From Naegleria gruberi (lineage: Eukaryota): DNA of 64,000 bases. The translations under genes were made by a program, and so were the position numbers. This document shows positions 1 through 64,000 of this stretch, one piece after another; the stretch's first letter is position 1, and the number at the start of each line of letters is the position of its first letter. The stretch lies in NCBI GenBank assembly GCA_000004985.1, contig GG738848.1; one strand, given 5' to 3'. The notes beneath the pieces are model-generated. The model was not told the DNA's origin. It worked only from the letters and a program-made list of their open reading frames with translations, and searched no databases.

Positions 1-584
1 GAGCAAATGATTCTTTTCATGTTTCTTGTGTTTTTTTTCTTGATTGTTTTCAAAATTGCCTAGCTAATGATTCATCTATTTAAGGAAATTAGATTATCTT
101 CCTTAATTGGAAGAGATAGTTAAGAAAAAGTGAATAGATATTATTACCCATGAATCCATGAATCAGTACATTGTATCTATCAACAGTAGATTACATGCTA
201 AATGTTCGAAATTTGCAAAATTTTCACAATTTCATCGTTTTCATTTGCTAATTGAGTAATTTTCCATCTCAGAGTTGAGTTCAATGGTAAAGATATCTAT
301 TTTGCATAATTTTCAAGATTCACTGTAGTTGCTCTTAATTTAATTCTTTTCAAATGTAACTTGAAGTATCTCTGTTGACTTTCGAATAACAATTTAACAT
401 TACAATTTGAAACTGTAAATTCTTCCAATCTACAAAGTTGAAAATGCTGAACTCTGGGGCAGTACCTAACTACAGCGCTATTCGTACGAATGTTTGAATT
501 TTATTGGCAAGCATCGCACAATATTAGTACAGCCCCTCTTCCTGAAAGAGAAAACTAAAGTTTCGAATATTACCACGCAAAAAA

Positions 585-2603
585 ATGATAGCAAACAAGT
601 ACTATTCTCTTATTCATCATGGGCTATTCCTCTTGTTTACATTATTATTGTTGCGTTTCAATATAAATCAAGTCGACTGCCAAACATCAAATAATTATTT
701 AATGACATTACCGATACATGCAAACGAACCACAATGTTTAATTAAACCAGATGGTGATCCGGTTTTATTTGAATGGAATTTAAATTGTTCAAATGTCACT
801 TGTAATAATTTATCTATACATTTATCGAAAATGACAGCTACCTATTGTTTGGTGATTCAATTATTTTCAGATGAGGATTGGATGTTTGTAAATGTCAGCC
901 AAACTGAGAATTTCAAAATATTTACCAATCATCGACTGCCTGACAATGTCAGATTTCGACTTTTTTGTTATTTTCAAGATATGGGAGAGTTGGATTTTGA
1001 CATTGAGCCGACAAGGATCTTCTTGACCAGAAATGGATCTGAAGTGATGAAGAATTGCTCAGATGGTCAAGTAAATGAAAAATTGGATGAAATGATTAGT
1101 GACAGTTATTGGAATTTCACACGACGAAAACAATTTCAACAATATTTCATGAAAATTACTGAACTGAATGTGGAGATACCTCTAAGAATTGATAATTTGA
1201 CGAATTTACAAATGCATGTCATGCCTATTGACATTTATGGTTATCCTGAAAATGTTGGAATGATTTTCACAGGATCCTATTATGTTATTCCACTTTTTAC
1301 AAATTATTCAACGCAGACATCACCCTACTGGGAATCTCAATGCAATGATTTAACTTACAATACTCGATCTCAATACTATATATGGAAATTAATTGCCATT
1401 TCAATAGGTGCTTTGGAATTTTCAATTATTCTCATTCTACTCTTCTATAGAAGGAAGCACATTATTCTAGAGAGTCGATTTATCATTCCACACTTCTCCA
1501 CCTGCATGTATATCTTGCAGTGTGTTGTAAATATCATATTGAATGTAATTTATTATGATCCTAAATGGGATACCATGATTGAAGAGCTAGTTCTCATCAT
1601 TGTCATGTCATTGCATCTGTTACAGGGGTGTAGATACTATGCTTCTCGATTATTCTATTCGAGATTCTATTCGAAAAGAGATGGCTTAATGATGAAGATT
1701 CTCCTTTCGAAAATTCCATTTCTAATAGCCATTGTAACAGTTGTCTTGTTGGAGGGAGGAATTGTGACAGCTCTCATTATTAAGGTACCCATTACTGAGA
1801 TTTCAACATTCTACGATAGTATTTCCATTGTTTGTGGAGTGAGTTATATGATTCTACTTGGAATTGGTTTACTAGCTCACTTTATTTCACATTTCAAATT
1901 TGTTAGAAAGTTGAGGAAACCGAAACAAATTATGAAATGGTTCTTTTTATATGATGATGCATTTGGATATAATGGGGAGTTTTTAGTGTTTGTGATTATT
2001 TGGATTTTAGCGGGAATTCATTTTGTAATTTCTGAAATTTGTGGAGATTATTTGACAATTTCCTTATATGACGAAACTAGACCTTTATCTAAAAAGTATT
2101 TGAATAATGGATTTGGATATGCACTGTATGGGATTACTAAAATAATGTCGACAATGGGATTTGGATTGCAATATTTATTTTTAATTACAATGACATTTGT
2201 CAAGAAACGAAAGTTTGATAAATCTGACTTTCGACACCAAAAGGATGAGATGGACATGTTCATTTCCAAGATATTTAACGATGGAAGTATTTGTGTTGAA
2301 ATTCTGAAACGATTTCTCATGGCAGAATTCAAATTAGAATTATTAGAAATCTACCTATTCCTCACAGAGAATCCAAAATCAACACTGATGAATCTCGTTA
2401 AACAACATCCTCAGAATTACTTTGCCATTATTCGATACTTTAAGAAATCCAATCTGGAGAGTGAGTATCAAATCTGCTATCGAGAATCTACCGAATTATT
2501 ACTAGAAGTTTTTACCAGATTGAAACAGACAGTTGTCTATGAAGAGGAATATGTGAAAAAGATGGCAGAAGAAATGCAATTCGTATTGGATACCATTAAA
2601 TAA
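585..2603 (+). CDS. 7-transmembrane receptor-like protein (GPCR-like): ~270-aa N-glycosylation-rich extracellular N-terminal domain, seven predicted TM helices, ~140-aa cytoplasmic tail
   Basis: Continuous 672-codon ORF. Seven hydrophobic 18-23 aa segments (IWKLIAISIGALEFSIILILLFY ... GFGLQYLFLITMTFV) with short connecting loops and basic residues after the TMs. No motif-level family assignment was possible from sequence alone. Confidence 0.5.
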   Translation: MIANKYYSLIHHGLFLLFTLLLLRFNINQVDCQTSNNYLMTLPIHANEPQCLIKPDGDPVLFEWNLNCSNVTCNNLSIHLSKMTATYCLVIQLFSDEDWMFVNVSQTENFKIFTNHRLPDNVRFRLFCYFQDMGELDFDIEPTRIFLTRNGSEVMKNCSDGQVNEKLDEMISDSYWNFTRRKQFQQYFMKITELNVEIPLRIDNLTNLQMHVMPIDIYGYPENVGMIFTGSYYVIPLFTNYSTQTSPYWESQCNDLTYNTRSQYYIWKLIAISIGALEFSIILILLFYRRKHIILESRFIIPHFSTCMYILQCVVNIILNVIYYDPKWDTMIEELVLIIVMSLHLLQGCRYYASRLFYSRFYSKRDGLMMKILLSKIPFLIAIVTVVLLEGGIVTALIIKVPITEISTFYDSISIVCGVSYMILLGIGLLAHFISHFKFVRKLRKPKQIMKWFFLYDDAFGYNGEFLVFVIIWILAGIHFVISEICGDYLTISLYDETRPLSKKYLNNGFGYALYGITKIMSTMGFGLQYLFLITMTFVKKRKFDKSDFRHQKDEMDMFISKIFNDGSICVEILKRFLMAEFKLELLEIYLFLTENPKSTLMNLVKQHPQNYFAIIRYFKKSNLESEYQICYRESTELLLEVFTRLKQTVVYEEEYVKKMAEEMQFVLDTIK

Positions 2604-2998
2604 TAACTTGTTCCATTATATTTCAATTAAGCTTTTGTTGAATTCAATCACTAATCCTGAGATTCGCCAATGGTGCTTTGATTGAGTTTAGTTTAAAATG
2701 GTTAAAAAAAGACTACAGCACCACAGGTTCCCAAGTTGTCTCCAACCTCAGTACTGATGTGGCTCGACGATACTTAACTTCTCAAATCGGACGGGATGAG
2801 GTGCATTCATCGTTAATTATTTCAATGTAGTTCGAGCCATTTCCTATCTATAAATCTTAATCTTGAATAAGAAAATGATCTGGACTTACAACAGCTCAAC
2901 ACTGGTTTTTGGCTCATTGCTATAAAACGTACTTAAATATAGTTTAATAATTTTTATGAAGAATGCGTTGTTACAATTTTTATGATATTTAAAAAAAA

Positions 2999-4240
2999 AT
3001 GAGCAAACGAAAAAGACAAGATTTTGAAAATCATCATCGCTTAATTAATTCGGAGGAAATATTCACTAACAATTTTAATAATAATATGGAAGAGAAAGCA
3101 AAAAAGAGTGTGAAATTCCAACAAGAAGAAATATTTTCAGATGATGTTTGTTTTGAAATAATCTCCATGATTGATGATTCATGGTTTATTTTAAATAATT
3201 GTTGTTTAATTTCAAAACAATTCTTTAATGTGATCAAGGAACGTTCAAAACTTGTTATTCAATTTAACAAAAAATTTACAGAGAAACGAGTTGAATTATG
3301 CATGAAAAGTCAATTCATGAATAGTATTGTTAATCTTAAAGTTTCTCGTTGGTTGCTTGACTCTGTAGACCAACTCAAATTCATAAGTGAAATGAAACAA
3401 TTAACATCACTCGATATATATAGCAATCGAATTGGTGTAGAAGGAGTTAAATATATAAGTGAAATGAAACAATTAACATCACTTAATATTTCTGAAATTG
3501 AAATTAGTGATGAAGGAGCCAAATATATAAGTGAAATGAAACAATTAACATCACTTTATATACATAATAACGAAATTGGTGATGAAGGATCCAAACACAT
3601 AAGTGAAATGAAACAATTAACATCACTTAATATTGGTTGTAATGAAATTAGTGATGAAGGAGCTAAACATATAAGTGAAATGAACCAATTGATATCGCTT
3701 AGTATTGGTTACAATCGAATTGGTGATGAAGGATTCAAATATATAAGTGAAATGAAACAATTAACATCACTCGATATTACTGACGATGAAATTGGTGATG
3801 AAGGAGCTAAATATATCAGTGAAATGAAACAATTAACATCACTAAATATTGGTTTTAATGAAATTGGTGATGAAGGAGCCAAATACATCAGCGAATTGAA
3901 ACAATTAACATCACTTGATATTTCTGAAACTGAAATTAGTGATGAAGGAGCCAAATATATAAGTGAAATGAAACAATTGATATGGCTTACTATTGGTTAT
4001 AATGAAATTAGTGACAAAGGAGCTAAATACATCAGCGAACTGAAACAATTAACATCACTCGATATTACTGACAATAAAATTGGTAATGAAGGAGCCAAAT
4101 ATATAAGTGAAATGAACCAATTGATATCGCTTAATATTGGTTACAATCGAATTGGTGATGAAGGAGCCAAATATATAAGTGAAATGAAACAATTGACATC
4201 ACTAAGACAAATCAGTTTAGGATTTTACTGTAATAATTGA
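2999..4240 (+). CDS. F-box-like / leucine-rich-repeat protein (RNI-type 24-residue LRRs, ~12 units)
   Basis: 413-aa ORF. The N-terminal segment CFEIISMIDDSWFILNNCCLISKQFF is F-box-like. Tandem 24-aa units follow, with consensus ISEMKQLTSLdIsdNeIGDEGAKY. The paralog at 11446 is about 93% identical over the N-terminal 120 aa. Confidence 0.7.
   Translation: MSKRKRQDFENHHRLINSEEIFTNNFNNNMEEKAKKSVKFQQEEIFSDDVCFEIISMIDDSWFILNNCCLISKQFFNVIKERSKLVIQFNKKFTEKRVELCMKSQFMNSIVNLKVSRWLLDSVDQLKFISEMKQLTSLDIYSNRIGVEGVKYISEMKQLTSLNISEIEISDEGAKYISEMKQLTSLYIHNNEIGDEGSKHISEMKQLTSLNIGCNEISDEGAKHISEMNQLISLSIGYNRIGDEGFKYISEMKQLTSLDITDDEIGDEGAKYISEMKQLTSLNIGFNEIGDEGAKYISELKQLTSLDISETEISDEGAKYISEMKQLIWLTIGYNEISDKGAKYISELKQLTSLDITDNKIGNEGAKYISEMNQLISLNIGYNRIGDEGAKYISEMKQLTSLRQISLGFYCNN
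3376..4210 (+). repeat. In-frame 72-bp tandem repeat array (LRR-coding), about 12 units
   Basis: Direct 72-nt periodicity (ataagtgaaatgaaacaattaacatcact...). The open antisense frames across it are periodicity artefacts. Confidence 0.85.
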
Positions 4241-4378
4241 TAACCCAAATGTTAAAAGTTTGCATATGGTTGGGTGGGCTTAATAACAAGAAATAGTATT
4301 GGCTTAATGGAATGAGGTGCATTCATCATGATAAAGCCGTAGCCATTTCATACCTTAAAATAATAATCAGTAATTAAA

Positions 4379-6280
4379 TTAAACTTTATAGAGAACTTCC
4401 TTAATGTCAACATGTTGATGTTGTTTACAATTATCGTATAGTGTTTTGAAAATCTTGTGTTTCTCAATTGCAATATCGAAATTCTTCTTTTGAGCTCGAC
4501 TGATTGCTTCCTTCAGTCCAGTATCAATCATGGTTGCAAATTTCTTCCTGGCCATATCCCATCCAATACTTGTGGCCATAATTCCACTCAGATTAATCAT
4601 TCTAAAATCAATATATCTCGTACTATTATTATCAATCTTTTGTAATAACCTAGCTCCAATCATTGGCAATCTTGTTCTAGAATCTCCACTATCGTATGAT
4701 TTCATCAATAGGAGACATTCTGTTATTTCACCACCAACGAATGATGCCTGACTTGAGAGTACCATGTCGAGGGCTCGTTTAGGGAATAAAGAAATCTCAA
4801 AATCTGATGAAAGAGTGGCAATTGAATATTTCTGTTGTGAGCTAGTCATGTTAATGGGCTCACTCTGGTTGAAGGTCACATTCTTCAACACTGACGATAA
4901 GTGATCATCAGTGTGTAGTGCCTTGACACATTCCTCCAGAGAATTCTCCAATTTACCAACCATTTTAAAAGTCTTTGATTCCAAATGTCCAACTGTATAA
5001 TCTGCCTTTGTGGACCATTGCATTAATTTTCCTCGATTCTTAATAGTTGGATACCAATCTGGAGAAAATTCCTTAGTGAGATAATTAATGGCCTTCCAAT
5101 CTGAATCAATTACAAATTTTACACTCAAATCCTCGGCTGAGAATCGATGGTCCTTCTCTGCATGCTTGAATAAATCTCTCTTCTTTAACAGAATGTGAAG
5201 GGCAGAGGAGGGCAATTTCTTTGGTTCCAGATTCGTCTTGATCCACTTGTTAATGAATTTTTCTTCATCCACCTGGAAAATATTAAACCAATCCTCCAAA
5301 TCATGCAAAAACATTTGAATAATGATTTGAATCTCATCCAACATTCCAATACCAATCAATTTATCATTTGGATCAGTATGGAGTGGAATTTCAATGTTTT
5401 TCGAATAGCATTCGTGTTGTTTCTTTAAAAAACTTTCCAATCTTTCATGTGAAAACAATTTTGCAGTTCTATTCTTTAAATGCATGATTAAACTTGTCAG
5501 GAAATGGAAAGGATTGCCTTCTCCTCCAGTATTTATACTAATTTCTATATTACTTGTAGGAATTTCCAATTCTAACAATAAATCTCTGCAAAATTCATCA
5601 ATCATTTCCATTACCACTTGTCGTGATGTGACAGTTGACTTGATTTTCAATGAACTTGCATCCATAAACTTGATAAGAAACAACACCTTAGCTCTAGCTT
5701 CTAGTTCATACTCAAAACTTTGCAAATATTTGAAAAATTGTTCTCGCATTTCTTCTAACGGAGGTAAATGTTTGAATTCTCCATAAGATTTTGAAGATTT
5801 TGAAGATTTTGTTGATTTTGTTGATTTTGCTGTGGAACTTCCATGGGAATGTGCTGAATTAGTTGATAAATTATCATCGGGAAGGTATTGGTCGTGATGG
5901 TTGTGATGGTGTCCATCAGAAAGTGCACTGGTTGACAATGGACTCGAGCTGATGGGATGATGGTTGGCAGTTCTGTCAAAATCATCGACTCCTTCAATAT
6001 TTATCTTGATTTGCTCTTCACTACTAGTAGAAAATGTAAAATCTGCATGTAAACTATAGGATTTAAAGTGTGAGCCTTGTCCATTCGAATAGGAGCCATC
6101 AAATAAACTAGACGAAACAGGAGAAGTTGACAAGAATGAAGTAGACGAAACCGGAGAACTTCCACCTGCAAAATGTGATGGAGAAAGACCCCTCGGTGAA
6201 TGTTGTGAACCATTCAAAGATGACAATCCTTTGTGTGAATCCACAACCGCTAGAAAATTGACAGGTAATTGTACTGACAT
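4379..6280 (-). CDS. Ser-rich hypothetical protein, C-terminal ~220 aa possibly a START/Bet v1-like lipid-binding fold
   Basis: 633-aa ORF on the minus strand. Low-complexity Ser/His N-terminal half (KSTKSTKSSKSS is encoded by a 9-bp repeat at about 5790-5830). The C-terminal region shows the W..G...PKRA(L)D...SSQASF..G...C pattern. The START call is tentative. Confidence 0.5.
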   Translation of the reverse strand: MSVQLPVNFLAVVDSHKGLSSLNGSQHSPRGLSPSHFAGGSSPVSSTSFLSTSPVSSSLFDGSYSNGQGSHFKSYSLHADFTFSTSSEEQIKINIEGVDDFDRTANHHPISSSPLSTSALSDGHHHNHHDQYLPDDNLSTNSAHSHGSSTAKSTKSTKSSKSSKSYGEFKHLPPLEEMREQFFKYLQSFEYELEARAKVLFLIKFMDASSLKIKSTVTSRQVVMEMIDEFCRDLLLELEIPTSNIEISINTGGEGNPFHFLTSLIMHLKNRTAKLFSHERLESFLKKQHECYSKNIEIPLHTDPNDKLIGIGMLDEIQIIIQMFLHDLEDWFNIFQVDEEKFINKWIKTNLEPKKLPSSALHILLKKRDLFKHAEKDHRFSAEDLSVKFVIDSDWKAINYLTKEFSPDWYPTIKNRGKLMQWSTKADYTVGHLESKTFKMVGKLENSLEECVKALHTDDHLSSVLKNVTFNQSEPINMTSSQQKYSIATLSSDFEISLFPKRALDMVLSSQASFVGGEITECLLLMKSYDSGDSRTRLPMIGARLLQKIDNNSTRYIDFRMINLSGIMATSIGWDMARKKFATMIDTGLKEAISRAQKKNFDIAIEKHKIFKTLYDNCKQHQHVDIKEVLYKV

Positions 6281-6803
6281 TTTTTTTTGAATAATTACTG
6301 ACAGTTATTCAACGGAAACAACCCAAAATGCAAGTAAATAACAAGGGCAATCCTTCAGTTTTGTAATTTCTTCAAATTTCGTTTTCAAACTAGGAAGAAT
6401 TGGTTTCCAAAATGTTTACAAATTTTTTGAGAATCGTTGCCATAAAAAATTTTAACAAAAATCTGAAAAATTTTGTTGTTTATCAATTAATTTTAGTATT
6501 AATTGCACTCGCGTGAGAAGATGATTCACTCAATCGATATTATTATTAAGGTGCAATTCTTACAGAGATCTTTAGTTTGTTTTTATGTTTATGTTTCGTT
6601 TCAATGAAGATGGAATGACTGGAACAATCTTTGAATTGTGGAACAAGTTACTTTGATTTCGAATATTAGACAGTTCAGTAAGTGGTGTGCCTTAGATTTT
6701 TGTCTGTGATTCATGAACTTGGTTTCAAAGTTATGTCAACGTCAAGTGTCTAATCAAAAAAAATACTTCAGTTGCTCCTTCATAATATTCATAATAAAAA
6801 AAC

Positions 6804-8422
6804 ATGGGCAATAAACTCATCATATCCCAGTCGGGTTCGTTCTCTCTGGATTCATCTACTTCATCTCTGCAAGCTTTCTATCAACAACCACTTGGCCGAA
6901 ACTTGAGACGAAACTCGACCGAAATACAAGCATCTCCTTCATCTCCAACAAAAAGAACGTCATCAAAGGGACCACTCAGTGCTGGATCAACATCCCTGAA
7001 TGATGTAGTATTCGAAAGATCTTCCTCACCAACTACAAACCCTCAGGATTATAACATTTTATTAGACGAAAGTTCAGAACCTGTAAAGAAGAGAATGAAC
7101 GTCATCATGTTAGGAACAGGAGGAAGTGCCAAAACCACAGTTTTAAAACAATTCAAATGTAAGTATTATTCCTTTTCTTTACAAGGTAATAATTTAAATT
7201 ATTTTACAAAATATTTAACATGTTTAATATAATTATAATATATTTAAAAAAATATTTACAAACAAAAAATCAATATCATTGAAAATAGTATTGGGAGGTA
7301 AAAGAGAAGATCTTACACAATCACTCTGGCAAGAAGGAATTGTCGTTCCATGTTTCGATTTGTTGATTGCCATTTTCAATCGAAAGAATTTCTATTATCC
7401 AAATGCAGAATATCATCACGAAGAATCTGATGAAGTTGAACAGCAAGTATTCGATCTGTTCGATCAAAAGAAGATTCTCAACATTATTCATCCGAATAAT
7501 CAGAAATTGATTGAGGAAATTGCTGAAATGTGGAACAATGAACCAATTTTGAGAAAGGTCTGTACGGAAATGCTTTTGGAAAATCAAGTGGAATCGGTTC
7601 CGGTTGAGGATGTGAATTATTATTTTTCCAGAGCTGTTGCAGTTCATCGGGGAGATAAACCATCGGATAAGGATTTGTTAATTTCACAAAGAAAGACAAC
7701 TGGTGTTACACATGTTGAATTTGCATTTAATAATGGTTCTACTTTGGTTAATATTTGGGATTGTGGTAAGTGAAATCATATTTTTGATTGTAAAATGTGA
7801 AATTTTGTGTAAATTTATGAATAATAATATAGGTGGTCAGAAAAATGAAAGAAAGAAGTGGAAATACATGTTTACCGAATCTCAAAAGTTAACAGGAAAG
7901 ATCTTTGTCATTTATTTCGTAGCTCTTTCAGAATATAATCAATTGTGCTACGAAGACGAAACCACCAACCGAACTCACGAATCTTTGAAAATTTTCGAGA
8001 GTGTTGCCAATAATCCAGAGTATGAGAATTATCCTCTCTTCCTCATCTTTACAAAGAAGGACATTTTCAAACAAAAATTGAGATATACCAGTTTATCTGT
8101 CTGTTTTGAAGATTGTCCAGAAGATTTGAAAGCTAACGAAGACACTACCAAGATAAAGAGAGATATCATTAACAATTGGACTGGATTTTTAGAGGATAGA
8201 CAATGTGTCTCTGATGAAATTTATGAAAAATCATTTGATTTTGTCAAGAGAAAATTTATGGAGCGAATTTCCAATGCCGATCGCAGAAAACAAACTGAAA
8301 AGAATATCAAGGTTGTGAATGCAATGGATGCTGATGATGTGAGAAGTAATCTTGTTGAAGAATTATTGGAACAAACAATGGTGGAAGAAATATATAAGGA
8401 TGATTTGGTTCATTATCTTTAA
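6804..8422 (+). CDS. Heterotrimeric G-protein alpha subunit, 3 exons (6804..7158, 7289..7765, 7833..8422)
   Basis: Exon 1 ends ...GTGGSAKTTVLKQFK, a P-loop-like segment, followed by a GTAAGT donor at 7159. Exon 2 carries RKTTGVTHVEFAFNNGSTLVNIWDCG(G), matching the switch I/II signature R.KTTGI...DVGGQ. Exon 3 starts GQKNERKKW and continues with ...ALSEYNQ..EDETTNR.HESL..F... and FTKKD (NKxD) and VVNAMDADD (TCAxDT). Splice sites GTAAGT/AG join the ORF frames cleanly. MG at the N-terminus. Confidence 0.8.
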
Positions 8423-8426
8423 AATT

Positions 8427-8448
8427 CTCGTCATTCAATAAAAGTTAA
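8427..8448. repeat. Target-site duplication, left copy (ctcgtcattcaataaaagttaa)
   Basis: Exact 22-bp direct repeat of 9620..9641 flanking the retroelement fragment. Contains the AATAAA of the Galpha 3' UTR. Confidence 0.7.
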
Positions 8449-9619
8449 ATTGTAATATTTATTAACGTCTCTTGTATCGTAAAGACCTGAGAGACGAGGT
8501 CTACAACCAGTAAGTTTCGGTTCAGCGTTTAAGTGTTATGGGTTGACGCTAAGTGGTTGGTTAGACTGAGCCTGCCTGTGGTAGGCAGAGAGGTATTTCC
8601 TGTTAATAGTGAAGCTTGCATTGGGACGGTTGTACCACACTGAGTTCTTGTAGCAATTTTCCAAATAAATAGCTAGTGCTTTGTAGACTTCTAGGGCCAC
8701 ATTCTTAGGTATTCTTTTGCGCTTAGACCAGTTAAGCCAGTCATTACGGGAGCAACGACCATCAAATTCTATCCTAAGTTGAGAGGATTCTGAGATATCA
8801 GGAGGGAAACGAATCTTGTTAAGGCTAAATTTCTGGGAGATAGCGTCCCATGTGGCATACAGTTCATCCTTTTCAGGATTGCATTTGGGACAAGTTTGGA
8901 ATACGTGGGTCCAATCTTCCTTGACATTACATTTGTCACAAATACTGTCGTTACCTAGTAAAATTGAGTGGTGGAGATTAAAGTAGAGGAGTCTTTGCTG
9001 ATAATAAGACAAGAGAGAGTTTCTCCAGAAGGAGAGAGTGCTATTATGCCAATTATAGTCATTGTCTAATTGGCCCAACTTATTAATAATTTTCTTGGAT
9101 CGCTGAGTTTCAATGATAGCATTTCTAAGGTTGGAGACAGGCTTGTGATTGGTACGGTTACACAAGACCCATCCATTATCTGTGGATTTGAAGTAATATT
9201 TCAGATCTTTCATTGTAGCGGCAGCATTTTTCCACAGTGAATCTGTAGTTTCACCCTTGAGCGCCTTATTTATCATGGCTCTTGCGATTTTGGGTGATAG
9301 GAGAGGTAGAATTGACAAACCTACAGACAGATGCCATCCTTTCCACGTGACTTATATCAACTGGAGATGAAAGTCCAAGTCCACCCTGGGATTTATCACC
9401 ATATATAACGGCTTTAGAGAGCCTGTTGTCACATCCAATTCTTTTCTTAATAATTCCACTAATTTTGACTTCCAATTTTTCCAATAGTGAAAGTGGAATA
9501 GCATCTACGCTTGAGAGGTATCTAGGTACAGAAAGCACCTTAGATAATATTACGTTCCTCATTGGACCGAAACAACTTTTAAGAGAACCTTATCATCGGA
9601 GGGAGACCAAGACATGTTA
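8449..9619 (-). mobile_element. 5'-truncated, frameshifted non-LTR (LINE-like) retrotransposon remnant: 3' part of ORF2 (post-RT GGLGL region plus C-terminal CCHC zinc knuckle)
   Basis: The minus-strand ORFs 9266..9562 and 8536..9318 overlap in different frames (decay). Motifs: ...KRIGCDNRLSKAVIYGDKSQGGLGL... (conserved K..GGLG box after the RT core of non-LTR elements) and CDKCNVKEDWTHVFQTCPKC (C..C...ET..H.F..CP knuckle typical of the CR1/L1-like ORF2 C-terminus). Local GC is higher than surrounding DNA. Flanked by perfect 22-bp direct repeats. No poly(A) tail. Confidence 0.65.
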
Positions 9620-9641
9620 CTCGTCATTCAATAAAAGTTAA
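9620..9641. repeat. Target-site duplication, right copy
   Basis: Identical to 8427..8448. Confidence 0.7.
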
Positions 9642-10051
9642 TATTTCTCAGAGCTGCAAGACTTGTTGTGCTGTTTATTTAAAAATCTCAATTTTTCCCT
9701 AATGACGGCATTTACCCCTGAACGGCAAAAAACAACCAACCTGAGCAAAAAAAAAATGAATTTAGGTCCTACTTTGACACAAATCATCTACCACATTTCA
9801 TCAGAATCACACAGCTAAACAACAGGGTTGGTGTTTTTCATAAATTGTACCCTGTATTTAACTATTAAGTTTTATTAAATTCGGGAGTTGATTTTTCGAA
9901 AAAAGAATAGAGGGCGGCTACTTTTGAAAAACAACTACCTCATTCCGAAAAACAACAGACCACCAAAATTCAATTCCTAAATGGCTAACACACCATAGCA
10001 CACAAATTTGGTTTATTCAATTTTTAGAATTGTCACACTCATCACACCAAT

Positions 10052-10309
10052 TTACAAGTCACAAACACTATTCAACTTCAATTCGACTCTTCTCTTTTTC
10101 CAAGCTGAACTCAAATAGTCTTTGATCTTGTCCTTGATTTCACTGAAGAGACACCCATTTTGAAAAGTCAAGCAAATATCCTCTACCAACTGAATGTCAA
10201 GGTGTTCTCCTTCATTGATTTTATCTGAAATAACAACCTCTTCAAATCTAATCTTGGCTCCAACACCATCTACAGAAAGCACTTTTATTGGGAAAGAAGA
10301 ATTTCTAAA
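10052..10309 (-). CDS. Probable 3'-terminal exon of an unresolved spliced gene (hypothetical protein)
   Basis: The frame is open from the stop at 10052 up to 10309 without any ATG (...FRNSSFPIKVLSVDGVGAKIRFEEVVISDK...). It is preceded on the coding strand by a tttag acceptor. The upstream exon(s) could not be identified. Confidence 0.25.
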   Translation of the reverse strand, partial: FRNSSFPIKVLSVDGVGAKIRFEEVVISDKINEGEHLDIQLVEDICLTFQNGCLFSEIKDKIKDYLSSAWKKRRVELKLNSVCDL

Positions 10310-11445
10310 TTAAGAAGTCTATCATTTATGAAACATTAAAAATGAATCAACAAGACGTTAAGAAGAAAAACATTCAATACACAAAAACATACAGAGAACG
10401 AAAACGTATCAAGAAGGTTGTAAAAGAGACTATGAAGATATTAGCAAAAATGTAACAAAGGAACAATTATTAACTGGAAATTTGAAATTGGAAATAGATG
10501 AATCAAATTTGAAATCTGGACAACAAGAAGTAATTTTTCATGAGCAAGTGAGTTTCAGTTTTGGAGAATTGGGAGGATTTGATTTAAATGACAATAGTAG
10601 TAGTATTGTTGACGAATCAACAATGTATAAGGGGTAGGCGGTGAATGTTGTTACAGCAATAACAATTATTCTCTTTATTATTGTATTTTGCGAGATTGCA
10701 ACATCAAAGATTGGATTGTTATTGAAATTATTAGGAGAATTGCTTTCCAAAGATCATTTATTATGTAAAACTAAAGATGCTCTGTTGAAATATGTGCTCA
10801 ACTTTGGCAAAATGGCAAAGGTATTTAATTCTACGACTAATCGATAAGAATCATGTAAGTATTTAAATTAATTAATTTATTGATATCTTTAGGATTTCCG
10901 TATTAATACATCCCTTTCAGATTTGGTGGTCAAGACTGTTTCAGGGAACATTGCTAGTGTCAAATCAATGGATTTTTCACTTAAATCAATCTCAATATGC
11001 TTTTACTAGCAGTGGAAAGTAAGTGGTTTCATGGCTAAATTGCAACTAATATTTTAGAAGTGTAATAATCACAAGTTTTATTGAGAAGAACAATACTGTA
11101 TTTGCTATTTTGGATAATTATGTGGATGGGAAATTTACTCACACTTTCACGGAGCCAATTACTAACCTCAAAGACCTCACATTTTCATTTGTTGATTCAT
11201 TTGGTCTTGGTCATTTTTCCAACCATTCCATTCTGCTAAGTTGACTCTTAATAAAAGTTTAGGTTATGATTGTAAAAAATTCAAGTCCTCAATTTATTGC
11301 AAATCAACCCCTCACTTTTTCAAAAAGCCAGGTCTGGATTTGATAAAAACCACTGTTCAGATAGTGGTACCTGATTTTACCCCTCGATTTTTTGCAAACT
11401 ACCACTTATTTCCGTCATTAGGGAATTTTGATATTTTAGAAAAAA

Positions 11446-12672
11446 ATGAGCAAACGAAATAGACAAGATTTTGAAAATTATCATCAATTTATTAATTCGG
11501 AGGAAATATTCACTAACAATTTTAATATTATGGAAGAGAAGGCAAAAAAGAGTGTGAAATTCCAACAAGAAATATTTTCAGATGATGTTTGTTTTGAAAT
11601 AATTTCCATGATTGATGATTCATGGTTTATTTTAAATAATTGTTGTTTAATTTCAAAACAATTCTTTAATGTGATCAAGGAACGTTCAAAACTTGTTATT
11701 CAATTTAACAAAAAATTTACAAAGAAACGAGTTCAATTATTCATGAAAAGTCAATTCATGAATAGTATTGTTAATCTTAAAGTTTCTCGCCGGTTACTTG
11801 ACTCTTTAGAACAACCCAAATTCATAAGTGAAATGAAACAATTAACATCACTTAATATTTCTGACAATCAAATTGGCTTAGAAGGAGCCAAATACATCAG
11901 TGAAATGACACAATTAACATCACTTGATATTAGTGTAAATCGAATTGGTGTTGAAGGAGCTAAATTCATAAGTGAAATGAAACAATTAACATCACTTGAT
12001 ATTAGTGTAAATCGAATTGGTGTTGAAGGAGTTAAATTCATAAGCGAAATGAAACAATTAACATCACTTGATATTTCTGACAATCAAATTGGCTTAGAAG
12101 GATCCAAATACATCAGTGAAATGACACAATTAACATCACTTGATATTAGTGTAAATCGAATTGGTGTTGAAGGAGCTAAATTCATAAGTGAAATGAAACA
12201 ATTAACATCACTTAATATTAGTGTAAATCGAATTGGTGTTGAAGGAGTTAAATTCATAAGTGAAATGAAACAATTAACATCACTTGATATTTCTGACAAT
12301 CAAATTGGCTTAGGAGCCAAATACATAAGTGAAATGACACAATTAACATCACTTGATATTTCTGTAAATCGAATTGGTGATGAAGGAGCTAAATTCATAA
12401 GTGAAATGAAACAATTAACATCACTTGATATTTGTGACAATCAAATTGGTGTTGAAGGAGCCAAATTCATAAGCGAAATGACACAATTAACATCACTTGT
12501 TATTACTAGCAATCGAATTGGTGTTGAAGGAGCTAAATTCATAAGTGAAATGAAACAATTAACATCACTTGATATTTCTGGCAATCGAATTGGTGATGAA
12601 GGAGTTAAATTCATAAGTGAAATGAAACAATTAACATCACTTAATATTAGTGTAAATCGAATTGGTGGATGA
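11446..12672 (+). CDS. F-box-like / LRR protein, paralog of 2999..4240
   Basis: 408-aa ORF with the same F-box-like N-terminus and 72-bp LRR units (ISEMKQLTSLDISVNRIGVEGAKF). The stop TGA arises within a repeat unit (attggtgGatgaagg versus the canonical attggtgatgaagg). Confidence 0.65.
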   Translation: MSKRNRQDFENYHQFINSEEIFTNNFNIMEEKAKKSVKFQQEIFSDDVCFEIISMIDDSWFILNNCCLISKQFFNVIKERSKLVIQFNKKFTKKRVQLFMKSQFMNSIVNLKVSRRLLDSLEQPKFISEMKQLTSLNISDNQIGLEGAKYISEMTQLTSLDISVNRIGVEGAKFISEMKQLTSLDISVNRIGVEGVKFISEMKQLTSLDISDNQIGLEGSKYISEMTQLTSLDISVNRIGVEGAKFISEMKQLTSLNISVNRIGVEGVKFISEMKQLTSLDISDNQIGLGAKYISEMTQLTSLDISVNRIGDEGAKFISEMKQLTSLDICDNQIGVEGAKFISEMTQLTSLVITSNRIGVEGAKFISEMKQLTSLDISGNRIGDEGVKFISEMKQLTSLNISVNRIGG

Positions 12673-13137
12673 AGGAGTTAAATTCATAAGTGAAATGAAA
12701 CAATTAACATCACTTAATATTTCTGACAATCAAATTGGCGTAGAAGGAGCCAAATACCTCAGTGAAATGACACAATTAACATCACTTGATATTTCTGACA
12801 ATCAAATTGGCTTAGAAGGAGCCAAATACATAAGTGAAATGAAACAATTAACATCACTTGATATTTCTGCAATCGAATTGGTGATGAAGGAGCTAAATTC
12901 ATAAGCGAAATGAAACAATTAACATCACTTAATATTAGTGTAAATCGAATTGGTGGAGAAGGAGCCAAATACATCAGTGAAATGAAACAATTAACATCAC
13001 TTAATATTATGACAATCGAAATTGGTGACAAGGAGCCAAATACATAAGTGAAATGAAACAATTAACATCACTTCATATTACTAGCAATCAAATTGGCGTA
13101 GAAGGAGCCAAATACATAAGTGAAATGAAACAATTAT
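12673..13137 (+). pseudogene. Out-of-frame degenerate LRR repeat units (~6.5 x 72 bp) trailing the F-box/LRR gene
   Basis: Repeat units remain recognisable but carry several 1-3 nt indels (12662-12672, ~12870, ~13010) that break the frame. Either a decayed part of the array or assembly errors in a repetitive stretch. Confidence 0.5.
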
Positions 13138-13671
13138 TGTAGTTTAATAAAACTATTTTTTGATTGATTGAGATGGAAAATAATAGATTTAATAGAATCG
13201 ATCCATATCTAGAAACCTCATTGAACTGAGCTTGAAACTTTGGCTTTGATTTCTTTTGTTTCATTAAGCTTAGAAATAGTTTTTTCAAATTGCTTCTTTT
13301 ACCTTCTTGAATCATCCCTTGGTTGGATGTCATTACAGGGAGTGCCTTAGCAATCACCTTATCGGTATTACCTAGTTGGCATCAGTGGCGATGGCATCGA
13401 TAGGTTTAATTAAATTTGAAAGTGGTTGAATTTTCCTTACAATTTCGACCTCTAGATTTGTTTATCCAGGGCTATCATCCTCGTTCTAAGAAATCAAAGT
13501 TTAGATGAACAGCCAAGCATAATATCAATTTTTACAAAATATGAAACTTGCCAATTTCGAAGGAATGGGTATTCTGATAATCTTCTATCTAGAATGAACC
13601 AATGACAAGAAAATACCTATTTATTGTTTCAATTAAACCAACATTAAACCAACTACTGGTTTGCAACTCAT

Positions 13672-15783
13672 TCAGGGAGGAACCAGAGTTGTTTGAGAAT
13701 GAACACTTGGAAATATAACATGCCACAAATATTTAAAGTCCAAAAAGAGAGTTTTCCAATTTAGAAGCATATTTTGAAATCGAATATTGTTGAGAAAGAC
13801 ATATGAATCCGTTTCACATGCCTCCAAACTGTGTGATATGAAATATTTCAGTAGAGGTGAAATTACGTATCGTGTGAATAGATTTGAAATATTTTGAGGA
13901 CGAAAGACTGCCTCTGCCAAGTAATCCACAAACCAAACATAGGAATAGGTATAGTGAAAGACAAGTTGAAGATTTCTACTAAACGTAAAGTTGAATGTGT
14001 AGGGAAGTGGATGTACGTGCTTTTGTCGATTCTTCTTCTTTTCCAATCGAGAAGCAACCAATGATTCATGCAATGCTAAACAAGATTCACACACCAGTGC
14101 AATTCCTCTTCCATAGTAAGGATTAAGTGAGGCAACAGCATCACCCAGAGCGAGGAATCCCTCTACAATTGATTTCTTACCTCTCTTATTGGTAAGAGAA
14201 GGCAAAGTATCCCAATGATTGAACAAGACATAATCTCTCCTGTAAATACTCCAATCCATAACTGGTGGTTCTCCCTCTCCCACAAACTTGGTAAAACACT
14301 CCTCACATACTTTGAAAGCACTTGGAATTTCTTGCTTGATGAATTGGAGAACTGCATCTTTGGATTTTAGGTTTTTGGCCTTTTCAAATGTTCCCAATTT
14401 ACTGACAATAAACATGGCAAGATTATTTTCAATTCTATAGACCATTACTCGTTCAGTTTTGGGAAATTCATTACTATAGACCGTTAGCCATTGAGGTTTC
14501 TTTTCTCTCATGTAGAAACCCTCAGAGAGACATTCTGGCTTGATCTTGAATATTGCCATTACGTTTGTGATTTGAGACTTCTTTTTGGTTTTCTTCATTG
14601 GTTTGGCACGGTGATCAATTTCTGCCACCTCATTCAAAATCCACTCTGGTGTCTTGGTATAAACACCACTGCAATCAATGACCAAGCTGGCATCAAGTGT
14701 GCTTGTCTTTCCATCTATTGAAGGATGTCCACCTATGGCATCAAACTTGTTCTCTCCACTAATCTGTACTCCTACAGCTCTGTGAACGATATTTCCCAAA
14801 TATGTGGGTGAATTAGATTGTTGTTGAGAGCTCGAACTCGATGTATCTGAAATGGTATTATGATCTGGAATTTCACTATACGTTGCAGAGAAAATCTTCT
14901 TGGTAATACTGTCATATGAACTAAAGTGTTCCTCATGATATCGTTCCCAGAGAATATCCTTCACCTCTGTCTTTTCCAATACTATAATATTTTTCAAGTT
15001 TTTTACATAATCTCTGAGCCAACTTTCCAAAAAGGTCCTCGACATCATAATCATGTTGGGAAAGTTCAATAAATTAAGTGGTACTCTCGGTTTACCATTT
15101 GTTCTATAATCAGCCATATCAATACTCAATTCAAAGGCACCTTCTTCGACCATACTCTCAGTGAATGATTTTTCATTCTTGGTCAATAACTTGTCTAACA
15201 ATTGGATACATTTCATCAATAGGATATGAGTCTGATGTCCGTGAGCCACCATCGTATGCCCAGGAACCATCTCCTTCTGTTCCACAATATAAACCTGATC
15301 AAAGTGATGTGAGAGAACACACCCAGACAACAACCCAGATATAGAACCACCAATAATTACACAACTTTTACCAGCTTTGGGTATGTGCTTCTTTTCCAAT
15401 TGTTCAATTTCCTTCTCCAATGTCAAATCAGAGTGTTGCTTAATCTCCAAGAATGGAACTATAAACTTTTTAAATAACTTTACAATAATCGCCTTTAAAA
15501 TAAATACTAGAATAAAAATAAATAAATAATACACCAATAAGTCAATACTATTACAAGATATATTTGAGGATTTGCAAAAATCTTCCTTCCAATCCCTCAC
15601 TCGATCCTTATAAATCACAGTTTGATTCATCACCAAATGTGTCCAATTCTTTAAAGTTTCCCAATCATTCCGATGTTGTTGTTGATGATTCGTATGTTTT
15701 ATCTGATGTTGATTATGATGACTATTCATCACTGATGATGATGATGCCTGTGATGATGGATTACTCCTCAAACTTCCCGTCAT
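13672..15783 (-). CDS. Membrane-anchored FAD-dependent monooxygenase/oxidoreductase-like protein
   Basis: 703-aa ORF. His/Gln-rich N-terminus, one TM (LLVYYLFIFILVFILKAIIVKLF), a dinucleotide-binding motif CVIIGGSISGLLSG (GxGxxG) followed by ...VYIVEQ, and a C-terminal LGDAVASLNPYYGRGIAL segment matching the GD-x-ahxxP-xxGxG motif of flavoprotein monooxygenases. Confidence 0.6.
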   Translation of the reverse strand: MTGSLRSNPSSQASSSSVMNSHHNQHQIKHTNHQQQHRNDWETLKNWTHLVMNQTVIYKDRVRDWKEDFCKSSNISCNSIDLLVYYLFIFILVFILKAIIVKLFKKFIVPFLEIKQHSDLTLEKEIEQLEKKHIPKAGKSCVIIGGSISGLLSGCVLSHHFDQVYIVEQKEMVPGHTMVAHGHQTHILLMKCIQLLDKLLTKNEKSFTESMVEEGAFELSIDMADYRTNGKPRVPLNLLNFPNMIMMSRTFLESWLRDYVKNLKNIIVLEKTEVKDILWERYHEEHFSSYDSITKKIFSATYSEIPDHNTISDTSSSSSQQQSNSPTYLGNIVHRAVGVQISGENKFDAIGGHPSIDGKTSTLDASLVIDCSGVYTKTPEWILNEVAEIDHRAKPMKKTKKKSQITNVMAIFKIKPECLSEGFYMREKKPQWLTVYSNEFPKTERVMVYRIENNLAMFIVSKLGTFEKAKNLKSKDAVLQFIKQEIPSAFKVCEECFTKFVGEGEPPVMDWSIYRRDYVLFNHWDTLPSLTNKRGKKSIVEGFLALGDAVASLNPYYGRGIALVCESCLALHESLVASRLEKKKNRQKHVHPLPYTFNFTFSRNLQLVFHYTYSYVWFVDYLAEAVFRPQNISNLFTRYVISPLLKYFISHSLEACETDSYVFLNNIRFQNMLLNWKTLFLDFKYLWHVIFPSVHSQTTLVPP

Positions 15784-16331
15784 TTTTGTATATTATTTAC
15801 AACAACAATATTAAATAATTTAAATAATTTAAATAAATTGATGATCATTATCATAATTCTCAAAATCGAGAGCAGTAAATATTAATTTGCTGTTGATGAT
15901 CAGAAAAAGTCGCGTTAAGGAAAAACTGAGCAAACAAGTGTTGTTATTTTTTTTGATTTGTTTTTGTGGCCCTAAAAAGGAAAATTAGCTGGAATAGATC
16001 AACCCAAATATGGTACTTTCATTTTACTGTAAAAATCTGAGAAAAATATTCTTTAATTTCAAAATTGCATTGCTAAAAGTTGAATAGATGAAACTAAACT
16101 CTGATTCTGATAAAGTGCTAATATTATTAATTTTGGAAATTAGTAAGTTTTGAGATTTTCTTTTTAGAGCTCTTCCACCTGCAAGAATATATATCTGGCA
16201 GTGTGTACCAGGATCCTCTGTGGTTGTAATTTGTTTCTATTGTAATTTGCTCACGTTATAGAGAATCACGTTTCGAAATCCCTTTAAATTTGTCACACTG
16301 GTAAATTAAACTTGCTTATTCGAAACAAAAA

Positions 16332-17675
16332 ATGCTTTCTTTCGCCTTTAGAGTTTTTAAACCTTTAATTTATAGTGTAGTTGGACTTTTTCAACCTTCT
16401 GATCCTGCTGTATCTTCCTCCTATGTGAGATTGGCCAATACTCTATTCGAATTACATTTTAATTATATTGAGAATAAGAAACCAATTTCCAATTTCTTTA
16501 TAACTTGTGAGTTTGATGGTAAAACAGTGAGAAAGCAAGTATTACTAAAAGGTGATGGAAAACGTGATGGTGGTATCTATCATCATGCAGTTGAACTTCA
16601 TCCACAAAAGTTAATGTCCATTAAGGTGGAAACCGAAAGTGGAAGGTTGTTATTCGAAGCTCTAGATATTAATACCAACAGTTTCAAACAAGAAACTCTA
16701 ACATTAATGGAAATGTCTATTCCAGACAGAAAGCAAGAACTATTCGATTCTATTAAGGACAAATTAATTTCCATTTCCAAAAATGTAATCATTGGATCCA
16801 TGTCCATCACATTTAGTGGCAAATCATCCCTCCTCAACAATATCTTCAAAACACTTGGTTCCAAACATGTTCCATTCCCAGTAGGAAGCACAGAACAAGC
16901 AAGAGAAGCTTACAAACTATTTTATGGAAGTTATCCAAGTAATGATTATTTGTCGTCGTTCACCACTGAAATTCTCAAGAAAAATGTGGATGATGTTGAG
17001 GGAATGGAATCTCTTTGGATTTGGGATTTGCCTGGAATTTTCGAATTTACCACTGCCGGTCAAATGCCAACACTTTTGAGTTTGACAGATGACTTATTGA
17101 ACAAGTTATTTGTTACAAAGAATGGAATGATGAAATTGAATGGTAACCAAGAGGATAAAAAAGTCAATCGAGAAGAAGAAGAATTCTCACTGAAACCTCA
17201 AGCTTTAATTGTAACTCTTCCATTGGAGAATAGTTTCGCCTATAATTCCACAAGTGATAATAATATTGCGTTATATTTTGGAAGAATTTCTGGATTTCTA
17301 TCAAAGGAGCATAATGTGAAATCTGTTTATTGTTATACCAAGATAGACGAAACTTATATTTACCAGAATTACATTTCAAAGAATGTGGGAATTACTAGCA
17401 TGTTGGACGAAACTGATCCTACACCAGATCAAATGAAACTCAATTTACTCAAACAATTCCATGAATGGGATATTTTAGAAAGAAAGGATAATAATTTTCC
17501 AGATATGGTTAACAGTGATCATACAATTCCTTTTTTATCAATCAATTCCCCAACTAAGGAAATTGACAACTTTTTCCAAGTTCAATATTTGGAAGTGTTA
17601 AATCTGGCATTGGATAAATGTTTCCAGAAGAAATCATCCCTCTCATGTGAATCCATTTGCATTGTTAAAAAATAA
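16332..17675 (+). CDS. IIGP/IRG-family (immunity-related GTPase)-like protein with a non-canonical P-loop
   Basis: 447-aa ORF. Ordered motifs: NVIIGSMSITFSGKSSLLN (IIGP1 has NVAVTGETGSGKSSFIN), LWIWDLPGI (IIGP1 FWDLPGIG, G3) and YCYTKIDE (IIGP1 VRTKVDSD, G4). The first Gly of GxxxxGKS is displaced by a 2-residue insertion. Confidence 0.45.
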   Translation: MLSFAFRVFKPLIYSVVGLFQPSDPAVSSSYVRLANTLFELHFNYIENKKPISNFFITCEFDGKTVRKQVLLKGDGKRDGGIYHHAVELHPQKLMSIKVETESGRLLFEALDINTNSFKQETLTLMEMSIPDRKQELFDSIKDKLISISKNVIIGSMSITFSGKSSLLNNIFKTLGSKHVPFPVGSTEQAREAYKLFYGSYPSNDYLSSFTTEILKKNVDDVEGMESLWIWDLPGIFEFTTAGQMPTLLSLTDDLLNKLFVTKNGMMKLNGNQEDKKVNREEEEFSLKPQALIVTLPLENSFAYNSTSDNNIALYFGRISGFLSKEHNVKSVYCYTKIDETYIYQNYISKNVGITSMLDETDPTPDQMKLNLLKQFHEWDILERKDNNFPDMVNSDHTIPFLSINSPTKEIDNFFQVQYLEVLNLALDKCFQKKSSLSCESICIVKK

Positions 17676-17803
17676 GAAGAAGAAACATGACTAAAAGAAT
17701 AAACCTTTCATTTACTTAAGAGGAAACAAATCTTAATTATTTTAAACTATTTGAATTTGTAAATATTGTAAAGTTTTTGTAAAGTTTTTTGTAAACTTGA
17801 AAT

Positions 17804-18577
17804 TTATTCCTTTACAGATTTAAGCAATTTTGATGCACTCGCCAAAATTTCAAAATGATACCCATTTCTCGAAATATATGGAGAGTGTACAATGCGTTTC
17901 ATTTGTGCACCAACGAAAATGAAATCTTTTGGAGTCAAACTTTCAAGCGAATCTGGCGATCTTCCTGATATAAAAATGAAACTCTTTACAATAATCTTTC
18001 GTGTAAATCTTGGTGATTTTTCAACGTGATTGAAAATCGTTTCGTCAAGTTTGTCCATGTGGGGAATATTTTCATAGAATAAATTGTCAATTCTTGGGGA
18101 TTTGACAAGAGTTGGAGAATTAGGTGTGAATGAATTGTAATTTTCTTGAAATTTGTTTTCGAGAAGAGAATTGTTTTGATCTGGTTTTTTGGCAAAGTAT
18201 TTGCATGTTACTAATGTTGGCTGGATCAAAAATAGAATGCTTATCATTATCATTTGAAAGATTGACAACAAGATGATTGAGATATACGAAAGTGAAACTG
18301 AAACCAAGACGGCAAGAGATGATTTTTGAGAGAATGTCAATTTCTGGGTAGTACAATAACCCAAGGAAGTTAAAAATCTCAAATTGAACAAGAAAATTGA
18401 ACCAGCATCTTCGTGATGAAGAATTGTCAATAAGAGTTCCCACCAATTTCTATACGATACTCGACTATTGTCTGTAAAAAACAAAAGGAAGGGTAGAAAG
18501 TTTGCCAACAAGTAAATCCATCCATTTCTATCTTCCATAGCAAGCTCTTGGTGCATTCTGATTCTTTCGTAATTCAT
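17804..18577 (-). CDS. Multi-pass membrane protein (hypothetical). Start reassigned to the second Met (ORF as supplied runs to 18667)
   Basis: Five or six hydrophobic helices. The first 30 codons of the supplied ORF overlap three copies of the promoter motif AAACGTGAT and translate to repeated NHVS peptides. The internal Met at 18577 (MNYERIRMHQ...) is more plausible. Confidence 0.4.
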   Translation of the reverse strand: MNYERIRMHQELAMEDRNGWIYLLANFLPFLLFFTDNSRVSYRNWWELLLTILHHEDAGSIFLFNLRFLTSLGYCTTQKLTFSQKSSLAVLVSVSLSYISIILLSIFQMIMISILFLIQPTLVTCKYFAKKPDQNNSLLENKFQENYNSFTPNSPTLVKSPRIDNLFYENIPHMDKLDETIFNHVEKSPRFTRKIIVKSFIFISGRSPDSLESLTPKDFIFVGAQMKRIVHSPYISRNGYHFEILASASKLLKSVKE

Positions 18578-18589
18578 TTTTTTGTTATT

Positions 18590-18685
18590 CGAAACGTGAT
18601 TTTCCTCCTTACCAATCTTAACATTCCTTGAAACGTGATTTTTCAACAATCCTAAACAGACTGTCATCAGAAAACGTGATTAAAC
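18590..18685. promoter_or_regulatory. Three evenly spaced (~40 bp) copies of GAAACGTGATT in the shared upstream region of divergent genes 17804(-) and 18700(+)
   Basis: Copies at about 18591-18601, 18630-18640 and 18671-18681. The same motif occurs as a triplet at 27006-27085 and once at 16264-16275. Confidence 0.5.
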
Positions 18686-18699
18686 TTTAAAAAAAAACG

Positions 18700-19401
18700 A
18701 TGGGTAGATTAGTATATCTTGCAGCTGCAGGATTAGTTGGATATTTGCTTGGAACGAGACAAACTAATACTGACAGCCCAAGTTCACTTTCGAATAACTC
18801 GCCACAATCATTGATTGAGGTTTCTACAACAGACCCAGTTGTGGAATTTCAGCAATTGGCTGTGGTTTCTAATCCCAGTGATATTGAAGAAACATCATCT
18901 ACAGCTTTGGAAGTTATTCTAAACGATTCGTCTCCCAAATCCCTCACATGGTATAATACTGCACTCTATACTACAATTCTATTACTTTCATGTAAACTTG
19001 GAGTTTCGATTTATACCACACTGTTCACAACCTTCAGTATTCCAATGTCTTTGCAAGAACAGATTCGTATTCCAATTCTAATAACTAAAAACTATTCCTC
19101 TGAATGCTACAATCACTCTCTCCTTCTCAATCTACTCAATAGCAAAATGAAAGATTCTCGCTTCACATTTGAATTTTGCTCAGCTCCCGAAAAACCTCAT
19201 TTGAATTGTTGTTTCTATCTGGAAGATAGTAGAGATGTGAAAAGTCCATTCGACAAGTCAATTCTCTACATTGTGAATAGTAAAATAGCACAAGCAGTGA
19301 ATAGACCTCACATGTTCGTGTGTGCTCATTCGACCAATATTTTGGAATTGAAGAATATTCAGAATTTGATGGAATATTTGGAGATTAATTTTGTGGTATA
19401 G
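18700..19401 (+). CDS. Hypothetical protein
   Basis: 233-aa ORF. N-terminal hydrophobic segment (signal/anchor-like). No recognisable motifs. Confidence 0.4.
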   Translation: MGRLVYLAAAGLVGYLLGTRQTNTDSPSSLSNNSPQSLIEVSTTDPVVEFQQLAVVSNPSDIEETSSTALEVILNDSSPKSLTWYNTALYTTILLLSCKLGVSIYTTLFTTFSIPMSLQEQIRIPILITKNYSSECYNHSLLLNLLNSKMKDSRFTFEFCSAPEKPHLNCCFYLEDSRDVKSPFDKSILYIVNSKIAQAVNRPHMFVCAHSTNILELKNIQNLMEYLEINFVV

Positions 19402-19434
19402 ATATGGATTAGAATAAAAATATATAAAATTGGT

Positions 19435-22400
19435 TTATTGAAAGGATCCAAGTTGAATCTTGTTGTGTTTTTGAACCATTGCATAGAACATGGATGAGTG
19501 ATCGTTTAATAATTGTGTTGGACTTGCAAATTCTTTCACAATTCCATCATCAATGACCACAACTTTATCATAATCCAAAATAGTTTCCAATCGGTGGGCA
19601 ACACAAATGACAGTACATTTCTGGGAGAATTCATTTCTCAAGACTTGTTGGATTAGTTTGTCAGTTTCCAAATCGCAGAGAGCTGTGGCTTCGTCCAATA
19701 CGAGAATTTTACAGTTTCGAATAAGTGCTCTGGCAAGACAGAGTAATTGTCTTGTACCTGCTGAGATGTTTTCTCCATTTTCTGATATTTCCATTCCTAA
19801 TCCTGTTGCTCGAGGTTGAATCTCATCACTTTCTTCATTCGAAAGTTGGAATAATTTATCTTTCATTCCAACCTTTTCCAATGCATTCCAAAGCTCCCGA
19901 TCTGTAAATTGTGAATATCCATCAAGATTATCTCTTAATGTTCCTTTAAAGAGTGTTGGCTGTTGAGGAATGATACACAAGGCACTTCTCAAAGTTTCTA
20001 AAGGAACATTTCTAATATCAATTCCATCTACCAAAATGGAAGATTCTGATTCAATTTCTTGCATTCTGAATAGAGATTGGATTAAACTTGATTTTCCACA
20101 ACCTGTCCTTCCACAAACAGCAATTCTTTCCTTTTCCTTAATAGTTAAATTAATTCCTTTAAGAACTAATTTGTTAGTCACTTGATTATTCGACTCTAAA
20201 CTCTTGTACCTCATTAATACATTGTTGAAATTAATGTTTCCCTCACTCGCAAAGCTTTCAACTTTTTCACCTACTCCCTCAGGTTCATATTTTTCACTTT
20301 CCAAATTTGAATATTGGTCAATTCTTTGAATGGAAACTAAACCATTTTCTATCAATACCAATAAATAAGACAAGTAATATAAAACATCAAAGTTTGAAGT
20401 AGCTTGTAGAATAATCATTCCAACAAGTGGACCTCCAGATGCTAAAACACTTGACATGATAATAACCGAAACGGCAAGACCACCCAATATTTCATTTCGA
20501 ATATCAAAGTATTTGTACATGCACTGAATATTATATCTCACGTGTACGTGGTTATCTGCCTTAAATTCGAATAAATCTTTCATTAATTCTTCCTTTCCAA
20601 ATGCACGAATGGTTTGAAGGCCATTAAGAGTTTCGGATATTTGAGAACTGAGTGGAGATGAATAAATTCCAGACAATGTTGACAATTCTCTCAATGTAAC
20701 TCTAAAGTAACTTTGATAATACAAGATTATTGGGAATAAAATAACTAAAATAAATATGGAAAATGGAGAAAGTATTAAAATGGTAACTAGGCCAAAAATC
20801 CAAAACATGAGAACTGGAACAAACTCTCTCAACAATGAATTCAACTCACTATCAATTTGATTAGTATCTCTGGTAAATCTTGCAATAATTCTACCCACTG
20901 GTGTATTATCAAAAAAGGTAATACAAGAATTAACAATACTGTTCATGAGTTTTTCATGAAGTTTCTTTGCAGTATTCAAATAATGGGATAGAGCAAGGAA
21001 ATTACCCATCACATCTACGCATACATAAAGAATAGCACTTCCTAAATAAGTCATTAAATAGAAAATTAAAGTGAAATTTTCATATTTCTCATCAGTTGAC
21101 CATTTGGTAAGGACATATTGATGAACAACATCAAGAATTTTGAATATAATTCCAAGAATGCAAATAACTACAAATATTGGCTTGTTATAACCAACAGCAA
21201 ACTTGAGAAGAGTTTTGTAATTTTCCCAAACTGTTCCCTTCACTCGTTGTTCTTCTTCTATGGATGTGAATTTCTCCAATGATTCGTCATCATTTGGAAG
21301 TAGTTGAAGAGTTGGCTTGATTTCTTCTTGTTCAGTTTCGAATAAATCTTCTTCGACTTCTTCCTTCTTTTTACTAAACTCATCAATCAAATTTCTAAAT
21401 ACATTATTGGAATCTTGATAAAGTTCATGATAAGTTCCATTCTGAATGATTTTTCCATCTTCAAATACAAGAATTCTCTCTGCTTTGTCAATAAAGTGAA
21501 TTTGATTCGTGACCATAATTGTTGTTTTACCAGCTTCCAAAAGTGGAAGTATTCCAAATTTCATAATATGATCTGCAGTGTGAACATCAACTGCTGAGAG
21601 AGGATCATCCAATAGATAAACATCTGCGTTCGAATAGAGACATCTTGCTAAGGAAACTCTCAATTGTTGACCTCCTGACAAGTTGACACCATTTTCACCA
21701 ATCATACTCAAATCTAAAATTTCTTTTGAGATTTGATAAAGATCAGTTTCTAAATTGCATGCGTGTAATACTTTGGAATATCTTTCCGAATTAAATTCTT
21801 CACCAAAAGTTATATTTTCACGAATAGTTTGGTTTCTAATCCAAGAATCTTGTGAACAGTAGGCATATTTGAGTTTAGATTGTTTTTGGAAAGTGGAACA
21901 GCCATCATCTATTAGTCTAGTTTCTCCCAATAATGAAGATAAGAAAGATGACTTTCCAGAACCGACCTTTCCAATAACACAAATAAACTCACTCTTTCTA
22001 ATTGACAAATTCATTCCTTTCAAACAAGAAACAGGTTCAGTAGAATCAACAGGATCCCAAGTAAATGAAGCATCTTTCATTTCTGTAATTATTTCATCAT
22101 TTTCCACTTGGGCAATTTGGTGTGAAACTTCTTCAGCTCTCAGAAACTTGACAATTCTGTTAAATCCAGTTACTGCTCTTGAAACTTGTAATGCAGATGA
22201 AGGAAGTTGAATTGTTTCATATCTTACCAATTCCAAAGCATTAAGGAAGGAGAATGCAAGACTAACACTCAAAGATTGATTGCTGAAATAACAAAAATGG
22301 ACGAAACTGACAAATGAAATGAAAGGAGCAAAAGTATTCCACAAGCATTCCATTCCTGCGTCTGAAATGAACCCCTTCTTAATATTTCTCATCTCAGTTT

Positions 22401-23391
22401 CTCTAATATTCATAATCTTGTCTTTAAATAGTTTCTCCATTGTATAATATTTGACAAATCTCATAGCAGAAACTAATTGTGAAATAATTTCACTTCTTTC
22501 GTCCTGGTTCGACTCTATAATCTTTTCCATTCTCTGCTCCCAAATCATACAAACAATAGAAATTGGAATAATCACAAGTAAAATGGCAGAGAATCCAACA
22601 AGTGCTGAAATTCCTAGAAGAAATATTGAGAAGGAAATGGAAACTGAAATGTAAACAAAAGCTCCAATGATAATTTCAACATGATAGTAAAACCATTCGA
22701 ACTTTTCAGTGTCAGTCGTTGCAATATTCATAACCGTTCCAGTTGAGTATTCTTGCTTGGAGCTAGAGTTTAGTTTAAGTGTCTTGTTGTAAATTGCATT
22801 AGAAAGGGAACTCTTTGTAAACTCTCCAATTTCTTGAGCAATGAATAGGCCGTGATCTGCACAGAATGTTTTCACAACCTTACAAATAAATAGGATTATA
22901 CAAAAACCAACAATATATGAAACTGATTCAATATTCAAGTCATTATTGGAAAGTGTACTTTCACAATATATCAAAATAATGTTCAAAATGAATAATCTTG
23001 CAACTTCTGAACCAATCAATATCAATTTCAATACAAATGCCCAAGCAATCTGTAAAAAGTACAACTTGACAAAAAACCAAGCACATTTCCATGTGGAAAT
23101 TTCAGCTGAATTCTCAAATGTTTCAATAAACTTTTCAAAGGGTTTCGAGCTTGATCTAAATCCCCATGATGGCTGCATCTTGGTCAATTCATTCAATTCT
23201 AAAAATCCTTTAGAAAAAACCTTCTTAATCATTGGCTGTACTGAACTAAACGTGAATGCACTCCATAAATGTCCAATCGAACATCCATTAGAATATGCTG
23301 TTTCGTCATATATCGTTTCCTTCCTTCTAAATGTTGAAGAGCATTGGGACATTTCAAGTTGTTGTTGTGTTTTTTTGATATTTTCATTCAT
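19435..23391 (-). CDS. ABC transporter, ABCC/MRP-type full transporter (TMD-NBD-TMD-NBD)
   Basis: 1318-aa ORF. NBD1: Walker A GKVGSGKSSFLSSLLGE and signature LSGGQQLRVSLARCLY. NBD2: Walker A GRTGCGKSSLIQSLFRM and signature-like ISAGTRQLLCLARAL. Two 6-TM blocks. Confidence 0.9.
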   Translation of the reverse strand: MNENIKKTQQQLEMSQCSSTFRRKETIYDETAYSNGCSIGHLWSAFTFSSVQPMIKKVFSKGFLELNELTKMQPSWGFRSSSKPFEKFIETFENSAEISTWKCAWFFVKLYFLQIAWAFVLKLILIGSEVARLFILNIILIYCESTLSNNDLNIESVSYIVGFCIILFICKVVKTFCADHGLFIAQEIGEFTKSSLSNAIYNKTLKLNSSSKQEYSTGTVMNIATTDTEKFEWFYYHVEIIIGAFVYISVSISFSIFLLGISALVGFSAILLVIIPISIVCMIWEQRMEKIIESNQDERSEIISQLVSAMRFVKYYTMEKLFKDKIMNIRETEMRNIKKGFISDAGMECLWNTFAPFISFVSFVHFCYFSNQSLSVSLAFSFLNALELVRYETIQLPSSALQVSRAVTGFNRIVKFLRAEEVSHQIAQVENDEIITEMKDASFTWDPVDSTEPVSCLKGMNLSIRKSEFICVIGKVGSGKSSFLSSLLGETRLIDDGCSTFQKQSKLKYAYCSQDSWIRNQTIRENITFGEEFNSERYSKVLHACNLETDLYQISKEILDLSMIGENGVNLSGGQQLRVSLARCLYSNADVYLLDDPLSAVDVHTADHIMKFGILPLLEAGKTTIMVTNQIHFIDKAERILVFEDGKIIQNGTYHELYQDSNNVFRNLIDEFSKKKEEVEEDLFETEQEEIKPTLQLLPNDDESLEKFTSIEEEQRVKGTVWENYKTLLKFAVGYNKPIFVVICILGIIFKILDVVHQYVLTKWSTDEKYENFTLIFYLMTYLGSAILYVCVDVMGNFLALSHYLNTAKKLHEKLMNSIVNSCITFFDNTPVGRIIARFTRDTNQIDSELNSLLREFVPVLMFWIFGLVTILILSPFSIFILVILFPIILYYQSYFRVTLRELSTLSGIYSSPLSSQISETLNGLQTIRAFGKEELMKDLFEFKADNHVHVRYNIQCMYKYFDIRNEILGGLAVSVIIMSSVLASGGPLVGMIILQATSNFDVLYYLSYLLVLIENGLVSIQRIDQYSNLESEKYEPEGVGEKVESFASEGNINFNNVLMRYKSLESNNQVTNKLVLKGINLTIKEKERIAVCGRTGCGKSSLIQSLFRMQEIESESSILVDGIDIRNVPLETLRSALCIIPQQPTLFKGTLRDNLDGYSQFTDRELWNALEKVGMKDKLFQLSNEESDEIQPRATGLGMEISENGENISAGTRQLLCLARALIRNCKILVLDEATALCDLETDKLIQQVLRNEFSQKCTVICVAHRLETILDYDKVVVIDDGIVKEFASPTQLLNDHSSMFYAMVQKHNKIQLGSFQ

Positions 23392-24621
23392 TGAAAAACG
23401 TGTTTTTGTGTTTTTTAAAGGATAACCGAAGGTTACCGTTCAAGAGGTTCAAAGGTGAATTTGAAAGTAGTAAGGAAGCATTTCTTGTTGATTTCAAGGG
23501 AATCTCATTGTAAACTAATGAGACTCAGATATTGTGGTTAATTTGAACCTCAATCTTGAAAATGAGAATTTCAAAATTGATTGCCATTGGAATGTTTAAA
23601 TTTGATTGAATATTTAGAAGTGAATTATAATAATTCATGTTGAATGAATACTCCGTGATCCTCAGGAGGTTAAATTTACTAATTCTCAGCAATTGATGAA
23701 GGTGTGATGGGTGCTTCTAATGTTGGACATGATGATGTTTCGAATCGGAATGGTTACATGTTGTTATAATAATAATTCGTAATTCGTTTCTTGAGCAGAA
23801 GACTCCTTGTTGGGTTGTTTTATCCAATCATGATGTTGTTGTAGTGTGGATTTTTTTATTAAAATTTAAAAAGCAATCAAATTTGGCGGTTTTCCAAAGT
23901 AACGGTTTTTTCAAATAAAAAATAAACAAGACACTTTATTAGAGACATGTTCATCGTCTTGTTGTTTGTCTAAAAGCAATACACTTGGATGTACACCGTG
24001 TAGACGTGCGGTTCATACATGATACTAAAAGCTATTGGAGAACATAATATGATTATAATTTAATCAGGCTTTTTGTTAGTCTGGTACCATCATAATATTA
24101 AATTCAGCATCATAGCGGTTTAAGGATTCCTACTCTGCAGCCCTTCAATACAACATCTAACAACTATGACTCAAAATATGTTATATTGTTGATTGATGAA
24201 GAATGGAACGATAGCTACCAGGAAATGTTATTAGAAGGTAGATGAAATTTATATGGCAGATGATGCTCTTGTTGCTTCATCAGGCTTCGACACTTGGCAA
24301 ACAGACTAAGAGTTCGCAATTACCTTTTAATCATACTCAATATCCAGTTTATCACAATATAGGAAGAGCCCACTTTGCAATATCACATGTTTTATTATTA
24401 CAATATCATTTTGATATTGTTGAATATTATATAATTCAATTTAATGGTTTTCCACAAAAGAAGTCATGGTTTCGTTCATTTGAAAGGGTTAGAATGGTTT
24501 ATTACAATATAATACATGGTGGTGTATGCCATTTTGTGGCAATACTGAATTCGCGCTAAATGTGTTCAGTTAGAGAGAAATGGTTTCGTCAGAAGTATTG
24601 AGAGAAGAAGAAACGGTTTGT

Positions 24622-24795
24622 TTAGAATACCATTCCAATAACAGCCAAGATAGCAATCAATAACATGGCAGCAAATCCTTGTTCAGCAGCACCAGCATAT
24701 ACTTCAGATTCGTGATATTGAGCATTAATTGGTGAGGCAAAGAAGAACATGATACAAGCCAAGAGCATCATGACGAGGAAAGTTTGAGTGTTCAT
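24622..24795 (-). CDS. Small (57 aa) predicted secreted/membrane peptide: signal peptide plus C-terminal TM
   Basis: Minus-strand reading MNTQTFLVMMLLACIMFFFASPINAQYHESEVYAGAAEQGFAAMLLIAILAVIGMVF*. It is below the ORF-track size cutoff. Codon usage matches neighbouring genes. Confidence 0.3.
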   Translation of the reverse strand: MNTQTFLVMMLLACIMFFFASPINAQYHESEVYAGAAEQGFAAMLLIAILAVIGMVF

Positions 24796-25329
24796 TTTGA
24801 ATAGTTTTGATTAGTTTTGTTTAGTTGTTTTGTTTTGTTATTGTTTCAGAATCTAACGGCACAGTTGTTAATTTATAGGACTTTTCGAATACATACTGAA
24901 ATGGTCAAGTGGTTCCGTAAATGCTTCCATTACGAAATTTGTGTTCATCACTACAATTTAAGAAAACGGCTGCCGATATGAATTTTCTTCAAATGTAGTA
25001 TTCAGATAACAACATCGGCAATAATACAACCATTCTCAAATTCATCCACTTCTCAAAAAGACGAAACTAATCTCTACATGAATTTGAGAGAATCAAATCA
25101 TGCGATATCAAAACGAATATTACACTCACTTTCCTAACATTCTATTTTATTGGCATATTAGAAAAATTCAATATGGAATTGGAAACACAAGTTTACAATT
25201 CTAAACATCTCTTAATATATTGACCTGACTTGAAAAACTTTACAAATCTCTTTACAAAGTCTTTCGGTGTAAGGAGGAATTGTTGTGGCATTTTGATCGA
25301 TATCCGTAAAATTAAATAATAAAATGGTT

Positions 25330-25402
25330 TGCTGACGGACGGGATCGAACCGGCGACCAATGGCTTATTAGACCAACGCTCTACCGACTGAGCTACGCCA
25401 GC
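25330..25402 (-). tRNA. tRNA-Ile (anticodon AAT)
   Basis: Reverse complement: GCTGGCGTAGCTCAGTCGGTAGAGCGTTGGTCTAATAAGCCATTGGTCGCCGGTTCGATCCCGTCCGTCAGCA. 7-bp acceptor stem, GTAGAGC D-arm, anticodon loop CTAATAA, GGTTCGATCC T-loop, one C-U mismatch in the T-stem. Confidence 0.8.
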
Positions 25403-25567
25403 TTACATTCATTACAAATAACCTATAGAATTATGTAATAAAACAAATAACAATTTGTGCGAGATCCAATTTATCCTAGCTGTTAGCAATTCATTATTAA
25501 AATTGTTTTAATACAGCAGATCTCGTCAATCATCACAAGTTGATAGTGTGGTTGTATTGTAATGTAA

Positions 25568-25648
25568 GTTGAGGTGGCCGAGTGGTTAAGGCGCCAGCCT
25601 GCTAAGTTGGTGGAGAAATCCGCGTGGGTTCGAATCCCATCCTCAACG
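25568..25648 (+). tRNA. tRNA-Ser (anticodon GCT), long variable arm
   Basis: GTTGAGGTGGCCGAGTGGTTAAGGCGCCAGCCTGCTAAGTTGGTGGAGAAATCCGCGTGGGTTCGAATCCCATCCTCAACG. Class II tRNA with 3-bp D-stem, anticodon loop CTGCTAA, 13-nt variable arm, GGTTCGAATCC T-loop. Confidence 0.85.
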
Positions 25649-25741
25649 ATTTTGCTTGTTGGGTAAAATAAATTTTTGAACTGCTTTACTTGTTATTTCC
25701 ATTTTGATTTTCTTCTGAAGAAGCATGTACAATATATTTCA

Positions 25742-26947
25742 TTATTTATTGAAAGAAGTATTGTCAAATGCAACTTTTGTGTCTTGAAACAAATCTTGAA
25801 GAAATGAATAATCGACATCATTGTCGACCACCTTTTCCACAACTGGGACTGGATTTGAAACATTGATAAATATCAATTTCTTCAGTTTCTCATAGAATTC
25901 AGAAATAATATCAGCAAGAGGTTGGACAAGAACTTGGAAGACACCTGTCAGAATATTCCAAATAAATTTCCAAGTAAATGAAACTGTGGCTGCACCCACT
26001 TTGGTGGATTCAATTAAATATTTGACAAATGATTGCAAATATCCATTAAAATTATAGTTGAATGAATCCTTTTCCTTAAATAGTGAAATAATTTGAGTAA
26101 TTGTGAAATAGGCCAATCCTGCTACAGCTGTGATAAACAAAGATTTGAGATCTAATTTGATTTTCTTCATGGCCAAAGCAGGAACTAGAACTGAAGTAAT
26201 GGCCAGCAATTTTTCATAGCTGAAAGTTTTTAAAAGGTAAACTTCTGAAACAAGTTCCCAAATCTTTCCTAAAAATTGAGAAATGGTTTCGTCTTGAAAA
26301 TCAAATGGACTTGAAATTGGGACTACCTTATCTCCACTACATAGTAATGCCAATTGTTTGAAATTAATCAAATTCTTTGCCTTTTTGAAAAGAGTTTTCA
26401 TATCTGAACGTTGGTCAACTGTGGCATACGGTTGACAGTTCAGTGTCAAGATAGAAATGTCCTTGTCAGGATACTGTTTCTTCATCTTGTAAGCAACTTC
26501 ACAGGCAACGCTTCCTCCAGCTTTATAGCCAGTTACAATAATGTTGTAATTGGTTGTTTTAACTGAAGGCGCAAACTTTTCATAAATCATATTCGAAACT
26601 TGGCTAATAGTTTCCAAATCCTCCTTCTCTTCATTAAATGACTTGCAAACCAAAACGATCAATTGCTTGCCATCAAATTGAATAAATTGTCCAAGAGAAA
26701 TTCTATTCTCAAAGTTACACGAAACGGTCGAATCTGCAATGAGAGGTTTTACGTCTTGTTGCGAAACAACTTGTGCAAGCCATTTCTTTGTTGGAAAATT
26801 GTCAATGTCAATGACTTGCAATTCTTCGAATGGTTGGCTAGTCACGACAGGAATGAGAGATTCTAATGAATGGACCGATTCTAATGGTGTTAGTGATTCT
26901 ACTGATTCGACTGAGGATGTGAACCATCCTGTTAACCAACTTGACAT
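25742..26947 (-). CDS. Lipase class 3 (alpha/beta-hydrolase) domain paralog with a non-canonical nucleophile elbow
   Basis: 401-aa ORF. ...TTNYNIIVTGYKAGGSVACEVAYKM aligns to the lipase_3 core VVVTGHSLGGALA, with GYKAG in place of GHSLG (Lys at the Ser position; a GGSVA follows). C-terminal amphipathic/hydrophobic region. Confidence 0.55.
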   Translation of the reverse strand: MSSWLTGWFTSSVESVESLTPLESVHSLESLIPVVTSQPFEELQVIDIDNFPTKKWLAQVVSQQDVKPLIADSTVSCNFENRISLGQFIQFDGKQLIVLVCKSFNEEKEDLETISQVSNMIYEKFAPSVKTTNYNIIVTGYKAGGSVACEVAYKMKKQYPDKDISILTLNCQPYATVDQRSDMKTLFKKAKNLINFKQLALLCSGDKVVPISSPFDFQDETISQFLGKIWELVSEVYLLKTFSYEKLLAITSVLVPALAMKKIKLDLKSLFITAVAGLAYFTITQIISLFKEKDSFNYNFNGYLQSFVKYLIESTKVGAATVSFTWKFIWNILTGVFQVLVQPLADIISEFYEKLKKLIFINVSNPVPVVEKVVDNDVDYSFLQDLFQDTKVAFDNTSFNK

Positions 26948-27005
26948 TTTTTTGAAGATTTGAAGCTTGACAGTTGCATTAGAGAATGATTAGTTGTGCT
27001 TCACG

Positions 27006-27085
27006 ATCACGTTTTGATTAATAACCCAAAAAATCTTAAACGTGATAATCATTTTGTTCAAAGTGTCAAATATCAATCACGTTTT
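27006..27085. promoter_or_regulatory. Triplet of AAACGTGAT motifs (mixed orientation, ~35-40 bp spacing) in the 172-bp divergent promoter between the two lipase-3 paralogs
   Basis: atcacgtttt at 27006-27015, aaacgtgat at 27038-27046, atcacgtttt at 27076-27085. Confidence 0.5.
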
Positions 27086-27119
27086 ACATTTTAAATAATT
27101 AATTCGAAAAAAAATAGAA

Positions 27120-28250
27120 ATGACACTCACCAACATTGATATTGAAAATAAAGAGATTTTAAAGTGGCTATGCAAAAGAACAAACTCAATCTATAGCTCA
27201 ACTTTGTTGCCAGAATTGTCAGAACTTCCGTTGAAATCTGGCAGCTTGATATTTCATGATAACAATAATTCAGTATTGGCAGTAGCAGATATATATGATT
27301 CAATAGGATCAGTAGTGGTTACTTGTAAAGGAAGTCAATCAATCTATGACTGGGTGTCAAATTTCACTGAATTTCCAACAACTTCTAATCAAAATTCTAT
27401 TCCTGATTTCATTTACGAGAATGCATTGAAAATTTCACAGAAATTTGATAGAGAATCGCCAAATATTTTCAATAATAAGAAGGTGATTTGTTGTGGGCAT
27501 AGTAGAGGTGCAGGAATTGCTTCTTATTTGGGCTATCATATTGCTTCAAATTCCAAGAACTGTCAAGTGTCTGTTTTGACATTTAGCTCAATTCCATATG
27601 CCAATGATCAATTTAAAACTGCTTTCGACAATGTAATTTACAAAGCTAAGAATATCATTTCAATTCTAGATCCACTTCAAACTTTATGGGTTTCTAGAAA
27701 TATCCCAGGAGAAACTAGAATATTGGAATTCACCTATCCAGGTGCATCAGCAATTGCACTCTTTACCATTCCACTAACAGCATTCGTTAAGGAGATTCAT
27801 TGTCTGTTTGACAAAATTTTCCATTTGCAAGGAATTTCTGAAATATTGGAATGTGCAACATCTTTTGCCTTATTTAAAGGTACAAGTCAATTCTTGTCCT
27901 TTTCTGGACTGGTGACCATGTTTCTTATGGATGTTGGAGTTAATGTATTCCAAGGAAAGTGTCACAAGATGGATTATACACAGCATGTAGTTGGAGGTGG
28001 CGTTGAACCTCTTATTAAGGCAGTTTTTGAGTTGCTGTCTGATGTCAACAACAAGACAACCAACCTGGTGAATTTGATAACTAAGTTTGTGATGGGACCA
28101 TTATTTGGATTGTTGAAGAAACTTTTCGTGAATGTTGTTGATCTGATCGATCAATTATGGAACGCCCTAAAGGAATTTGTGGGACAAGCTGTTAATTTCT
28201 TTAAATCTAGTTTATCTTTGATTTCCTATCATCCAATAGTGCAAAATTAA
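27120..28250 (+). CDS. Lipase class 3 (alpha/beta-hydrolase) domain protein with canonical nucleophile
   Basis: 376-aa ORF. KKVICCGHSRGAGIASYLG matches the GHSxG lipase_3 elbow. C-terminal hydrophobic/amphipathic segment as in the divergent paralog. Confidence 0.6.
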   Translation: MTLTNIDIENKEILKWLCKRTNSIYSSTLLPELSELPLKSGSLIFHDNNNSVLAVADIYDSIGSVVVTCKGSQSIYDWVSNFTEFPTTSNQNSIPDFIYENALKISQKFDRESPNIFNNKKVICCGHSRGAGIASYLGYHIASNSKNCQVSVLTFSSIPYANDQFKTAFDNVIYKAKNIISILDPLQTLWVSRNIPGETRILEFTYPGASAIALFTIPLTAFVKEIHCLFDKIFHLQGISEILECATSFALFKGTSQFLSFSGLVTMFLMDVGVNVFQGKCHKMDYTQHVVGGGVEPLIKAVFELLSDVNNKTTNLVNLITKFVMGPLFGLLKKLFVNVVDLIDQLWNALKEFVGQAVNFFKSSLSLISYHPIVQN

Positions 28251-28276
28251 AATTTGTAGTAATATCCTTATTCTTT

Positions 28277-29521
28277 TTATAATGAAAAATGATAGAATTC
28301 TCTCGTAAAACTCAAAGGACGGCTATTATATAATTTACACAAAGATTTCAATTCAAATTTGTAAAAACCTGTATCAATAATTCCTCCATAGCTATCTCTT
28401 GAATATGCTCCATGATACCTATGAAATTCAGCAATATTTTGCACAATCAATCCATAACCTCCTCCTTGATAAGGGCATTCCAATATTTTTGGTTTAAACT
28501 TGGAATAAATAATATCAAAGGGATGGACTCTTGAACTCTTCATATGAACCCCTCCAGAAGAAGTTGTCATTCCATAGAAGAAACATCCAATTAATACTCG
28601 GTAGATTCCAACATCTTTGCAATCTTGAAAAGTGTTCGAATTATTCTTGCTGTAAATACGACTTTTGAGAAATCCAGGAGTGTAGTATTGGTAAATTTGG
28701 TCAATTGTGGTCAAGTTTCTTGTATAGCAATTTATGTAAGTCACATCCAGCATGAAACATGTCTCAGTTCCGTCGAGTTTTCCCATTAAAAAATAATGTA
28801 CCAAGTTGGTTGTAGAACTTGCTGTGTCAAAAGTTTTGAGTTTGATGTAAACTTGTTTCTTTTCTTGATCCACATCAAGAATGTCAACCAATCTTGAAAG
28901 TATTTCATTTTCTAACATTAAATTGACATTCTTGCAATCTGAAATATTCAAATATTTGACAATCTCCAAAATGGAATCAAATTTCAAATCAAATTCAATG
29001 TGCATAACATTTGTATTCTTCCGTTCAGCACCAATGATTGAATAGAAAGTCTCTTTCTTCATTCGTTCATTCCCCATATTAAAATTGTTCTTGACTTCGT
29101 CTAACGAATTGCAATCATTCTTTTCCAAATCAAAACTCTTTGTATGATCAAAACCACATTTGAATCGAATAATTATCTTTGATCTCTTAATATTTACAAC
29201 ATGATCATGACCATTTGGCATGACTTTTCCCTCCTGTATAGATTGCTCCATCAAACCCTCATGATCATTCGATCCATCACTCACCACTGGAGCATAATTT
29301 CTACTATTCATAAATTGCTCCAAAAGTTGTTGATCTAAATTTTCTCTCTTCTTCCGATCATGAAAAGTAATCCTTGTCTTGACAATAATTCCGAAACTCT
29401 GCAAAATTTCAATCAGGGATGATTTATCAGCATTCTTCTTGTTATTATTATTTGTATTCTTTTCCCTCCTCTTGTGATGATCAGAAGCTGATGAACCTCT
29501 CTTTACATCATGTTGAGACAT
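28277..29521 (-). CDS. Hypothetical protein with basic N-terminus (nuclear-localisation-like), domain not recognised
   Basis: 414-aa ORF. KRREKNTNNNNKKNADK basic N-terminal stretch. Gly-rich C-terminal region (SSGGVH...QGGGYG). Confidence 0.45.
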   Translation of the reverse strand: MSQHDVKRGSSASDHHKRREKNTNNNNKKNADKSSLIEILQSFGIIVKTRITFHDRKKRENLDQQLLEQFMNSRNYAPVVSDGSNDHEGLMEQSIQEGKVMPNGHDHVVNIKRSKIIIRFKCGFDHTKSFDLEKNDCNSLDEVKNNFNMGNERMKKETFYSIIGAERKNTNVMHIEFDLKFDSILEIVKYLNISDCKNVNLMLENEILSRLVDILDVDQEKKQVYIKLKTFDTASSTTNLVHYFLMGKLDGTETCFMLDVTYINCYTRNLTTIDQIYQYYTPGFLKSRIYSKNNSNTFQDCKDVGIYRVLIGCFFYGMTTSSGGVHMKSSRVHPFDIIYSKFKPKILECPYQGGGYGLIVQNIAEFHRYHGAYSRDSYGGIIDTGFYKFELKSLCKLYNSRPLSFTREFYHFSL

Positions 29522-29591
29522 TTTTTATAAATTCCGAGATGAACAAATCTACCATCATCATCATTTAAATTCACTGGGATAATTATTTGGT

Positions 29592-30329
29592 TTATTCACT
29601 TTCATTAATTGGCTTGATCTCATCATCTTCTAATTCTTGATTTCCATTCTTATTCTTCTTCATCTTGTTGATCACTCTACGGACAAGTCCCAATACTTTC
29701 AATGCGATGAAACTCATCACAATGAAACCACCATTAAGCATCATGACAATAAAAACCTTCCTTGGAATGTAAGTGACATTTGGTGGAACCATTGTTAAAT
29801 CATTGAAATTATTAAGGAAACAATAATATTTCGTAAGGGGTTGCATACTTGCCAATACTTCATTGGCCAATGAAAAACTTGTGGTAACAACGCCTGAATA
29901 GAGAACTCCATCACTCGGAGTGTTGACCATTGATACTAGCCAAGCTGGTGAATAACAAGATCCTCCAATAGAGCACGTCTCTGCACTCTTTGGAATCGTA
30001 CGCCTATCAGATTCTTCTCTCGAATAGACCGGTGTAATAATTGTCTCTGAATTTTGATAATACAATGATTTCAGATGAATTGGAGTAACAAAATTGAATT
30101 CTCTCTTTGCAATCTCACAATCATAAGCAGTACATCTGTGCTCATTCAATGAGGATAAAATCATCTCACACGAACGAATGGTTTCCGTATTTTCCAATCC
30201 ATATTGTCGGAAAAACTCTGTCAATATATAAGTAAATACCACAATGGAAACAATTAGAGTCATTAAGAGAATGAACCGAATAGGATCCTTCCTTGCCAAT
30301 TCCTTAATCTGCTCCAATTTATCTAACAT
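29592..30329 (-). CDS. Hypothetical two-TM membrane protein with Cys-containing luminal loop
   Basis: 245-aa ORF. N-terminal TM (IRFILLMTLIVSIVVFTYIL) and C-terminal TM (VFIVMMLNGGFIVMSFIALKVLGLV). Acidic tail. Confidence 0.45.
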   Translation of the reverse strand: MLDKLEQIKELARKDPIRFILLMTLIVSIVVFTYILTEFFRQYGLENTETIRSCEMILSSLNEHRCTAYDCEIAKREFNFVTPIHLKSLYYQNSETIITPVYSREESDRRTIPKSAETCSIGGSCYSPAWLVSMVNTPSDGVLYSGVVTTSFSLANEVLASMQPLTKYYCFLNNFNDLTMVPPNVTYIPRKVFIVMMLNGGFIVMSFIALKVLGLVRRVINKMKKNKNGNQELEDDEIKPINESE

Positions 30330-30997
30330 TGATTTTTTTCTTTTTGATTTTAAAATCGCGAATTTCCATTGAGCTTAATACTATTTCCAACCAACTTCCA
30401 AGATAAAGCTAGTTCGTGTAACTAGTTAAAGATATTACGGCATGTTACCTGTTGTTGTTTTTTAAAAGATTTGGAAAACGATCAAGCTTCTTATTATCGA
30501 GAGTTAAGATAACATGATGTGCCACCATGCCAATTTTAAGATCAATCCACTGATATCAAAGCCAACAAGCCCAAACTCAAGAAGTGTTAATGTTGAATGG
30601 TTATGTGAATGCTCATGTGTAACTCAAGTGCCCTAACTTCCTTATACTCAGTCAATTACAACAGATCTACCCAAACTTTTCTTTTCTTGTTCAATATTTT
30701 CAATATTCTTGATAGGAAACAATAGACAATATATTGTTTTAATTTCACTCTACAGGAACACCTTTGGGACTTCATTCTTCCACAATCAAGAGCAAGTTTT
30801 CCGGTTGTAAATCATTCAATGAAATTGAGAGAGGATTCGTATAGGAGTTTGTTTCTAATGTTTCTAATGATGAGAAGAGAAAAAATCTTGGTCACCACTT
30901 GGATATGAGCCCGATGAAAAGGCAAATATCAAGGTTGACTAACCGATTTGTGTTAAAACTAATCAAAAAAAAATAATCAAACATCTGACACTTTCAC

Positions 30998-33556
30998 ATG
31001 ACATCCGTCAATAAGAACAAGGCTCTGTTTGAAAAGCTGGATGCCAGCGCAGCCAAAGACCAGCACATTTTGAATGGTGGAGCTACAACTACTGTACAAA
31101 AGAAACCATCATCAATTTCAACATCCAATAATTCGTCTAGTTTCGGCAAAGCAAAATCATCAAATAATAATAATACTAAAACAACCAATAATAATAATAC
31201 CAAAACGACAAATTCATCATCCACTTCATCATCATCCTTTCTAAACAAGACTAATAGTTCACCATCATTGAAATCGAATAATAATTCGAATAGTGCTTCA
31301 GCAACCAAGACCACACCAACTCCACCTCCTTTCAAACAAACCACCACAACTCCCACTGCGCCACCAAAAACCAGCACAGTTTCCACCACTTCTGTCAATT
31401 CACTCAACAAACTATCAACCAACAGTCAATCAAGTCCAACCTTGAAAAGTACTTCAACCACCAGCAGCAGTATTAACAGTCCTAGTGGTAGCACACGTAA
31501 AGCACCTCCTCCACCATCATCCTCTTCATCATCAGCATCATCAACTTCTCCTAAACTGCCATCAACACCAAGTACGTCAGCCATCAAAAAAACATCAAAC
31601 ACTCCAAGTACTCCAAGCACACCAATTTCTGCACTTGTGGACAATGATTACTTTAGTTCAATTACTAAAGATGTTCCAAAGAGTGAAATTAAAATATCTG
31701 GTCCTAAAGGATTGACACACGTTGGTCATGCCTCAACTAATGATCCAACTGCATTGTTTAAGAAAAATGCTCGATCTCAAACGATTACTGGTGGAGAACT
31801 TTCGAATAGTTCAACAAAGAAGAGGGATGGAGTGAGTTTTGATGTTCCTGTAAGTGAAAAGAGTGAAAAGAAGGATGGAGAAGCATCTGGTTCGAGTGCT
31901 AAACAAGTTTTGAATCAGGCAACTGATAAATTGAAAAGTGGAATGTCCAAGATGACCAATTTGGTCAAGACTACTTGGGCTGCTGTTGGAAATGATAGTC
32001 CATCTACTCCAACCAGTAGCTCCAGCTCTAGTGGTAGTAGCTTAACAAGTTCTAAGAAATCAAAGCCAAAGAAATTGCCACCAGTTCCAAAACCTGCAAA
32101 TTCAGTTCGTGTTGCAAATACCAAAGTTGTGAGTATTTACATTCCAGAGAATGATGCTTCCGAACATGATCGTGAATTGGAAAAGACCAGAACTGAATTG
32201 GAAAAGAGAAAGACCATGATGAACGAGAAAATTAAGGAAGAGGAAAAGAAGAAATTAGCAGAAATGAAACAAAATATTCTCCAAGAGGAGCAAGCCAAGA
32301 AGAAACAATTGGAAGAAACATTACAAAAGGAAGAACGTGCCAAATTGGAAAAACTTGAAAAGGAACTAGCCAGTTTATCAGACCAAAAGAGAGAAGAACA
32401 ACTTAAACAATTGAGAAATGAAGAAGCCAGAAGAAAGGAGAAAATGCTCTCTGATTTGGACAGAGATGCCAAGACTAAGATTAAGGAAATCGATAGTCAA
32501 GTTCGTGCTGAAAAAGAAGATCGTTTGAGACAACTCGAAGAGGAAATGAGAAAAGAAGAAGCTCTTGCCAGAAAGGACATTGAAAAGAAATTCAAGGAAG
32601 AGGAATTGAAAAAGAAACAAGAACTTCAAGCCAAGATTGAAAAGGAAGAAAAGGAAATGTTGCAACGTATTCAAAAGAAACTCCAGGAAGAGGAAGAAAG
32701 AAAACTCAAAGAGCTCGCTCGTAAAATGGAAGAAGAAGAACAGCAACGATTGGAAAAGATTAAAGCCAACTTGAAAGAGATTGAAAATGCTAAAAAGCAA
32801 ACACCTCAACATCAAGAAGTTTCACAATTGAGAAGAAAGTCAGTCACTGCTCGTCTCATGCAGGAAGAAGAAGAAAAGATCAAACAATTAAGTCAACAAA
32901 TTAAACAAGAAGAAATGAAACGAATTGAAGAATTGGAAAAGAAGATGAAACAAGAAGAACAAGAAAGAAAGCAAAGAATGAAACAAGAACTCGAACGTCT
33001 CGAAGACGAACAACGTCAACTCTTAATGCAACAATTGGAAGAAGAGAAACGAAAGCTCCAAGAAAAATTCCAAAAGGAAGCCGAAAAGGAAGCTGAGGAA
33101 CACCGAAAGAAACTCCTAGCTCAAAATTCTGCAATCATTTCGAATAATGTTTCAGTTCCACCACCTCCTCCATCTTCTTCATCATCAGGTTCTATTCCTC
33201 CACCTCCAGGTGGTAGCTCTCTTCCACCTCCACCTCCAACTGCCATTCTTCCTGTCTCTACTCCAAAAATTGAAATTCACATTGATTTACCAGAACTCTC
33301 TGGAAGAGGTGACTTGTTAGAAAGTATCAGAAAGGGAGCTAGTTTAAAGAAAGTCACTACAGAACAAATCAGCAAACCTCAATCCTCAGGAAATGCCATC
33401 ACTAACATGCTCAAAAAAGCCCTCGACCAAAAACGAATTCACATGGCAGACGAAAGTGATGAAGAAGAAAGTGAAGACGAAGATGATGAATGGGATTCAG
33501 AAGCTCACAATTTAATTGAATCTAAAAAGAAATCATTAGTCAACTCTGATGAATAA
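30998..33556 (+). CDS. Arp2/3 nucleation-promoting-factor-like protein: S/T/N-rich N-terminus, long E/K coiled coil, poly-proline (FH1/profilin-binding-like) region, WH2-Central-Acidic tail
   Basis: 852-aa ORF. PPPPPSSSSSGSIPPPPGGSSLPPPPP, then WH2 GRGDLLESIRKGASLKKV, an amphipathic C-region NMLKKALDQKRIHMA and acidic DESDEEESEDEDDEWD with a conserved Trp. This is the classic VCA arrangement. The antisense ORFs here are low-complexity artefacts. Confidence 0.65.
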   Translation: MTSVNKNKALFEKLDASAAKDQHILNGGATTTVQKKPSSISTSNNSSSFGKAKSSNNNNTKTTNNNNTKTTNSSSTSSSSFLNKTNSSPSLKSNNNSNSASATKTTPTPPPFKQTTTTPTAPPKTSTVSTTSVNSLNKLSTNSQSSPTLKSTSTTSSSINSPSGSTRKAPPPPSSSSSSASSTSPKLPSTPSTSAIKKTSNTPSTPSTPISALVDNDYFSSITKDVPKSEIKISGPKGLTHVGHASTNDPTALFKKNARSQTITGGELSNSSTKKRDGVSFDVPVSEKSEKKDGEASGSSAKQVLNQATDKLKSGMSKMTNLVKTTWAAVGNDSPSTPTSSSSSSGSSLTSSKKSKPKKLPPVPKPANSVRVANTKVVSIYIPENDASEHDRELEKTRTELEKRKTMMNEKIKEEEKKKLAEMKQNILQEEQAKKKQLEETLQKEERAKLEKLEKELASLSDQKREEQLKQLRNEEARRKEKMLSDLDRDAKTKIKEIDSQVRAEKEDRLRQLEEEMRKEEALARKDIEKKFKEEELKKKQELQAKIEKEEKEMLQRIQKKLQEEEERKLKELARKMEEEEQQRLEKIKANLKEIENAKKQTPQHQEVSQLRRKSVTARLMQEEEEKIKQLSQQIKQEEMKRIEELEKKMKQEEQERKQRMKQELERLEDEQRQLLMQQLEEEKRKLQEKFQKEAEKEAEEHRKKLLAQNSAIISNNVSVPPPPPSSSSSGSIPPPPGGSSLPPPPPTAILPVSTPKIEIHIDLPELSGRGDLLESIRKGASLKKVTTEQISKPQSSGNAITNMLKKALDQKRIHMADESDEEESEDEDDEWDSEAHNLIESKKKSLVNSDE

Positions 33557-33652
33557 AAAATTCAAGTAACACAAATAATAAATTTATAGTTTACAAAAAA
33601 TTAGCGCGCCCAAAACTTTCCACCAAAATTTAGAAAATCAAAATCAAAAAAA

Positions 33653-34555
33653 ATGCCAAAAGCCGCCAGCAAAAAATCCACAGAATCAAATTCTTCGTCA
33701 TCACCAAGCACTTCACAGAAGACAACTGCTCCTGCTGTAAAACCACTCACCAAGCCAAAGATTAAATCCTTTCCGTGCGCACCAGCTTTTGAATGTAAAA
33801 GTGGTGAATTATTGTGGGGTCAACTTCAACACATGATCAAAGGCTCTTCGGCTACGAGTCATGATACTTCGAATGGTCCGATCACTTCAGGATTTGGAGG
33901 AGGAACCATTTTGCAGAGCACTTTTAGATATAGATTGGCTGCTAGGAAGGGAAATTGGATTGTGGAGAGATTTGAATCGGAGAGTGGTTTTGGATTTGTT
34001 GTTCATCATGAAGATTTGAGTGGACAGGAATTGTTGGATCGATGTGCAAAGATTGGTATTTCGAATGGACAGACACACGATGATCACAATATTGTCTATG
34101 TGAATCGTTATGATTGGAGTTATCACAGTGGAGATCAAGATGAAGTTTCGAGGGAGGTCAAGCAATTTATTACTCCACCAAAGAAGAGTAAGAAGAAGAG
34201 TGATTCAAGTGATGAGGAAGATGACTTCTCATGTGACGATAATGAATTTTTGGATGAAATTGGTCAACTCTTTGCTGGTAGATTGATTTTGTTGGATGCT
34301 CCTGAATACCAATCATATATGAAATTGGTTGCTTCTGGTAAACATCCTGAGAATGGAGATTGTGTACAATTTAAATCATCTACTGGAACTTTTTGTGGTG
34401 CTCATCTTTCAGATGCAGATACAGAATATGAGTTAGGTTGGATGATTTTCTCTGGTGAAAAGCATAAGGATTTCCCACAAGATGATGAATTTGTAGGATT
34501 TGTCTATGATTCTTCATATTGTGGATTGGAAGAGGGTCCTTTCACTATTGTATAA
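33653..34555 (+). CDS. Hypothetical protein
   Basis: 300-aa ORF. Ser-rich N-terminus, acidic internal stretch. No recognisable motifs. Confidence 0.45.
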   Translation: MPKAASKKSTESNSSSSPSTSQKTTAPAVKPLTKPKIKSFPCAPAFECKSGELLWGQLQHMIKGSSATSHDTSNGPITSGFGGGTILQSTFRYRLAARKGNWIVERFESESGFGFVVHHEDLSGQELLDRCAKIGISNGQTHDDHNIVYVNRYDWSYHSGDQDEVSREVKQFITPPKKSKKKSDSSDEEDDFSCDDNEFLDEIGQLFAGRLILLDAPEYQSYMKLVASGKHPENGDCVQFKSSTGTFCGAHLSDADTEYELGWMIFSGEKHKDFPQDDEFVGFVYDSSYCGLEEGPFTIV

Positions 34556-34990
34556 TAATATTGTAAAGTTTTAATTTTTACTGTAAATTGCCTTTATTGA
34601 CATGTTTCTTGGCTAATTGAATTTACATTTAGTCGGGCCATTCAAAATTTAAAACAATTGTGTGGTGAGGTTCTAAAAGTGAAGGATAATTGAAAATTTT
34701 GGCATTTATCCAATATGTCCAATAAGTTTTAACCTAAAACAAATCCCTCGCACAAAACTCTGCTGCAGAATAATAGAAAAAAAACACCATGCTTCATTTC
34801 ATCCTGTTGTTATTGCAACTTGTATTCAGTTCATTCTCGTTTTTTGAGATTTTGGATGATGAGTTGATTTATGGTGATCACCAGCAGGAGAGTATTGATT
34901 CTTTGCCAGATTTATAAATTCCCGTTCTGAAATCTTTTGCCTTATTTTGAAGAAATTTGTGTATTGTACAATTTATTTCAAAGATGACAC

Positions 34991-35999
34991 TTAATAATCA
35001 TCCAGTCCAACATTATGACATTTAATATTAATGTCACACAACTGTTTCTTTTCACTCATTTGACTAAGGTTCTTTTTGAATAACACTTTGCGTCCTTTTA
35101 CAAGTTGATAAAGAGGATAATCAAAGTTCTTAATATATTCTGCAAGCTCATAGAAACCTCGATCTTTGGCAATTAACTCTGGACTCTTCTCCAGAGAACA
35201 AGACTTGTTCTTATCACATCCCTTCTTCAATAAATATTTCACTACTGAAAAGAATCCAAAATTTGCTGCAATCCAAACAGATGTCTTCACACAAGTTAAC
35301 TTATAGATAACAATTTGATACTTACTTGCTTTGACTGGTTTCGGTGGTATTAAAATTGATATTAATAAGGTATTTCATTATTACTTACTGGCTGTAACCA
35401 TGAAAAGTAACCATGAAAAATCCACAATTATTAATAGTCATTGTATAAAATAGTGTTGGTTTTAAAATTAGTGATAGGATTAAACTTACTCCATTGACTT
35501 CATCTAGTCTAGATCCTTGTTGAACAAGAACTTTCACAAGTGGTAACATTCCCTTTGCACAAGCAGAATATAAAGGAGTTCTATTGAAACACTTATCATA
35601 GGTATTGACCAATTCTGAGAGTGGAAGAATCTTCGACTTGCTGCTTGGACCTTCATGTTGATGTTGTTGCTGTTTTGAAAGAAAATTAAAGATAGATTCA
35701 ATCTTGAGCACATCACCCTTCTCTATCCAATAAACAGTCTTGAAAATTAAATATTCCAAATTAACGTCTTCCATAGGTTGTGTTTGGCCGTTTGCATTTG
35801 TTTGAACAATCCCTGCATCTCTTAAGGCATTCATCTGATGAATATTAATAGCTTCTTGGTCATTCTCCAGAGTTTGTTGATTCGGTTGGTTTCTTACTCT
35901 CAAGCCAGCTCCACCACTCGTAGTAGATGAAACTCTTCCATTAGTAGTTGCCATTTGTCTCGTAGCCGCTCTAGCCGGTTGTTGTCCTCCTTGATTCAT
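34991..35999 (-). CDS. Ankyrin-repeat protein, 2 exons (35500..35999 and 34991..~35299)
   Basis: Exon 1 ends ...TPLYSACAKGMLPLVKVLVQQGSRLDEVNG at a GTAAGT donor (intron from 35499). Exon 2 resumes after a ctataag acceptor with ...TSVWIAANFGFFSVVKYLLKKGCDKN (ANK consensus). The ~200-nt intron contains a second GTAAGT, so a micro-exon alternative cannot be excluded. Confidence 0.5.
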
Positions 36000-36476
36000 C
36001 CTCTATTGTTCCTTCCTTAACAAGCCTTAAATTTTTTTTCAGTTAATTTTTGTATTCGTTGTTGTTCGCCTCAATGATGATGAAAAATAAGCGCTGAGGT
36101 TCAAAGCAAGAAGATGGTTGTTGTTTTTTTTCTTAATGTTGTTTGCAAGTCCTTTTTAATAATAGCATTTTGGCGCCTTATTTGCAAATAGAGATCCACC
36201 ACAGCCGTCGTTCAATTGTTTGGATTGGAATATAAAATTTGTTGAGGATGTTATTGTTTGAATTTCATGGTTGGAAACATGGAATTAGATTGTATGGAGT
36301 GTATTTTTAAAGTCTGTTCACTCGTTCAATTATTTGTTTCTTTAACAATAAGAATCTGTTTGTGGTAATTTTTTGCATTGTATTGAAATTGTTGATTGGT
36401 GAAAAGTGGTCTGTTTGAATATGTAAATCTTGTAACAATTATGGTGTGGATTCATTACATGCTTTCAGTTTATTTT

Positions 36477-39400
36477 TCAAAGTCTTATTTTATCTTCGTT
36501 TTCTTCAGTTTCTTGTTGTTCTATAGCTTGTTGGTCATCAACTGGTGGATATGTTTCTTCCTTTCTATCCATGAAGAATGCCCTAGTACTGCCCATCAGG
36601 TTCAAACTATTACGAAGAGATGCATTGTGCATATTTTCAGCTCTCATTCTGGTAGATCTAAATGATGCGAACTTGGAGTTTGATTCTGGTTGACTTGTGG
36701 CTGATTGTACTTGTGTTAGTTGTTGTAAATGTTTGAAAACTTCAACTTCTACTGGATTTTCATGATCTACATTATGAATTACAGACCCTCCAAAACTGAC
36801 ATGAGCATTAGAATCTGCACCTTCCTCTTGATGAGGGAAAATTTCAAGTGGATCAACGTGATGTTTCTTCTTGAGTAAGTAGGTCTGGCAAAGTCCTTTT
36901 CCTTTCACATCAATTTTCCGTTCCTCAAATTCCATTCCCAAATCGTGAACTCTTTCATAGGTAGTTCTAGAAATTTGGATACGACCTGGTTCTCCTGTTG
37001 ATTCCATTCTTGAGGCAGTATTGATGGTATCTCCCCACAAGTCGTAGGCAAACTTTTTGATTCCAATCACACCAGCAACAACTGGTCCTGTATGTAGGCC
37101 GACACGAATGTTTACATTGGTATTCTCGCTGCAATTGTATTCCTTGATTACCTGAAGTGTATCAATGGCGAATCTCAATGACCTTTCAGGGTGATCTGAT
37201 TGAGCATTCAAATCAATACCTCCAACACAAAAGTAAGCATCTCCAATGGTTTTAATCTTTTCCAAATTATACTTTTCAGTGAGCAAATCAAATCCATTCA
37301 CAATAGCATTCAACATTAATACAAGTTCAGATGGATTCATTCCAGAACTAATTCTTGTAAACCCAACCATGTCAGAGAAGAATACAGTTACATCATTGAA
37401 TTTTTCAGCAATGAATGTCTCTCCTCCCTTCAATTTGGAAGCAACACTCTCTGGCATGATATTCAACAATAACTGTTCAGATTTCTTCTTCTCTTCAGCT
37501 AGTAACATGTTTTGCTTCTTCTCAGGTGTGAAATCCTTGATGAAACAACTAATAACTGGCTTCTTGTTGAAAATACTAACAAACAAATTGACTTTGGAAG
37601 GGAATTTGGTTCCATTCTTTCTGTAGCATTCCAATTCAAGAGTTTCACCAAAAGGTTGTGTTGCATTGACCATTTGTTGAATAATGGTTTCCAAACGTTG
37701 TCTATTATTATCGGAAGGATCGAATAGCTTGGTGAGCTTTTCTCCTAAAACATCACTATTAGTCATGCCAAACATCTTTTGAGCAACTGGATTGAAAAGT
37801 TCAATGTCACCTTGTGAGTTACACAAAATGGCTCCATCAACTGCTGCATTCAAAATGGCTCTCACCTTACCGTCTCCACCACTACCTTCTTCTTCGTTGG
37901 TTTGTTTCTTTGATATTCTTAATTTGCTTGGAAGATTATTGAAAAGAGCAAATTGTTTCAACTCTTCATTGGATTCCATAGCCTCAATTGGAAGGTAGTT
38001 GAGTAAACTTCTTAATTGGTTGGATTGATCCCAAATATTTTGAATTAAACCATATGTCAAATATCCTAAAATTGCTAAAATAATAAATCCAAAAACAGAA
38101 AATAGGATGGTAATGATGAGATTTGGAACTGACATTGATGATGAATAGAAAGTAAACAAGTTCAAGAATTTTTGCAACAAAATATTGCACTTGTCATCTG
38201 TAGTAAGCATTGTCTTGTAAAGGTCAATCAACTTGTAATTACTAAAGTAAACATCCTCTGAAAATGTATTACTAGCCGTAGAGAAATCAACAATTAAATC
38301 ATTAATACTACTACAAGAGTAATAGGTGGTATTAGTACAGTTGGTACTTTCAAGAATAGCCGTAACTTCAGTGCTTGATGACGTAAATGAAGATTCATAT
38401 TGTAAATTATTCCAATAACTTGCAAGTGATCCCGTCAGTGCCTTATTCTCATCATGGAAAGAGTCAATTTCTGAAGATGTTATCAGCCTGGGGTCATTGA
38501 TACTGGAAATGTCTGCATATCTCTTGGCAATAAAAATCTCCGAAAGTCTAAATGTTATAGAGACAGAGGTGGTCATAATTTTAACACCACTTTCAATATT
38601 CTCGAGTGCAAGTATTGCTTTTTGGGAGTCTAATTGAAAATCCAAGAAAAGCATAGACATGCAGCATACTGTCAAGAAAATAGTCGCAACAATCAAGAAG
38701 GAAACTGAAAATTGAGGTCTTTCAAATAATGTAGGATCTTTCACATCAATATCTTCACCACTCTTTGATTCCAAGTGGTGATAGATTTTTCCAATATAGT
38801 CCTTTGTGATTGATCTTGACATGAACTTGATTGTTGACTTAATTTGTCTCAATTTAAACGTAGAGAATGCCACAAAAACAATTGCAATAATACCATAAAC
38901 AGATATCGAAATAGCATAAAAGTAAATAAACTGCTCTTGCAACATTGTGTACTGTTCCTTATTTCTTTGTAAAAATAATTCACACATGTTTGAAAAACTA
39001 GCGGTTTGAACTTTTCTATTCTTCCAGAAAAACATAAAGTTAGAAGCAGTTGTTGTGTTTGAATATGATGTCATGTCCATTGCCAAATATTCATTGGTGT
39101 TTTTGATTATAATATCATTGATTTCTGAAAGGGAGGCATTTCTCTTTTGATTGAAAGAGTCTGCACTTGTAAAGTTGTTATCATAGTAAACAACTGGTAA
39201 ATAAAGATCATGAGTAGAACTGGTAAAATCAGATAGCATTCCTTTTGTGAATTTTGATGCTGATTTCTTGAGAGATTGAAGAACTGTTACATATGTTCTA
39301 ACTCTTGCCTTGTGTGCTGCAAAATAGCTTGTTGTACTGTTGGATCCATTGACCATAGTTGCAGCAATATCGTTACTGTACAATGGAAACATCTTGTTAA

Positions 39401-41726
39401 AGTTTTGAATCATTCTAATCTCTTTTAACATGTATCTTGGGAAGAATTGTGGAATGCAAACATAATGTGCAACTGCCACATTATTATCAATTTGAATAGA
39501 GAAACTCACACCGAGACCAATTGCAACAGTCAAAATACTCAATGAAAAGCAAAAGATAAAGCCAAAGAAGTACATCAAAATGTTTGATCCCTTTGTTCTA
39601 TTGAGGGCGGATCTTATTTGCAACTCCTTCTTGATAATTGATGAACGATTTTCTACTCCATCAAACTCAGACGACTCTGAAACAGACTTTTCATCAAAGT
39701 TGAACTTGTTATTTTTCGATTCAACATTTGGCATGTATGGCAGGACCTTATTTCCTTTGACAACTGGTTTCTTGTGGGAAACTTTACGAGTTTCCTCATC
39801 CTCAATAGTTGCTGCCTCGTCATACATTTCATTGGCTCTTTCTTTGTCAAATTTAATTTCTTCCAAAAACTTGGCATATGTTCTTAAAACATTCTTATTG
39901 TTACCATAATTTGACATTAAATTGGTTAGCACAAGGGTACATTGTTTTGTGAGTGATGTGATTTGACTGTTCAATGAGTCAATCTTGTCTACGGATACTG
40001 ATTCACTCATCATTTCCTTCCAAAATGATTTGTGTAAAGAGCTGATAATAGCATGCTTCTTTTCAATTTTCTGAATGATATGTTTGACTTCTAATAGCTT
40101 TTTACCATCTTCTAGAGATATCTCCAACTCTTTTGTTCTGAGACTGATGGAAAATCTTTGAATCAGATTTGGTAAGTTTTTAGTGGCCTTCTCCAAAAGT
40201 TTCAATCCAGCACTTTGTTGACCTTCAATAAAGTTTCCTGTAATCACAGCAGCAATTACTAAAAGGTCAATATTCTGATAAGTTTTCTGACTAGCAACTC
40301 CTTTGATAAAGCATTTGGCCATTTCAATTTCTGTCAAATTACCAATTGATAAACCTTCCTTTGCAGTCTTGACACAAAATTTCAAGAAGAGAAACAATCT
40401 TCTAGTCTTTTTTGTTTCCTCAATTTCATGTAAAATGTTGAGCGCTTGTCTCTCAAGAATATACTTGGGATTAATAAAATCCAAATTGTCACTCTTAATT
40501 AGAGAATCAAGACCCTTCTCCAAGTGATCGAGAAATACTGCCTTGATATCTTTCATAATCATTCGAGTGTACATCTCTAATGAAATACTTCCAACTGCAA
40601 AGAAGACAATCATTACAAAGAAGGTTATTCCCATCAATCCTAAACCAAGTCCAAACTCATTCTCTTTGTTTACATAGACAGATACCACTCCACACAAGGA
40701 AGAACCAACTGCAGCACACATAAAACCAAAGTAAACTGAATTCTCCCATCTTGTATAGAATGGAATAAAGTACAGAAAAGATGCAGCAAGAATAAATCTT
40801 GTTAGAAAGTAATAAACTGCTTGAATGACAATGTAATCGTCTGAAACCAAGCATGTAAAAATGTAAAAACTTGTTGAAGCAAGAAAGTTGAAGAATAAAA
40901 AGTGCAAATCGTACGAAGCAAATGGTGTCTTACTTTTAGCATGTACATCCATCAATGTGTGGGTTCCAACAAATAATGAAAGTGGCACTGCAAACACTGA
41001 CATAATTCCAAGAACCATCATGGCAATATTACCACTTCCGTAACAATATACATCTGGGTATCTCTGTAAAACTTGATGTGGTGTCAAAGCTGGTGCAACA
41101 ATCACCGATGATGCATAGTTACAATCGAGGAAACCCAACAAGAGCCAACTAATTGGCATAGATAGTAGACACGTTGTTGCAATAATTATCTGCGTGGCAA
41201 TCTTTATCTTTGGCCAATATTTGCTCATTGTATAGACTGACCTATAGGCCAATGCCAAAGTAATAACCGAAACAATAAGAAACGCAAAGAAAACCGAAGC
41301 AATAATTAAGGCTGGTATATATGGAACATTTTCCAATCCAAATGTCATTGGATAATTGAGTGCTCTAGCTATCCATTTACCATATTCTCCATAGTTATAG
41401 TCTGGTTGTATTCCAATGAATAGTCCTATCCAAATAATGTACAAGTGCACGCACAACATGACGATTTTGTCTTTCCTTGAGATACATTCTGTCGAGTCGT
41501 GCAAACTCATCAACAAAGTTATCAGAGATTCTTCAACTTTTGCCATGAAGGTCATATTATTAAATTCAGTGTCCAAATCAGTTACTGAAACAACAGATTC
41601 AGAGCCAGAACCTGCAAACTTTGGTGGGCCTGCATTACTCCCCACCGAAAATCTTCTTGCACGTGTATCATATTGAGAGGGATTGCCCATACTGATGGCA
41701 TCGTCTGTAATGTTGAGATTATTCAT
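36477..41726 (-). CDS. Giant multi-pass membrane protein with C-terminal PAS domain and class III adenylate/guanylate cyclase catalytic domain
   Basis: 1749-aa ORF. Two blocks of about 6 TM helices with a large extracellular region between them. PAS: [30 protein letters not shown]. Cyclase: [12 protein letters not shown]...[14 protein letters not shown]...[36 protein letters not shown]. Confidence 0.9.
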   Translation of the reverse strand: [1749 protein letters not shown]

Positions 41727-43216
41727 AATGTTGTTTGATTTAGTTTTTTTTGATTAGTGACTGCAGTGTAAGAGCTCAATATTCATTATCGCCATCATTA
41801 AACTTCATTGTTGTACAACATTAGAATGGATGCAGTTTCGTATTTGTAAATATCTCTTTCTATCTAGCCAAGACCTATAGTTGAATATTAGTGGTTCAAT
41901 TATTCCATACGTACTTGGTGGTATGGCACATCTTGGAACCATCACTAGGAATCAGAGGTTGTAGAATAACAATCACTTCCGCTCATCAAACAACAATAAA
42001 CTTCAGACGAAATATTAGAGTGTGTTGTATCTTAAATTTGAGCGTTAATGAGGCATGATAGCACCAATTTAAAGTCATTTCTATGTCTCGTGATTTTAAT
42101 TTTCGCTTATTAAAACACACATCATTGAAAAGGTAACAGAAAAATCTAAATATGATGTTTGCTGGGGAGAACAAGTTGCTTGGCAAATAAAATTCTTTGA
42201 TACGTTGTATAAGCTGTTCCTTTGTTTAATCTCACCGTGAGATGATGTTGGATGAGAGCGAATAAGTAGATATTACATTCCTACTTTGATAGTGTAAATT
42301 CTCTCATGTGATTCTATCTCTTCTCTTAAAGGATGCGTGATTAGATTGTGGCCTCTTGGAATACCACTATGATGAAACATGAAGATAAAAATCTCTTGAA
42401 TTTTTTTGTTAATTGAATTTTACATTCGTGGTGATGTGGATTCTTATCATACGGAGCAAGATGAATAATTTATTATTGTTATTATTCTGTTAATTTTACT
42501 CCAAAGCATGATGGGGATCATGTGGATTTCAAAGCTTGTGTTTTTCTTGTTCAAAACAAGTTGAAGAAGGTATTAAAGACCAAACAAATGTCGTTAGACA
42601 ATACAAGCATCGAACAATCATCAATACCTTGAGGTGGTAGATTTGAATCTCCTAATAGTGGTTTGAGAAGATCATCGCCTTCCTACATTAATTTATATTG
42701 CAAACCTTCAACAGCATCCGAAAAGAAGAAGAATTTTACTAACAACAACATGGTGGTCGGACAATCGCTTCCTTTAAATTTCCTACCAGAGAAGTACCCA
42801 ACATCATTAAAATACACAACCATCCTCTGCCAATAACATCTTCCTTTCCAATAATTATTTCACTCTCCAAAATCTTCGAGGCCTCTGCTGTTTTATGTTG
42901 CATAGGAAAACACAGAAAATTTCCCATTTTCTTGCTCAAGCCATTTTTTTAAATTTTTTTAAATTTTTTTTTAGTAATTTTGCCCTTCAATCACTTTCAC
43001 AATTTTTGTAACGGAGTGTCAACTTTCTGAGAGTACCTTTCTAATAGTGGAAACAATAGCAAGAAATGGAAGAGGCGTGAAGTGTGATCTTGGAAATAGT
43101 CTGCTTAACGAATCACACAAAAAAACGTCTCTCAACAATTCGTTTCGTCTTGTTATTTAGCATTGCAGGATTTTATTCGAAATTTGTTCTTGTTGGAAAG
43201 GAGAACAATTTAATAG

Positions 43217-45406
43217 ATGGGTCAGCAACAATCAGGAGCTCGTGTCGATGACATGGTCATCCCTTCCACATCAAATTATTCAACTACAATACCCACAACT
43301 AACCTTTCGAATAATAATATTCGACAATTTTCAATACCACCAACTAACCTTGTACAATATTCCACTTCTCCTCCATCAAATTCTAATCCAACAACAACAT
43401 CATCTTCTCCTCCATCCATTGAAACTCTCTCACCACCATCAAAGAAAAAATTTATTACTCAACTCGTCAAGAGAATTAAAGCAACTTCACCAGTTCGTAA
43501 AAATCAACTTGTCGATGATCATTACATACCCAATTCGAATAGAAAAGCAGTAGCATCGAGTCCTACCTCTACTCCTGCTTGGTCAATTAATAAGAGATCA
43601 AATTCTATAGTGATGAATAATTCGAATGATGATTCACCACCTAATGAATTGATTATGGCATCTGCTAGGAGTATTTCCTCCTCACAATATGATCAATATT
43701 TGACAGAAAGTGGTGGAGTACCTCTTTCACCAGATGGTCAATATACATTTAGTTTTAGTTTAGAATCAATTTTGGAACAGAATGAGAATGAATTGAGTGT
43801 AATTAGATCATTTTTTGAACAGTATGGATTTGTGATTATTAGAAATGTTATTTCACAGGAGCAAATTGATAAAACAATTGAAGAAATTTGGTCAATTATT
43901 GAAGGAAAAGATGAGTCAACTGTGGAAGTGATGGAATCTTTGAAATCTTTCCATCAATCTGCGTTTATTCCTGCTAATAGAAATGATCCAACAACTTGGA
44001 AAGAAGAATGTGGTTGGCCATCGTTTTCACAAGTTGGAATTCTTGGTAATCAACCAGCTCTTGGAAGATGTGCCATGGAAAATCGTCAGAATGAAAACAT
44101 TTACAAGATTTTCAATTTTTTAATGGGCTGTAAGAATCCAATTTCCACACATTCGAGTACGAGTAGTGGTCTATTGCAACCTCATCAGAGAATTAGTTCA
44201 CTTTCGTTTTCTCCTCAATCTCCTTCTTCCATTTCACCAAATTCTCCTTCCTCTTTGAATTGTGCATCTGGTAGTTCCTGGAATGGAGGTCTCTCTCCTA
44301 GTAATCCACAACAACAAATGTATTCCCAATCGAAAAAGGAGCATTCGAGAAGGAATTTCAATCACAAATTGTGGTGCAGTTTTGAAACGTATGGAGTGAT
44401 GCGTCCAACGAAACAAGTTCTCATGAAAGATGGCAAGACAAGAAAGGATTTCCCTCAATACAAGACCAATGATAATTGGCTTCATTGGAGATTAAATCCA
44501 TGGAAGCTCTATAAGGAATATCAAGCATTGAAGAATAATGTTAAGAAATTTTCACAATCTCCACAGGGAAGTTGTGGCAATTGCTTTGCGTCTGATCATT
44601 CATATTATGATCAGGACTATTCCATTTATTCTGAGGGTTATTTCAATTCATCGAGTCCACTGAGTAGTAGTGTTACCATGCCAAGCGAAGGACAACAATT
44701 CTTGAATGGCAGCAGTGTCAATTCTCCTGGAGACTCGAAAACAAATCCAGAATCGAATGGACAAGCAAAGAAGAAACAATCATCCACTCCCTATGAGAAA
44801 TCTCTTCTCCAATTGAAAACCTGGACAGGAAGAAAGTTTTTACTGAACGAAGATTATGGATTATTCAAAGCTCTCTCTCAACAATCAAATGTAAATTATA
44901 ATTATGTCAATCCAAGAGTTGACTACATGGGATCTGAAGTTAAATTGCAAGGAATGATCAACTTGATTGATAGCAAGGAACAAGATGGAGGATTAATGCT
45001 CGTTCCTTGTTTTCACACTCAATTCCTTTCCTATGCAAAGGCCACTTTTAAAAAGTTTGCTGGAAAATCTGATCATTTGGACAATTTTGTAAAAGTTCCA
45101 CCAGGTTTCCACAATTTAGATTTGTACAAGATGGCCAAACCAATCTCCTTACCAGCTGGAGCAATTATTATTTGGGATTCCAGAATTCCAACTTGTACCT
45201 ATCAGAATGATTCAGACAAATTCCACATGGCTCAATATGTGAGAATGTTCAAATGTGAAAAGTATCTCGTACCATCATCAGAATCCAGTCCTAGAAATCC
45301 ATCACTTTTGGAAATGAGAAGACAATTAATTGAAAGATCAATGCCAAAAGATTTTGAAGTGACACCACTAGGAAAGAAACTCTTTGGATTGGATCGTCAA
45401 TGGTAG
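43217..45406 (+). CDS. PhyH-like (2OG-Fe(II) oxygenase superfamily) protein with long S/P/Q low-complexity insertions and an N-myristoylation-type N-terminus (MGQQQS)
   Basis: 729-aa ORF. N-terminal FEQYGFVIIRNVISQEQIDKTIEEI resembles the PhyH start. C-terminal GGLMLVPCFH...AGAIIIWDSRIP...NDSDKF resembles the PhyH strand motifs. Canonical His/Asp metal ligands were not confidently located. Confidence 0.4.
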   Translation: MGQQQSGARVDDMVIPSTSNYSTTIPTTNLSNNNIRQFSIPPTNLVQYSTSPPSNSNPTTTSSSPPSIETLSPPSKKKFITQLVKRIKATSPVRKNQLVDDHYIPNSNRKAVASSPTSTPAWSINKRSNSIVMNNSNDDSPPNELIMASARSISSSQYDQYLTESGGVPLSPDGQYTFSFSLESILEQNENELSVIRSFFEQYGFVIIRNVISQEQIDKTIEEIWSIIEGKDESTVEVMESLKSFHQSAFIPANRNDPTTWKEECGWPSFSQVGILGNQPALGRCAMENRQNENIYKIFNFLMGCKNPISTHSSTSSGLLQPHQRISSLSFSPQSPSSISPNSPSSLNCASGSSWNGGLSPSNPQQQMYSQSKKEHSRRNFNHKLWCSFETYGVMRPTKQVLMKDGKTRKDFPQYKTNDNWLHWRLNPWKLYKEYQALKNNVKKFSQSPQGSCGNCFASDHSYYDQDYSIYSEGYFNSSSPLSSSVTMPSEGQQFLNGSSVNSPGDSKTNPESNGQAKKKQSSTPYEKSLLQLKTWTGRKFLLNEDYGLFKALSQQSNVNYNYVNPRVDYMGSEVKLQGMINLIDSKEQDGGLMLVPCFHTQFLSYAKATFKKFAGKSDHLDNFVKVPPGFHNLDLYKMAKPISLPAGAIIIWDSRIPTCTYQNDSDKFHMAQYVRMFKCEKYLVPSSESSPRNPSLLEMRRQLIERSMPKDFEVTPLGKKLFGLDRQW

Positions 45407-45508
45407 AGAGAAATGAAATTTGAGCAATAAATTACTTTTATTGAAATCAATTTATTAGAATGTAGATTGAGAGCTTGCATTGAGTGGAAAGTCCAATATA
45501 TAGTTATT

Positions 45509-46669
45509 CTATTTCTTCTTTCTTACAAGTGCTCCAGGATGCGAAAGTGATGCCAATTTAACATTCAACACAATAAACACAATCAATCCAGCAAAAGCAA
45601 TCCAATTAAACGTAGCACTCGCTCTAATATTCTCAAATATGTAATGAGCCGAAACCACAACATTTAGCAAAGCAACCACAAATGGAAAATATTCAGCTGC
45701 TCTTTCTAATGAGAAACCATCCTCTCCTCCAAATATATTTGGAGTCAAATTGACTATTCCCATCACTAGGAAGAGAACGGCAGCTGTTCTTTGTAAATGT
45801 GAGCTACCACCTCCATATCCGTATAAATTATCCATATTTAGTTTACCTTCTCCTCCAAAATATAACAAGAATGAATTGATGAGAAATAAGAAACCTGTGG
45901 ACATGGTTGCAATTCTGTAATACTTTTTAGGTTCGTTTTCTTCCTTAGTAACGAATTTTCTGGTGTCCTTTGCAGCAGGAATGGTTTCGTCTGGACTTTC
46001 GATTAATTCGTCAACTTCTTCGTCAATGATTTCGTCTACAACTTCCTTCTTTCTTCTTCTTGGAGAAACTCTTTCAGAATGAAAACTATTTTCCAGAACC
46101 TTTTCCACATTCGAATCCTTTCTCTGTGGAGGCGAGACGATTCGTTTGCTACTATTCGAATGAGGATTCGTTTGCCTAATTCTCTGAGTTGCATCTTCAA
46201 CCAAATCTCTTTCATTCAAATATTGAAAAGAAGAAGAAGATTCGTATTCATCTTCAGTATTTTGTTCGAAAGTCGAAGTCGTTGGCTGTTGATATGAATG
46301 TTGTAAAGTTTCGGATGTTAAATCCATGACCTTTCGTATTTTCTCTTTCATTTCTTCTAGATTCGAATCAATTTCTTCAAGTGGTGCTTCAAGCTTGTCC
46401 AAAGTGTGATCAATTTTATCAATTGAGTTTTCTACATTTTCTTGATTGATCAAACTGCTTGTTTCCGTATCACCTTTAGTTTTGAGGTAAAACTTGTCAT
46501 TATTCGAATCTAATGAGAAACTTGGTCCAAACTTATCCTTTTCAATACTAAACAAGTCAATCGTAGTATTGGGAACGTTACTATTAATTGGTGTAATCAT
46601 TTTCTTTGCAATTTTTCTGTCTGAATAAAAAAGCAAATTTACAAAAATCTTGAAATGTAATATTTCCAT
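45509..46669 (-). CDS. Hypothetical 4-TM membrane protein with acidic/Ser-rich N-terminal region
   Basis: 386-aa ORF. C-terminal hydrophobic helices (FLFLINSFLLYFGG, AAVLFLVMGIVNL, FPFVVALLNVVVSAHYIF, WIAFAGLIVFIVLNV). The start ATG directly abuts the stop of the upstream gene (TAAATG). The alternative Met at about 46598 would give a 23-codon gap. Confidence 0.45.
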   Translation of the reverse strand: MEILHFKIFVNLLFYSDRKIAKKMITPINSNVPNTTIDLFSIEKDKFGPSFSLDSNNDKFYLKTKGDTETSSLINQENVENSIDKIDHTLDKLEAPLEEIDSNLEEMKEKIRKVMDLTSETLQHSYQQPTTSTFEQNTEDEYESSSSFQYLNERDLVEDATQRIRQTNPHSNSSKRIVSPPQRKDSNVEKVLENSFHSERVSPRRRKKEVVDEIIDEEVDELIESPDETIPAAKDTRKFVTKEENEPKKYYRIATMSTGFLFLINSFLLYFGGEGKLNMDNLYGYGGGSSHLQRTAAVLFLVMGIVNLTPNIFGGEDGFSLERAAEYFPFVVALLNVVVSAHYIFENIRASATFNWIAFAGLIVFIVLNVKLASLSHPGALVRKKK

Positions 46670-48793
46670 TTATGTCACATTAAAGATATGAACTTTTTTC
46701 TTGGAATAATCAGCAACGTAAAGCTCATTATTCACTTCATTCATACACATTCCATAAGGTCCTTGTAAATGTTCACTTTTGAAACTATGTAAATATCCGC
46801 CACTTTCGTCAAATAATTCGATTCTCTTATTGGACGAATCACAAATCAATAATTGTCTAGAAACCTTATCATACAACAGTCCTCTCACAAAATTGAATTC
46901 CCCAATTGAGCTACCACTCTTTCCAAATGAATATTTCAACTCGGCTTGATAATTATTCTTGAAATTGACTCCAGTTGCAAGTGGAGATTCTGGTGTGATG
47001 GAAAGTTTAAAGATTTGAATCTTATTCGAACCTGTTTCACTCACTATTAAATCACCATTCAGTGTCATGTCTATTCCCCATGGAGAGCTAAAGTTTATAC
47101 CACAAGTTGATTGATCGAGTCTGTGAATTGGTTGACCAGTTTGTGAATTCAACAAGTGAATGCAATTATTATTGTAATCACATACAAATAGCAGTTTGGA
47201 ATTTTTACAAAATGTCATTCCACTTGGATAGGAAATTATTCCACTTGATTGTTTCCATTCGTAAAATTGAGATTGTTTGTCAATGATTGAAATTTTCAAT
47301 AATTGTTCCAAATTGAACTTGTAAACTGAACGATCGTTGGATCCAATGAAGATGCTCGTTCTAGATGATGCAGAGGAAGGACTCTTTGGAGAGGAAACTG
47401 CATCACCTCTTATATCTTCCTCAATAATATACAAACAATGAGGTCTGAAGAAGGTCTTGATGGATCCTTTAAATTTCTTTGTTTTCAAATCGTAAACCAT
47501 TATTCTACTATTGAAATAGTCGCTCACTAAGAGAACATTTAAGAGGTGAGAGATTTTGACATCGTATGGATTGGAGAGATTGTTCTTTTCATTTTCTTGT
47601 TGTTCCAGAGAGTGAGAATAAGCGATTGTTCGAGGAATGACTCTTCTCTTCATGATATTCGAAACAGAAGAGAAATGCTCCAACTCTGTTCGAATTTCCT
47701 CGACAATTTCACTCAAATCCATGAGTTGATTCTCATATAAATCTGAAATGTCAGTAAACTGAAACAACAACTTGATTTTCTCAAATTCTTGAAGCGTTTT
47801 GTAATATTTTCGGTGTTTCCTTTCCAATAATTCATATCCTGACATGTCTGATAAACTAGCAAACTCCAAATACAACAATTTCACATCCTTCTTCAATGTT
47901 GCAATTTCTCTGACTATCATTTCGTATTCCAAACATTTCTTCTCAATGCTTTCGTTCAATTTCTCTTGTTTCTCCCTCACTACTCTTTGTACATTCTCAT
48001 AAAATTCATTCGATTGCTGTTTCATCCTCAATTTCATTTTAGAAATCTTGTTTAAATAGAATTGACATTGATCATTCGTCTTGTTTGGTTCCAAACCATG
48101 CATACTCTCCCATTCATTCACACTATTTTCCAATTCACTCAATTCTTGTGTCATTTTCAATTTTTCTTCAGCTTCTATATTCTCAATTAGGAAAATATCA
48201 TGTCCCTTATGCGAATCAACAGAACAAGCAGCACAAATTAATGATTGGCAAGTTTTGCAGACAGTATTGATAGCTACTGAGTGGAGAATACATTTGGGAG
48301 GTTTCTTTCGGGCAGAAAGTGGTGAGGGTTGATGCTGAGAGGGCGAAATTGTATTTAAACTCAAGGGAGAAACTAAACTATTCTGAACCGAATCATGAGG
48401 AAAGATGTGATGATGTGAGCACTTCTTTAAATGTGTTTTTGTATGGAATTTACATAGATACAAATCACATTCCTTGCAAAAACAAGTTGATTCTTGATAT
48501 TCTTCTGCTTTCTTCCAACATTTCGAACAAGGTTGAATTTTATAATAAACTCCATTCGAAACTAAAGATGACGGTGATGATTTAGGAGTTTTAGGTGAGG
48601 ATTCGGTACTGCCAACAAGAGAAGATGAGGTCGTGTTGCTACTAGCACCACTTGAGGAACGAGAATGAATCATGAACTTTTTTTTTATGAAGTTTTTATT
48701 AGAGTTGATTGTTGACATGTGTGTTGCATTTGGAAACAAGAAGAGAATGAGGAAACTTTCTTTCTTGAAACCATGTATGATTCGATTTTTCAA
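46670..48793 (-). CDS. B-box / coiled-coil / NHL-repeat protein (TRIM-NHL-like without an identifiable RING)
   Basis: 707-aa ORF. Two B-box-like Zn modules (CSKCWKK...CFCKECDLYLCKFH and CILHSVAINTVCKTCQSLICAACSVDSHKGHD), about 200 aa of coiled coil, and NHL-type repeats at the C-terminus (e.g. SNKRIELFDESGGYLHSF, GPYGMCMNEVNNELYVADYSKKKVHIFN). Confidence 0.7.
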   Translation of the reverse strand: MKNRIIHGFKKESFLILFLFPNATHMSTINSNKNFIKKKFMIHSRSSSGASSNTTSSSLVGSTESSPKTPKSSPSSLVSNGVYYKIQPCSKCWKKAEEYQESTCFCKECDLYLCKFHTKTHLKKCSHHHIFPHDSVQNSLVSPLSLNTISPSQHQPSPLSARKKPPKCILHSVAINTVCKTCQSLICAACSVDSHKGHDIFLIENIEAEEKLKMTQELSELENSVNEWESMHGLEPNKTNDQCQFYLNKISKMKLRMKQQSNEFYENVQRVVREKQEKLNESIEKKCLEYEMIVREIATLKKDVKLLYLEFASLSDMSGYELLERKHRKYYKTLQEFEKIKLLFQFTDISDLYENQLMDLSEIVEEIRTELEHFSSVSNIMKRRVIPRTIAYSHSLEQQENEKNNLSNPYDVKISHLLNVLLVSDYFNSRIMVYDLKTKKFKGSIKTFFRPHCLYIIEEDIRGDAVSSPKSPSSASSRTSIFIGSNDRSVYKFNLEQLLKISIIDKQSQFYEWKQSSGIISYPSGMTFCKNSKLLFVCDYNNNCIHLLNSQTGQPIHRLDQSTCGINFSSPWGIDMTLNGDLIVSETGSNKIQIFKLSITPESPLATGVNFKNNYQAELKYSFGKSGSSIGEFNFVRGLLYDKVSRQLLICDSSNKRIELFDESGGYLHSFKSEHLQGPYGMCMNEVNNELYVADYSKKKVHIFNVT

Positions 48794-48961
48794 TCAACTT
48801 GTGGTTGTCCATGTGCAATACTGTTTATTGATGGATTTAAATAGTGTTTTATTATAAAGAAAGAGTTTATACAAGCAACTTGACACCAATAGTAGAGGAT
48901 GGCCATGGATGATGGTGTGAAATCATCCATTCACACTTCTTCAAATAAATATTCGAATCTC

Positions 48962-50468
48962 TTAATATTTTTCATGTAATTCTTGGAAGTGTGTTTCGGT
49001 TTTCTTCCTATTCAAGAAAACTAGTAAAATACACACCACAATACACAATGCAATCAAAGATAGAATAAATAATACACCAACAGCAATAATTGGCTTCAAT
49101 GTAAATAAATAATCAACTGGAGCAGTACTGAATTGAAAGTTTCCACCTTTTGAGAATACTACATAGTATTGAGTTGCTTCTCCTGAAAAGAGATAGAGAT
49201 TAGTTGAATTTACATGATAGTCATAATTGAAAAATTGATTTCTTTCAATATTCCAAGTGATTGGTTTCTTTCCAATATAAACATCTTGAATTGTTGCTGT
49301 ATTTTCAATTCTGATTTCAAAATATGTTTGAGGTTGAGTGGTGAAAGTTGCTGTGAATGGTGCGGAATTATCACTTTGAATTGAGTATGTTTGTCCAATT
49401 TCAAGTTTAGTATAATTAAAACTAATCTTTTTAGCATAAAACAAATTATATACAGCACTGGGTGGAGAAATTGTGAATGAATAATCTGGATTTCTATTGG
49501 AGATGACTTGTTGTGTAAGATTTGATTGAACAATGGCTACCATTTCTTGATTTGAATTTGAGAATTGCCACACTGATTGAACTGGATCATTAGATTTCAA
49601 CTCTTGAGCTATCAATGAAATGCAACCATAATTTTGATAGAAATGATCTTCTTTCACACTTTCAATTGAATTCCATTCATTTACCAAACAATTCCCAATA
49701 TAAAATAAAACATTTCGTTGCTGAATAGGATTCAGTTTCAACACCAAATTAGGTTGTCCATAAACGNNNNNNNNNNNNNNNNNNNNNNNNNNNNNNNNNN
49801 NNNNNNNNNNNNNNNNCTGATTTCATTCTGGGAATGTTAAATTTGCAAAATCCACATTAATTTCCATAACTTTTCCCCATTCAACTGGTTTTGTTTCTCC
49901 ATATGGACAAGCAAGTTTAGATTTTCCAGAAAATCCATAATTGATAACACCACCTTCTTTTGATTCACCAGTGAATGTGAGAGTTGGTCTTTCAGCAGCA
50001 GTGAAATCACATGTTAAAGAAATAGACAATGCTCTTGTAACTCCATCAGTAGCAGGAATACCAGCATGGAAGACCTTTACACCAGCACTTTCATCTGCAG
50101 GATTGAGCAATGAAAGTTTAGGAGTACCTTTCTTACCGATAGGATAGCAGAGATTGTATTGTTTAGCATATAGATATCCTTGAGCGTCAACAGTACAAAC
50201 AGCATTGCTTGGATTGGTAACTCCTCCACAAATATTGCTAAAATTCCAACTAATTAGTTTCCGATAATAATAAACAAAATACATACAAATAAAAGTTGAA
50301 ATTAGCATCGGTTGCTGCAACTTTATATCCTGAACCAGGAATATCAATATTAGAAAGGTCGATAATTCCTCTATAAGCAATTGGTAATGAACAAGTCGGT
50401 GCGGAGAATACAACATGCACACAACAAGCAAGCAGCAATGTGAGCAACACAAAGGTCAATCGTAACAT
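48962..50468 (-). CDS. MRH-like type I membrane glycoprotein, paralog A (exon 1 50287..50468; exon 2 50237 down to 48962, interrupted by the N-run 49757..49816 and a 1-nt indel next to it)
   Basis: Signal peptide MLRLTFVLLTLLLACCVHVVFSA and GTATGT/TTTTAG intron as in paralog B. Cys-rich N-terminal domain ending ...GKSKLACPY (MRH-like). C-terminal TM plus cytoplasmic tail. The stretches 49210-49533 and 51077-51400 are near-identical. Confidence 0.5.
49757..49816. other. Scaffold gap (60 N)
   Basis: Run of n. Homology with paralog B shows the flanks are essentially contiguous (B has ...gaaatcag|tttatgg...). Confidence 0.95.
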
Positions 50469-50897
50469 TTTTTTTAGTCACTTCCAAAACCAATCAATCA
50501 TCATGGGTATTAATTTTACCAAAAATTCCGATTATACAAATTAATATTATATATTACAACACAAGAGATTAAATCATTTTGACTATTTTATCTAAAACCA
50601 TTAATTTGTGTATTCATCATCATCATGCTGTTGTGATATTTTTTTTTCAACTTTTTTTGAAGTTGGACCATAGAGTTTACAACAACTGATAAAGAATCAA
50701 TTTGTTTGTAAAATAATAATGGGAACATTTTGATAGGATTCACTGAATCAACCTTAATGGATTATTCCTTGGGGATTAGTTGAGCGTATATTGATCATCA
50801 ATACTTTAGATTGTCAGTAATATGAATGAGAAACACTCATGAGGTGTGAAATCATTCTGGCAACAATTTTTATTTTCCAATATTTCCTCTTTTCCTT

Positions 50898-52319
50898 TTA
50901 AACAAAATATAACAATGAAAAAATCAATGCAATGATCAACAATGAGCCACCAACACAACGATTAGAATCATTTCTAAATGCATGTTCAGTTATAGTGACT
51001 TTGAATCCACCTTTTGAAGATACCAAATAGTATTGAGTTGCTTCACCAGAGTAGATTGTTTCTTTTTGTGTTAAATTCAAATGATAATCATAATTGAAAA
51101 ATTGATTTCTTTCAATATTCCAAGTGATTGGTTTCTTTCCAATATAAACATCTTGAATTGTTGCTGTATTTTCAATTCTGATTTCAAAATATGTTTGAGG
51201 TTGAGTGGTGAAAGTTGCTGTGAATGGTGCAGAATTATCACTTTGAATTGAGTATGTTTGTCCAATTTCAAATTTAGTATAATTAAAACTAATCTTTTTA
51301 GCATAAAACAAATTATATACAGCACTGGGTGGAGAAATAGTGAATGAATAATCTGGATTTCTATTGGAGATGACTTGTTGTGTAAGATTTGATTGAACAA
51401 TGGCTACCATTTCTTGATTCGAATTTGAAAATTGCCACACTGATTGAACTGCCTCATTAGAGTTCAATTCTTGAGCTATCAAAGAAATGCAACCATAATT
51501 TTGATAGAAATGATCTTCTTTCACACTTTCAATTGAATTCCATTCATTTACCAAACAATTCCCAATATAGAATAAAACATTTCTTTGCTGAATAGGATTC
51601 AGTTTCAATACCAAATTTGGTTGTCCATAAACTGATTTCAATTCTGGAAATGTCAAATTTGCAAAATCCACATTAATTTCCATAACTCTTCCCCATTCAA
51701 CTGTTTTTTTTGCATATGGGCAGGCAAGTTTAGATTTTCCAGAAAAACCATAATTGATAACACCACCTTCTCTTGATTCACCACTGAATGTGAGAGTTGG
51801 TCTTTCAGGAGCAGTTAAATCACATGTTAATGAAATAGACAATGCTCTTGAAACTCCATCAGTGGCAGGAATACCAGCATGGACGACCTTTACAACTAAT
51901 CCATCACTAGTCGAATTCAAACTAATTTGGGGAACCCCTTTAACACCTATTGGAAAGCAGAGATTGTATTGTTTGGAATATTGATATCCTTGAGCGTCAA
52001 CAGTACAAACAGCAGTGCTTGGATTGGTGATACTTCCACAAATATTGCTAAATTAGTTTACATTAGTTTTCGAATAATCCACAAATATATGATTATTATA
52101 AAATGGGTTAAAAAATTAATATACATACAAATAAAAGTTCCAATTAGCATCGGTTCCTGCAACCGTATATCCTGAGCCAGGAATATCAATATTCGAAAGC
52201 TCTATAATTCCAACATCACCAATTTTTAATGAACAAGATGATGCAGAGAACACAACATTCACACAACAAGTCAACAGCAGTAGCAGGAGTGTGAGAAACC
52301 GAAAGGTCAATCGAAACAT
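50898..52319 (-). CDS. MRH-like membrane/GPI-type glycoprotein, paralog B (exons 52129..52319 and 50898..52047, 81-nt intron)
   Basis: Exon 1 MFRLTFRFLTLLLLLLTCCVNVVFSA...ANWNFY, then a TT|GTATGT donor and AATTTAG| acceptor give ...F-NICGSITNPSTAVCTVDAQGY.... Six or more conserved Cys, ...SGKSKLACPY motif, many N-glycosylation sites, and a short hydrophobic C-terminus (GGSLLIIALIFSLLYFV). Confidence 0.6.
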
Positions 52320-53525
52320 TTTTTTCTGTCAGGCAGGTGTTTAGTCAATCGATGATGTTGATGTGAAAATGTTGATGTTGAGTCTCATATCGGATAATTT
52401 CGATTTCAATTCATACTAATCCAAATTAAACTACCAAATTAAACTACAAGTAATTGGGTTCGTGCTTATACTGATAATAGACTTTCATCATTCTAAAAAC
52501 CTATTAGAATCATTATTTTAAATTTATTAATATTGTTCATCAATGAAATACTGTTGTATTAATGAAATCCTTTTATGGATAAATCACTTTTAAGGCAATT
52601 GAGAATCTTAGCCATATCCTACTAACCTTTTAAATATGATACAATTTGTTTATTACCATTTTGAACAGGTGTACAAAAATGAACTGAATAAAGTTGCTGT
52701 GGTTGAGAGAGCAATTTCTTTTGAACTGTTTTTTAACTAAGTTTTTATTCATCTCAATCATCAATTTGGAAAGATTGCAAAGGATGCAATCGTGTAATTT
52801 TTGATATATCCATATGAACTTGTTGACAATAATCTATTTAATACTGAGGTTAGGGACTATCAGAGTTTCGTTTACTTTTAAATTTGAAGAGTTTTTTGAA
52901 AAATTTGCAACCTAACAACTCGTTCTTACTCATTTTAACATCTTTTTGAGAATATTGGAATTCTTAGGGGTATGTCTATGCGTAGATTCATAATTTGAAG
53001 TCAGATTTCCAATCACACCTTAGTTCCACTGAGAAATCGTATTTTGTTGAATACAATATTATTGGAAAATAAAAATTTATTTAAACTCTATTTGAAGAGA
53101 ATCTGTAATATGTCAAAATTGAAGTAAACGTTCTGTAATAATATTCCACTTCACAGATTTTTTACAGATTGTATCAGGTTTCGAATAGTTTTGCATTTTT
53201 TTTATTGATTGATTTTTGTTTTTGATGACTTCCATTTTGGAAACTTGAATCCAGCTTAGTGTATCCTTCAATGTTTGCCTTGTTTCTCCTACAGAGCTTA
53301 AGGTTGACCTAATAATCCATCTGAATCCAAACTAAACCTTTCGTATGGTTCACGCGCAACACAACAAGAGATTCATTCTTTCTCTTGCAAACGTTCACAG
53401 AACAAAAAAAGGCCAACGACCAGATCACTAGGAAGTATCAGTTCCCCATCAACAGACTCTTCATACTCTTGTCATTCGTTCACTTTCCAAGATAACAAAC
53501 GAAACAAACCGAAACTAAAAGAAAA

Positions 53526-54917
53526 ATGGCAACGCTGGCACCTTCATCAACCACAAACTCTACCTCCTCTACAACAACCCCAGTTCTGGATGATAAGAAA
53601 ATTCTTTCCTTCTTTCTTTCTTGTGATAAATTAAAGCAAAATCACAAATTTCCCAAAATGGAAAAAATGTGCAGAGAATTTGTTGTGAAAAATTCAAATT
53701 CTGTTGAAATTAGATATATAGCCACTGTTCGATTGTATCTTGCACTGGCTCTTCGGGAATTGTTATATTTCAACGATTCTGTTCATCATTTCAAATTGGC
53801 AATTTCTGAATGTCCATCTATGGGAAGAGATCCAATAATTTTGACAGATTTTGGACATTCATTGTTTTCTGCAGGACTTTATGAGGAAGCTCAGGCAAAA
53901 TTTGATTTGGCACTTGAGATTTATTGTGGAGAATCGAATGAGAAAGATGTGGCTGCTGATTCTTTGGATTGGTCACAAGATTCAATTCTGTCCAAGTTGA
54001 CCAGAAATGCATTGGATATGGAGGAATTGAAAAGTGGATTGGCAATGTGTCAATTAATGATTCTCGATCCAAAAACTCCAGAATATAAGGATATTCTATT
54101 TATTTTGAAACCTAACAATCAATATTCAATTACTCACTCGCTCACTTTCTATGCAATTGGACTTTATTATGAAATGATTAAAGATTACAATAAGGCAATT
54201 GATCATTACAATGGAGCTTTGAAGAAGGATCAACAGTTTGAGGCAGCACTTGAGAGAATGGCTGTTTGTCAAATGAATTTGGGTCAATTTGATAAAGCCA
54301 AATCGAGTTATGATCTCACATTGCAAATGAATAAGCAAAATTATAGAGCTCTGTACCAATTGGCTAAACTTCATATTAGAGCTGGAATGCCACAATTGTC
54401 AAAGAGCAAATTGAGAAGTATTTTGACTCTTGATAAACAGGTGGAAAAGATTGAATCGAGTGAGGACAGGTTGAAATTGATTTCATGTTTGGCAGAATCA
54501 TATTTCCTTCTTGGAGTGTTGGAACATTCAAGTCATTCAGAAACTAAAAAGGTCATTCATGAGCTATTCCAAAATGCCATCAAATATTTTACCATTTACA
54601 GAAATATGACAGTATCTGATCATCAGCAGAGAGAGGAGGAATATCATAATACCATTGGATTATGTCAATATTATTGCGAGAAGTATGAAGAATCTCTGGA
54701 CTGTTTCACACAATCCATCGCTTCAAATCCACAATCAGCTAACGGTTTTTACAACAAGGGAATGTTATTCGAAACTTTGAGAGATTACAAACAATCCCTG
54801 CAACAATACAAACATGCACTTCAACTTTCCCCTCACGACAGTGATTGTGCATGTTCTGTTAAAAGAATAGATAGACTTTTGAAGAAGAATGCATTCCTCC
54901 ATCACGACCTTTTGTAA
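53526..54917 (+). CDS. TPR-repeat protein
   Basis: 463-aa ORF. Multiple 34-aa TPR-like units (e.g. AIDHYNGALKKDQQFEAALERMAVCQMNLGQFDKA, YRALYQLAKLHIRAG). Confidence 0.7.
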   Translation: MATLAPSSTTNSTSSTTTPVLDDKKILSFFLSCDKLKQNHKFPKMEKMCREFVVKNSNSVEIRYIATVRLYLALALRELLYFNDSVHHFKLAISECPSMGRDPIILTDFGHSLFSAGLYEEAQAKFDLALEIYCGESNEKDVAADSLDWSQDSILSKLTRNALDMEELKSGLAMCQLMILDPKTPEYKDILFILKPNNQYSITHSLTFYAIGLYYEMIKDYNKAIDHYNGALKKDQQFEAALERMAVCQMNLGQFDKAKSSYDLTLQMNKQNYRALYQLAKLHIRAGMPQLSKSKLRSILTLDKQVEKIESSEDRLKLISCLAESYFLLGVLEHSSHSETKKVIHELFQNAIKYFTIYRNMTVSDHQQREEEYHNTIGLCQYYCEKYEESLDCFTQSIASNPQSANGFYNKGMLFETLRDYKQSLQQYKHALQLSPHDSDCACSVKRIDRLLKKNAFLHHDLL

Positions 54918-55308
54918 ACTAATTAAAATGCTTTTTTGAATTCACAAATCCTTAACCATACCATTTCTGATGATAACCAAGGTTTGCTTTGCTTATGGAT
55001 AAATTCCTAAATGCTAGTTCCTTCAAAGCACTTTGCAACGTGGAAGGATTCGTAATTTGTTTTACTCTGATTTCCTTCATTTAGCATCTTTTACAAATAG
55101 AATAAGGATAATAGGATCCTTTCAAATTGAAGTTGAGTTGTTTGTTAAGCAGTAAGAGAGGAAAGAGAGGAAATTAGGGCCTTTCACAACAACCCAAACA
55201 CTTCTCAAAGACTGGAAATGGAAGTCGAGTTGGTGGTGAATCGCAACAAGACGAAACAAACTGAGAGATTAATTCCACAACACAAATCATAAAAAAAACC
55301 ATCAAACC

Positions 55309-56424
55309 ATGTTAGTGAACCGCAATGTTTGTTGCATTATCATGATAACGTTGTTGCTGTTGTTGTTGGTTGCAAACGTTACTTTAGCAGAGCAACAAGA
55401 TATTTCGCCATCCACCACAAAACGAACATCGGTTAGTGTTGGTTTCACAAAAGCTCTAGATGTTGGAATGGCTCAAGTTGCAACAAGTGACAAATGGCAA
55501 CAAATATTCGAATCATTGGGTATGTTGTTTGATATATCTCAGTACTAACAAGAGTAATATTTCATTGCTTGTCAATGTTATTGTCGATCGAATAGGCATT
55601 CCATTTAATGTACCAAAATGTTCTTCAAAATTTGGATCGTCATTCCCTTCCAATCCATTTCCTTCATCTAAAACCCAATTGAATATTTGTTATGAAGAAC
55701 CTGCTCAAGTTTGGGCTTCCATTTTCAAAGGTGCTGGTGATTTATTAGTGGAAGTGCTCAACAAACAATACAGCATCAATTTGAAAGCCAATCATTTAAT
55801 TTTGAATACTACAGAGCTTGGATACTTTGATAGTATGAAGGCTGGTGTGGATTCTGGATTGTGTGACATTTGTACCTCCAATGTAAGTTTTTTCTCGGAT
55901 GTTGTTGTTAAATGATGATATACTAATGAAATCTTGTTGTTGTTGTAATTGAATAGATAATTAAAACACAAACAAGAGCCGAACAAGTCAACATGAATTG
56001 TCCATATGGTAGCTCTAGTTTAGCATTCCTTCGTTCCGAACTTGATCCATCAAGATTTAATACTAGCAAAGAACTCAACAATACTGATGCAATCATTGTT
56101 GTTTATGGAGGAACCTATTTTGAAACTGTTGCTAGAACAATGTTTCCTGCTGCCAAACTAATTCTAGAACCTGGTGGTTATGACGCCACTTATGGATATA
56201 TCAAGGATAAACGTGCCCATGCAACCATTGCTGATGCTGTTGATTTAAGTTATTGGTTGAAAAACAACAAGAACCAGTGTACAAATTGTTATATTAGATT
56301 CTTTGGAGATCCATATGAGTACGGAAGCGTTACTACTAAATTGTATGATAGTGAAGGAACGAAGAATGGTTATTCAATGTTAATGCTGTTATTGTTGGTG
56401 CTTTTCTGCTTGTTCAATATATAA
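55309..56424 (+). CDS. Secreted, probably GPI-anchored, NMT1/SsuA-like (type 2 periplasmic-binding-protein fold) solute-binding protein, 3 exons (55309..55519, 55596..55882, 55957..56424)
   Basis: Signal peptide MLVNRNVCCIIMITLLLLLLVANVTLA. Mature N-terminus VSVGFTKALDVGMAQVATSDKWQQIFESLG|IPFNV resembles the start of SsuA/NMT1/THI5 binding proteins. C-terminal hydrophobic tail GYSMLMLLLLVLFCLFNI. Introns have GTATGT/GTAAGT donors, TACTAAC/TACTAAT branch sites and AATAG acceptors, and the frames join exactly. Confidence 0.5.
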
Positions 56425-56805
56425 CATATCATGGTTACTAGATTACTAGGCATTAAATAAATTAAATTTGTATTATAATTATTGGTAATTGATGATGCCT
56501 TTCCACTTGAAAAATTCCGTACAGGAAATTACATTCCAATTTAATAGAAGTATTAAATCTTGTTGTTAATTCACTATTAATACTATTAGCACTAGGTATA
56601 AATGATGTCCTATTACTTCCAAACCATCACGATGTAACAAGAGCTAGCAAATCATCTCGTCCGTGTGCGTAATAAAATCAAAGCAAGTTGCTGAAGAATT
56701 TTGATAGATTTTTTATTTTTAAAAATTTTTTTATTGTAAAACTAATCACGAGTTCATCATCAAGAAAGGAAGAAGCAAATGGAAATAATAAATTTATAAA
56801 AAAAA

Positions 56806-58791
56806 ATGATCAGAAAGAAGGTTCGTAGAAATCCTGCCTCCGGTGATGGAGCACAATCTCTCGAGGAATTGAATAGGATCAGAAAGGAACAATACTTGAA
56901 GAAGAAGGCCATGCTTCAAGATTTGGTCAATGCACAAAAAAAGGACATTCCGATCCAGTATATTATCCTGATCAAACAATATGAAGATGAAACATTTGAT
57001 GAAATTTATGTAGCCCTTGATCCGATGCTACATATATTTAGTTTTTTAAGTCCACATGATTTATTGCTCAAGGTTGGATTGGTTTGTAAATCTTGGTATT
57101 TCCTTTCTTTTAGAACCAATTTCCTTTGGCAATCTTTGTATTATAAAGAATTTGGAGATGTACAAGCAAGACCTATTCATACTGCTCTCCTTGATGAAGA
57201 TGATGACTCTGAATTTGATGGACATTGGAAGAAGGTGTTCAGTTTTAGAGTGGATTTGAGAAACAAATGGTACAATAATTCACCAGACAGAGTTGGTTAT
57301 TGTGATATTATGGAGAGTGAAATTGTAAAAAGTACAAGAACTAAATACACCAATAAGGGAGAACTTTTCAGAAAGGATGCACACACAGCTTGTGTTGGAG
57401 AGGATGAAATTGGAACAGAGTCAGAAAATAAGAAATTGTACAGAGTTAATCCAGAGGACAGATCGACCATCACTACAATGTGTTTGATTGGATCAGATCG
57501 TTTATTGGCAGGTGATGCTAGAGGCGTCATTAAATTGTTCAACTTGCGATCTTTCCAACAAGTGAAAAAGTTTGTTGGAGCTCATCAAACCAGTGTACAC
57601 AAAATTGTTGCTATCACTCCTGAACACTTGAAATTCAAATCGGATGACATGTCAGTTTTGGGATATTCATTCAAACTTGAAGCAACACATCATTACTTCT
57701 TATCTAATGATTTCCAAAACAATTCTATTTGTGTTTGGGATTTGGAGACTGGTTTGCTATTGAAGAGATTTAGAGGAACTGACAAGGTTCACTCTGTATC
57801 TGGATCATCCACACACCTGAATGGAACTGTATTAGATATGAGAATTTGTACTATTAATGAGTATGGACCTGTACTCTTTGTAATTACACCAAAGAATGTA
57901 GAAATTTATGAACTCAACACTTTAAGATTATTGAAATTATATAGACCTTTCTATGAGCCAAAGAAGCATGAAATTGTCACCAAGAAACTCATTGATGCTG
58001 CCATTGAATCCTTTGATAAGGATGACATTGAAGTAGAGCAGGAGGAAGAAGAGGCTGATGATAATTTTGATGATGATACTGGTATGAATCAACCATCAAA
58101 AACTTTGGTTTGTTTTGAATTGTTAGATGGAAATACATTTGCCTTTGTCAGTGGTGATATGAAACTCTATGTGTACAATTTGAGTAATGGTATTTGTGTC
58201 AAGAAAATGGACATGAAGCATACTAAGATGCTTGACATTGATAATTACAATAGGCCAACTTCCATTGATTCCTTCAAGAAGAAGTATAACAAATTCAAAG
58301 AGTCTGACGTGCTCATCACGCAAATAGCCAAGACCAATTTGGAGGGTCAAATTGCTTTGGTATTGAGCTTGAGACCATCAGGTTATAATGGGTATGATCC
58401 ACTCAAATCCTACATCAAGTACTTTGATTATAGATTTGGTTGTGAGAATCCTGTGAGGTCATGTCAAGTCGGAAATTATGACTATTACTCTTCTGGTAAA
58501 ATCTTCTTTGATGACGATAAGATTATTCAATGCACTCAGAGTCATATTCAATTATTGGGACGTTGGGATGGTACTTTGAAACAAGAATTGTTGCCAACTC
58601 TCAATGTTGGATATTATACGATTGCCAACTTTATTGCAGATGATCGTTTCCTAATTATGGGTACATCCTTTGGTGGTATTGTTGTGAATGATTATGGAGG
58701 AAATTTATTGTATTGGAGTGATTTGAAGGGTAGAAAACTTGTGGATGATGAACCAAAAGAGGAGGATAAAATGGATGATTCTCAAGATTAA
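56806..58791 (+). CDS. F-box / WD40-repeat protein
   Basis: 661-aa ORF. F-box LDPMLHIFSFLSPHDLLLKVGLVCKSWYFLS. Downstream WD-like repeats (...GDARGVIKLFNL..., ...ICVWDLETG...). Confidence 0.65.
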   Translation: MIRKKVRRNPASGDGAQSLEELNRIRKEQYLKKKAMLQDLVNAQKKDIPIQYIILIKQYEDETFDEIYVALDPMLHIFSFLSPHDLLLKVGLVCKSWYFLSFRTNFLWQSLYYKEFGDVQARPIHTALLDEDDDSEFDGHWKKVFSFRVDLRNKWYNNSPDRVGYCDIMESEIVKSTRTKYTNKGELFRKDAHTACVGEDEIGTESENKKLYRVNPEDRSTITTMCLIGSDRLLAGDARGVIKLFNLRSFQQVKKFVGAHQTSVHKIVAITPEHLKFKSDDMSVLGYSFKLEATHHYFLSNDFQNNSICVWDLETGLLLKRFRGTDKVHSVSGSSTHLNGTVLDMRICTINEYGPVLFVITPKNVEIYELNTLRLLKLYRPFYEPKKHEIVTKKLIDAAIESFDKDDIEVEQEEEEADDNFDDDTGMNQPSKTLVCFELLDGNTFAFVSGDMKLYVYNLSNGICVKKMDMKHTKMLDIDNYNRPTSIDSFKKKYNKFKESDVLITQIAKTNLEGQIALVLSLRPSGYNGYDPLKSYIKYFDYRFGCENPVRSCQVGNYDYYSSGKIFFDDDKIIQCTQSHIQLLGRWDGTLKQELLPTLNVGYYTIANFIADDRFLIMGTSFGGIVVNDYGGNLLYWSDLKGRKLVDDEPKEEDKMDDSQD

Positions 58792-58872
58792 ATGATTTTT
58801 TAACAAGTTGTTTTTACTCTTATGGTTGGATTAATTTTAGAAAATTATTGAGGAAGGAGCATACTTTTGGTA

Positions 58873-59754
58873 TTACATTTTGAGTTTTTTTATTTGTTTC
58901 TTTAACCATGGTCCTAATGGTTCTCTAGTGAATGCAAAACCATGAGTCACTAAAAATGTTTGATATCCCTCTTCATAGGCCCATTTGACACTCTTTACAA
59001 TTTCGACTTTATCATATAGGTAGAAGTGATAAGCTGGTTTTCCATACGAAATGAATCCTCCTCCCATAATATCATTAATAATGGCTGCCTTCTTGTTATC
59101 CATCAAGACCACCAAACAACCTTCAGTATGACCTTTCATATTCTTCAAAGTGGCCTTGACTCCAAACTCCTCCAAGCTTTCTCCTCCCCAAAAGGTCAAA
59201 TCAGGTTCGAATGGAATGATGATCTTTCTGTCACCTCTAATTTTCAATATCTTTGCAGAGATTCCTGCTGGAACACTTGGAGCTCCTTCTCCCTTCCTCA
59301 ACAAGTCAGCCTCATATTCTGGGCAAGCAATTGGCACATGGGGGTAATGCTTTTTGAAATACCAAGCTCCACCTGCATGATCAAAGTGAGCATGTGTAAT
59401 GAGAATTAAGGAGAGATCATTTGGTGTGATTCCTGCTACTTTATCCAATTGTTTTATCAATTCCAATTCGTCACCATGTGTAGCAGTGTCAATAAGAATG
59501 TACTTTGCCTTCTTGTTGATATTGAGATGAGCATATTTGTTCGATTCTTGTTGTAAATTGTTGCATTCTTCCCAATTACACTTGACTAGAAAGACATTAC
59601 TCTTTGGAAAAATGTCAATGGCAATAACTTCATTATCAAGAATGCTGAATACTCTATCCTTTTCATTCATTCTTTGAATATCCTTATCGGATACTTTTCT
59701 AATATTATTGCTATTTGAGTTTGTTGATGAAGACTTGCTTTGAACTGATATCAT
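58873..59754 (-). CDS. Metallo-beta-lactamase-fold hydrolase
   Basis: 293-aa ORF. ILITHAHFDHAGG (HxHxDH zinc motif) with downstream His/Asp ligands (GHTEGC). Confidence 0.8.
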   Translation of the reverse strand: MISVQSKSSSTNSNSNNIRKVSDKDIQRMNEKDRVFSILDNEVIAIDIFPKSNVFLVKCNWEECNNLQQESNKYAHLNINKKAKYILIDTATHGDELELIKQLDKVAGITPNDLSLILITHAHFDHAGGAWYFKKHYPHVPIACPEYEADLLRKGEGAPSVPAGISAKILKIRGDRKIIIPFEPDLTFWGGESLEEFGVKATLKNMKGHTEGCLVVLMDNKKAAIINDIMGGGFISYGKPAYHFYLYDKVEIVKSVKWAYEEGYQTFLVTHGFAFTREPLGPWLKKQIKKLKM

Positions 59755-60358
59755 GATGAATACTGTTGTTCTTTTGATGCTGTGGAAGACAATTTTTTCT
59801 TGTAGGTATTTTTCAATAACATCTCTGTTTGGAAGGTATTTATTTCAAAAAGTTTGCCCTGAGTCCGCTTGTTCGAGTAGTATTAACTCTGTGGTTAGTG
59901 CAGCATTATTTTGTTCCATTATATAAAAATGGAATTTTGAATATATTAGGTATCACAAGTCCTCCCGTGATATTTATAAAGGTAATAATAATCGAGATCC
60001 TACAACCAATTCCAACCGCAAGGTTTATAGCCACGATGTTCAACAATTATTCTGGTCTGCCATTTGATGGAAACAACACTGATGGCTTCCTTAATTATTT
60101 CTTCTATCACCAACAATGATTTGAGGTTAATTGTTGTTGGCTAGAGTTAAATCCATATCCAACAATTTACCCATACTCCCTGTCACTCTAGCCACACACC
60201 AACAACTACAACATGATTGGCCACACACAGAAGTTAAGAAAGACTACAACCATGTTAATTTGGTCTTCCCAACCCTGAATAACTAGTTAAAGATCTTTCG
60301 CGAGATTAAGATGCTGATAAACGCAATCTCCCTGTTATACAGTGAATATTGGTAAAAA

Positions 60359-62672
60359 ATGACGAACATGGTTACACCCATGCATCACTCGATGGATCAA
60401 TTTGCGTTTGATGAAGATCCCTCGCTTAATGATTCGCAGCGGAAGAAGAGAAAGATATCGGCAAGAAAGGTGCTTAGTTTGCGGAATATTATCATTACAC
60501 TGATAGCTTTATTTATGGTGATTATTGCGTTTGTAGTGTGGATTATAGGATTCACAGCTAGTAATTCATCAACTCGTTTGTTGAGTGAGAGGCTGAAGGA
60601 GAGTTCTTCCGAGAGAGTAGTAGTAATGATTGAGAGTATGTTCTATCAGGCGCAGGATTTGGCTCTCACATTCAAGAATTTCTATGATCAACAATCCGAT
60701 TACATGTCCAACTTTTTTGTAAATAGGACAATATATGAAAGAGCAGTCAAATCCATGTTGTTTTCCTCACTCATAACTAGGCAATCTGCAATGAATTCTG
60801 TTAATTTTGTTTTTAACACTGGTCATATTGTTGGATGGGAGTGCTATAACTTGGGTTGCAATTATATAATTTCGAGAGAGAGCGATTTAACCATGATGGC
60901 TTACAATTACGATTTTAAGGCAGGTAAGCTCAAAGATACTACAGTATATCAAGTACCTGGATTCAATGCTGCCACTATTATTCCAACATACAAGGTGGTT
61001 ACAGATCCAATTTACAAAAATAGTACGGTGAGAGGAACTGGAATGTTTTTCCCAATTAGTAGACATGTTGTTTTCGTGGATACCTACGTTACATCGATTG
61101 CACTTCCGTACTATGATACGGATGAAAAGTTGGTAGGTGCTGCCAACGTTGTATTTTATACTGACACACTGAATAGTAAGGTCAGAGAAGCTAATCCTTC
61201 ACAAGAGGGTTACATTATAGTTATCGAGGATAGTGGTGTGATTGTTGCTCACTCATTTGCTAATCAGACAGCCATTATGGAAAAACCATGTTATTTAGAA
61301 GGAAATGCAGCAGTGAAATCATTATGTTCCTATTTTTTTCCACCAAATGTAACTACCATTAGTTCTAGATTCCCTAGTAGTACTCAAAAATTTTCTTTGG
61401 ATGGTTTGTCAATTCAAAGAACTGAAACATCGTTCCCTGGTGTAAAGTGGCATATTTTCATTGCCATTCCAGATAAGGAAATATTAGGTGATATTGTAGT
61501 GCAGTCGTATAATACCATTTGGATCTCTGCACTTGTATTGGTACTTGCAATTATAGTCTCTGTTCTGACAACCTTCTCACTGATGAGAACTCTTTCACAA
61601 TTGGCCAGGTGTTTCGATGCTATTCGTAACTTGGATTTGGATGCATCCACCATTGTTAAAGCCACTTCAGGAAGAACCTATGTTTATGAATTGGGAGAAT
61701 TACAAAACAATTTCAAGAGTATGATTGTTACCCTTAAATCTATTAGAAAGTTTGTTCCAGTCCAAATCATTAAAAAGATTCTCATCACTGGCAAGGAAGC
61801 ATCACTGGGTATTCAAGATGCTGATGCAACTATCTTTTTCCTTGATATTGCTGGATTTACCACTCTTTCAGAAAAGATGGAACCAAAGGCTTTGGTAGAT
61901 ATGATTTGTTCTGTATTTGAAACTTGTTCTCAGGCAATTTCAAGACGTGATGGTGTTATTGACAAGTTTATTGGTGATGCAGGTATGTACATATTAATTC
62001 ATGTATTTATTTATAATTATATTAGTTATGGCATTGTGGAATGTTCCAACTAAAACTCCAGATCACGAATATCATGCCATTCAAGCAGCCATTGAAATTC
62101 AAACAGAAATGGAAAAGAAGAATATACCAATTCGTATAGGAATCCATAGTGGTCGTGTAAAAGCTGGTAATATTGGAAGTGTTGATAGATTTAGCTTTAG
62201 TGTCGTTGGAGATGGGGCCAATTTAGCCAGTAGATTAGAAGGTGCCAACAAGGCTTACTCTTCAAAGATTATTTGTAGTAGTAGTACAATGGAGGTTGCT
62301 CTCATTAGTGAGGAACGATTAGTTCTTCATGATCCAAATATAAATCGACTCATGTATAGAAGATTAGATAAATTGAAAGTGAAAGGTAAAGAACAACCAG
62401 TATTGACCTACCAAGTCTTTCTCTCAAGCCATCCAAAACATACCAATGATTTAGACGCAAGAGATGTTAAACTCTACGAAAAGGCTTTTGATTTGTTGAT
62501 GAAAAATCAATATAAGGAAGCTCTTGCAATATTTTATACTCTCATAGATAAGGCTCCTAAAGATGTTGTTTTGGAAAAGAAGATTGAGTTGTGCAAATCT
62601 TTAGTTGAGAATGGTGGTTTTTATGATGATGGAAAGAAGTTTGATGGCTCTATTGAATTTACTGAGAAGTAA
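60359..62672 (+). CDS. Receptor-type class III adenylate/guanylate cyclase with extracellular Cache-like sensor domain, 2 exons (60359..61982, 62026..62672)
   Basis: TM1 (IITLIALFMVIIAFVVWIIGF), about 330-aa extracellular domain with a Cache-like signature (...ALPYYDTDEKLVGAANVVFYTD...GYIIVIEDSGVIVAHS), TM2, then cyclase DATIFFLDIAGFTTLSEKMEP...KFIGDA|(43-nt GTATGT...TTAG intron)|VMALWNVP...IGIHSGRVKAGNIGSVDRFSFSVVGDGANLASRLEG. Splicing restores the GDAVMA motif. Confidence 0.8.
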
Positions 62673-62941
62673 AAGTTGTCAGATGCAGTTCGATTCCGCA
62701 AGTTGAAATTATAAAAACCATCAATAGGGATTGTTCAATATCATGGAGAGAGTTTTTATATCTTTAATAAAAGTTTTTCTCTTGTTTCACACAACTAAGA
62801 TTTTCCTTGAACCCAAATAAGTACATTAACAACAATTATCCAATCAATTTCAATCAAAATGATTATCAAAATACCCACCTCAAATAGCTAATTCACGCAT
62901 TTCCCAACAAATTCAAACATTGAAAAAATATAAACACAAAG

Positions 62942-63493
62942 ATGACATCATTCTCAACAGAATCCATCTTAATGAGTGGAATGTCAACAAATGGCACCAA
63001 GATGCATCCAATGCACATGTATTTCTCAATGGAATCATTTCAACCTTACTACAAATACATTCTTTTCCAAAATTGGAATGCTGATACCGATTGGAAGTAT
63101 GCTTTATCATTTTTAGGAGTGTTTTTATTGGCATTCTTCAATCAGTCGATATATTTCTCACTTCACTTTCAAGTTGATGAGAAGAGGAGAAGAATTCTTC
63201 ACTATCTAGTTTCATATATTGTAAAACCGATTGGTTTCTTTGTGGAAATGAGCATTGGATATTTACTCATGTTGGTTTCAATGACGTATAACTTTGGATT
63301 GTTCATGGCAATAATTGTTGGTAACTTTATTGGATATATCATCTTCCAAATGTTGATTTCTGAATATTTGGAACGTAAACAAGCAAGAACCAGTGAAGAA
63401 GAAGTGGAAAGGCAATCGCTTACCAACCTTAAGGTCGGAGAAGAATCGGAACCAAAGAAGCCTTGTTGTAAGAAACAAAACGTAATAAATTAG
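62942..63493 (+). CDS. Ctr-family copper transporter
   Basis: 183-aa ORF. N-terminal Met motifs (MHPMHM), three TMs with MxxxM (MLVSM) in TM2 and GxxxG (GNFIG) in TM3. Confidence 0.7.
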   Translation: MTSFSTESILMSGMSTNGTKMHPMHMYFSMESFQPYYKYILFQNWNADTDWKYALSFLGVFLLAFFNQSIYFSLHFQVDEKRRRILHYLVSYIVKPIGFFVEMSIGYLLMLVSMTYNFGLFMAIIVGNFIGYIIFQMLISEYLERKQARTSEEEVERQSLTNLKVGEESEPKKPCCKKQNVIN

Positions 63494-63582
63494 TTAGAAA
63501 CGGTATGATGAGAATGATGTCTGAAATCTGGATTCATTACAACAAATCCTATTCCTTTAGTATCAGAATCTCAATGAAAATT

Positions 63583-64000
63583 TTATTTCTTGATTTCTTT
63601 TACTTCTTTATCTACCAATTTGATAGCTAGTTTAGCTCTTGCATGTATGATATCATCAAAAGTAAATCCACTTATCTTTTGACACTTTTCCAAAAGACTC
63701 TTTGTTTCATGTAAATATTTCAGTTTTTCCTCCTGTGAATTTTCAACTCCAGCAACAACCTTATTAAAATAGGTGAACTCTGCCAATTCATAATATGAAA
63801 ATGCTGACCAAATCTTTTCAATTTTGATCTTTTCAAATGAAGTGGTTTTGTGAAATTCTTGTAAACTTTCCTCAGCCTTGTTCAAAACTTGTAAAAAGTG
63901 TGCGTTAACGAAATGAATTCCAGAGCAAATATCTGGATAAACCTTTGATTTCTCATCCACAACCTTTACATCCAACACAAATTGTTTGAAAAATTCATAC
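63583..64000 (-). CDS. Hypothetical protein, 5' end may extend beyond the window
   Basis: ORF of 131 or more aa on the minus strand reaching the window edge. Helical/charged. No motifs recognised. Confidence 0.35.
   Translation of the reverse strand, partial: YEFFKQFVLDVKVVDEKSKVYPDICSGIHFVNAHFLQVLNKAEESLQEFHKTTSFEKIKIEKIWSAFSYYELAEFTYFNKVVAGVENSQEEKLKYLHETKSLLEKCQKISGFTFDDIIHARAKLAIKLVDKEVKEIKK

What the first reader, a model, noticed from the sequence alone, without database searches (positions are those of the whole stretch)
48962..52319. Tandem MRH-like glycoprotein paralogs with a conversion tract, different membrane anchors, and a scaffold gap that appears to be artefactual
Genes A and B share a signal peptide, an intron at the identical position (TT|GTATGT ... 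TTTAG|C), a Cys-rich MRH-like domain and a large N-glycosylated stalk. Their N-termini are ~75% identical, but a central block (49210-49533 versus 51077-51400) is almost base-identical, which suggests recent gene conversion. The C-termini differ: A has a TM plus a basic cytoplasmic tail, while B ends in a short hydrophobic GPI-signal-like tail. The 60-N run lies inside A's CDS. Alignment with B shows A's flanks are contiguous (...gaaatcag|[N60]cg|tttatgg...), so the true gap is ~0-2 nt. There is also a 1-nt deletion (gaatgaaat versus gaattgaaat in B) next to the gap that creates a TGA. This points to low-quality sequence at a collapsed tandem-repeat join, and additional unassembled copies may exist.
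Basis: seen in the sequence. Interest (0 to 1): 0.55.

Follow-up and report, generated by a model that had tools for sequence, protein, structure and literature searches.

The report
Tandem Naegleria MRH-lectin gene pair
Two neighbouring copies of a Naegleria gruberi membrane lectin-like gene have had their middle 0.87 kb homogenised by gene conversion, and one copy is broken only by a placeholder assembly gap and a probable one-base sequencing error; this is ordinary genome biology plus a small annotation fix.

Summary
The window is Naegleria gruberi. Gene B (50898-52319, minus strand) is 100% identical to the annotated protein NAEGRDRAFT_78226. Gene A (48962-50468, minus strand) is a tandem paralog that is missing from the protein databases.

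Both genes encode a signal peptide, one phase-2 intron at the same codon, an MRH (P-type lectin) domain, an all-beta region of about 220 aa, and a C-terminal hydrophobic anchor. The all-beta region has no relatives outside N. gruberi.

An interior tract (A 49214-50080, B 51081-51893) differs at 3.9% of sites, against 27.8% outside it. The contrast holds at third codon positions (p=1.5e-11), so this is gene conversion and not protein constraint.

The N run is 50 N, not 60. A's flanks abut or overlap by 0-2 nt relative to B, so no homologous codons are missing. A one-base deletion 8 nt from the contig end creates a TGA. The few A/B differences in the beta region are mostly synonymous (4 N : 11 S), so A has not been a pseudogene for long. 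This favours an artefact, but reads are needed to prove it. The idea of a collapsed array with hidden copies is not supported.

New details: A carries Leu in place of the lectin's essential Gln. B is the faster-evolving copy and has no cytosolic tail. Interest is low.

The parts
48962..50468 (-). Gene A. It is absent from the protein databases. The repaired model is 468 aa: exon 1 50287-50468, intron 50238-50286 (49 nt, GTATGT...TAG, phase 2), exon 2 48962-50237, stop TAA 48962-48964.
   Evidence: No protein corresponding to A was returned from the 5.8 bn or 1.84 bn protein collections.
50898..52319 (-). Gene B, which is NAEGRDRAFT_78226 (446 aa): exon 1 52129-52319, intron 52048-52128 (81 nt), exon 2 50898-52047, stop TAA 50898-50900.
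   Evidence: The spliced translation is 100% identical over its full length to P0001, Naegleria gruberi 'MRH domain-containing protein'.
49767..49816 (.). Scaffold gap of 50 N inside gene A's exon 2. It is the only N run in the window.
   Evidence: The flanks are collinear with B...CCATAAACG [N50] CTGATTTC... in A versus CCATAAACTGATTTC in B.
49765..49766 (.). 'CG' at the end of the left contig. It is either 2 extra nt, or a 2-nt overlap with the 'CT' that starts the right contig, with one miscalled base.
   Evidence: Read directly from the alignment.
49823..49825 (-). In-frame TGA in gene A. It is created by loss of one T from a TT doublet (GAATGAAAT versus GAATTGAAAT in B), 8 nt from the contig end.
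49214..50080 (-). Homogenised (gene-conversion) tract, gene A side. It covers the C-terminal half of the MRH domain and most of the beta region. The sub-block 49214-49552 is the most identical (4 differences in 339 nt).
   Evidence: 32/813 differences inside versus 142/510 outside. Third codon positions are 20/271 versus 56/170 (p=1.5e-11). The inner split has p about 0.03.
51081..51893 (-). Homogenised tract, gene B side. The most identical sub-block is 51081-51419.
51720..52235 (-). MRH domain of B (Cys29 to Cys173, six Cys). All four sugar-binding positions are present: Q86, R131, E154, Y163.
49907..50393 (-). MRH domain of A (Cys26 to Cys171). R129, E152 and Y161 are present, but the Gln position is Leu83.
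50171..50173 (-). Codon CTA (Leu83) in A, where B, the P0002 MRH domains and P0003 have Gln (CAA in B). All other aligned homologues have Gln except P0016 and P0022, which have Glu. This position aligns with the essential Gln of the CI-MPR binding sites.
50979..51641 (-). Orphan all-beta region of B (about aa 200-420, two conserved Cys). The equivalent region in A is about 49115-49825 and spans the gap.
48965..49096 (-). A's transmembrane segment (about 49016-49096) and basic cytosolic tail LNRKKTETHFQELHEKY (48965-49015).
   Evidence: Hydropathy analysis and translation.
50901..50957 (-). B's C-terminal hydrophobic end CVGGSLLIIALIFSLLYFV, with no cytosolic residues. It is preceded by the small polar residues NDSN.

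Best explanation
This is a tandem, head-to-tail pair of Naegleria gruberi genes. Each encodes a type I membrane, lectin-like protein with four parts: a signal peptide, one MRH (mannose-6-phosphate-receptor-homology, P-type lectin) domain, an all-beta ectodomain of about 220 aa found only in N. gruberi, and a C-terminal membrane anchor.

The duplication is old. Synonymous divergence (dS) is 0.3-0.8 at both ends of the genes, the introns differ in length, and the intergenic DNA cannot be aligned. An interior patch of 0.87 kb has since been homogenised by one or two non-reciprocal recombination (gene conversion) events. The most recent event covers the last 339 nt of the patch.

Gene A is probably an intact, selected gene. 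In the public assembly it is interrupted by a 50-N placeholder between two contigs that actually abut or overlap, and by a single-base miscall in a TT doublet at the low-quality contig end. That is probably why no protein for A appears in the databases.

The inferred function (not shown here) is glycan-binding cargo or surface receptors. The MRH module appears to derive from the conserved ATG27/CD-MPR-like receptor gene of the same genome. The two copies are diverging in the sugar-binding half (Gln to Leu in A, faster change in B) and in the anchor (B has lost its cytosolic tail).
For: - Organism and gene B: 100% identity to NAEGRDRAFT_78226.
- Gene structures and the shared intron position.
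- MRH domain: a 17-sequence profile matches solved CI-MPR structures at E=9e-30, best to domains 5 and 3, with the Q/R/E/Y positions aligned. Paralog P0002 reaches Pfam CIMR (E=1.4e-9) and P0003 reaches ATG27 and Man-6-P_recep.
- Conversion: 3.9% versus 27.8% differences. The chi-square is 136 on the fine grid. On the coarse grid the observed value is 133 against a permutation maximum of 20. Third positions are 20/271 versus 56/170, p=1.5e-11. dS is 0.11 inside the tract versus 0.34-0.81 outside.
- The patch is flanked on both sides by diverged sequence, so it needs conversion (a double exchange), not unequal crossing-over.
- Gap: the flanks are collinear with B within 0-2 nt.
- A under constraint: in the beta region there are 4 nonsynonymous versus 11 synonymous differences (omega about 0.09). 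About 22 nonsynonymous changes would be expected on a neutral A lineage (P about 7e-8). Polarised with P0002, A has about 1 derived change and B about 2 (alignment).
- In the MRH domain, A has 6 derived residues and B has 15, using P0003 as outgroup.
- Origin of the MRH module: A's exon 2 is 83% identical to N. gruberi NAEGRDRAFT_79079. That gene's own MRH is only 51% identical to its N. lovaniensis/N. fowleri counterpart.
Against: - No reads, transcripts or second assembly could be reached. The TGA, the Leu83 codon and the true gap content are therefore unverified (searches found nothing).
- Why two contigs should end exactly at abutting positions is unexplained. The gap is not at an A/B identity boundary.
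- A and B themselves do not reach any Pfam MRH-type model.
- AF2 gave no usable model of the MRH part (pLDDT 20-35).
- Repeated conversion from a functional B could keep a dead A looking constrained.
- Some of the near-identity could come from B reads entering A's consensus in a draft Sanger assembly.
- The function is entirely inferred.
Confidence: 0.7

Rival explanations
1. Gene A is a real pseudogene or null allele. The one-base deletion and TGA are genuine. The gap may mark an insertion, for example a high-copy element that the assembler could not extend into, placed exactly at that point.
For: - The TGA lies upstream of the gap, so no gap content can rescue the frame.
- A also has Leu at the essential Gln position of the lectin site.
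- No protein for A exists in the databases.
- Exactly abutting flanks are what an insertion relative to B would give.
Against: - The A/B differences in the post-gap region are 4 nonsynonymous versus 11 synonymous. A long-neutral A lineage should have added about 22 nonsynonymous changes.
- A is the slower-evolving copy in the MRH domain (6 versus 15 derived residues).
- Apart from this one site, the 468-codon frame is open.
- The deletion is in a TT doublet 8 nt from a contig end, where base calls are poorest.
- Contigs normally extend some way into a unique insertion. Here they stop within 2 nt.
Confidence: 0.18
2. The locus is a collapsed array. One or more further near-identical copies lie between the two contigs, and the gap is where they were lost.
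For: - The locus is a tandem repeat with a block that is 99% identical.
- A gap of whole-unit multiples would also leave collinear flanks.
Against: - The gap is in the interior of the unit, in a zone that is only about 94% identical to B (6.4% and 5.2% differences on its two sides). It is not at a unit boundary or in the most repetitive part.
- No third copy or partial copy is present in the 64-kb window.
- The 50-N length is a round placeholder, not a size estimate of about 1.9 kb.
Confidence: 0.07
3. The near-identity of the central block is not biological. It is an assembly consensus artefact, in which reads of B were recruited into A's contigs or the reverse.
For: - A contig break lies inside the tract.
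- This is a draft Sanger assembly, and low-quality contig ends are visible.
Against: - 32 differences, including a 3-nt indel, are retained across the tract, so the assembler did separate the copies.
- The tract has sharp boundaries on both sides, each inside a single contig. The 3' boundary at 49214 is about 550 nt from the gap.
- The graded pattern (1.2% then 5.9%) fits nested conversion events.
Confidence: 0.08
4. The central identity reflects strong purifying selection on the protein and not conversion.
For: The tract encodes the conserved half of the MRH domain and the beta region. Amino-acid identity there is 257/271.
Against: - Synonymous and third-position sites show the same contrast: dS is 0.11 versus 0.34-0.81, and third positions give p=1.5e-11.
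- The tract boundaries cut through the MRH domain and do not follow domain borders.
Confidence: 0.02

Closest known systems
P-type lectin / MRH domains of the cation-independent and cation-dependent mannose-6-phosphate receptors (Pfam CIMR PF00878, Man-6-P_recep PF02157)
   Same: - The domain is the same size, with a six-Cys pattern as in CI-MPR domain 5.
- The profile matches solved CI-MPR structures at E=9e-30.
- The Gln/Arg/Glu/Tyr binding positions are conserved in B.
- The proteins have type I membrane topology.
   Different: - There is a single MRH domain, followed by an unrelated orphan beta region.
- The tails carry no recognisable acidic-dileucine or YXXphi sorting motif.
- A has Leu at the Gln position.
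- A and B do not reach the Pfam thresholds on their own.
- Binding of any glycan is untested.
ATG27 / CD-MPR-like receptor of Naegleria (N. gruberi NAEGRDRAFT_79079 = P0003; N. lovaniensis and N. fowleri 'Autophagy-related protein 27' = P0006/P0037)
   Same: - The MRH exon of A is 83% identical to P0003, and that of B is 72%.
- The P0003 gene model begins exactly where exon 2 of A and B begins (NICG...).
   Different: - P0003 goes straight from the MRH domain to a conserved transmembrane segment and tail (FWKDLPFL...DLIKG...YQEMA).
- A and B lack that tail and carry about 220 aa of beta region in its place.
N. gruberi paralog P0002 (565 aa 'predicted protein')
   Same: It is the only other protein found with the same beta region (30-35% identity). 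It also has a transmembrane segment and a short basic tail, as A does.
   Different: It has two MRH domains and lies on another scaffold. It is far more diverged and shows no sign of homogenisation at the protein level.
Interlocus gene conversion between tandem paralogs (textbook example from my own knowledge: the human gamma-globin genes HBG1/HBG2)
   Same: There is an interior patch of near-identity with sharp borders inside older, diverged duplicates. The patch length, in the hundreds of bp to about 1 kb, is typical.
   Different: Nothing unusual. The direction and timing of the events cannot be resolved from two sequences.

Membership tests
MRH / P-type lectin domain | Significant sequence match to curated family models (Pfam CIMR, Man-6-P_recep, ATG27, PRKCSH) | tested here: inconclusive
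   A and B alone give no Pfam hit even at E<=1. Their close relatives do: P0002 hits CIMR at E=1.4e-9, and P0003 hits ATG27 at 2.8e-12 and Man-6-P_recep at 1.8e-8. UniProt's label for B is 'MRH domain-containing protein'.
MRH / P-type lectin domain | Homology to solved MRH structures | tested here: met
   The profile of A, B, P0002 and 13 further homologues hits CI-MPR chains at E=9e-30. The best domain alignments are to repeats 5 and 3 (i-E 2.8e-12).
MRH / P-type lectin domain | Conserved Cys framework (3-4 disulfides) | tested here: met
   B has six Cys (29, 67, 78, 94, 139, 173) and A has six (26, 64, 75, 91, 137, 171). Four of the Cys columns are invariant or nearly invariant across the 17 sequences; the rest were not listed as conserved, partly because several sequences are truncated there.
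MRH / P-type lectin domain | Four sugar-contacting residues Gln, Arg, Glu, Tyr | tested here: met
   B meets this with Q86, R131, E154 and Y163. A does not fully meet it: it has L83, R129, E152 and Y161.
MRH / P-type lectin domain | Flattened beta-barrel fold | tested here: inconclusive
   The AF2 model of full-length B has pLDDT 20-35 over the MRH part, from a 5-row alignment.
MRH / P-type lectin domain | Binding of mannose-6-phosphate or high-mannose glycans | not testable with these tools
   This needs a glycan array or pull-down experiment.
GPI-anchored protein (gene B) | C-terminal signal: small omega-site residues, a short polar spacer, then a terminal hydrophobic stretch of 12-20 aa with no cytosolic residues | tested here: inconclusive
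   ...FRNDSNRCVGG-SLLIIALIFSLLYFV* fits the pattern by eye, for example omega = N423 with omega+2 = S425. No GPI predictor was available, and a tail-less transmembrane anchor fits equally well. A literature search for GPI transamidase in Naegleria found nothing.
Interlocus gene conversion tract | Interior segment with significantly lower divergence than both flanks, including at silent sites | tested here: met
Processed or decayed pseudogene (gene A) | Neutral substitution pattern (dN/dS about 1), multiple disabling lesions | tested here: not met
   There is one lesion only, next to a contig end. Omega is about 0.09 in the beta region, and A evolves more slowly than B in the MRH domain.

The most novel reading that the evidence does not exclude
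A, B and P0002 may define a family of lectin receptors found so far only in N. gruberi. On this reading the family arose when the MRH exon of the conserved ATG27/CD-MPR-like sorting receptor was copied onto an orphan double beta-sandwich ectodomain. In the tandem pair, gene conversion keeps the ectodomain uniform. Meanwhile the sugar-binding half (Gln to Leu in A, 15 derived residues in B, omega 0.6-0.7) and the membrane anchor (tail loss or a GPI switch in B) diverge. That would be subfunctionalisation of a glycan receptor, for example surface prey or glycan recognition versus intracellular sorting.
Probability: 0.2. Interest if true: 0.4.

Novelty: new member of a known kind. Interest (0 to 1): 0.2.

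Why it matters
The practical value is modest. It adds one missing gene model (A, 468 aa) to the N. gruberi catalogue. It also flags a scaffold gap that probably needs only a 0-2 nt closure and a one-base correction.

Biologically, it is a clean small example of interlocus gene conversion in a heterolobosean. It also documents an MRH-domain architecture (MRH plus an orphan beta region) that was found only in N. gruberi. This could interest people who study lysosomal sorting or glycan recognition in Naegleria. Nothing here challenges current understanding.

Tried and rejected
- Pfam scan of A and B: no MRH hit.
- phmmer of B against PDB sequences: nothing. Only a family profile worked.
- The look-up of encoding contigs for B: not on record, so no independent contig or gene-model context.
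- Metagenome scan for a gap-spanning pattern (CCAGAAT[N0-1]GAAATCAG[N0-30]TTTATGGACAACC): 0 hits. In the window it matches only B.
- Metagenome scan for relatives of the beta region: 600 pattern matches, none confirmed.
- Exhaustive HMMER search of 1.84 bn representatives: all hits cover the MRH part only. The single 'beta region' hit (P0014) is a cystatin-repeat protein and was judged spurious.
- Literature searches for Naegleria MPR, the locus tag, assembly gap conventions and GPI transamidase: nothing usable.
- Idea that the gap sits at an A/B identity boundary (repeat-boundary contig break): rejected, because divergence is similar on both sides.
- Idea that the in-frame KEKRKYWK... after B's stop is a relic cytosolic tail: 27 open codons have P about 0.12 by chance in this AT-rich DNA, so this is only a hint.
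- Similarity of B's hydrophobic end to the P0003 transmembrane segment (7/17, E=0.044): too weak to use.
Full report
**What the sequence is**

The window has 30-38% G+C. The spliced translation of the upstream gene of the pair is 100% identical over 446 aa to Naegleria gruberi NAEGRDRAFT_78226. UniProt labels that protein 'MRH domain-containing protein'. Both genes lie on the minus strand.

- Gene B: ATG at 52319, exon 1 52129-52319, an 81-nt intron 52048-52128, exon 2 down to TAA 50898-50900.
- Gene A: ATG at 50468, exon 1 50287-50468, a 49-nt intron 50238-50286, exon 2 down to TAA 48962-48964.

The introns interrupt the same codon in phase 2 (...TTTTATTT|GTATGT...TTTAG|CAATATTTGTGG). tblastn and blastn against the whole window find only these two copies.

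Gene A has no counterpart among 5.8 bn clustered proteins or 1.84 bn representatives, so it appears to be missing from the public annotation.

**Check of the observation**

- The N run is 50 N (49767-49816), not 60.
- The homogenised region is much larger than the quoted block.
- The 'stalk' is not heavily glycosylated. The beta region of A carries 3 sequons; that of B carries 4, with a fifth just before its hydrophobic end.
- The 'extra CG' has an alternative reading, described under the gap below.

Repaired A (468 aa) and B (446 aa) are 82% identical overall. By segment the identities are 80/112 in the N-terminal part, 257/271 in the middle, and 26/58 at the C-terminus.

**Gene conversion**

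A two-breakpoint maximum chi-square scan places the low-divergence tract at A-CDS 340-1155. That corresponds to window 49214-50080 in A and 51081-51893 in B.

| Measure | Inside tract | Outside tract |
|---|---|---|
| Differences | 32/813 (3.9%) | 142/510 (27.8%) |
| Third codon positions | 20/271 | 56/170 |
| dS | about 0.11 | 0.34-0.81 |

- The chi-square is 136 on the fine grid. On the coarser grid used for the 300 permutations, the observed value is 133 against a maximum of 20.
- The third-position contrast has Fisher p=1.5e-11.
- Protein-level constraint therefore cannot explain the pattern.
- The patch is flanked on both sides by old divergence, the introns differ in size, and the intergenic DNA is unalignable. 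This needs non-reciprocal exchange, not unequal crossing-over.
- Within the tract, the 3'-most 339 nt (A 49214-49552) have 4 differences against 28 in the other 474 nt (p about 0.03). This fits nested events of different age.
- The tract starts in the middle of the MRH domain, so it does not follow domain borders.

**The gap and the stop codon**

On the plus strand A reads ...GGTTGTCCATAAACG[N50]CTGATTTC-ATTCTGG. B reads GGTTGTCCATAAACTGATTTCAATTCTGG.

- Either two bases (CG) are extra, or the left contig's terminal CG is the right contig's initial CT with one miscall. The second reading is a 2-nt overlap.
- Either way, no homologous sequence of the gene is missing.
- Eight bases into the right contig, a TT doublet is read as T. 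This gives CCA GAA TGA (49823-49825). Because the TGA lies 5' of the gap in the gene, no gap content can rescue the frame. Only correcting that base restores it.

I could not reach reads, transcripts or another assembly. Indirect evidence favours an error over a dead gene.

- In the post-gap beta region the A/B differences are 4 nonsynonymous to 11 synonymous (omega about 0.09).
- If A's lineage had been neutral since homogenisation, about 22 nonsynonymous changes would be expected on it (P about 7e-8).
- Polarising with P0002 gives about 1 derived change in A and about 2 in B.
- In the MRH domain A has 6 derived residues against 15 in B, with P0003 as outgroup.

The gap is not at an identity boundary, since divergence is 6.4% before it and 5.2% after it. 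It also lies in the interior of the repeat unit. The 'collapsed array join' idea therefore has no positive support. An insertion of a masked high-copy element exactly there remains possible.

**What the proteins are**

A and B do not reach any Pfam model on their own, and phmmer against PDB sequences finds nothing. The exhaustive profile search returned 35 proteins, and all real matches fall in the N-terminal domain. Several of these hit Pfam ATG27, Man-6-P_recep or CIMR.

A 17-sequence profile of the domain hits solved CI-MPR chains at E=9e-30, best to repeats 5 and 3. The four carbohydrate-contacting residues align.

- B has Q86, R131, E154 and Y163.
- A has L83 (CTA versus CAA, 50171-50173), R129, E152 and Y161.
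- Every other aligned homologue keeps Gln at that position, except two that have Glu.

The closest relative of the MRH exon is another N. gruberi gene, NAEGRDRAFT_79079 (P0003). It is an ATG27/CD-MPR-like receptor on a different scaffold. It is 83% identical to A and 72% to B. Its own MRH is only 51% identical to the N. lovaniensis/N. fowleri 'ATG27' protein. This suggests the MRH module of the A/B family was copied from that receptor within the N. gruberi lineage. This is an inference.

**Anchors**

A ends with a hydrophobic segment of about 26 aa and LNRKKTETHFQELHEKY, which is a type I transmembrane anchor like that of P0002. B ends ...FRNDSNRCVGGSLLIIALIFSLLYFV with no cytosolic residue. 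This fits a GPI signal by eye, and it fits a tail-less transmembrane anchor equally well. B is the derived copy here too, because A and P0002 share ..VD(Y/F)..(F/Y)T.. just before the membrane and B does not.

**Verdict**

This is a real but ordinary feature. It is an old tandem duplicate of a lineage-specific MRH-lectin-like gene with a well-supported interior conversion tract. A draft-assembly gap hides no gene sequence, and a probable one-base error has kept gene A out of the annotation. The function as a glycan receptor is inferred from the domain only.

Noticed in passing
window 50171-50173 (-): Gene A has Leu (CTA) at the position of the essential sugar-binding Gln of MRH domains. All 16 other aligned homologues have Gln there, except two that have Glu. 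It could be a real change of specificity, a loss of binding, or another base-call problem.
   Followed up: partly
window 50817-50900 (-): In frame after B's TAA the sequence stays open for 27 codons and begins KEKRKYWK. This is a basic cluster of the kind that follows a transmembrane segment, so B's tail-less end may stem from a nonsense mutation. By chance alone P is about 0.12.
   Followed up: partly
P0003 (N. gruberi NAEGRDRAFT_79079, another scaffold): The MRH domain of the conserved ATG27/CD-MPR-like receptor is 83% identical to gene A, but only 51% identical to its N. lovaniensis/N. fowleri counterpart. Its gene model starts exactly at the exon-2 boundary of A and B, so that model is probably truncated at the N-terminus.
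   Followed up: partly
window 3376-4203 and 11816-13136: Two long arrays with a 72-nt period (24-aa units such as ...ISEMKQLTSL(D/N)I..N.IG.EGAK...; 11.5 and 18.4 copies, 80-86% matches). They look like leucine-rich-repeat coding genes that are related to each other.
   Followed up: no
window 25330-25402 (-) and 25568-25648 (+): A divergently oriented pair of tRNA genes, tRNA-Ile(AAT) and tRNA-Ser(GCT), lies 165 nt apart.
   Followed up: no
window 30998-33556 (+): The strong AT skew (0.345 at 32-34 kb) comes from an 852-aa ORF. The ORF has a Ser/Thr/Asn-rich N-terminal part, a long Glu/Lys-rich coiled-coil-like middle, proline runs, and a WH2-like motif (LLESIRKGASLKKV) near the C-terminus.
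   Followed up: no
window 46670-48793 (-): The gene immediately downstream of gene A is a 707-aa ORF. It has Cys/His-rich B-box-like motifs and a C-terminal repeat region that looks NHL/beta-propeller-like. It is unrelated to the pair.
   Followed up: no
They are not the limits of the identity tract.
   Followed up: yes

What the first reader, a model, noticed from the sequence alone, without database searches (positions are those of the whole stretch)
55309..56424. Bacterial-type NMT1/SsuA-like solute-binding protein made as a secreted, apparently GPI-anchored, 3-exon eukaryotic gene
The mature N-terminus (VSVGFTKALDVGMAQVA...WQQIFESLGIPFNV) is typical of SsuA/TauA/NMT1 periplasmic binding proteins. 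The gene has a eukaryotic signal peptide, two spliceosomal introns with textbook TACTAAC branch points, and a C-terminal hydrophobic GPI-attachment-like tail. This looks like an anciently acquired prokaryote-type binding protein repurposed as an extracellular sensor or scavenger, for example of sulfonate, nitrate or pyrimidine-precursor-like ligands.
Basis: partly seen in the sequence, partly recalled or inferred. Interest (0 to 1): 0.5.

Follow-up and report, generated by a model that had tools for sequence, protein, structure and literature searches.

The report
Surface-tethered amino-acid-type binding protein in Naegleria
This is a real three-exon Naegleria gruberi gene for a secreted, probably GPI-anchored protein with the fold of bacterial amino-acid-binding proteins (family 3, not NMT1/SsuA); it belongs to an uncharacterised multi-copy family of Naegleria and its relatives, which makes it a moderately interesting candidate cell-surface sensor.

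Summary
The gene is real. Exons 55309-55519, 55596-55882 and 55957-56424 (+) encode 321 aa. Homologues without introns read straight across both junctions. A 64%-identical environmental homologue has introns at the same two sites with unalignable sequence, and dN/dS is 0.10-0.17.

The window is Naegleria gruberi: the neighbouring gene is NAEGRDRAFT_78227 at 100% identity.

The protein has a signal peptide, 3 sequons, 6 conserved cysteines and a 15-residue hydrophobic C-terminal tail. The tail sits behind a Ser-Glu-Gly candidate GPI attachment site, and this tail architecture recurs in about 20 homologues.

No NMT1, SsuA or phosphonate-binding signal was found. [quoted passage not shown]
- the family profile against PDB gives E=1e-17, and all 41 hits are family 3;
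- an AlphaFold model of a 47%-identical homologue has pLDDT 88.8;

The residues that hold the alpha-carboxylate and alpha-amino groups of the ligand are conserved: Arg173, Thr219 and Asp259.

Named members all come from Heterolobosea (three Naegleria species, Willaertia, strain BB2). UniProt already labels several as "solute-binding protein family 3". This locus itself has no full-length protein in the collections searched.

Most likely it is a lipid-tethered Venus-flytrap binder of an amino-acid-like ligand. Its partner and role are unknown, and horizontal origin is plausible but unresolved.

The parts
55309..55519 (+). Exon 1: start codon, signal peptide, and the first two helices of the mature protein. 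Ends in phase 1, splitting Gly71.
   Evidence: spliced ORF. (homologues align across the junction). (intron at the same site in L005/L006).
55309..55389 (+). Signal-peptide coding part (M1-A27). It has a basic n-region (R5), a 15-residue hydrophobic core, and the motif T-L-A|E.
   Evidence: Read from the sequence. Kyte-Doolittle maximum is 3.41 at residue 10. The equivalent region of the P0002 model is a low-confidence helix. SignalP was not available.
55520..55595 (+). Intron 1: 76 nt, GTATGT...AG, with TACTAAC 47 nt upstream of the 3' splice site.
   Evidence: In the 99% allele L004 it carries indels, unlike the exons apart from one deletion. It is absent in L001 and L002.
55596..55882 (+). 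Exon 2: Cys-containing loop (C79, C102), strand 1, helix 1, and the start of the ligand-binding loop (C160).
55883..55956 (+). Intron 2: 74 nt, GTAAGT...AG, with TACTAAT 29 nt upstream of the 3' splice site.
   Evidence: The position is shared with L005-L007, whose introns keep a CTAAT element.
55957..56424 (+). Exon 3, including the stop codon: the core of the family-3 SBP domain, the hinge strands, the CxxC motif (C274, C277), and the C-terminal anchor signal.
   Evidence: alignments to family-3 SBPs cover residues about 125-290.
55975..55977 (+). Codon of Arg173, the equivalent of GlnBP Arg75 / LAOBP Arg77, which binds the ligand alpha-carboxylate.
   Evidence: Invariant in 22/22 family members. 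Aligned to the conserved Arg of AncCDT-1 and AncQR and of GlnBP.
56233..56235 (+). Codon of Asp259, the equivalent of GlnBP Asp157 / LAOBP Asp161, which binds the ligand alpha-ammonium.
   Evidence: Asp in 20/22 members. Aligned to the conserved Asp.
56350..56352 (+). Codon of Ser298, the best candidate GPI attachment (omega) site. It reads S-E-G, followed by the 6-residue spacer TKNGYS.
   Evidence: Inspection against the omega / omega+2 small-residue rule. No GPI predictor could be run.
56377..56421 (+). C-terminal hydrophobic tail (M307-I321, 15 residues, nothing after it): the GPI-signal-like or membrane-anchor segment.
   Evidence: Kyte-Doolittle 3.45. The same feature is present in about 20 homologues although the sequence is unconserved. 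It is a helix in the P0002 model.

Best explanation
The locus is a functional three-exon gene of Naegleria gruberi.

Shown:
- The product enters the secretory pathway through an N-terminal signal peptide.
- It folds into a two-lobed Venus-flytrap domain of the bacterial solute-binding-protein family 3 type, probably stabilised by up to three disulfides.

Inferred from sequence features:
- It is tethered to the outer face of the plasma membrane by its C-terminus. The most likely route is replacement of the 15-residue hydrophobic tail by a GPI anchor at about Ser298.

Inferred from conserved residues:
- The cleft between the lobes keeps the three residues that hold the alpha-carboxylate and alpha-amino groups of the ligand in characterised family-3 proteins: Arg173, Thr219 and Asp259.
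- The most likely ligand is therefore a free alpha-amino acid or a close derivative, bound by hinge closure.

Speculative:
- Eukaryotes lack the cognate ABC importer. The liganded protein would then act as a surface sensor or co-receptor (or capture protein) that reports amino-acid-like compounds, for example from bacterial prey, to a membrane partner.

The gene is one paralogue of a multi-copy family found in Naegleria, Willaertia and other Heterolobosea.

The confidence figure is for the statement as a whole. By part it is roughly 0.9 for a secreted family-3 Venus-flytrap protein, 0.65 for GPI anchoring, 0.55 for an amino-acid-like ligand and 0.35 for a sensor or co-receptor role.
For: Gene model and selection:
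- Searches support the exon structure.
- dN/dS is 0.10-0.17.

Organism:
- The neighbouring ORF is NAEGRDRAFT_78227 at 100% identity.

Family 3 assignment:
- The single sequence matches AncCDT-1 at E=2.5e-5, and all 17 PDB hits are family 3.
- The family profile gives E=1e-17, and all 41 hits are family-3 amino-acid binders, CDT or GluR0.
- 11 of 22 members hit Pfam SBP_bac_3.
- The weak tail of the 1.8-billion-protein search consists of GlnP-type tandem SBP_bac_3 plus permease proteins.

Fold:
- The AF2 model of homologue P0002 has pLDDT 88.8.
- Foldseek's top 50 are all family-3 binders.

Ligand triad:
-.
- AncCDT-1, the best match, binds L-arginine (PMC7683729).
- SBP_bac_3 proteins bind mainly amino acids (PMC10443332).

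Extracellular features:
- Signal peptide, sequons N141, N201 and N207, and six family-conserved cysteines.

Anchor:
- The terminal hydrophobic tail preceded by a small-residue spacer is conserved as a property across the family.

Sensor-type use of the same domain in relatives:
- Fusion to a transmembrane segment plus protein kinase (P0119).
- Fusion to NIDO and EGF modules (P0058).
- N-terminally membrane-anchored forms (P0069, P0073).
Against: - There is no expression, localisation or binding data for any family member, and no paper mentions them.
- The query alone is below Pfam's gathering score (19.2 vs 26.4 bits).
- The structure model is of a 47%-identical homologue, because the spliced protein could not be submitted.
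- Two canonical backbone-donor positions are not conserved: GlnBP G68 and T70 correspond to N166 and I168 here.
- The N-terminal lobe is strongly diverged, so the side-chain pocket and hence the specific ligand cannot be read.
- No GPI predictor was run.
- A C-terminal transmembrane anchor is not excluded.
- No partner protein is identified. Neighbouring genes differ between N. gruberi and N. fowleri.
- Two environmental relatives carry frame-breaking deletions, so individual copies may be dispensable.
Confidence: 0.6

Rival explanations
1. One reading: an NMT1/SsuA/TauA-type binding protein for sulfonate, nitrate or pyrimidine-precursor-like ligands.
For: Both families share the general type-II periplasmic-binding-protein fold. 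Some bacterial tandem SBP_bac_3 proteins also give secondary weak NMT1 hits (P0068 and P0096).
Against: - There is no NMT1, Phosphonate-bd or SsuA hit for the query even at E<=10, nor in NCBIfam.
- 0 of 22 family members hit these models, whereas 11 of 22 hit SBP_bac_3.
- The conserved Arg/Thr/Asp triad is the amino-acid signature.
Confidence: 0.03
2. The same extracellular binding protein, but held by a C-terminal transmembrane helix with no cytoplasmic tail, or shed, rather than by a GPI anchor.
For: - The tail is 15 hydrophobic residues and forms a helix in the homologue model.
- No GPI predictor or biochemical test was available.
- No paper on Naegleria GPI transamidase was found.
- Some relatives use other anchors, namely an N-terminal transmembrane segment.
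Against: - The tail ends at the very C-terminus with no basic stop-transfer residues.
- It is short for a transmembrane span.
- It is preceded by a polar spacer and a small-residue S-E-G site.
- This combination recurs across about 20 divergent homologues, which is the classical GPI-signal architecture.
Confidence: 0.25
3. The fold has been recruited for something other than reversible ligand binding. It could be an enzyme, as cyclohexadienyl dehydratase evolved from a family-3 binder, or an adhesion or structural surface protein.
For: - Cyclohexadienyl dehydratases and MltF are among the sequence and fold hits.
- One relative is fused to NIDO and EGF adhesion-type modules (P0058).
- The N-terminal lobe and part of the binding loop are diverged.
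Against: - The best matches are binding proteins: AncCDT-1 binds L-Arg (PMC7683729), and the others are the Trp-, Gln-, Glu- and Cys-binding proteins.
- The Arg/Thr/Asp triad that CDT-lineage proteins no longer use for amino acids is under strong conservation here.
- The position of the CDT general acid (Glu173, PMC7683729) could not be mapped reliably.
Confidence: 0.1
4. A decaying or non-functional gene copy, or bacterial contamination.
For: - Two environmental relatives have frame-breaking deletions (L004: 37 nt; L001: 53 nt).
- No full-length protein for this locus is present in the protein collections searched.
Against: - The window copy has an intact 321-codon reading frame and canonical splice sites.
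- dN/dS is 0.10-0.17.
- All family-invariant residues are present.
- The gene has spliceosomal introns and lies between ordinary N. gruberi genes.
Confidence: 0.03

Closest known systems
Bacterial polar amino-acid binding proteins of SBP family 3 (Pfam PF00497). Examples: E. coli GlnBP, Salmonella LAOBP, the GlnPQ substrate-binding domains, and the reconstructed L-arginine binder AncCDT-1 (PDB 5T0W).
   Same: - Profile similarity of E=1e-17.
- Conserved Arg, Thr and Asp that bind the alpha-carboxylate and alpha-ammonium of the ligand.
- Extracytoplasmic location.
- In Gram-positive bacteria these proteins are also lipid-tethered to the membrane surface.
   Different: - About 15% identity only.
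- A eukaryotic gene with introns.
- No ABC permease or ATPase partner.
- Six conserved cysteines and N-glycosylation sequons.
- C-terminal (GPI-type) rather than N-terminal lipid tether.
- Two extra N-terminal helices and a roughly 30-residue Cys loop before strand 1.
- The usual C-terminal helix pair is missing.
Ligand-binding cores of ionotropic glutamate receptors and prokaryotic GluR0.
   Different: - Not interrupted by, or fused to, a channel domain.
- No Lig_chan or Lig_chan-Glu_bd Pfam hit.
- Sequence-level hits are to bacterial binders, not to eukaryotic iGluRs.
PfVFT1 (Plasmodium falciparum PF3D7_0606800, PDB 5JKQ), a stand-alone secreted Venus-flytrap protein of a protist.
   Same: - A small (about 35 kDa) protist protein with a signal peptide.
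- Membrane-associated and of unknown function (PMC13199436).
   Different: - Only 5% identity in the structural alignment, so no evidence of common recent origin.
- PfVFT1 has no recognisable membrane anchor and is thought not to be GPI-anchored (PMC13199436).
- It is a single gene rather than an expanded family.
Automatically annotated heterolobosean homologues. Examples: N. lovaniensis C9374_002538, C9374_008029, C9374_008685 and C9374_002535; N. fowleri FDP41_000021 and FDP41_012477; N. gruberi NAEGRDRAFT_68554; and Willaertia magna ABK040_006381.
   Same: - The same family: E from 3.5e-92 to 2e-38 against the profile.
- The same length, signal peptide, cysteine pattern, triad and C-terminal tail.
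- UniProt names several 'Solute-binding protein family 3/N-terminal domain-containing protein'.
   Different: - Only 27-47% identical to the window protein, so they are paralogues or distant orthologues.
- No synteny with the N. fowleri locus.
- The N. fowleri gene FDP41_012477 has no introns.
- The window gene itself has no full-length entry in the collections searched.

Membership tests
SBP family 3 (Pfam PF00497 SBP_bac_3; polar amino-acid binding, type-II PBP) | Significant profile similarity to the family | tested here: met
   The query alone is sub-threshold in Pfam (E=1.1e-3, 19.2 bits against a 26.4 cutoff), but gives E=2.5e-5 to AncCDT-1 in PDB. The family profile gives E=1e-17 with 41 of 41 hits in family 3. 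11 of 22 members hit PF00497, best 9.8e-8. hhalign against GlnBP gives probability 89.7%.
SBP family 3 | Two alpha/beta lobes joined by two hinge strands (type-II topology) | tested here: met
   [not shown]
SBP family 3 | Conserved Arg (lobe 1 loop), Thr/Ser (GT motif of lobe 2) and Asp that ligate the alpha-carboxylate and alpha-ammonium of an amino acid | tested here: met
   Arg173 is present in 22/22 members, Thr/Ser219 in 21/22, and Asp259 in 20/22. They align to GlnBP R75, T118 and D157 and to the equivalent residues of AncCDT-1 and AncQR.
SBP family 3 | Works with an ABC importer (permease plus ATPase) or a sensor kinase or chemoreceptor encoded nearby | tested here: not met
   No BPD_transp_1 permease is in the window. 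The only ABC protein (19435-23391) is a full-length exporter-type ABC_membrane plus ABC_tran protein 32 kb away. This bears on how the protein works, not on homology of the domain.
NMT1 / SsuA / TauA / phosphonate-type binding proteins (PF09084, PF12974 and relatives) | Profile similarity to these models | tested here: not met
   No hit at E<=10 for the query. 0 of 22 family members hit at E<=0.01. None appears among the PDB or fold hits.
GPI-anchored proteins | Cleavable N-terminal signal peptide | tested here: met
   Sequence features (basic n-region, 15-residue hydrophobic core, T-L-A|E) and hydropathy. The feature is conserved in homologues. This is heuristic only, because SignalP was not available.
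GPI-anchored proteins | C-terminal signal: small omega and omega+2 residues, a 5-10 residue polar spacer, and a 12-20 residue hydrophobic end with no cytoplasmic tail | tested here: met
   S298-E-G, then the spacer TKNGYS, then M307-I321. The same architecture is present in about 20 homologues with unrelated sequences. This is by inspection only.
GPI-anchored proteins | Positive call by a trained predictor (PredGPI, big-PI, NetGPI), or PI-PLC release or mass spectrometry of the anchor | not testable with these tools
   No such tool or data was available. Literature searches found no Naegleria-specific evidence.
Ionotropic glutamate receptor ligand-binding domain | S1/S2 halves flanking a pore-forming channel domain; Lig_chan and Lig_chan-Glu_bd signatures | tested here: not met
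   The binding domain is contiguous, with no transmembrane region other than the terminal tail, and there are no Lig_chan hits.
Cyclohexadienyl dehydratase (enzyme derived from family 3) | Catalytic general acid (Glu173 of PaCDT) and loss of amino-acid binding | not tested
   The residue could not be mapped reliably, because PDB chain numbering and paper numbering differ. The best hit is the non-enzymatic AncCDT-1 (PMC7683729).

The most novel reading that the evidence does not exclude
The heterolobosean proteins would be a new class of eukaryotic chemosensory component. They would be GPI-anchored, disulfide-stabilised and possibly circularly permuted family-3 Venus-flytrap binders. They would capture free amino acids or related prey-derived compounds at the amoeba surface and hand the signal to membrane receptors. 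Candidate receptors are the many receptor cyclases and kinases of Naegleria. The arrangement would be analogous to bacterial binding-protein-dependent chemoreceptors and to GPI-anchored co-receptors of animals. The family would have arisen from a bacterial tandem-domain amino-acid importer taken up by an ancestor of Naegleria and Willaertia.
Probability: 0.15. Interest if true: 0.65.

Novelty: new variant of a known kind. Interest (0 to 1): 0.4.

Why it matters
Stand-alone Venus-flytrap binding proteins on eukaryotic cell surfaces are rare and mostly uncharacterised; Plasmodium PfVFT1 is one example.

Naegleria finds bacterial prey, and N. fowleri finds host tissue, by chemotaxis whose receptors are unknown. 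A multi-copy family of surface-tethered proteins that keep the amino-acid-binding triad gives concrete candidates that can be tested directly, for example by a thermal-shift ligand screen on the recombinant ectodomain or by PI-PLC release.

Members in N. fowleri would be surface-exposed, lineage-specific antigens.

The case also illustrates how a bacterial transport component can be refitted with a signal peptide, disulfides, glycosylation sites and a GPI signal in a eukaryote.

On the practical side, this locus has no full-length protein in the large protein collections searched. The three-exon model proposed here would fill that gap in the N. gruberi gene set.

Tried and rejected
1. NMT1/SsuA assignment: rejected.
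I worked around this with an alignment of P0001 plus window exon translations (A3), and by modelling homologue P0002 (A6).
3. Two metagenome-contig scans with conserved peptides found nothing.
4. The word-indexed protein search is insensitive for this family. It returned 1 hit for the query and 5 for the profile. The exhaustive representative search returned 149.
5. Paralogue in the window: none.
6. Synteny with the N. fowleri locus: none.
7. Exact look-up of N. gruberi neighbours in the gene-position index: not on record, so the reference annotation at this locus could not be viewed.
8. Circular-permutation hypothesis. In the model, two N-terminal helices appear to replace the missing C-terminal helix pair. 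Four tests gave no support:
   - the permuted-HMM test gave no gain;
   - hhalign placed the N-segment on bacterial C-terminal helices, but at E=0.15, no better than a reversed control;
   - the offset-enrichment test was negative;
   The hypothesis is left open and unproven.
9. The afdb50 fold library was unavailable, so named eukaryotic structural neighbours could not be listed.
10. Literature searches for Naegleria solute-binding proteins, for locus tags and for the GPI transamidase returned nothing relevant.
Full report
**What is in the sequence**

Joining 55309-55519, 55596-55882 and 55957-56424 on the + strand gives a 966-nt reading frame of 321 codons. The introns are 76 and 74 nt, both GT..AG. 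Intron 1 contains TACTAAC. Intron 2 contains TACTAAT, so 'textbook TACTAAC' is true for one intron only.

The protein starts with a typical signal peptide: basic residue R5, a 15-residue hydrophobic core, and T-L-A|E at 25-28. It carries three sequons outside the signal peptide (N141, N201, N207) and ten cysteines. It ends in 15 hydrophobic residues (M307-I321) with nothing after them. In front of the tail lie a polar spacer (TKNGYS) and a small-residue triplet S298-E-G that fits the omega / omega+2 rule for GPI attachment.

**Is the gene model right?**

Four lines of evidence say yes.

- Intronless relatives read straight through both junctions. These are a metagenome contig (L001) and the N. 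fowleri gene FDP41_012477 (L002). In a 22-sequence alignment there is no gap at either junction.
- A 64%-identical environmental homologue, assembled from L005 and L007 into an intact 333-aa protein, has introns at exactly the same two positions. Its exons are alignable and its introns are not. It has a third intron that the window gene lacks.
- dN/dS between the two coding sequences is 0.17, or 0.10 for the mature core, with synonymous sites saturated. This indicates strong purifying selection on precisely these exons.
- A 99%-identical environmental allele (L004) keeps both introns. Most indel events fall outside the exons; the one exception is a 37-nt deletion in exon 2 that breaks the frame in that allele.

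The window copy is intact.

**Whose gene is it?**

The window has 34% G+C and is gene-dense. It carries genes typical of Naegleria:

- two class III cyclases with PAS or dCache sensor domains;
- RNI-type LRR proteins;
- an NHL/B-box protein;
- a G-alpha subunit.

The ORF immediately downstream (56806-58791) is 100% identical over 661 aa to NAEGRDRAFT_78227 of Naegleria gruberi.

The binding-protein gene has no full-length counterpart in the protein collections searched. The best hit in the 5.8-billion-protein collection is the 61%-identical fragment P0001. The only entries identical to parts of it are prokaryote-style ORF calls of single exons from contig L004 (P0027 and P0083). I could not view the reference annotation itself. 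'Unannotated' therefore means absent from these collections.

**What family?**

- Pfam at E<=10 returns only SBP_bac_3 (PF00497) at E=1.1e-3, which is below the gathering score.
- NCBIfam returns weak hits to EhuB and to the lysine/arginine/ornithine and cystine binding proteins.
- All 17 PDB sequence hits are family-3 binders, headed by the reconstructed L-arginine binder AncCDT-1 at E=2.5e-5.

I then needed more homologues. I built a scaffold alignment of P0001 plus the three exon translations, which hmmbuild turns into a full-length profile. I searched 1.84 billion representatives with it. This gave 149 hits at E<=1e-3, of which 27 were below 1e-30.

The strong hits are 290-340-aa proteins. 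Where a source name was looked up, it was always a heterolobosean:

- N. fowleri, N. gruberi, N. lovaniensis;
- Willaertia magna (several paralogues each);
- Heterolobosea sp. BB2.

UniProt already labels several of them 'Solute-binding protein family 3/N-terminal domain-containing protein'.

With a 22-member alignment (A5) the results sharpen.

- The PDB profile search gives E=1e-17 to AncCDT-1. All 41 hits are family-3 amino-acid binders, cyclohexadienyl dehydratases or GluR0.
- 11 of 22 members hit PF00497 individually. None hits NMT1 or Phosphonate-bd.
- The weak tail of the big search consists of bacterial GlnP-type proteins, that is, tandem SBP_bac_3 domains fused to a permease.

**Fold**

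An AlphaFold2 model of the closest intact full-length homologue in the database was built with the family alignment. This homologue is P0002, 47% identical by the alignment and 52% by tblastn. The model has mean pLDDT 88.8 and pTM 0.77.

- Foldseek against PDB gives E~6e-13. Its top 50 are all family-3 binders (Trp, Arg, Gln, Glu and Cys binders, CDT, GluR0) over about 220 columns.

The model is of a homologue, not of the window protein. The two align without major gaps outside the termini.

**Binding site**

HMMER and hhalign alignments place three window residues on known ligand-binding positions:

| Window residue | Aligns to |
|---|---|
| Arg173 | GlnBP R75 and the equivalent Arg of AncCDT-1 and AncQR |
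| Thr219 | GlnBP T118 |
| Asp259 | GlnBP D157 |

In characterised family-3 proteins these residues bind the alpha-carboxylate and alpha-ammonium groups of the amino-acid ligand. That statement rests on established knowledge of GlnBP and LAOBP.

In the family, Arg173 is invariant (22/22), Thr/Ser219 is present in 21/22, and Asp259 in 20/22. The stacking Phe148 (GlnBP F50) is present in 19/22.

AncCDT-1 binds L-arginine (PMC7683729), and SBP_bac_3 proteins bind mainly amino acids (PMC10443332). Two backbone-donor positions are not conserved (GlnBP G68 and T70 correspond to N166 and I168), and lobe 1 is diverged. The ligand class is therefore inferred, and the specific ligand is unknown.

**Eukaryotic refitting**

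Compared with bacterial binders the family has gained several features:

- a signal peptide;
- sequons;
- six conserved cysteines: C79, C102, C160, C181 and C274-x-x-C277;
- a C-terminal hydrophobic tail.

The tail is conserved as a property but not as a sequence in about 20 members. In each it ends at or within a few residues of the C-terminus and sits behind a Ser/Gly/Asn/Ala-rich spacer. That is the classical GPI-signal architecture.

I could not run a GPI predictor, and I found no Naegleria-specific literature on GPI anchoring. A tail-less transmembrane anchor remains a rival.

**How it probably works**

Shown:
- the gene structure and purifying selection;
- membership of the family-3 fold;
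- conservation of the ligand triad;
- secretory-pathway features.

Inferred:
- surface tethering by GPI;
- an amino-acid-like ligand bound by hinge closure.

Speculative:
- Because no ABC importer partner exists, the liganded protein signals to, or is captured by, another membrane protein.

Some support for a sensory use of this domain comes from environmental relatives with the same cysteine pattern. One is fused to a transmembrane segment plus protein kinase (P0119). One is fused to NIDO and EGF modules (P0058). Others carry an N-terminal membrane anchor (P0069, P0073). Their organisms are unknown.

Gene neighbourhood gives no clue. The flanking genes encode a TPR protein and an F-box/WD40 protein, and the N. 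fowleri member sits in a different context.

**Origin**

This fits an old transfer into an ancestor of Naegleria and Willaertia, but it is not a test. No donor clade was identified and no tree was built. I rate 'anciently acquired' as plausible and unresolved.

**An untested structural oddity**

The model has two helices of 16 and 9 residues before strand 1, and none after the last lobe-1 strand. Canonical family-3 proteins end with a 16 + 10 residue helix pair. This looks like a circular permutation, for which tandem GlnP-type domains would be a natural precursor.

Sequence tests were negative or no better than controls (domain 2, 80, 81, 86). I had no coordinates for a permutation-aware superposition. 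It stays an idea.

**Verdict**

The gene is a secreted, probably GPI-anchored, bacterial-type binding protein made from a three-exon Naegleria gene. It belongs to SBP family 3, the amino-acid type, and not to NMT1/SsuA.

It is one member of an uncharacterised, lineage-restricted multigene family whose domain is already recognised by automatic annotation in sister species. I rate the novelty as a new variant of a known kind, and the interest as moderate (0.4).

Noticed in passing
window 60359-62672 (+): Two overlapping ORFs together encode a dCache_1 extracellular sensor domain plus a class III adenylate/guanylate cyclase domain. They are probably one gene with an intron, lying 4 kb downstream of the binding-protein gene. 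No functional link was shown.
   Followed up: no
window 36477-41726 (-): A 1749-aa ORF with TmcB-type TPR repeats, a PAS domain and a cyclase domain. It is typical of the large Naegleria cyclase repertoire.
   Followed up: no
L004 (ENA ERZ929261, 1755 bp) vs window 55000-56660: An environmental allele 99% identical at aligned sites keeps both introns but lacks 37 nt of exon 2, which breaks the frame. The database proteins P0027 and P0083 are single-exon ORF calls from this contig.
   Followed up: yes
L001 (JGI 3300002220, 1628 bp), bases 846-890: The 61%-identical intronless homologue lacks 53 nt relative to the window gene (about 19 residues missing in the protein alignment before TIADAVD) and is frame-shifted there. 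It is either a pseudogene or an assembly error. This is the second independent disrupted copy.
   Followed up: partly
L005/L006/L007 (ENA metagenome contigs): The closest intact homologue (64% aa identity, composite 333 aa) shares both intron positions with the window gene. It has a third, 72-nt intron after DAVDLS, so intron gain or loss has occurred within the family. The N. fowleri gene has none.
   Followed up: yes
P0005 = NAEGRDRAFT_68554 (N. gruberi, 462 aa): This annotated N. gruberi family member contains about one and a half copies of the domain with near-identical repeated segments. It is either a tandem pair fused by the gene model or a real two-domain protein.
   Followed up: no
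L002 9177-11515 (-), N. fowleri VFQX01000013.1: The N. fowleri family member FDP41_012477 lies next to a 742-aa protein with a NIT domain, which is a bacterial nitrate/nitrite-type sensor domain.
   Followed up: no
P0119 (L008 1550-3553), P0058 (L009 651-3692), P0069, P0073: Environmental relatives of the domain occur in other architectures: with a transmembrane segment plus protein kinase, with NIDO plus teneurin-type EGF repeats, and with an N-terminal membrane anchor instead of the C-terminal tail. P0119 was confirmed to carry the family cysteine pattern. The organisms are unknown.
   Followed up: partly
AF2 model of P0002; window residues about 44-73: There are two N-terminal helices before strand 1 and no C-terminal helix pair, so the fold may be a circular permutation of the family-3 fold. 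Sequence tests were inconclusive.
   Followed up: partly
window 2999-4240 (+) and 11446-12672 (+): Two RNI-type leucine-rich-repeat (LRR_6) proteins of about 410 aa lie 7 kb apart.
   Followed up: no
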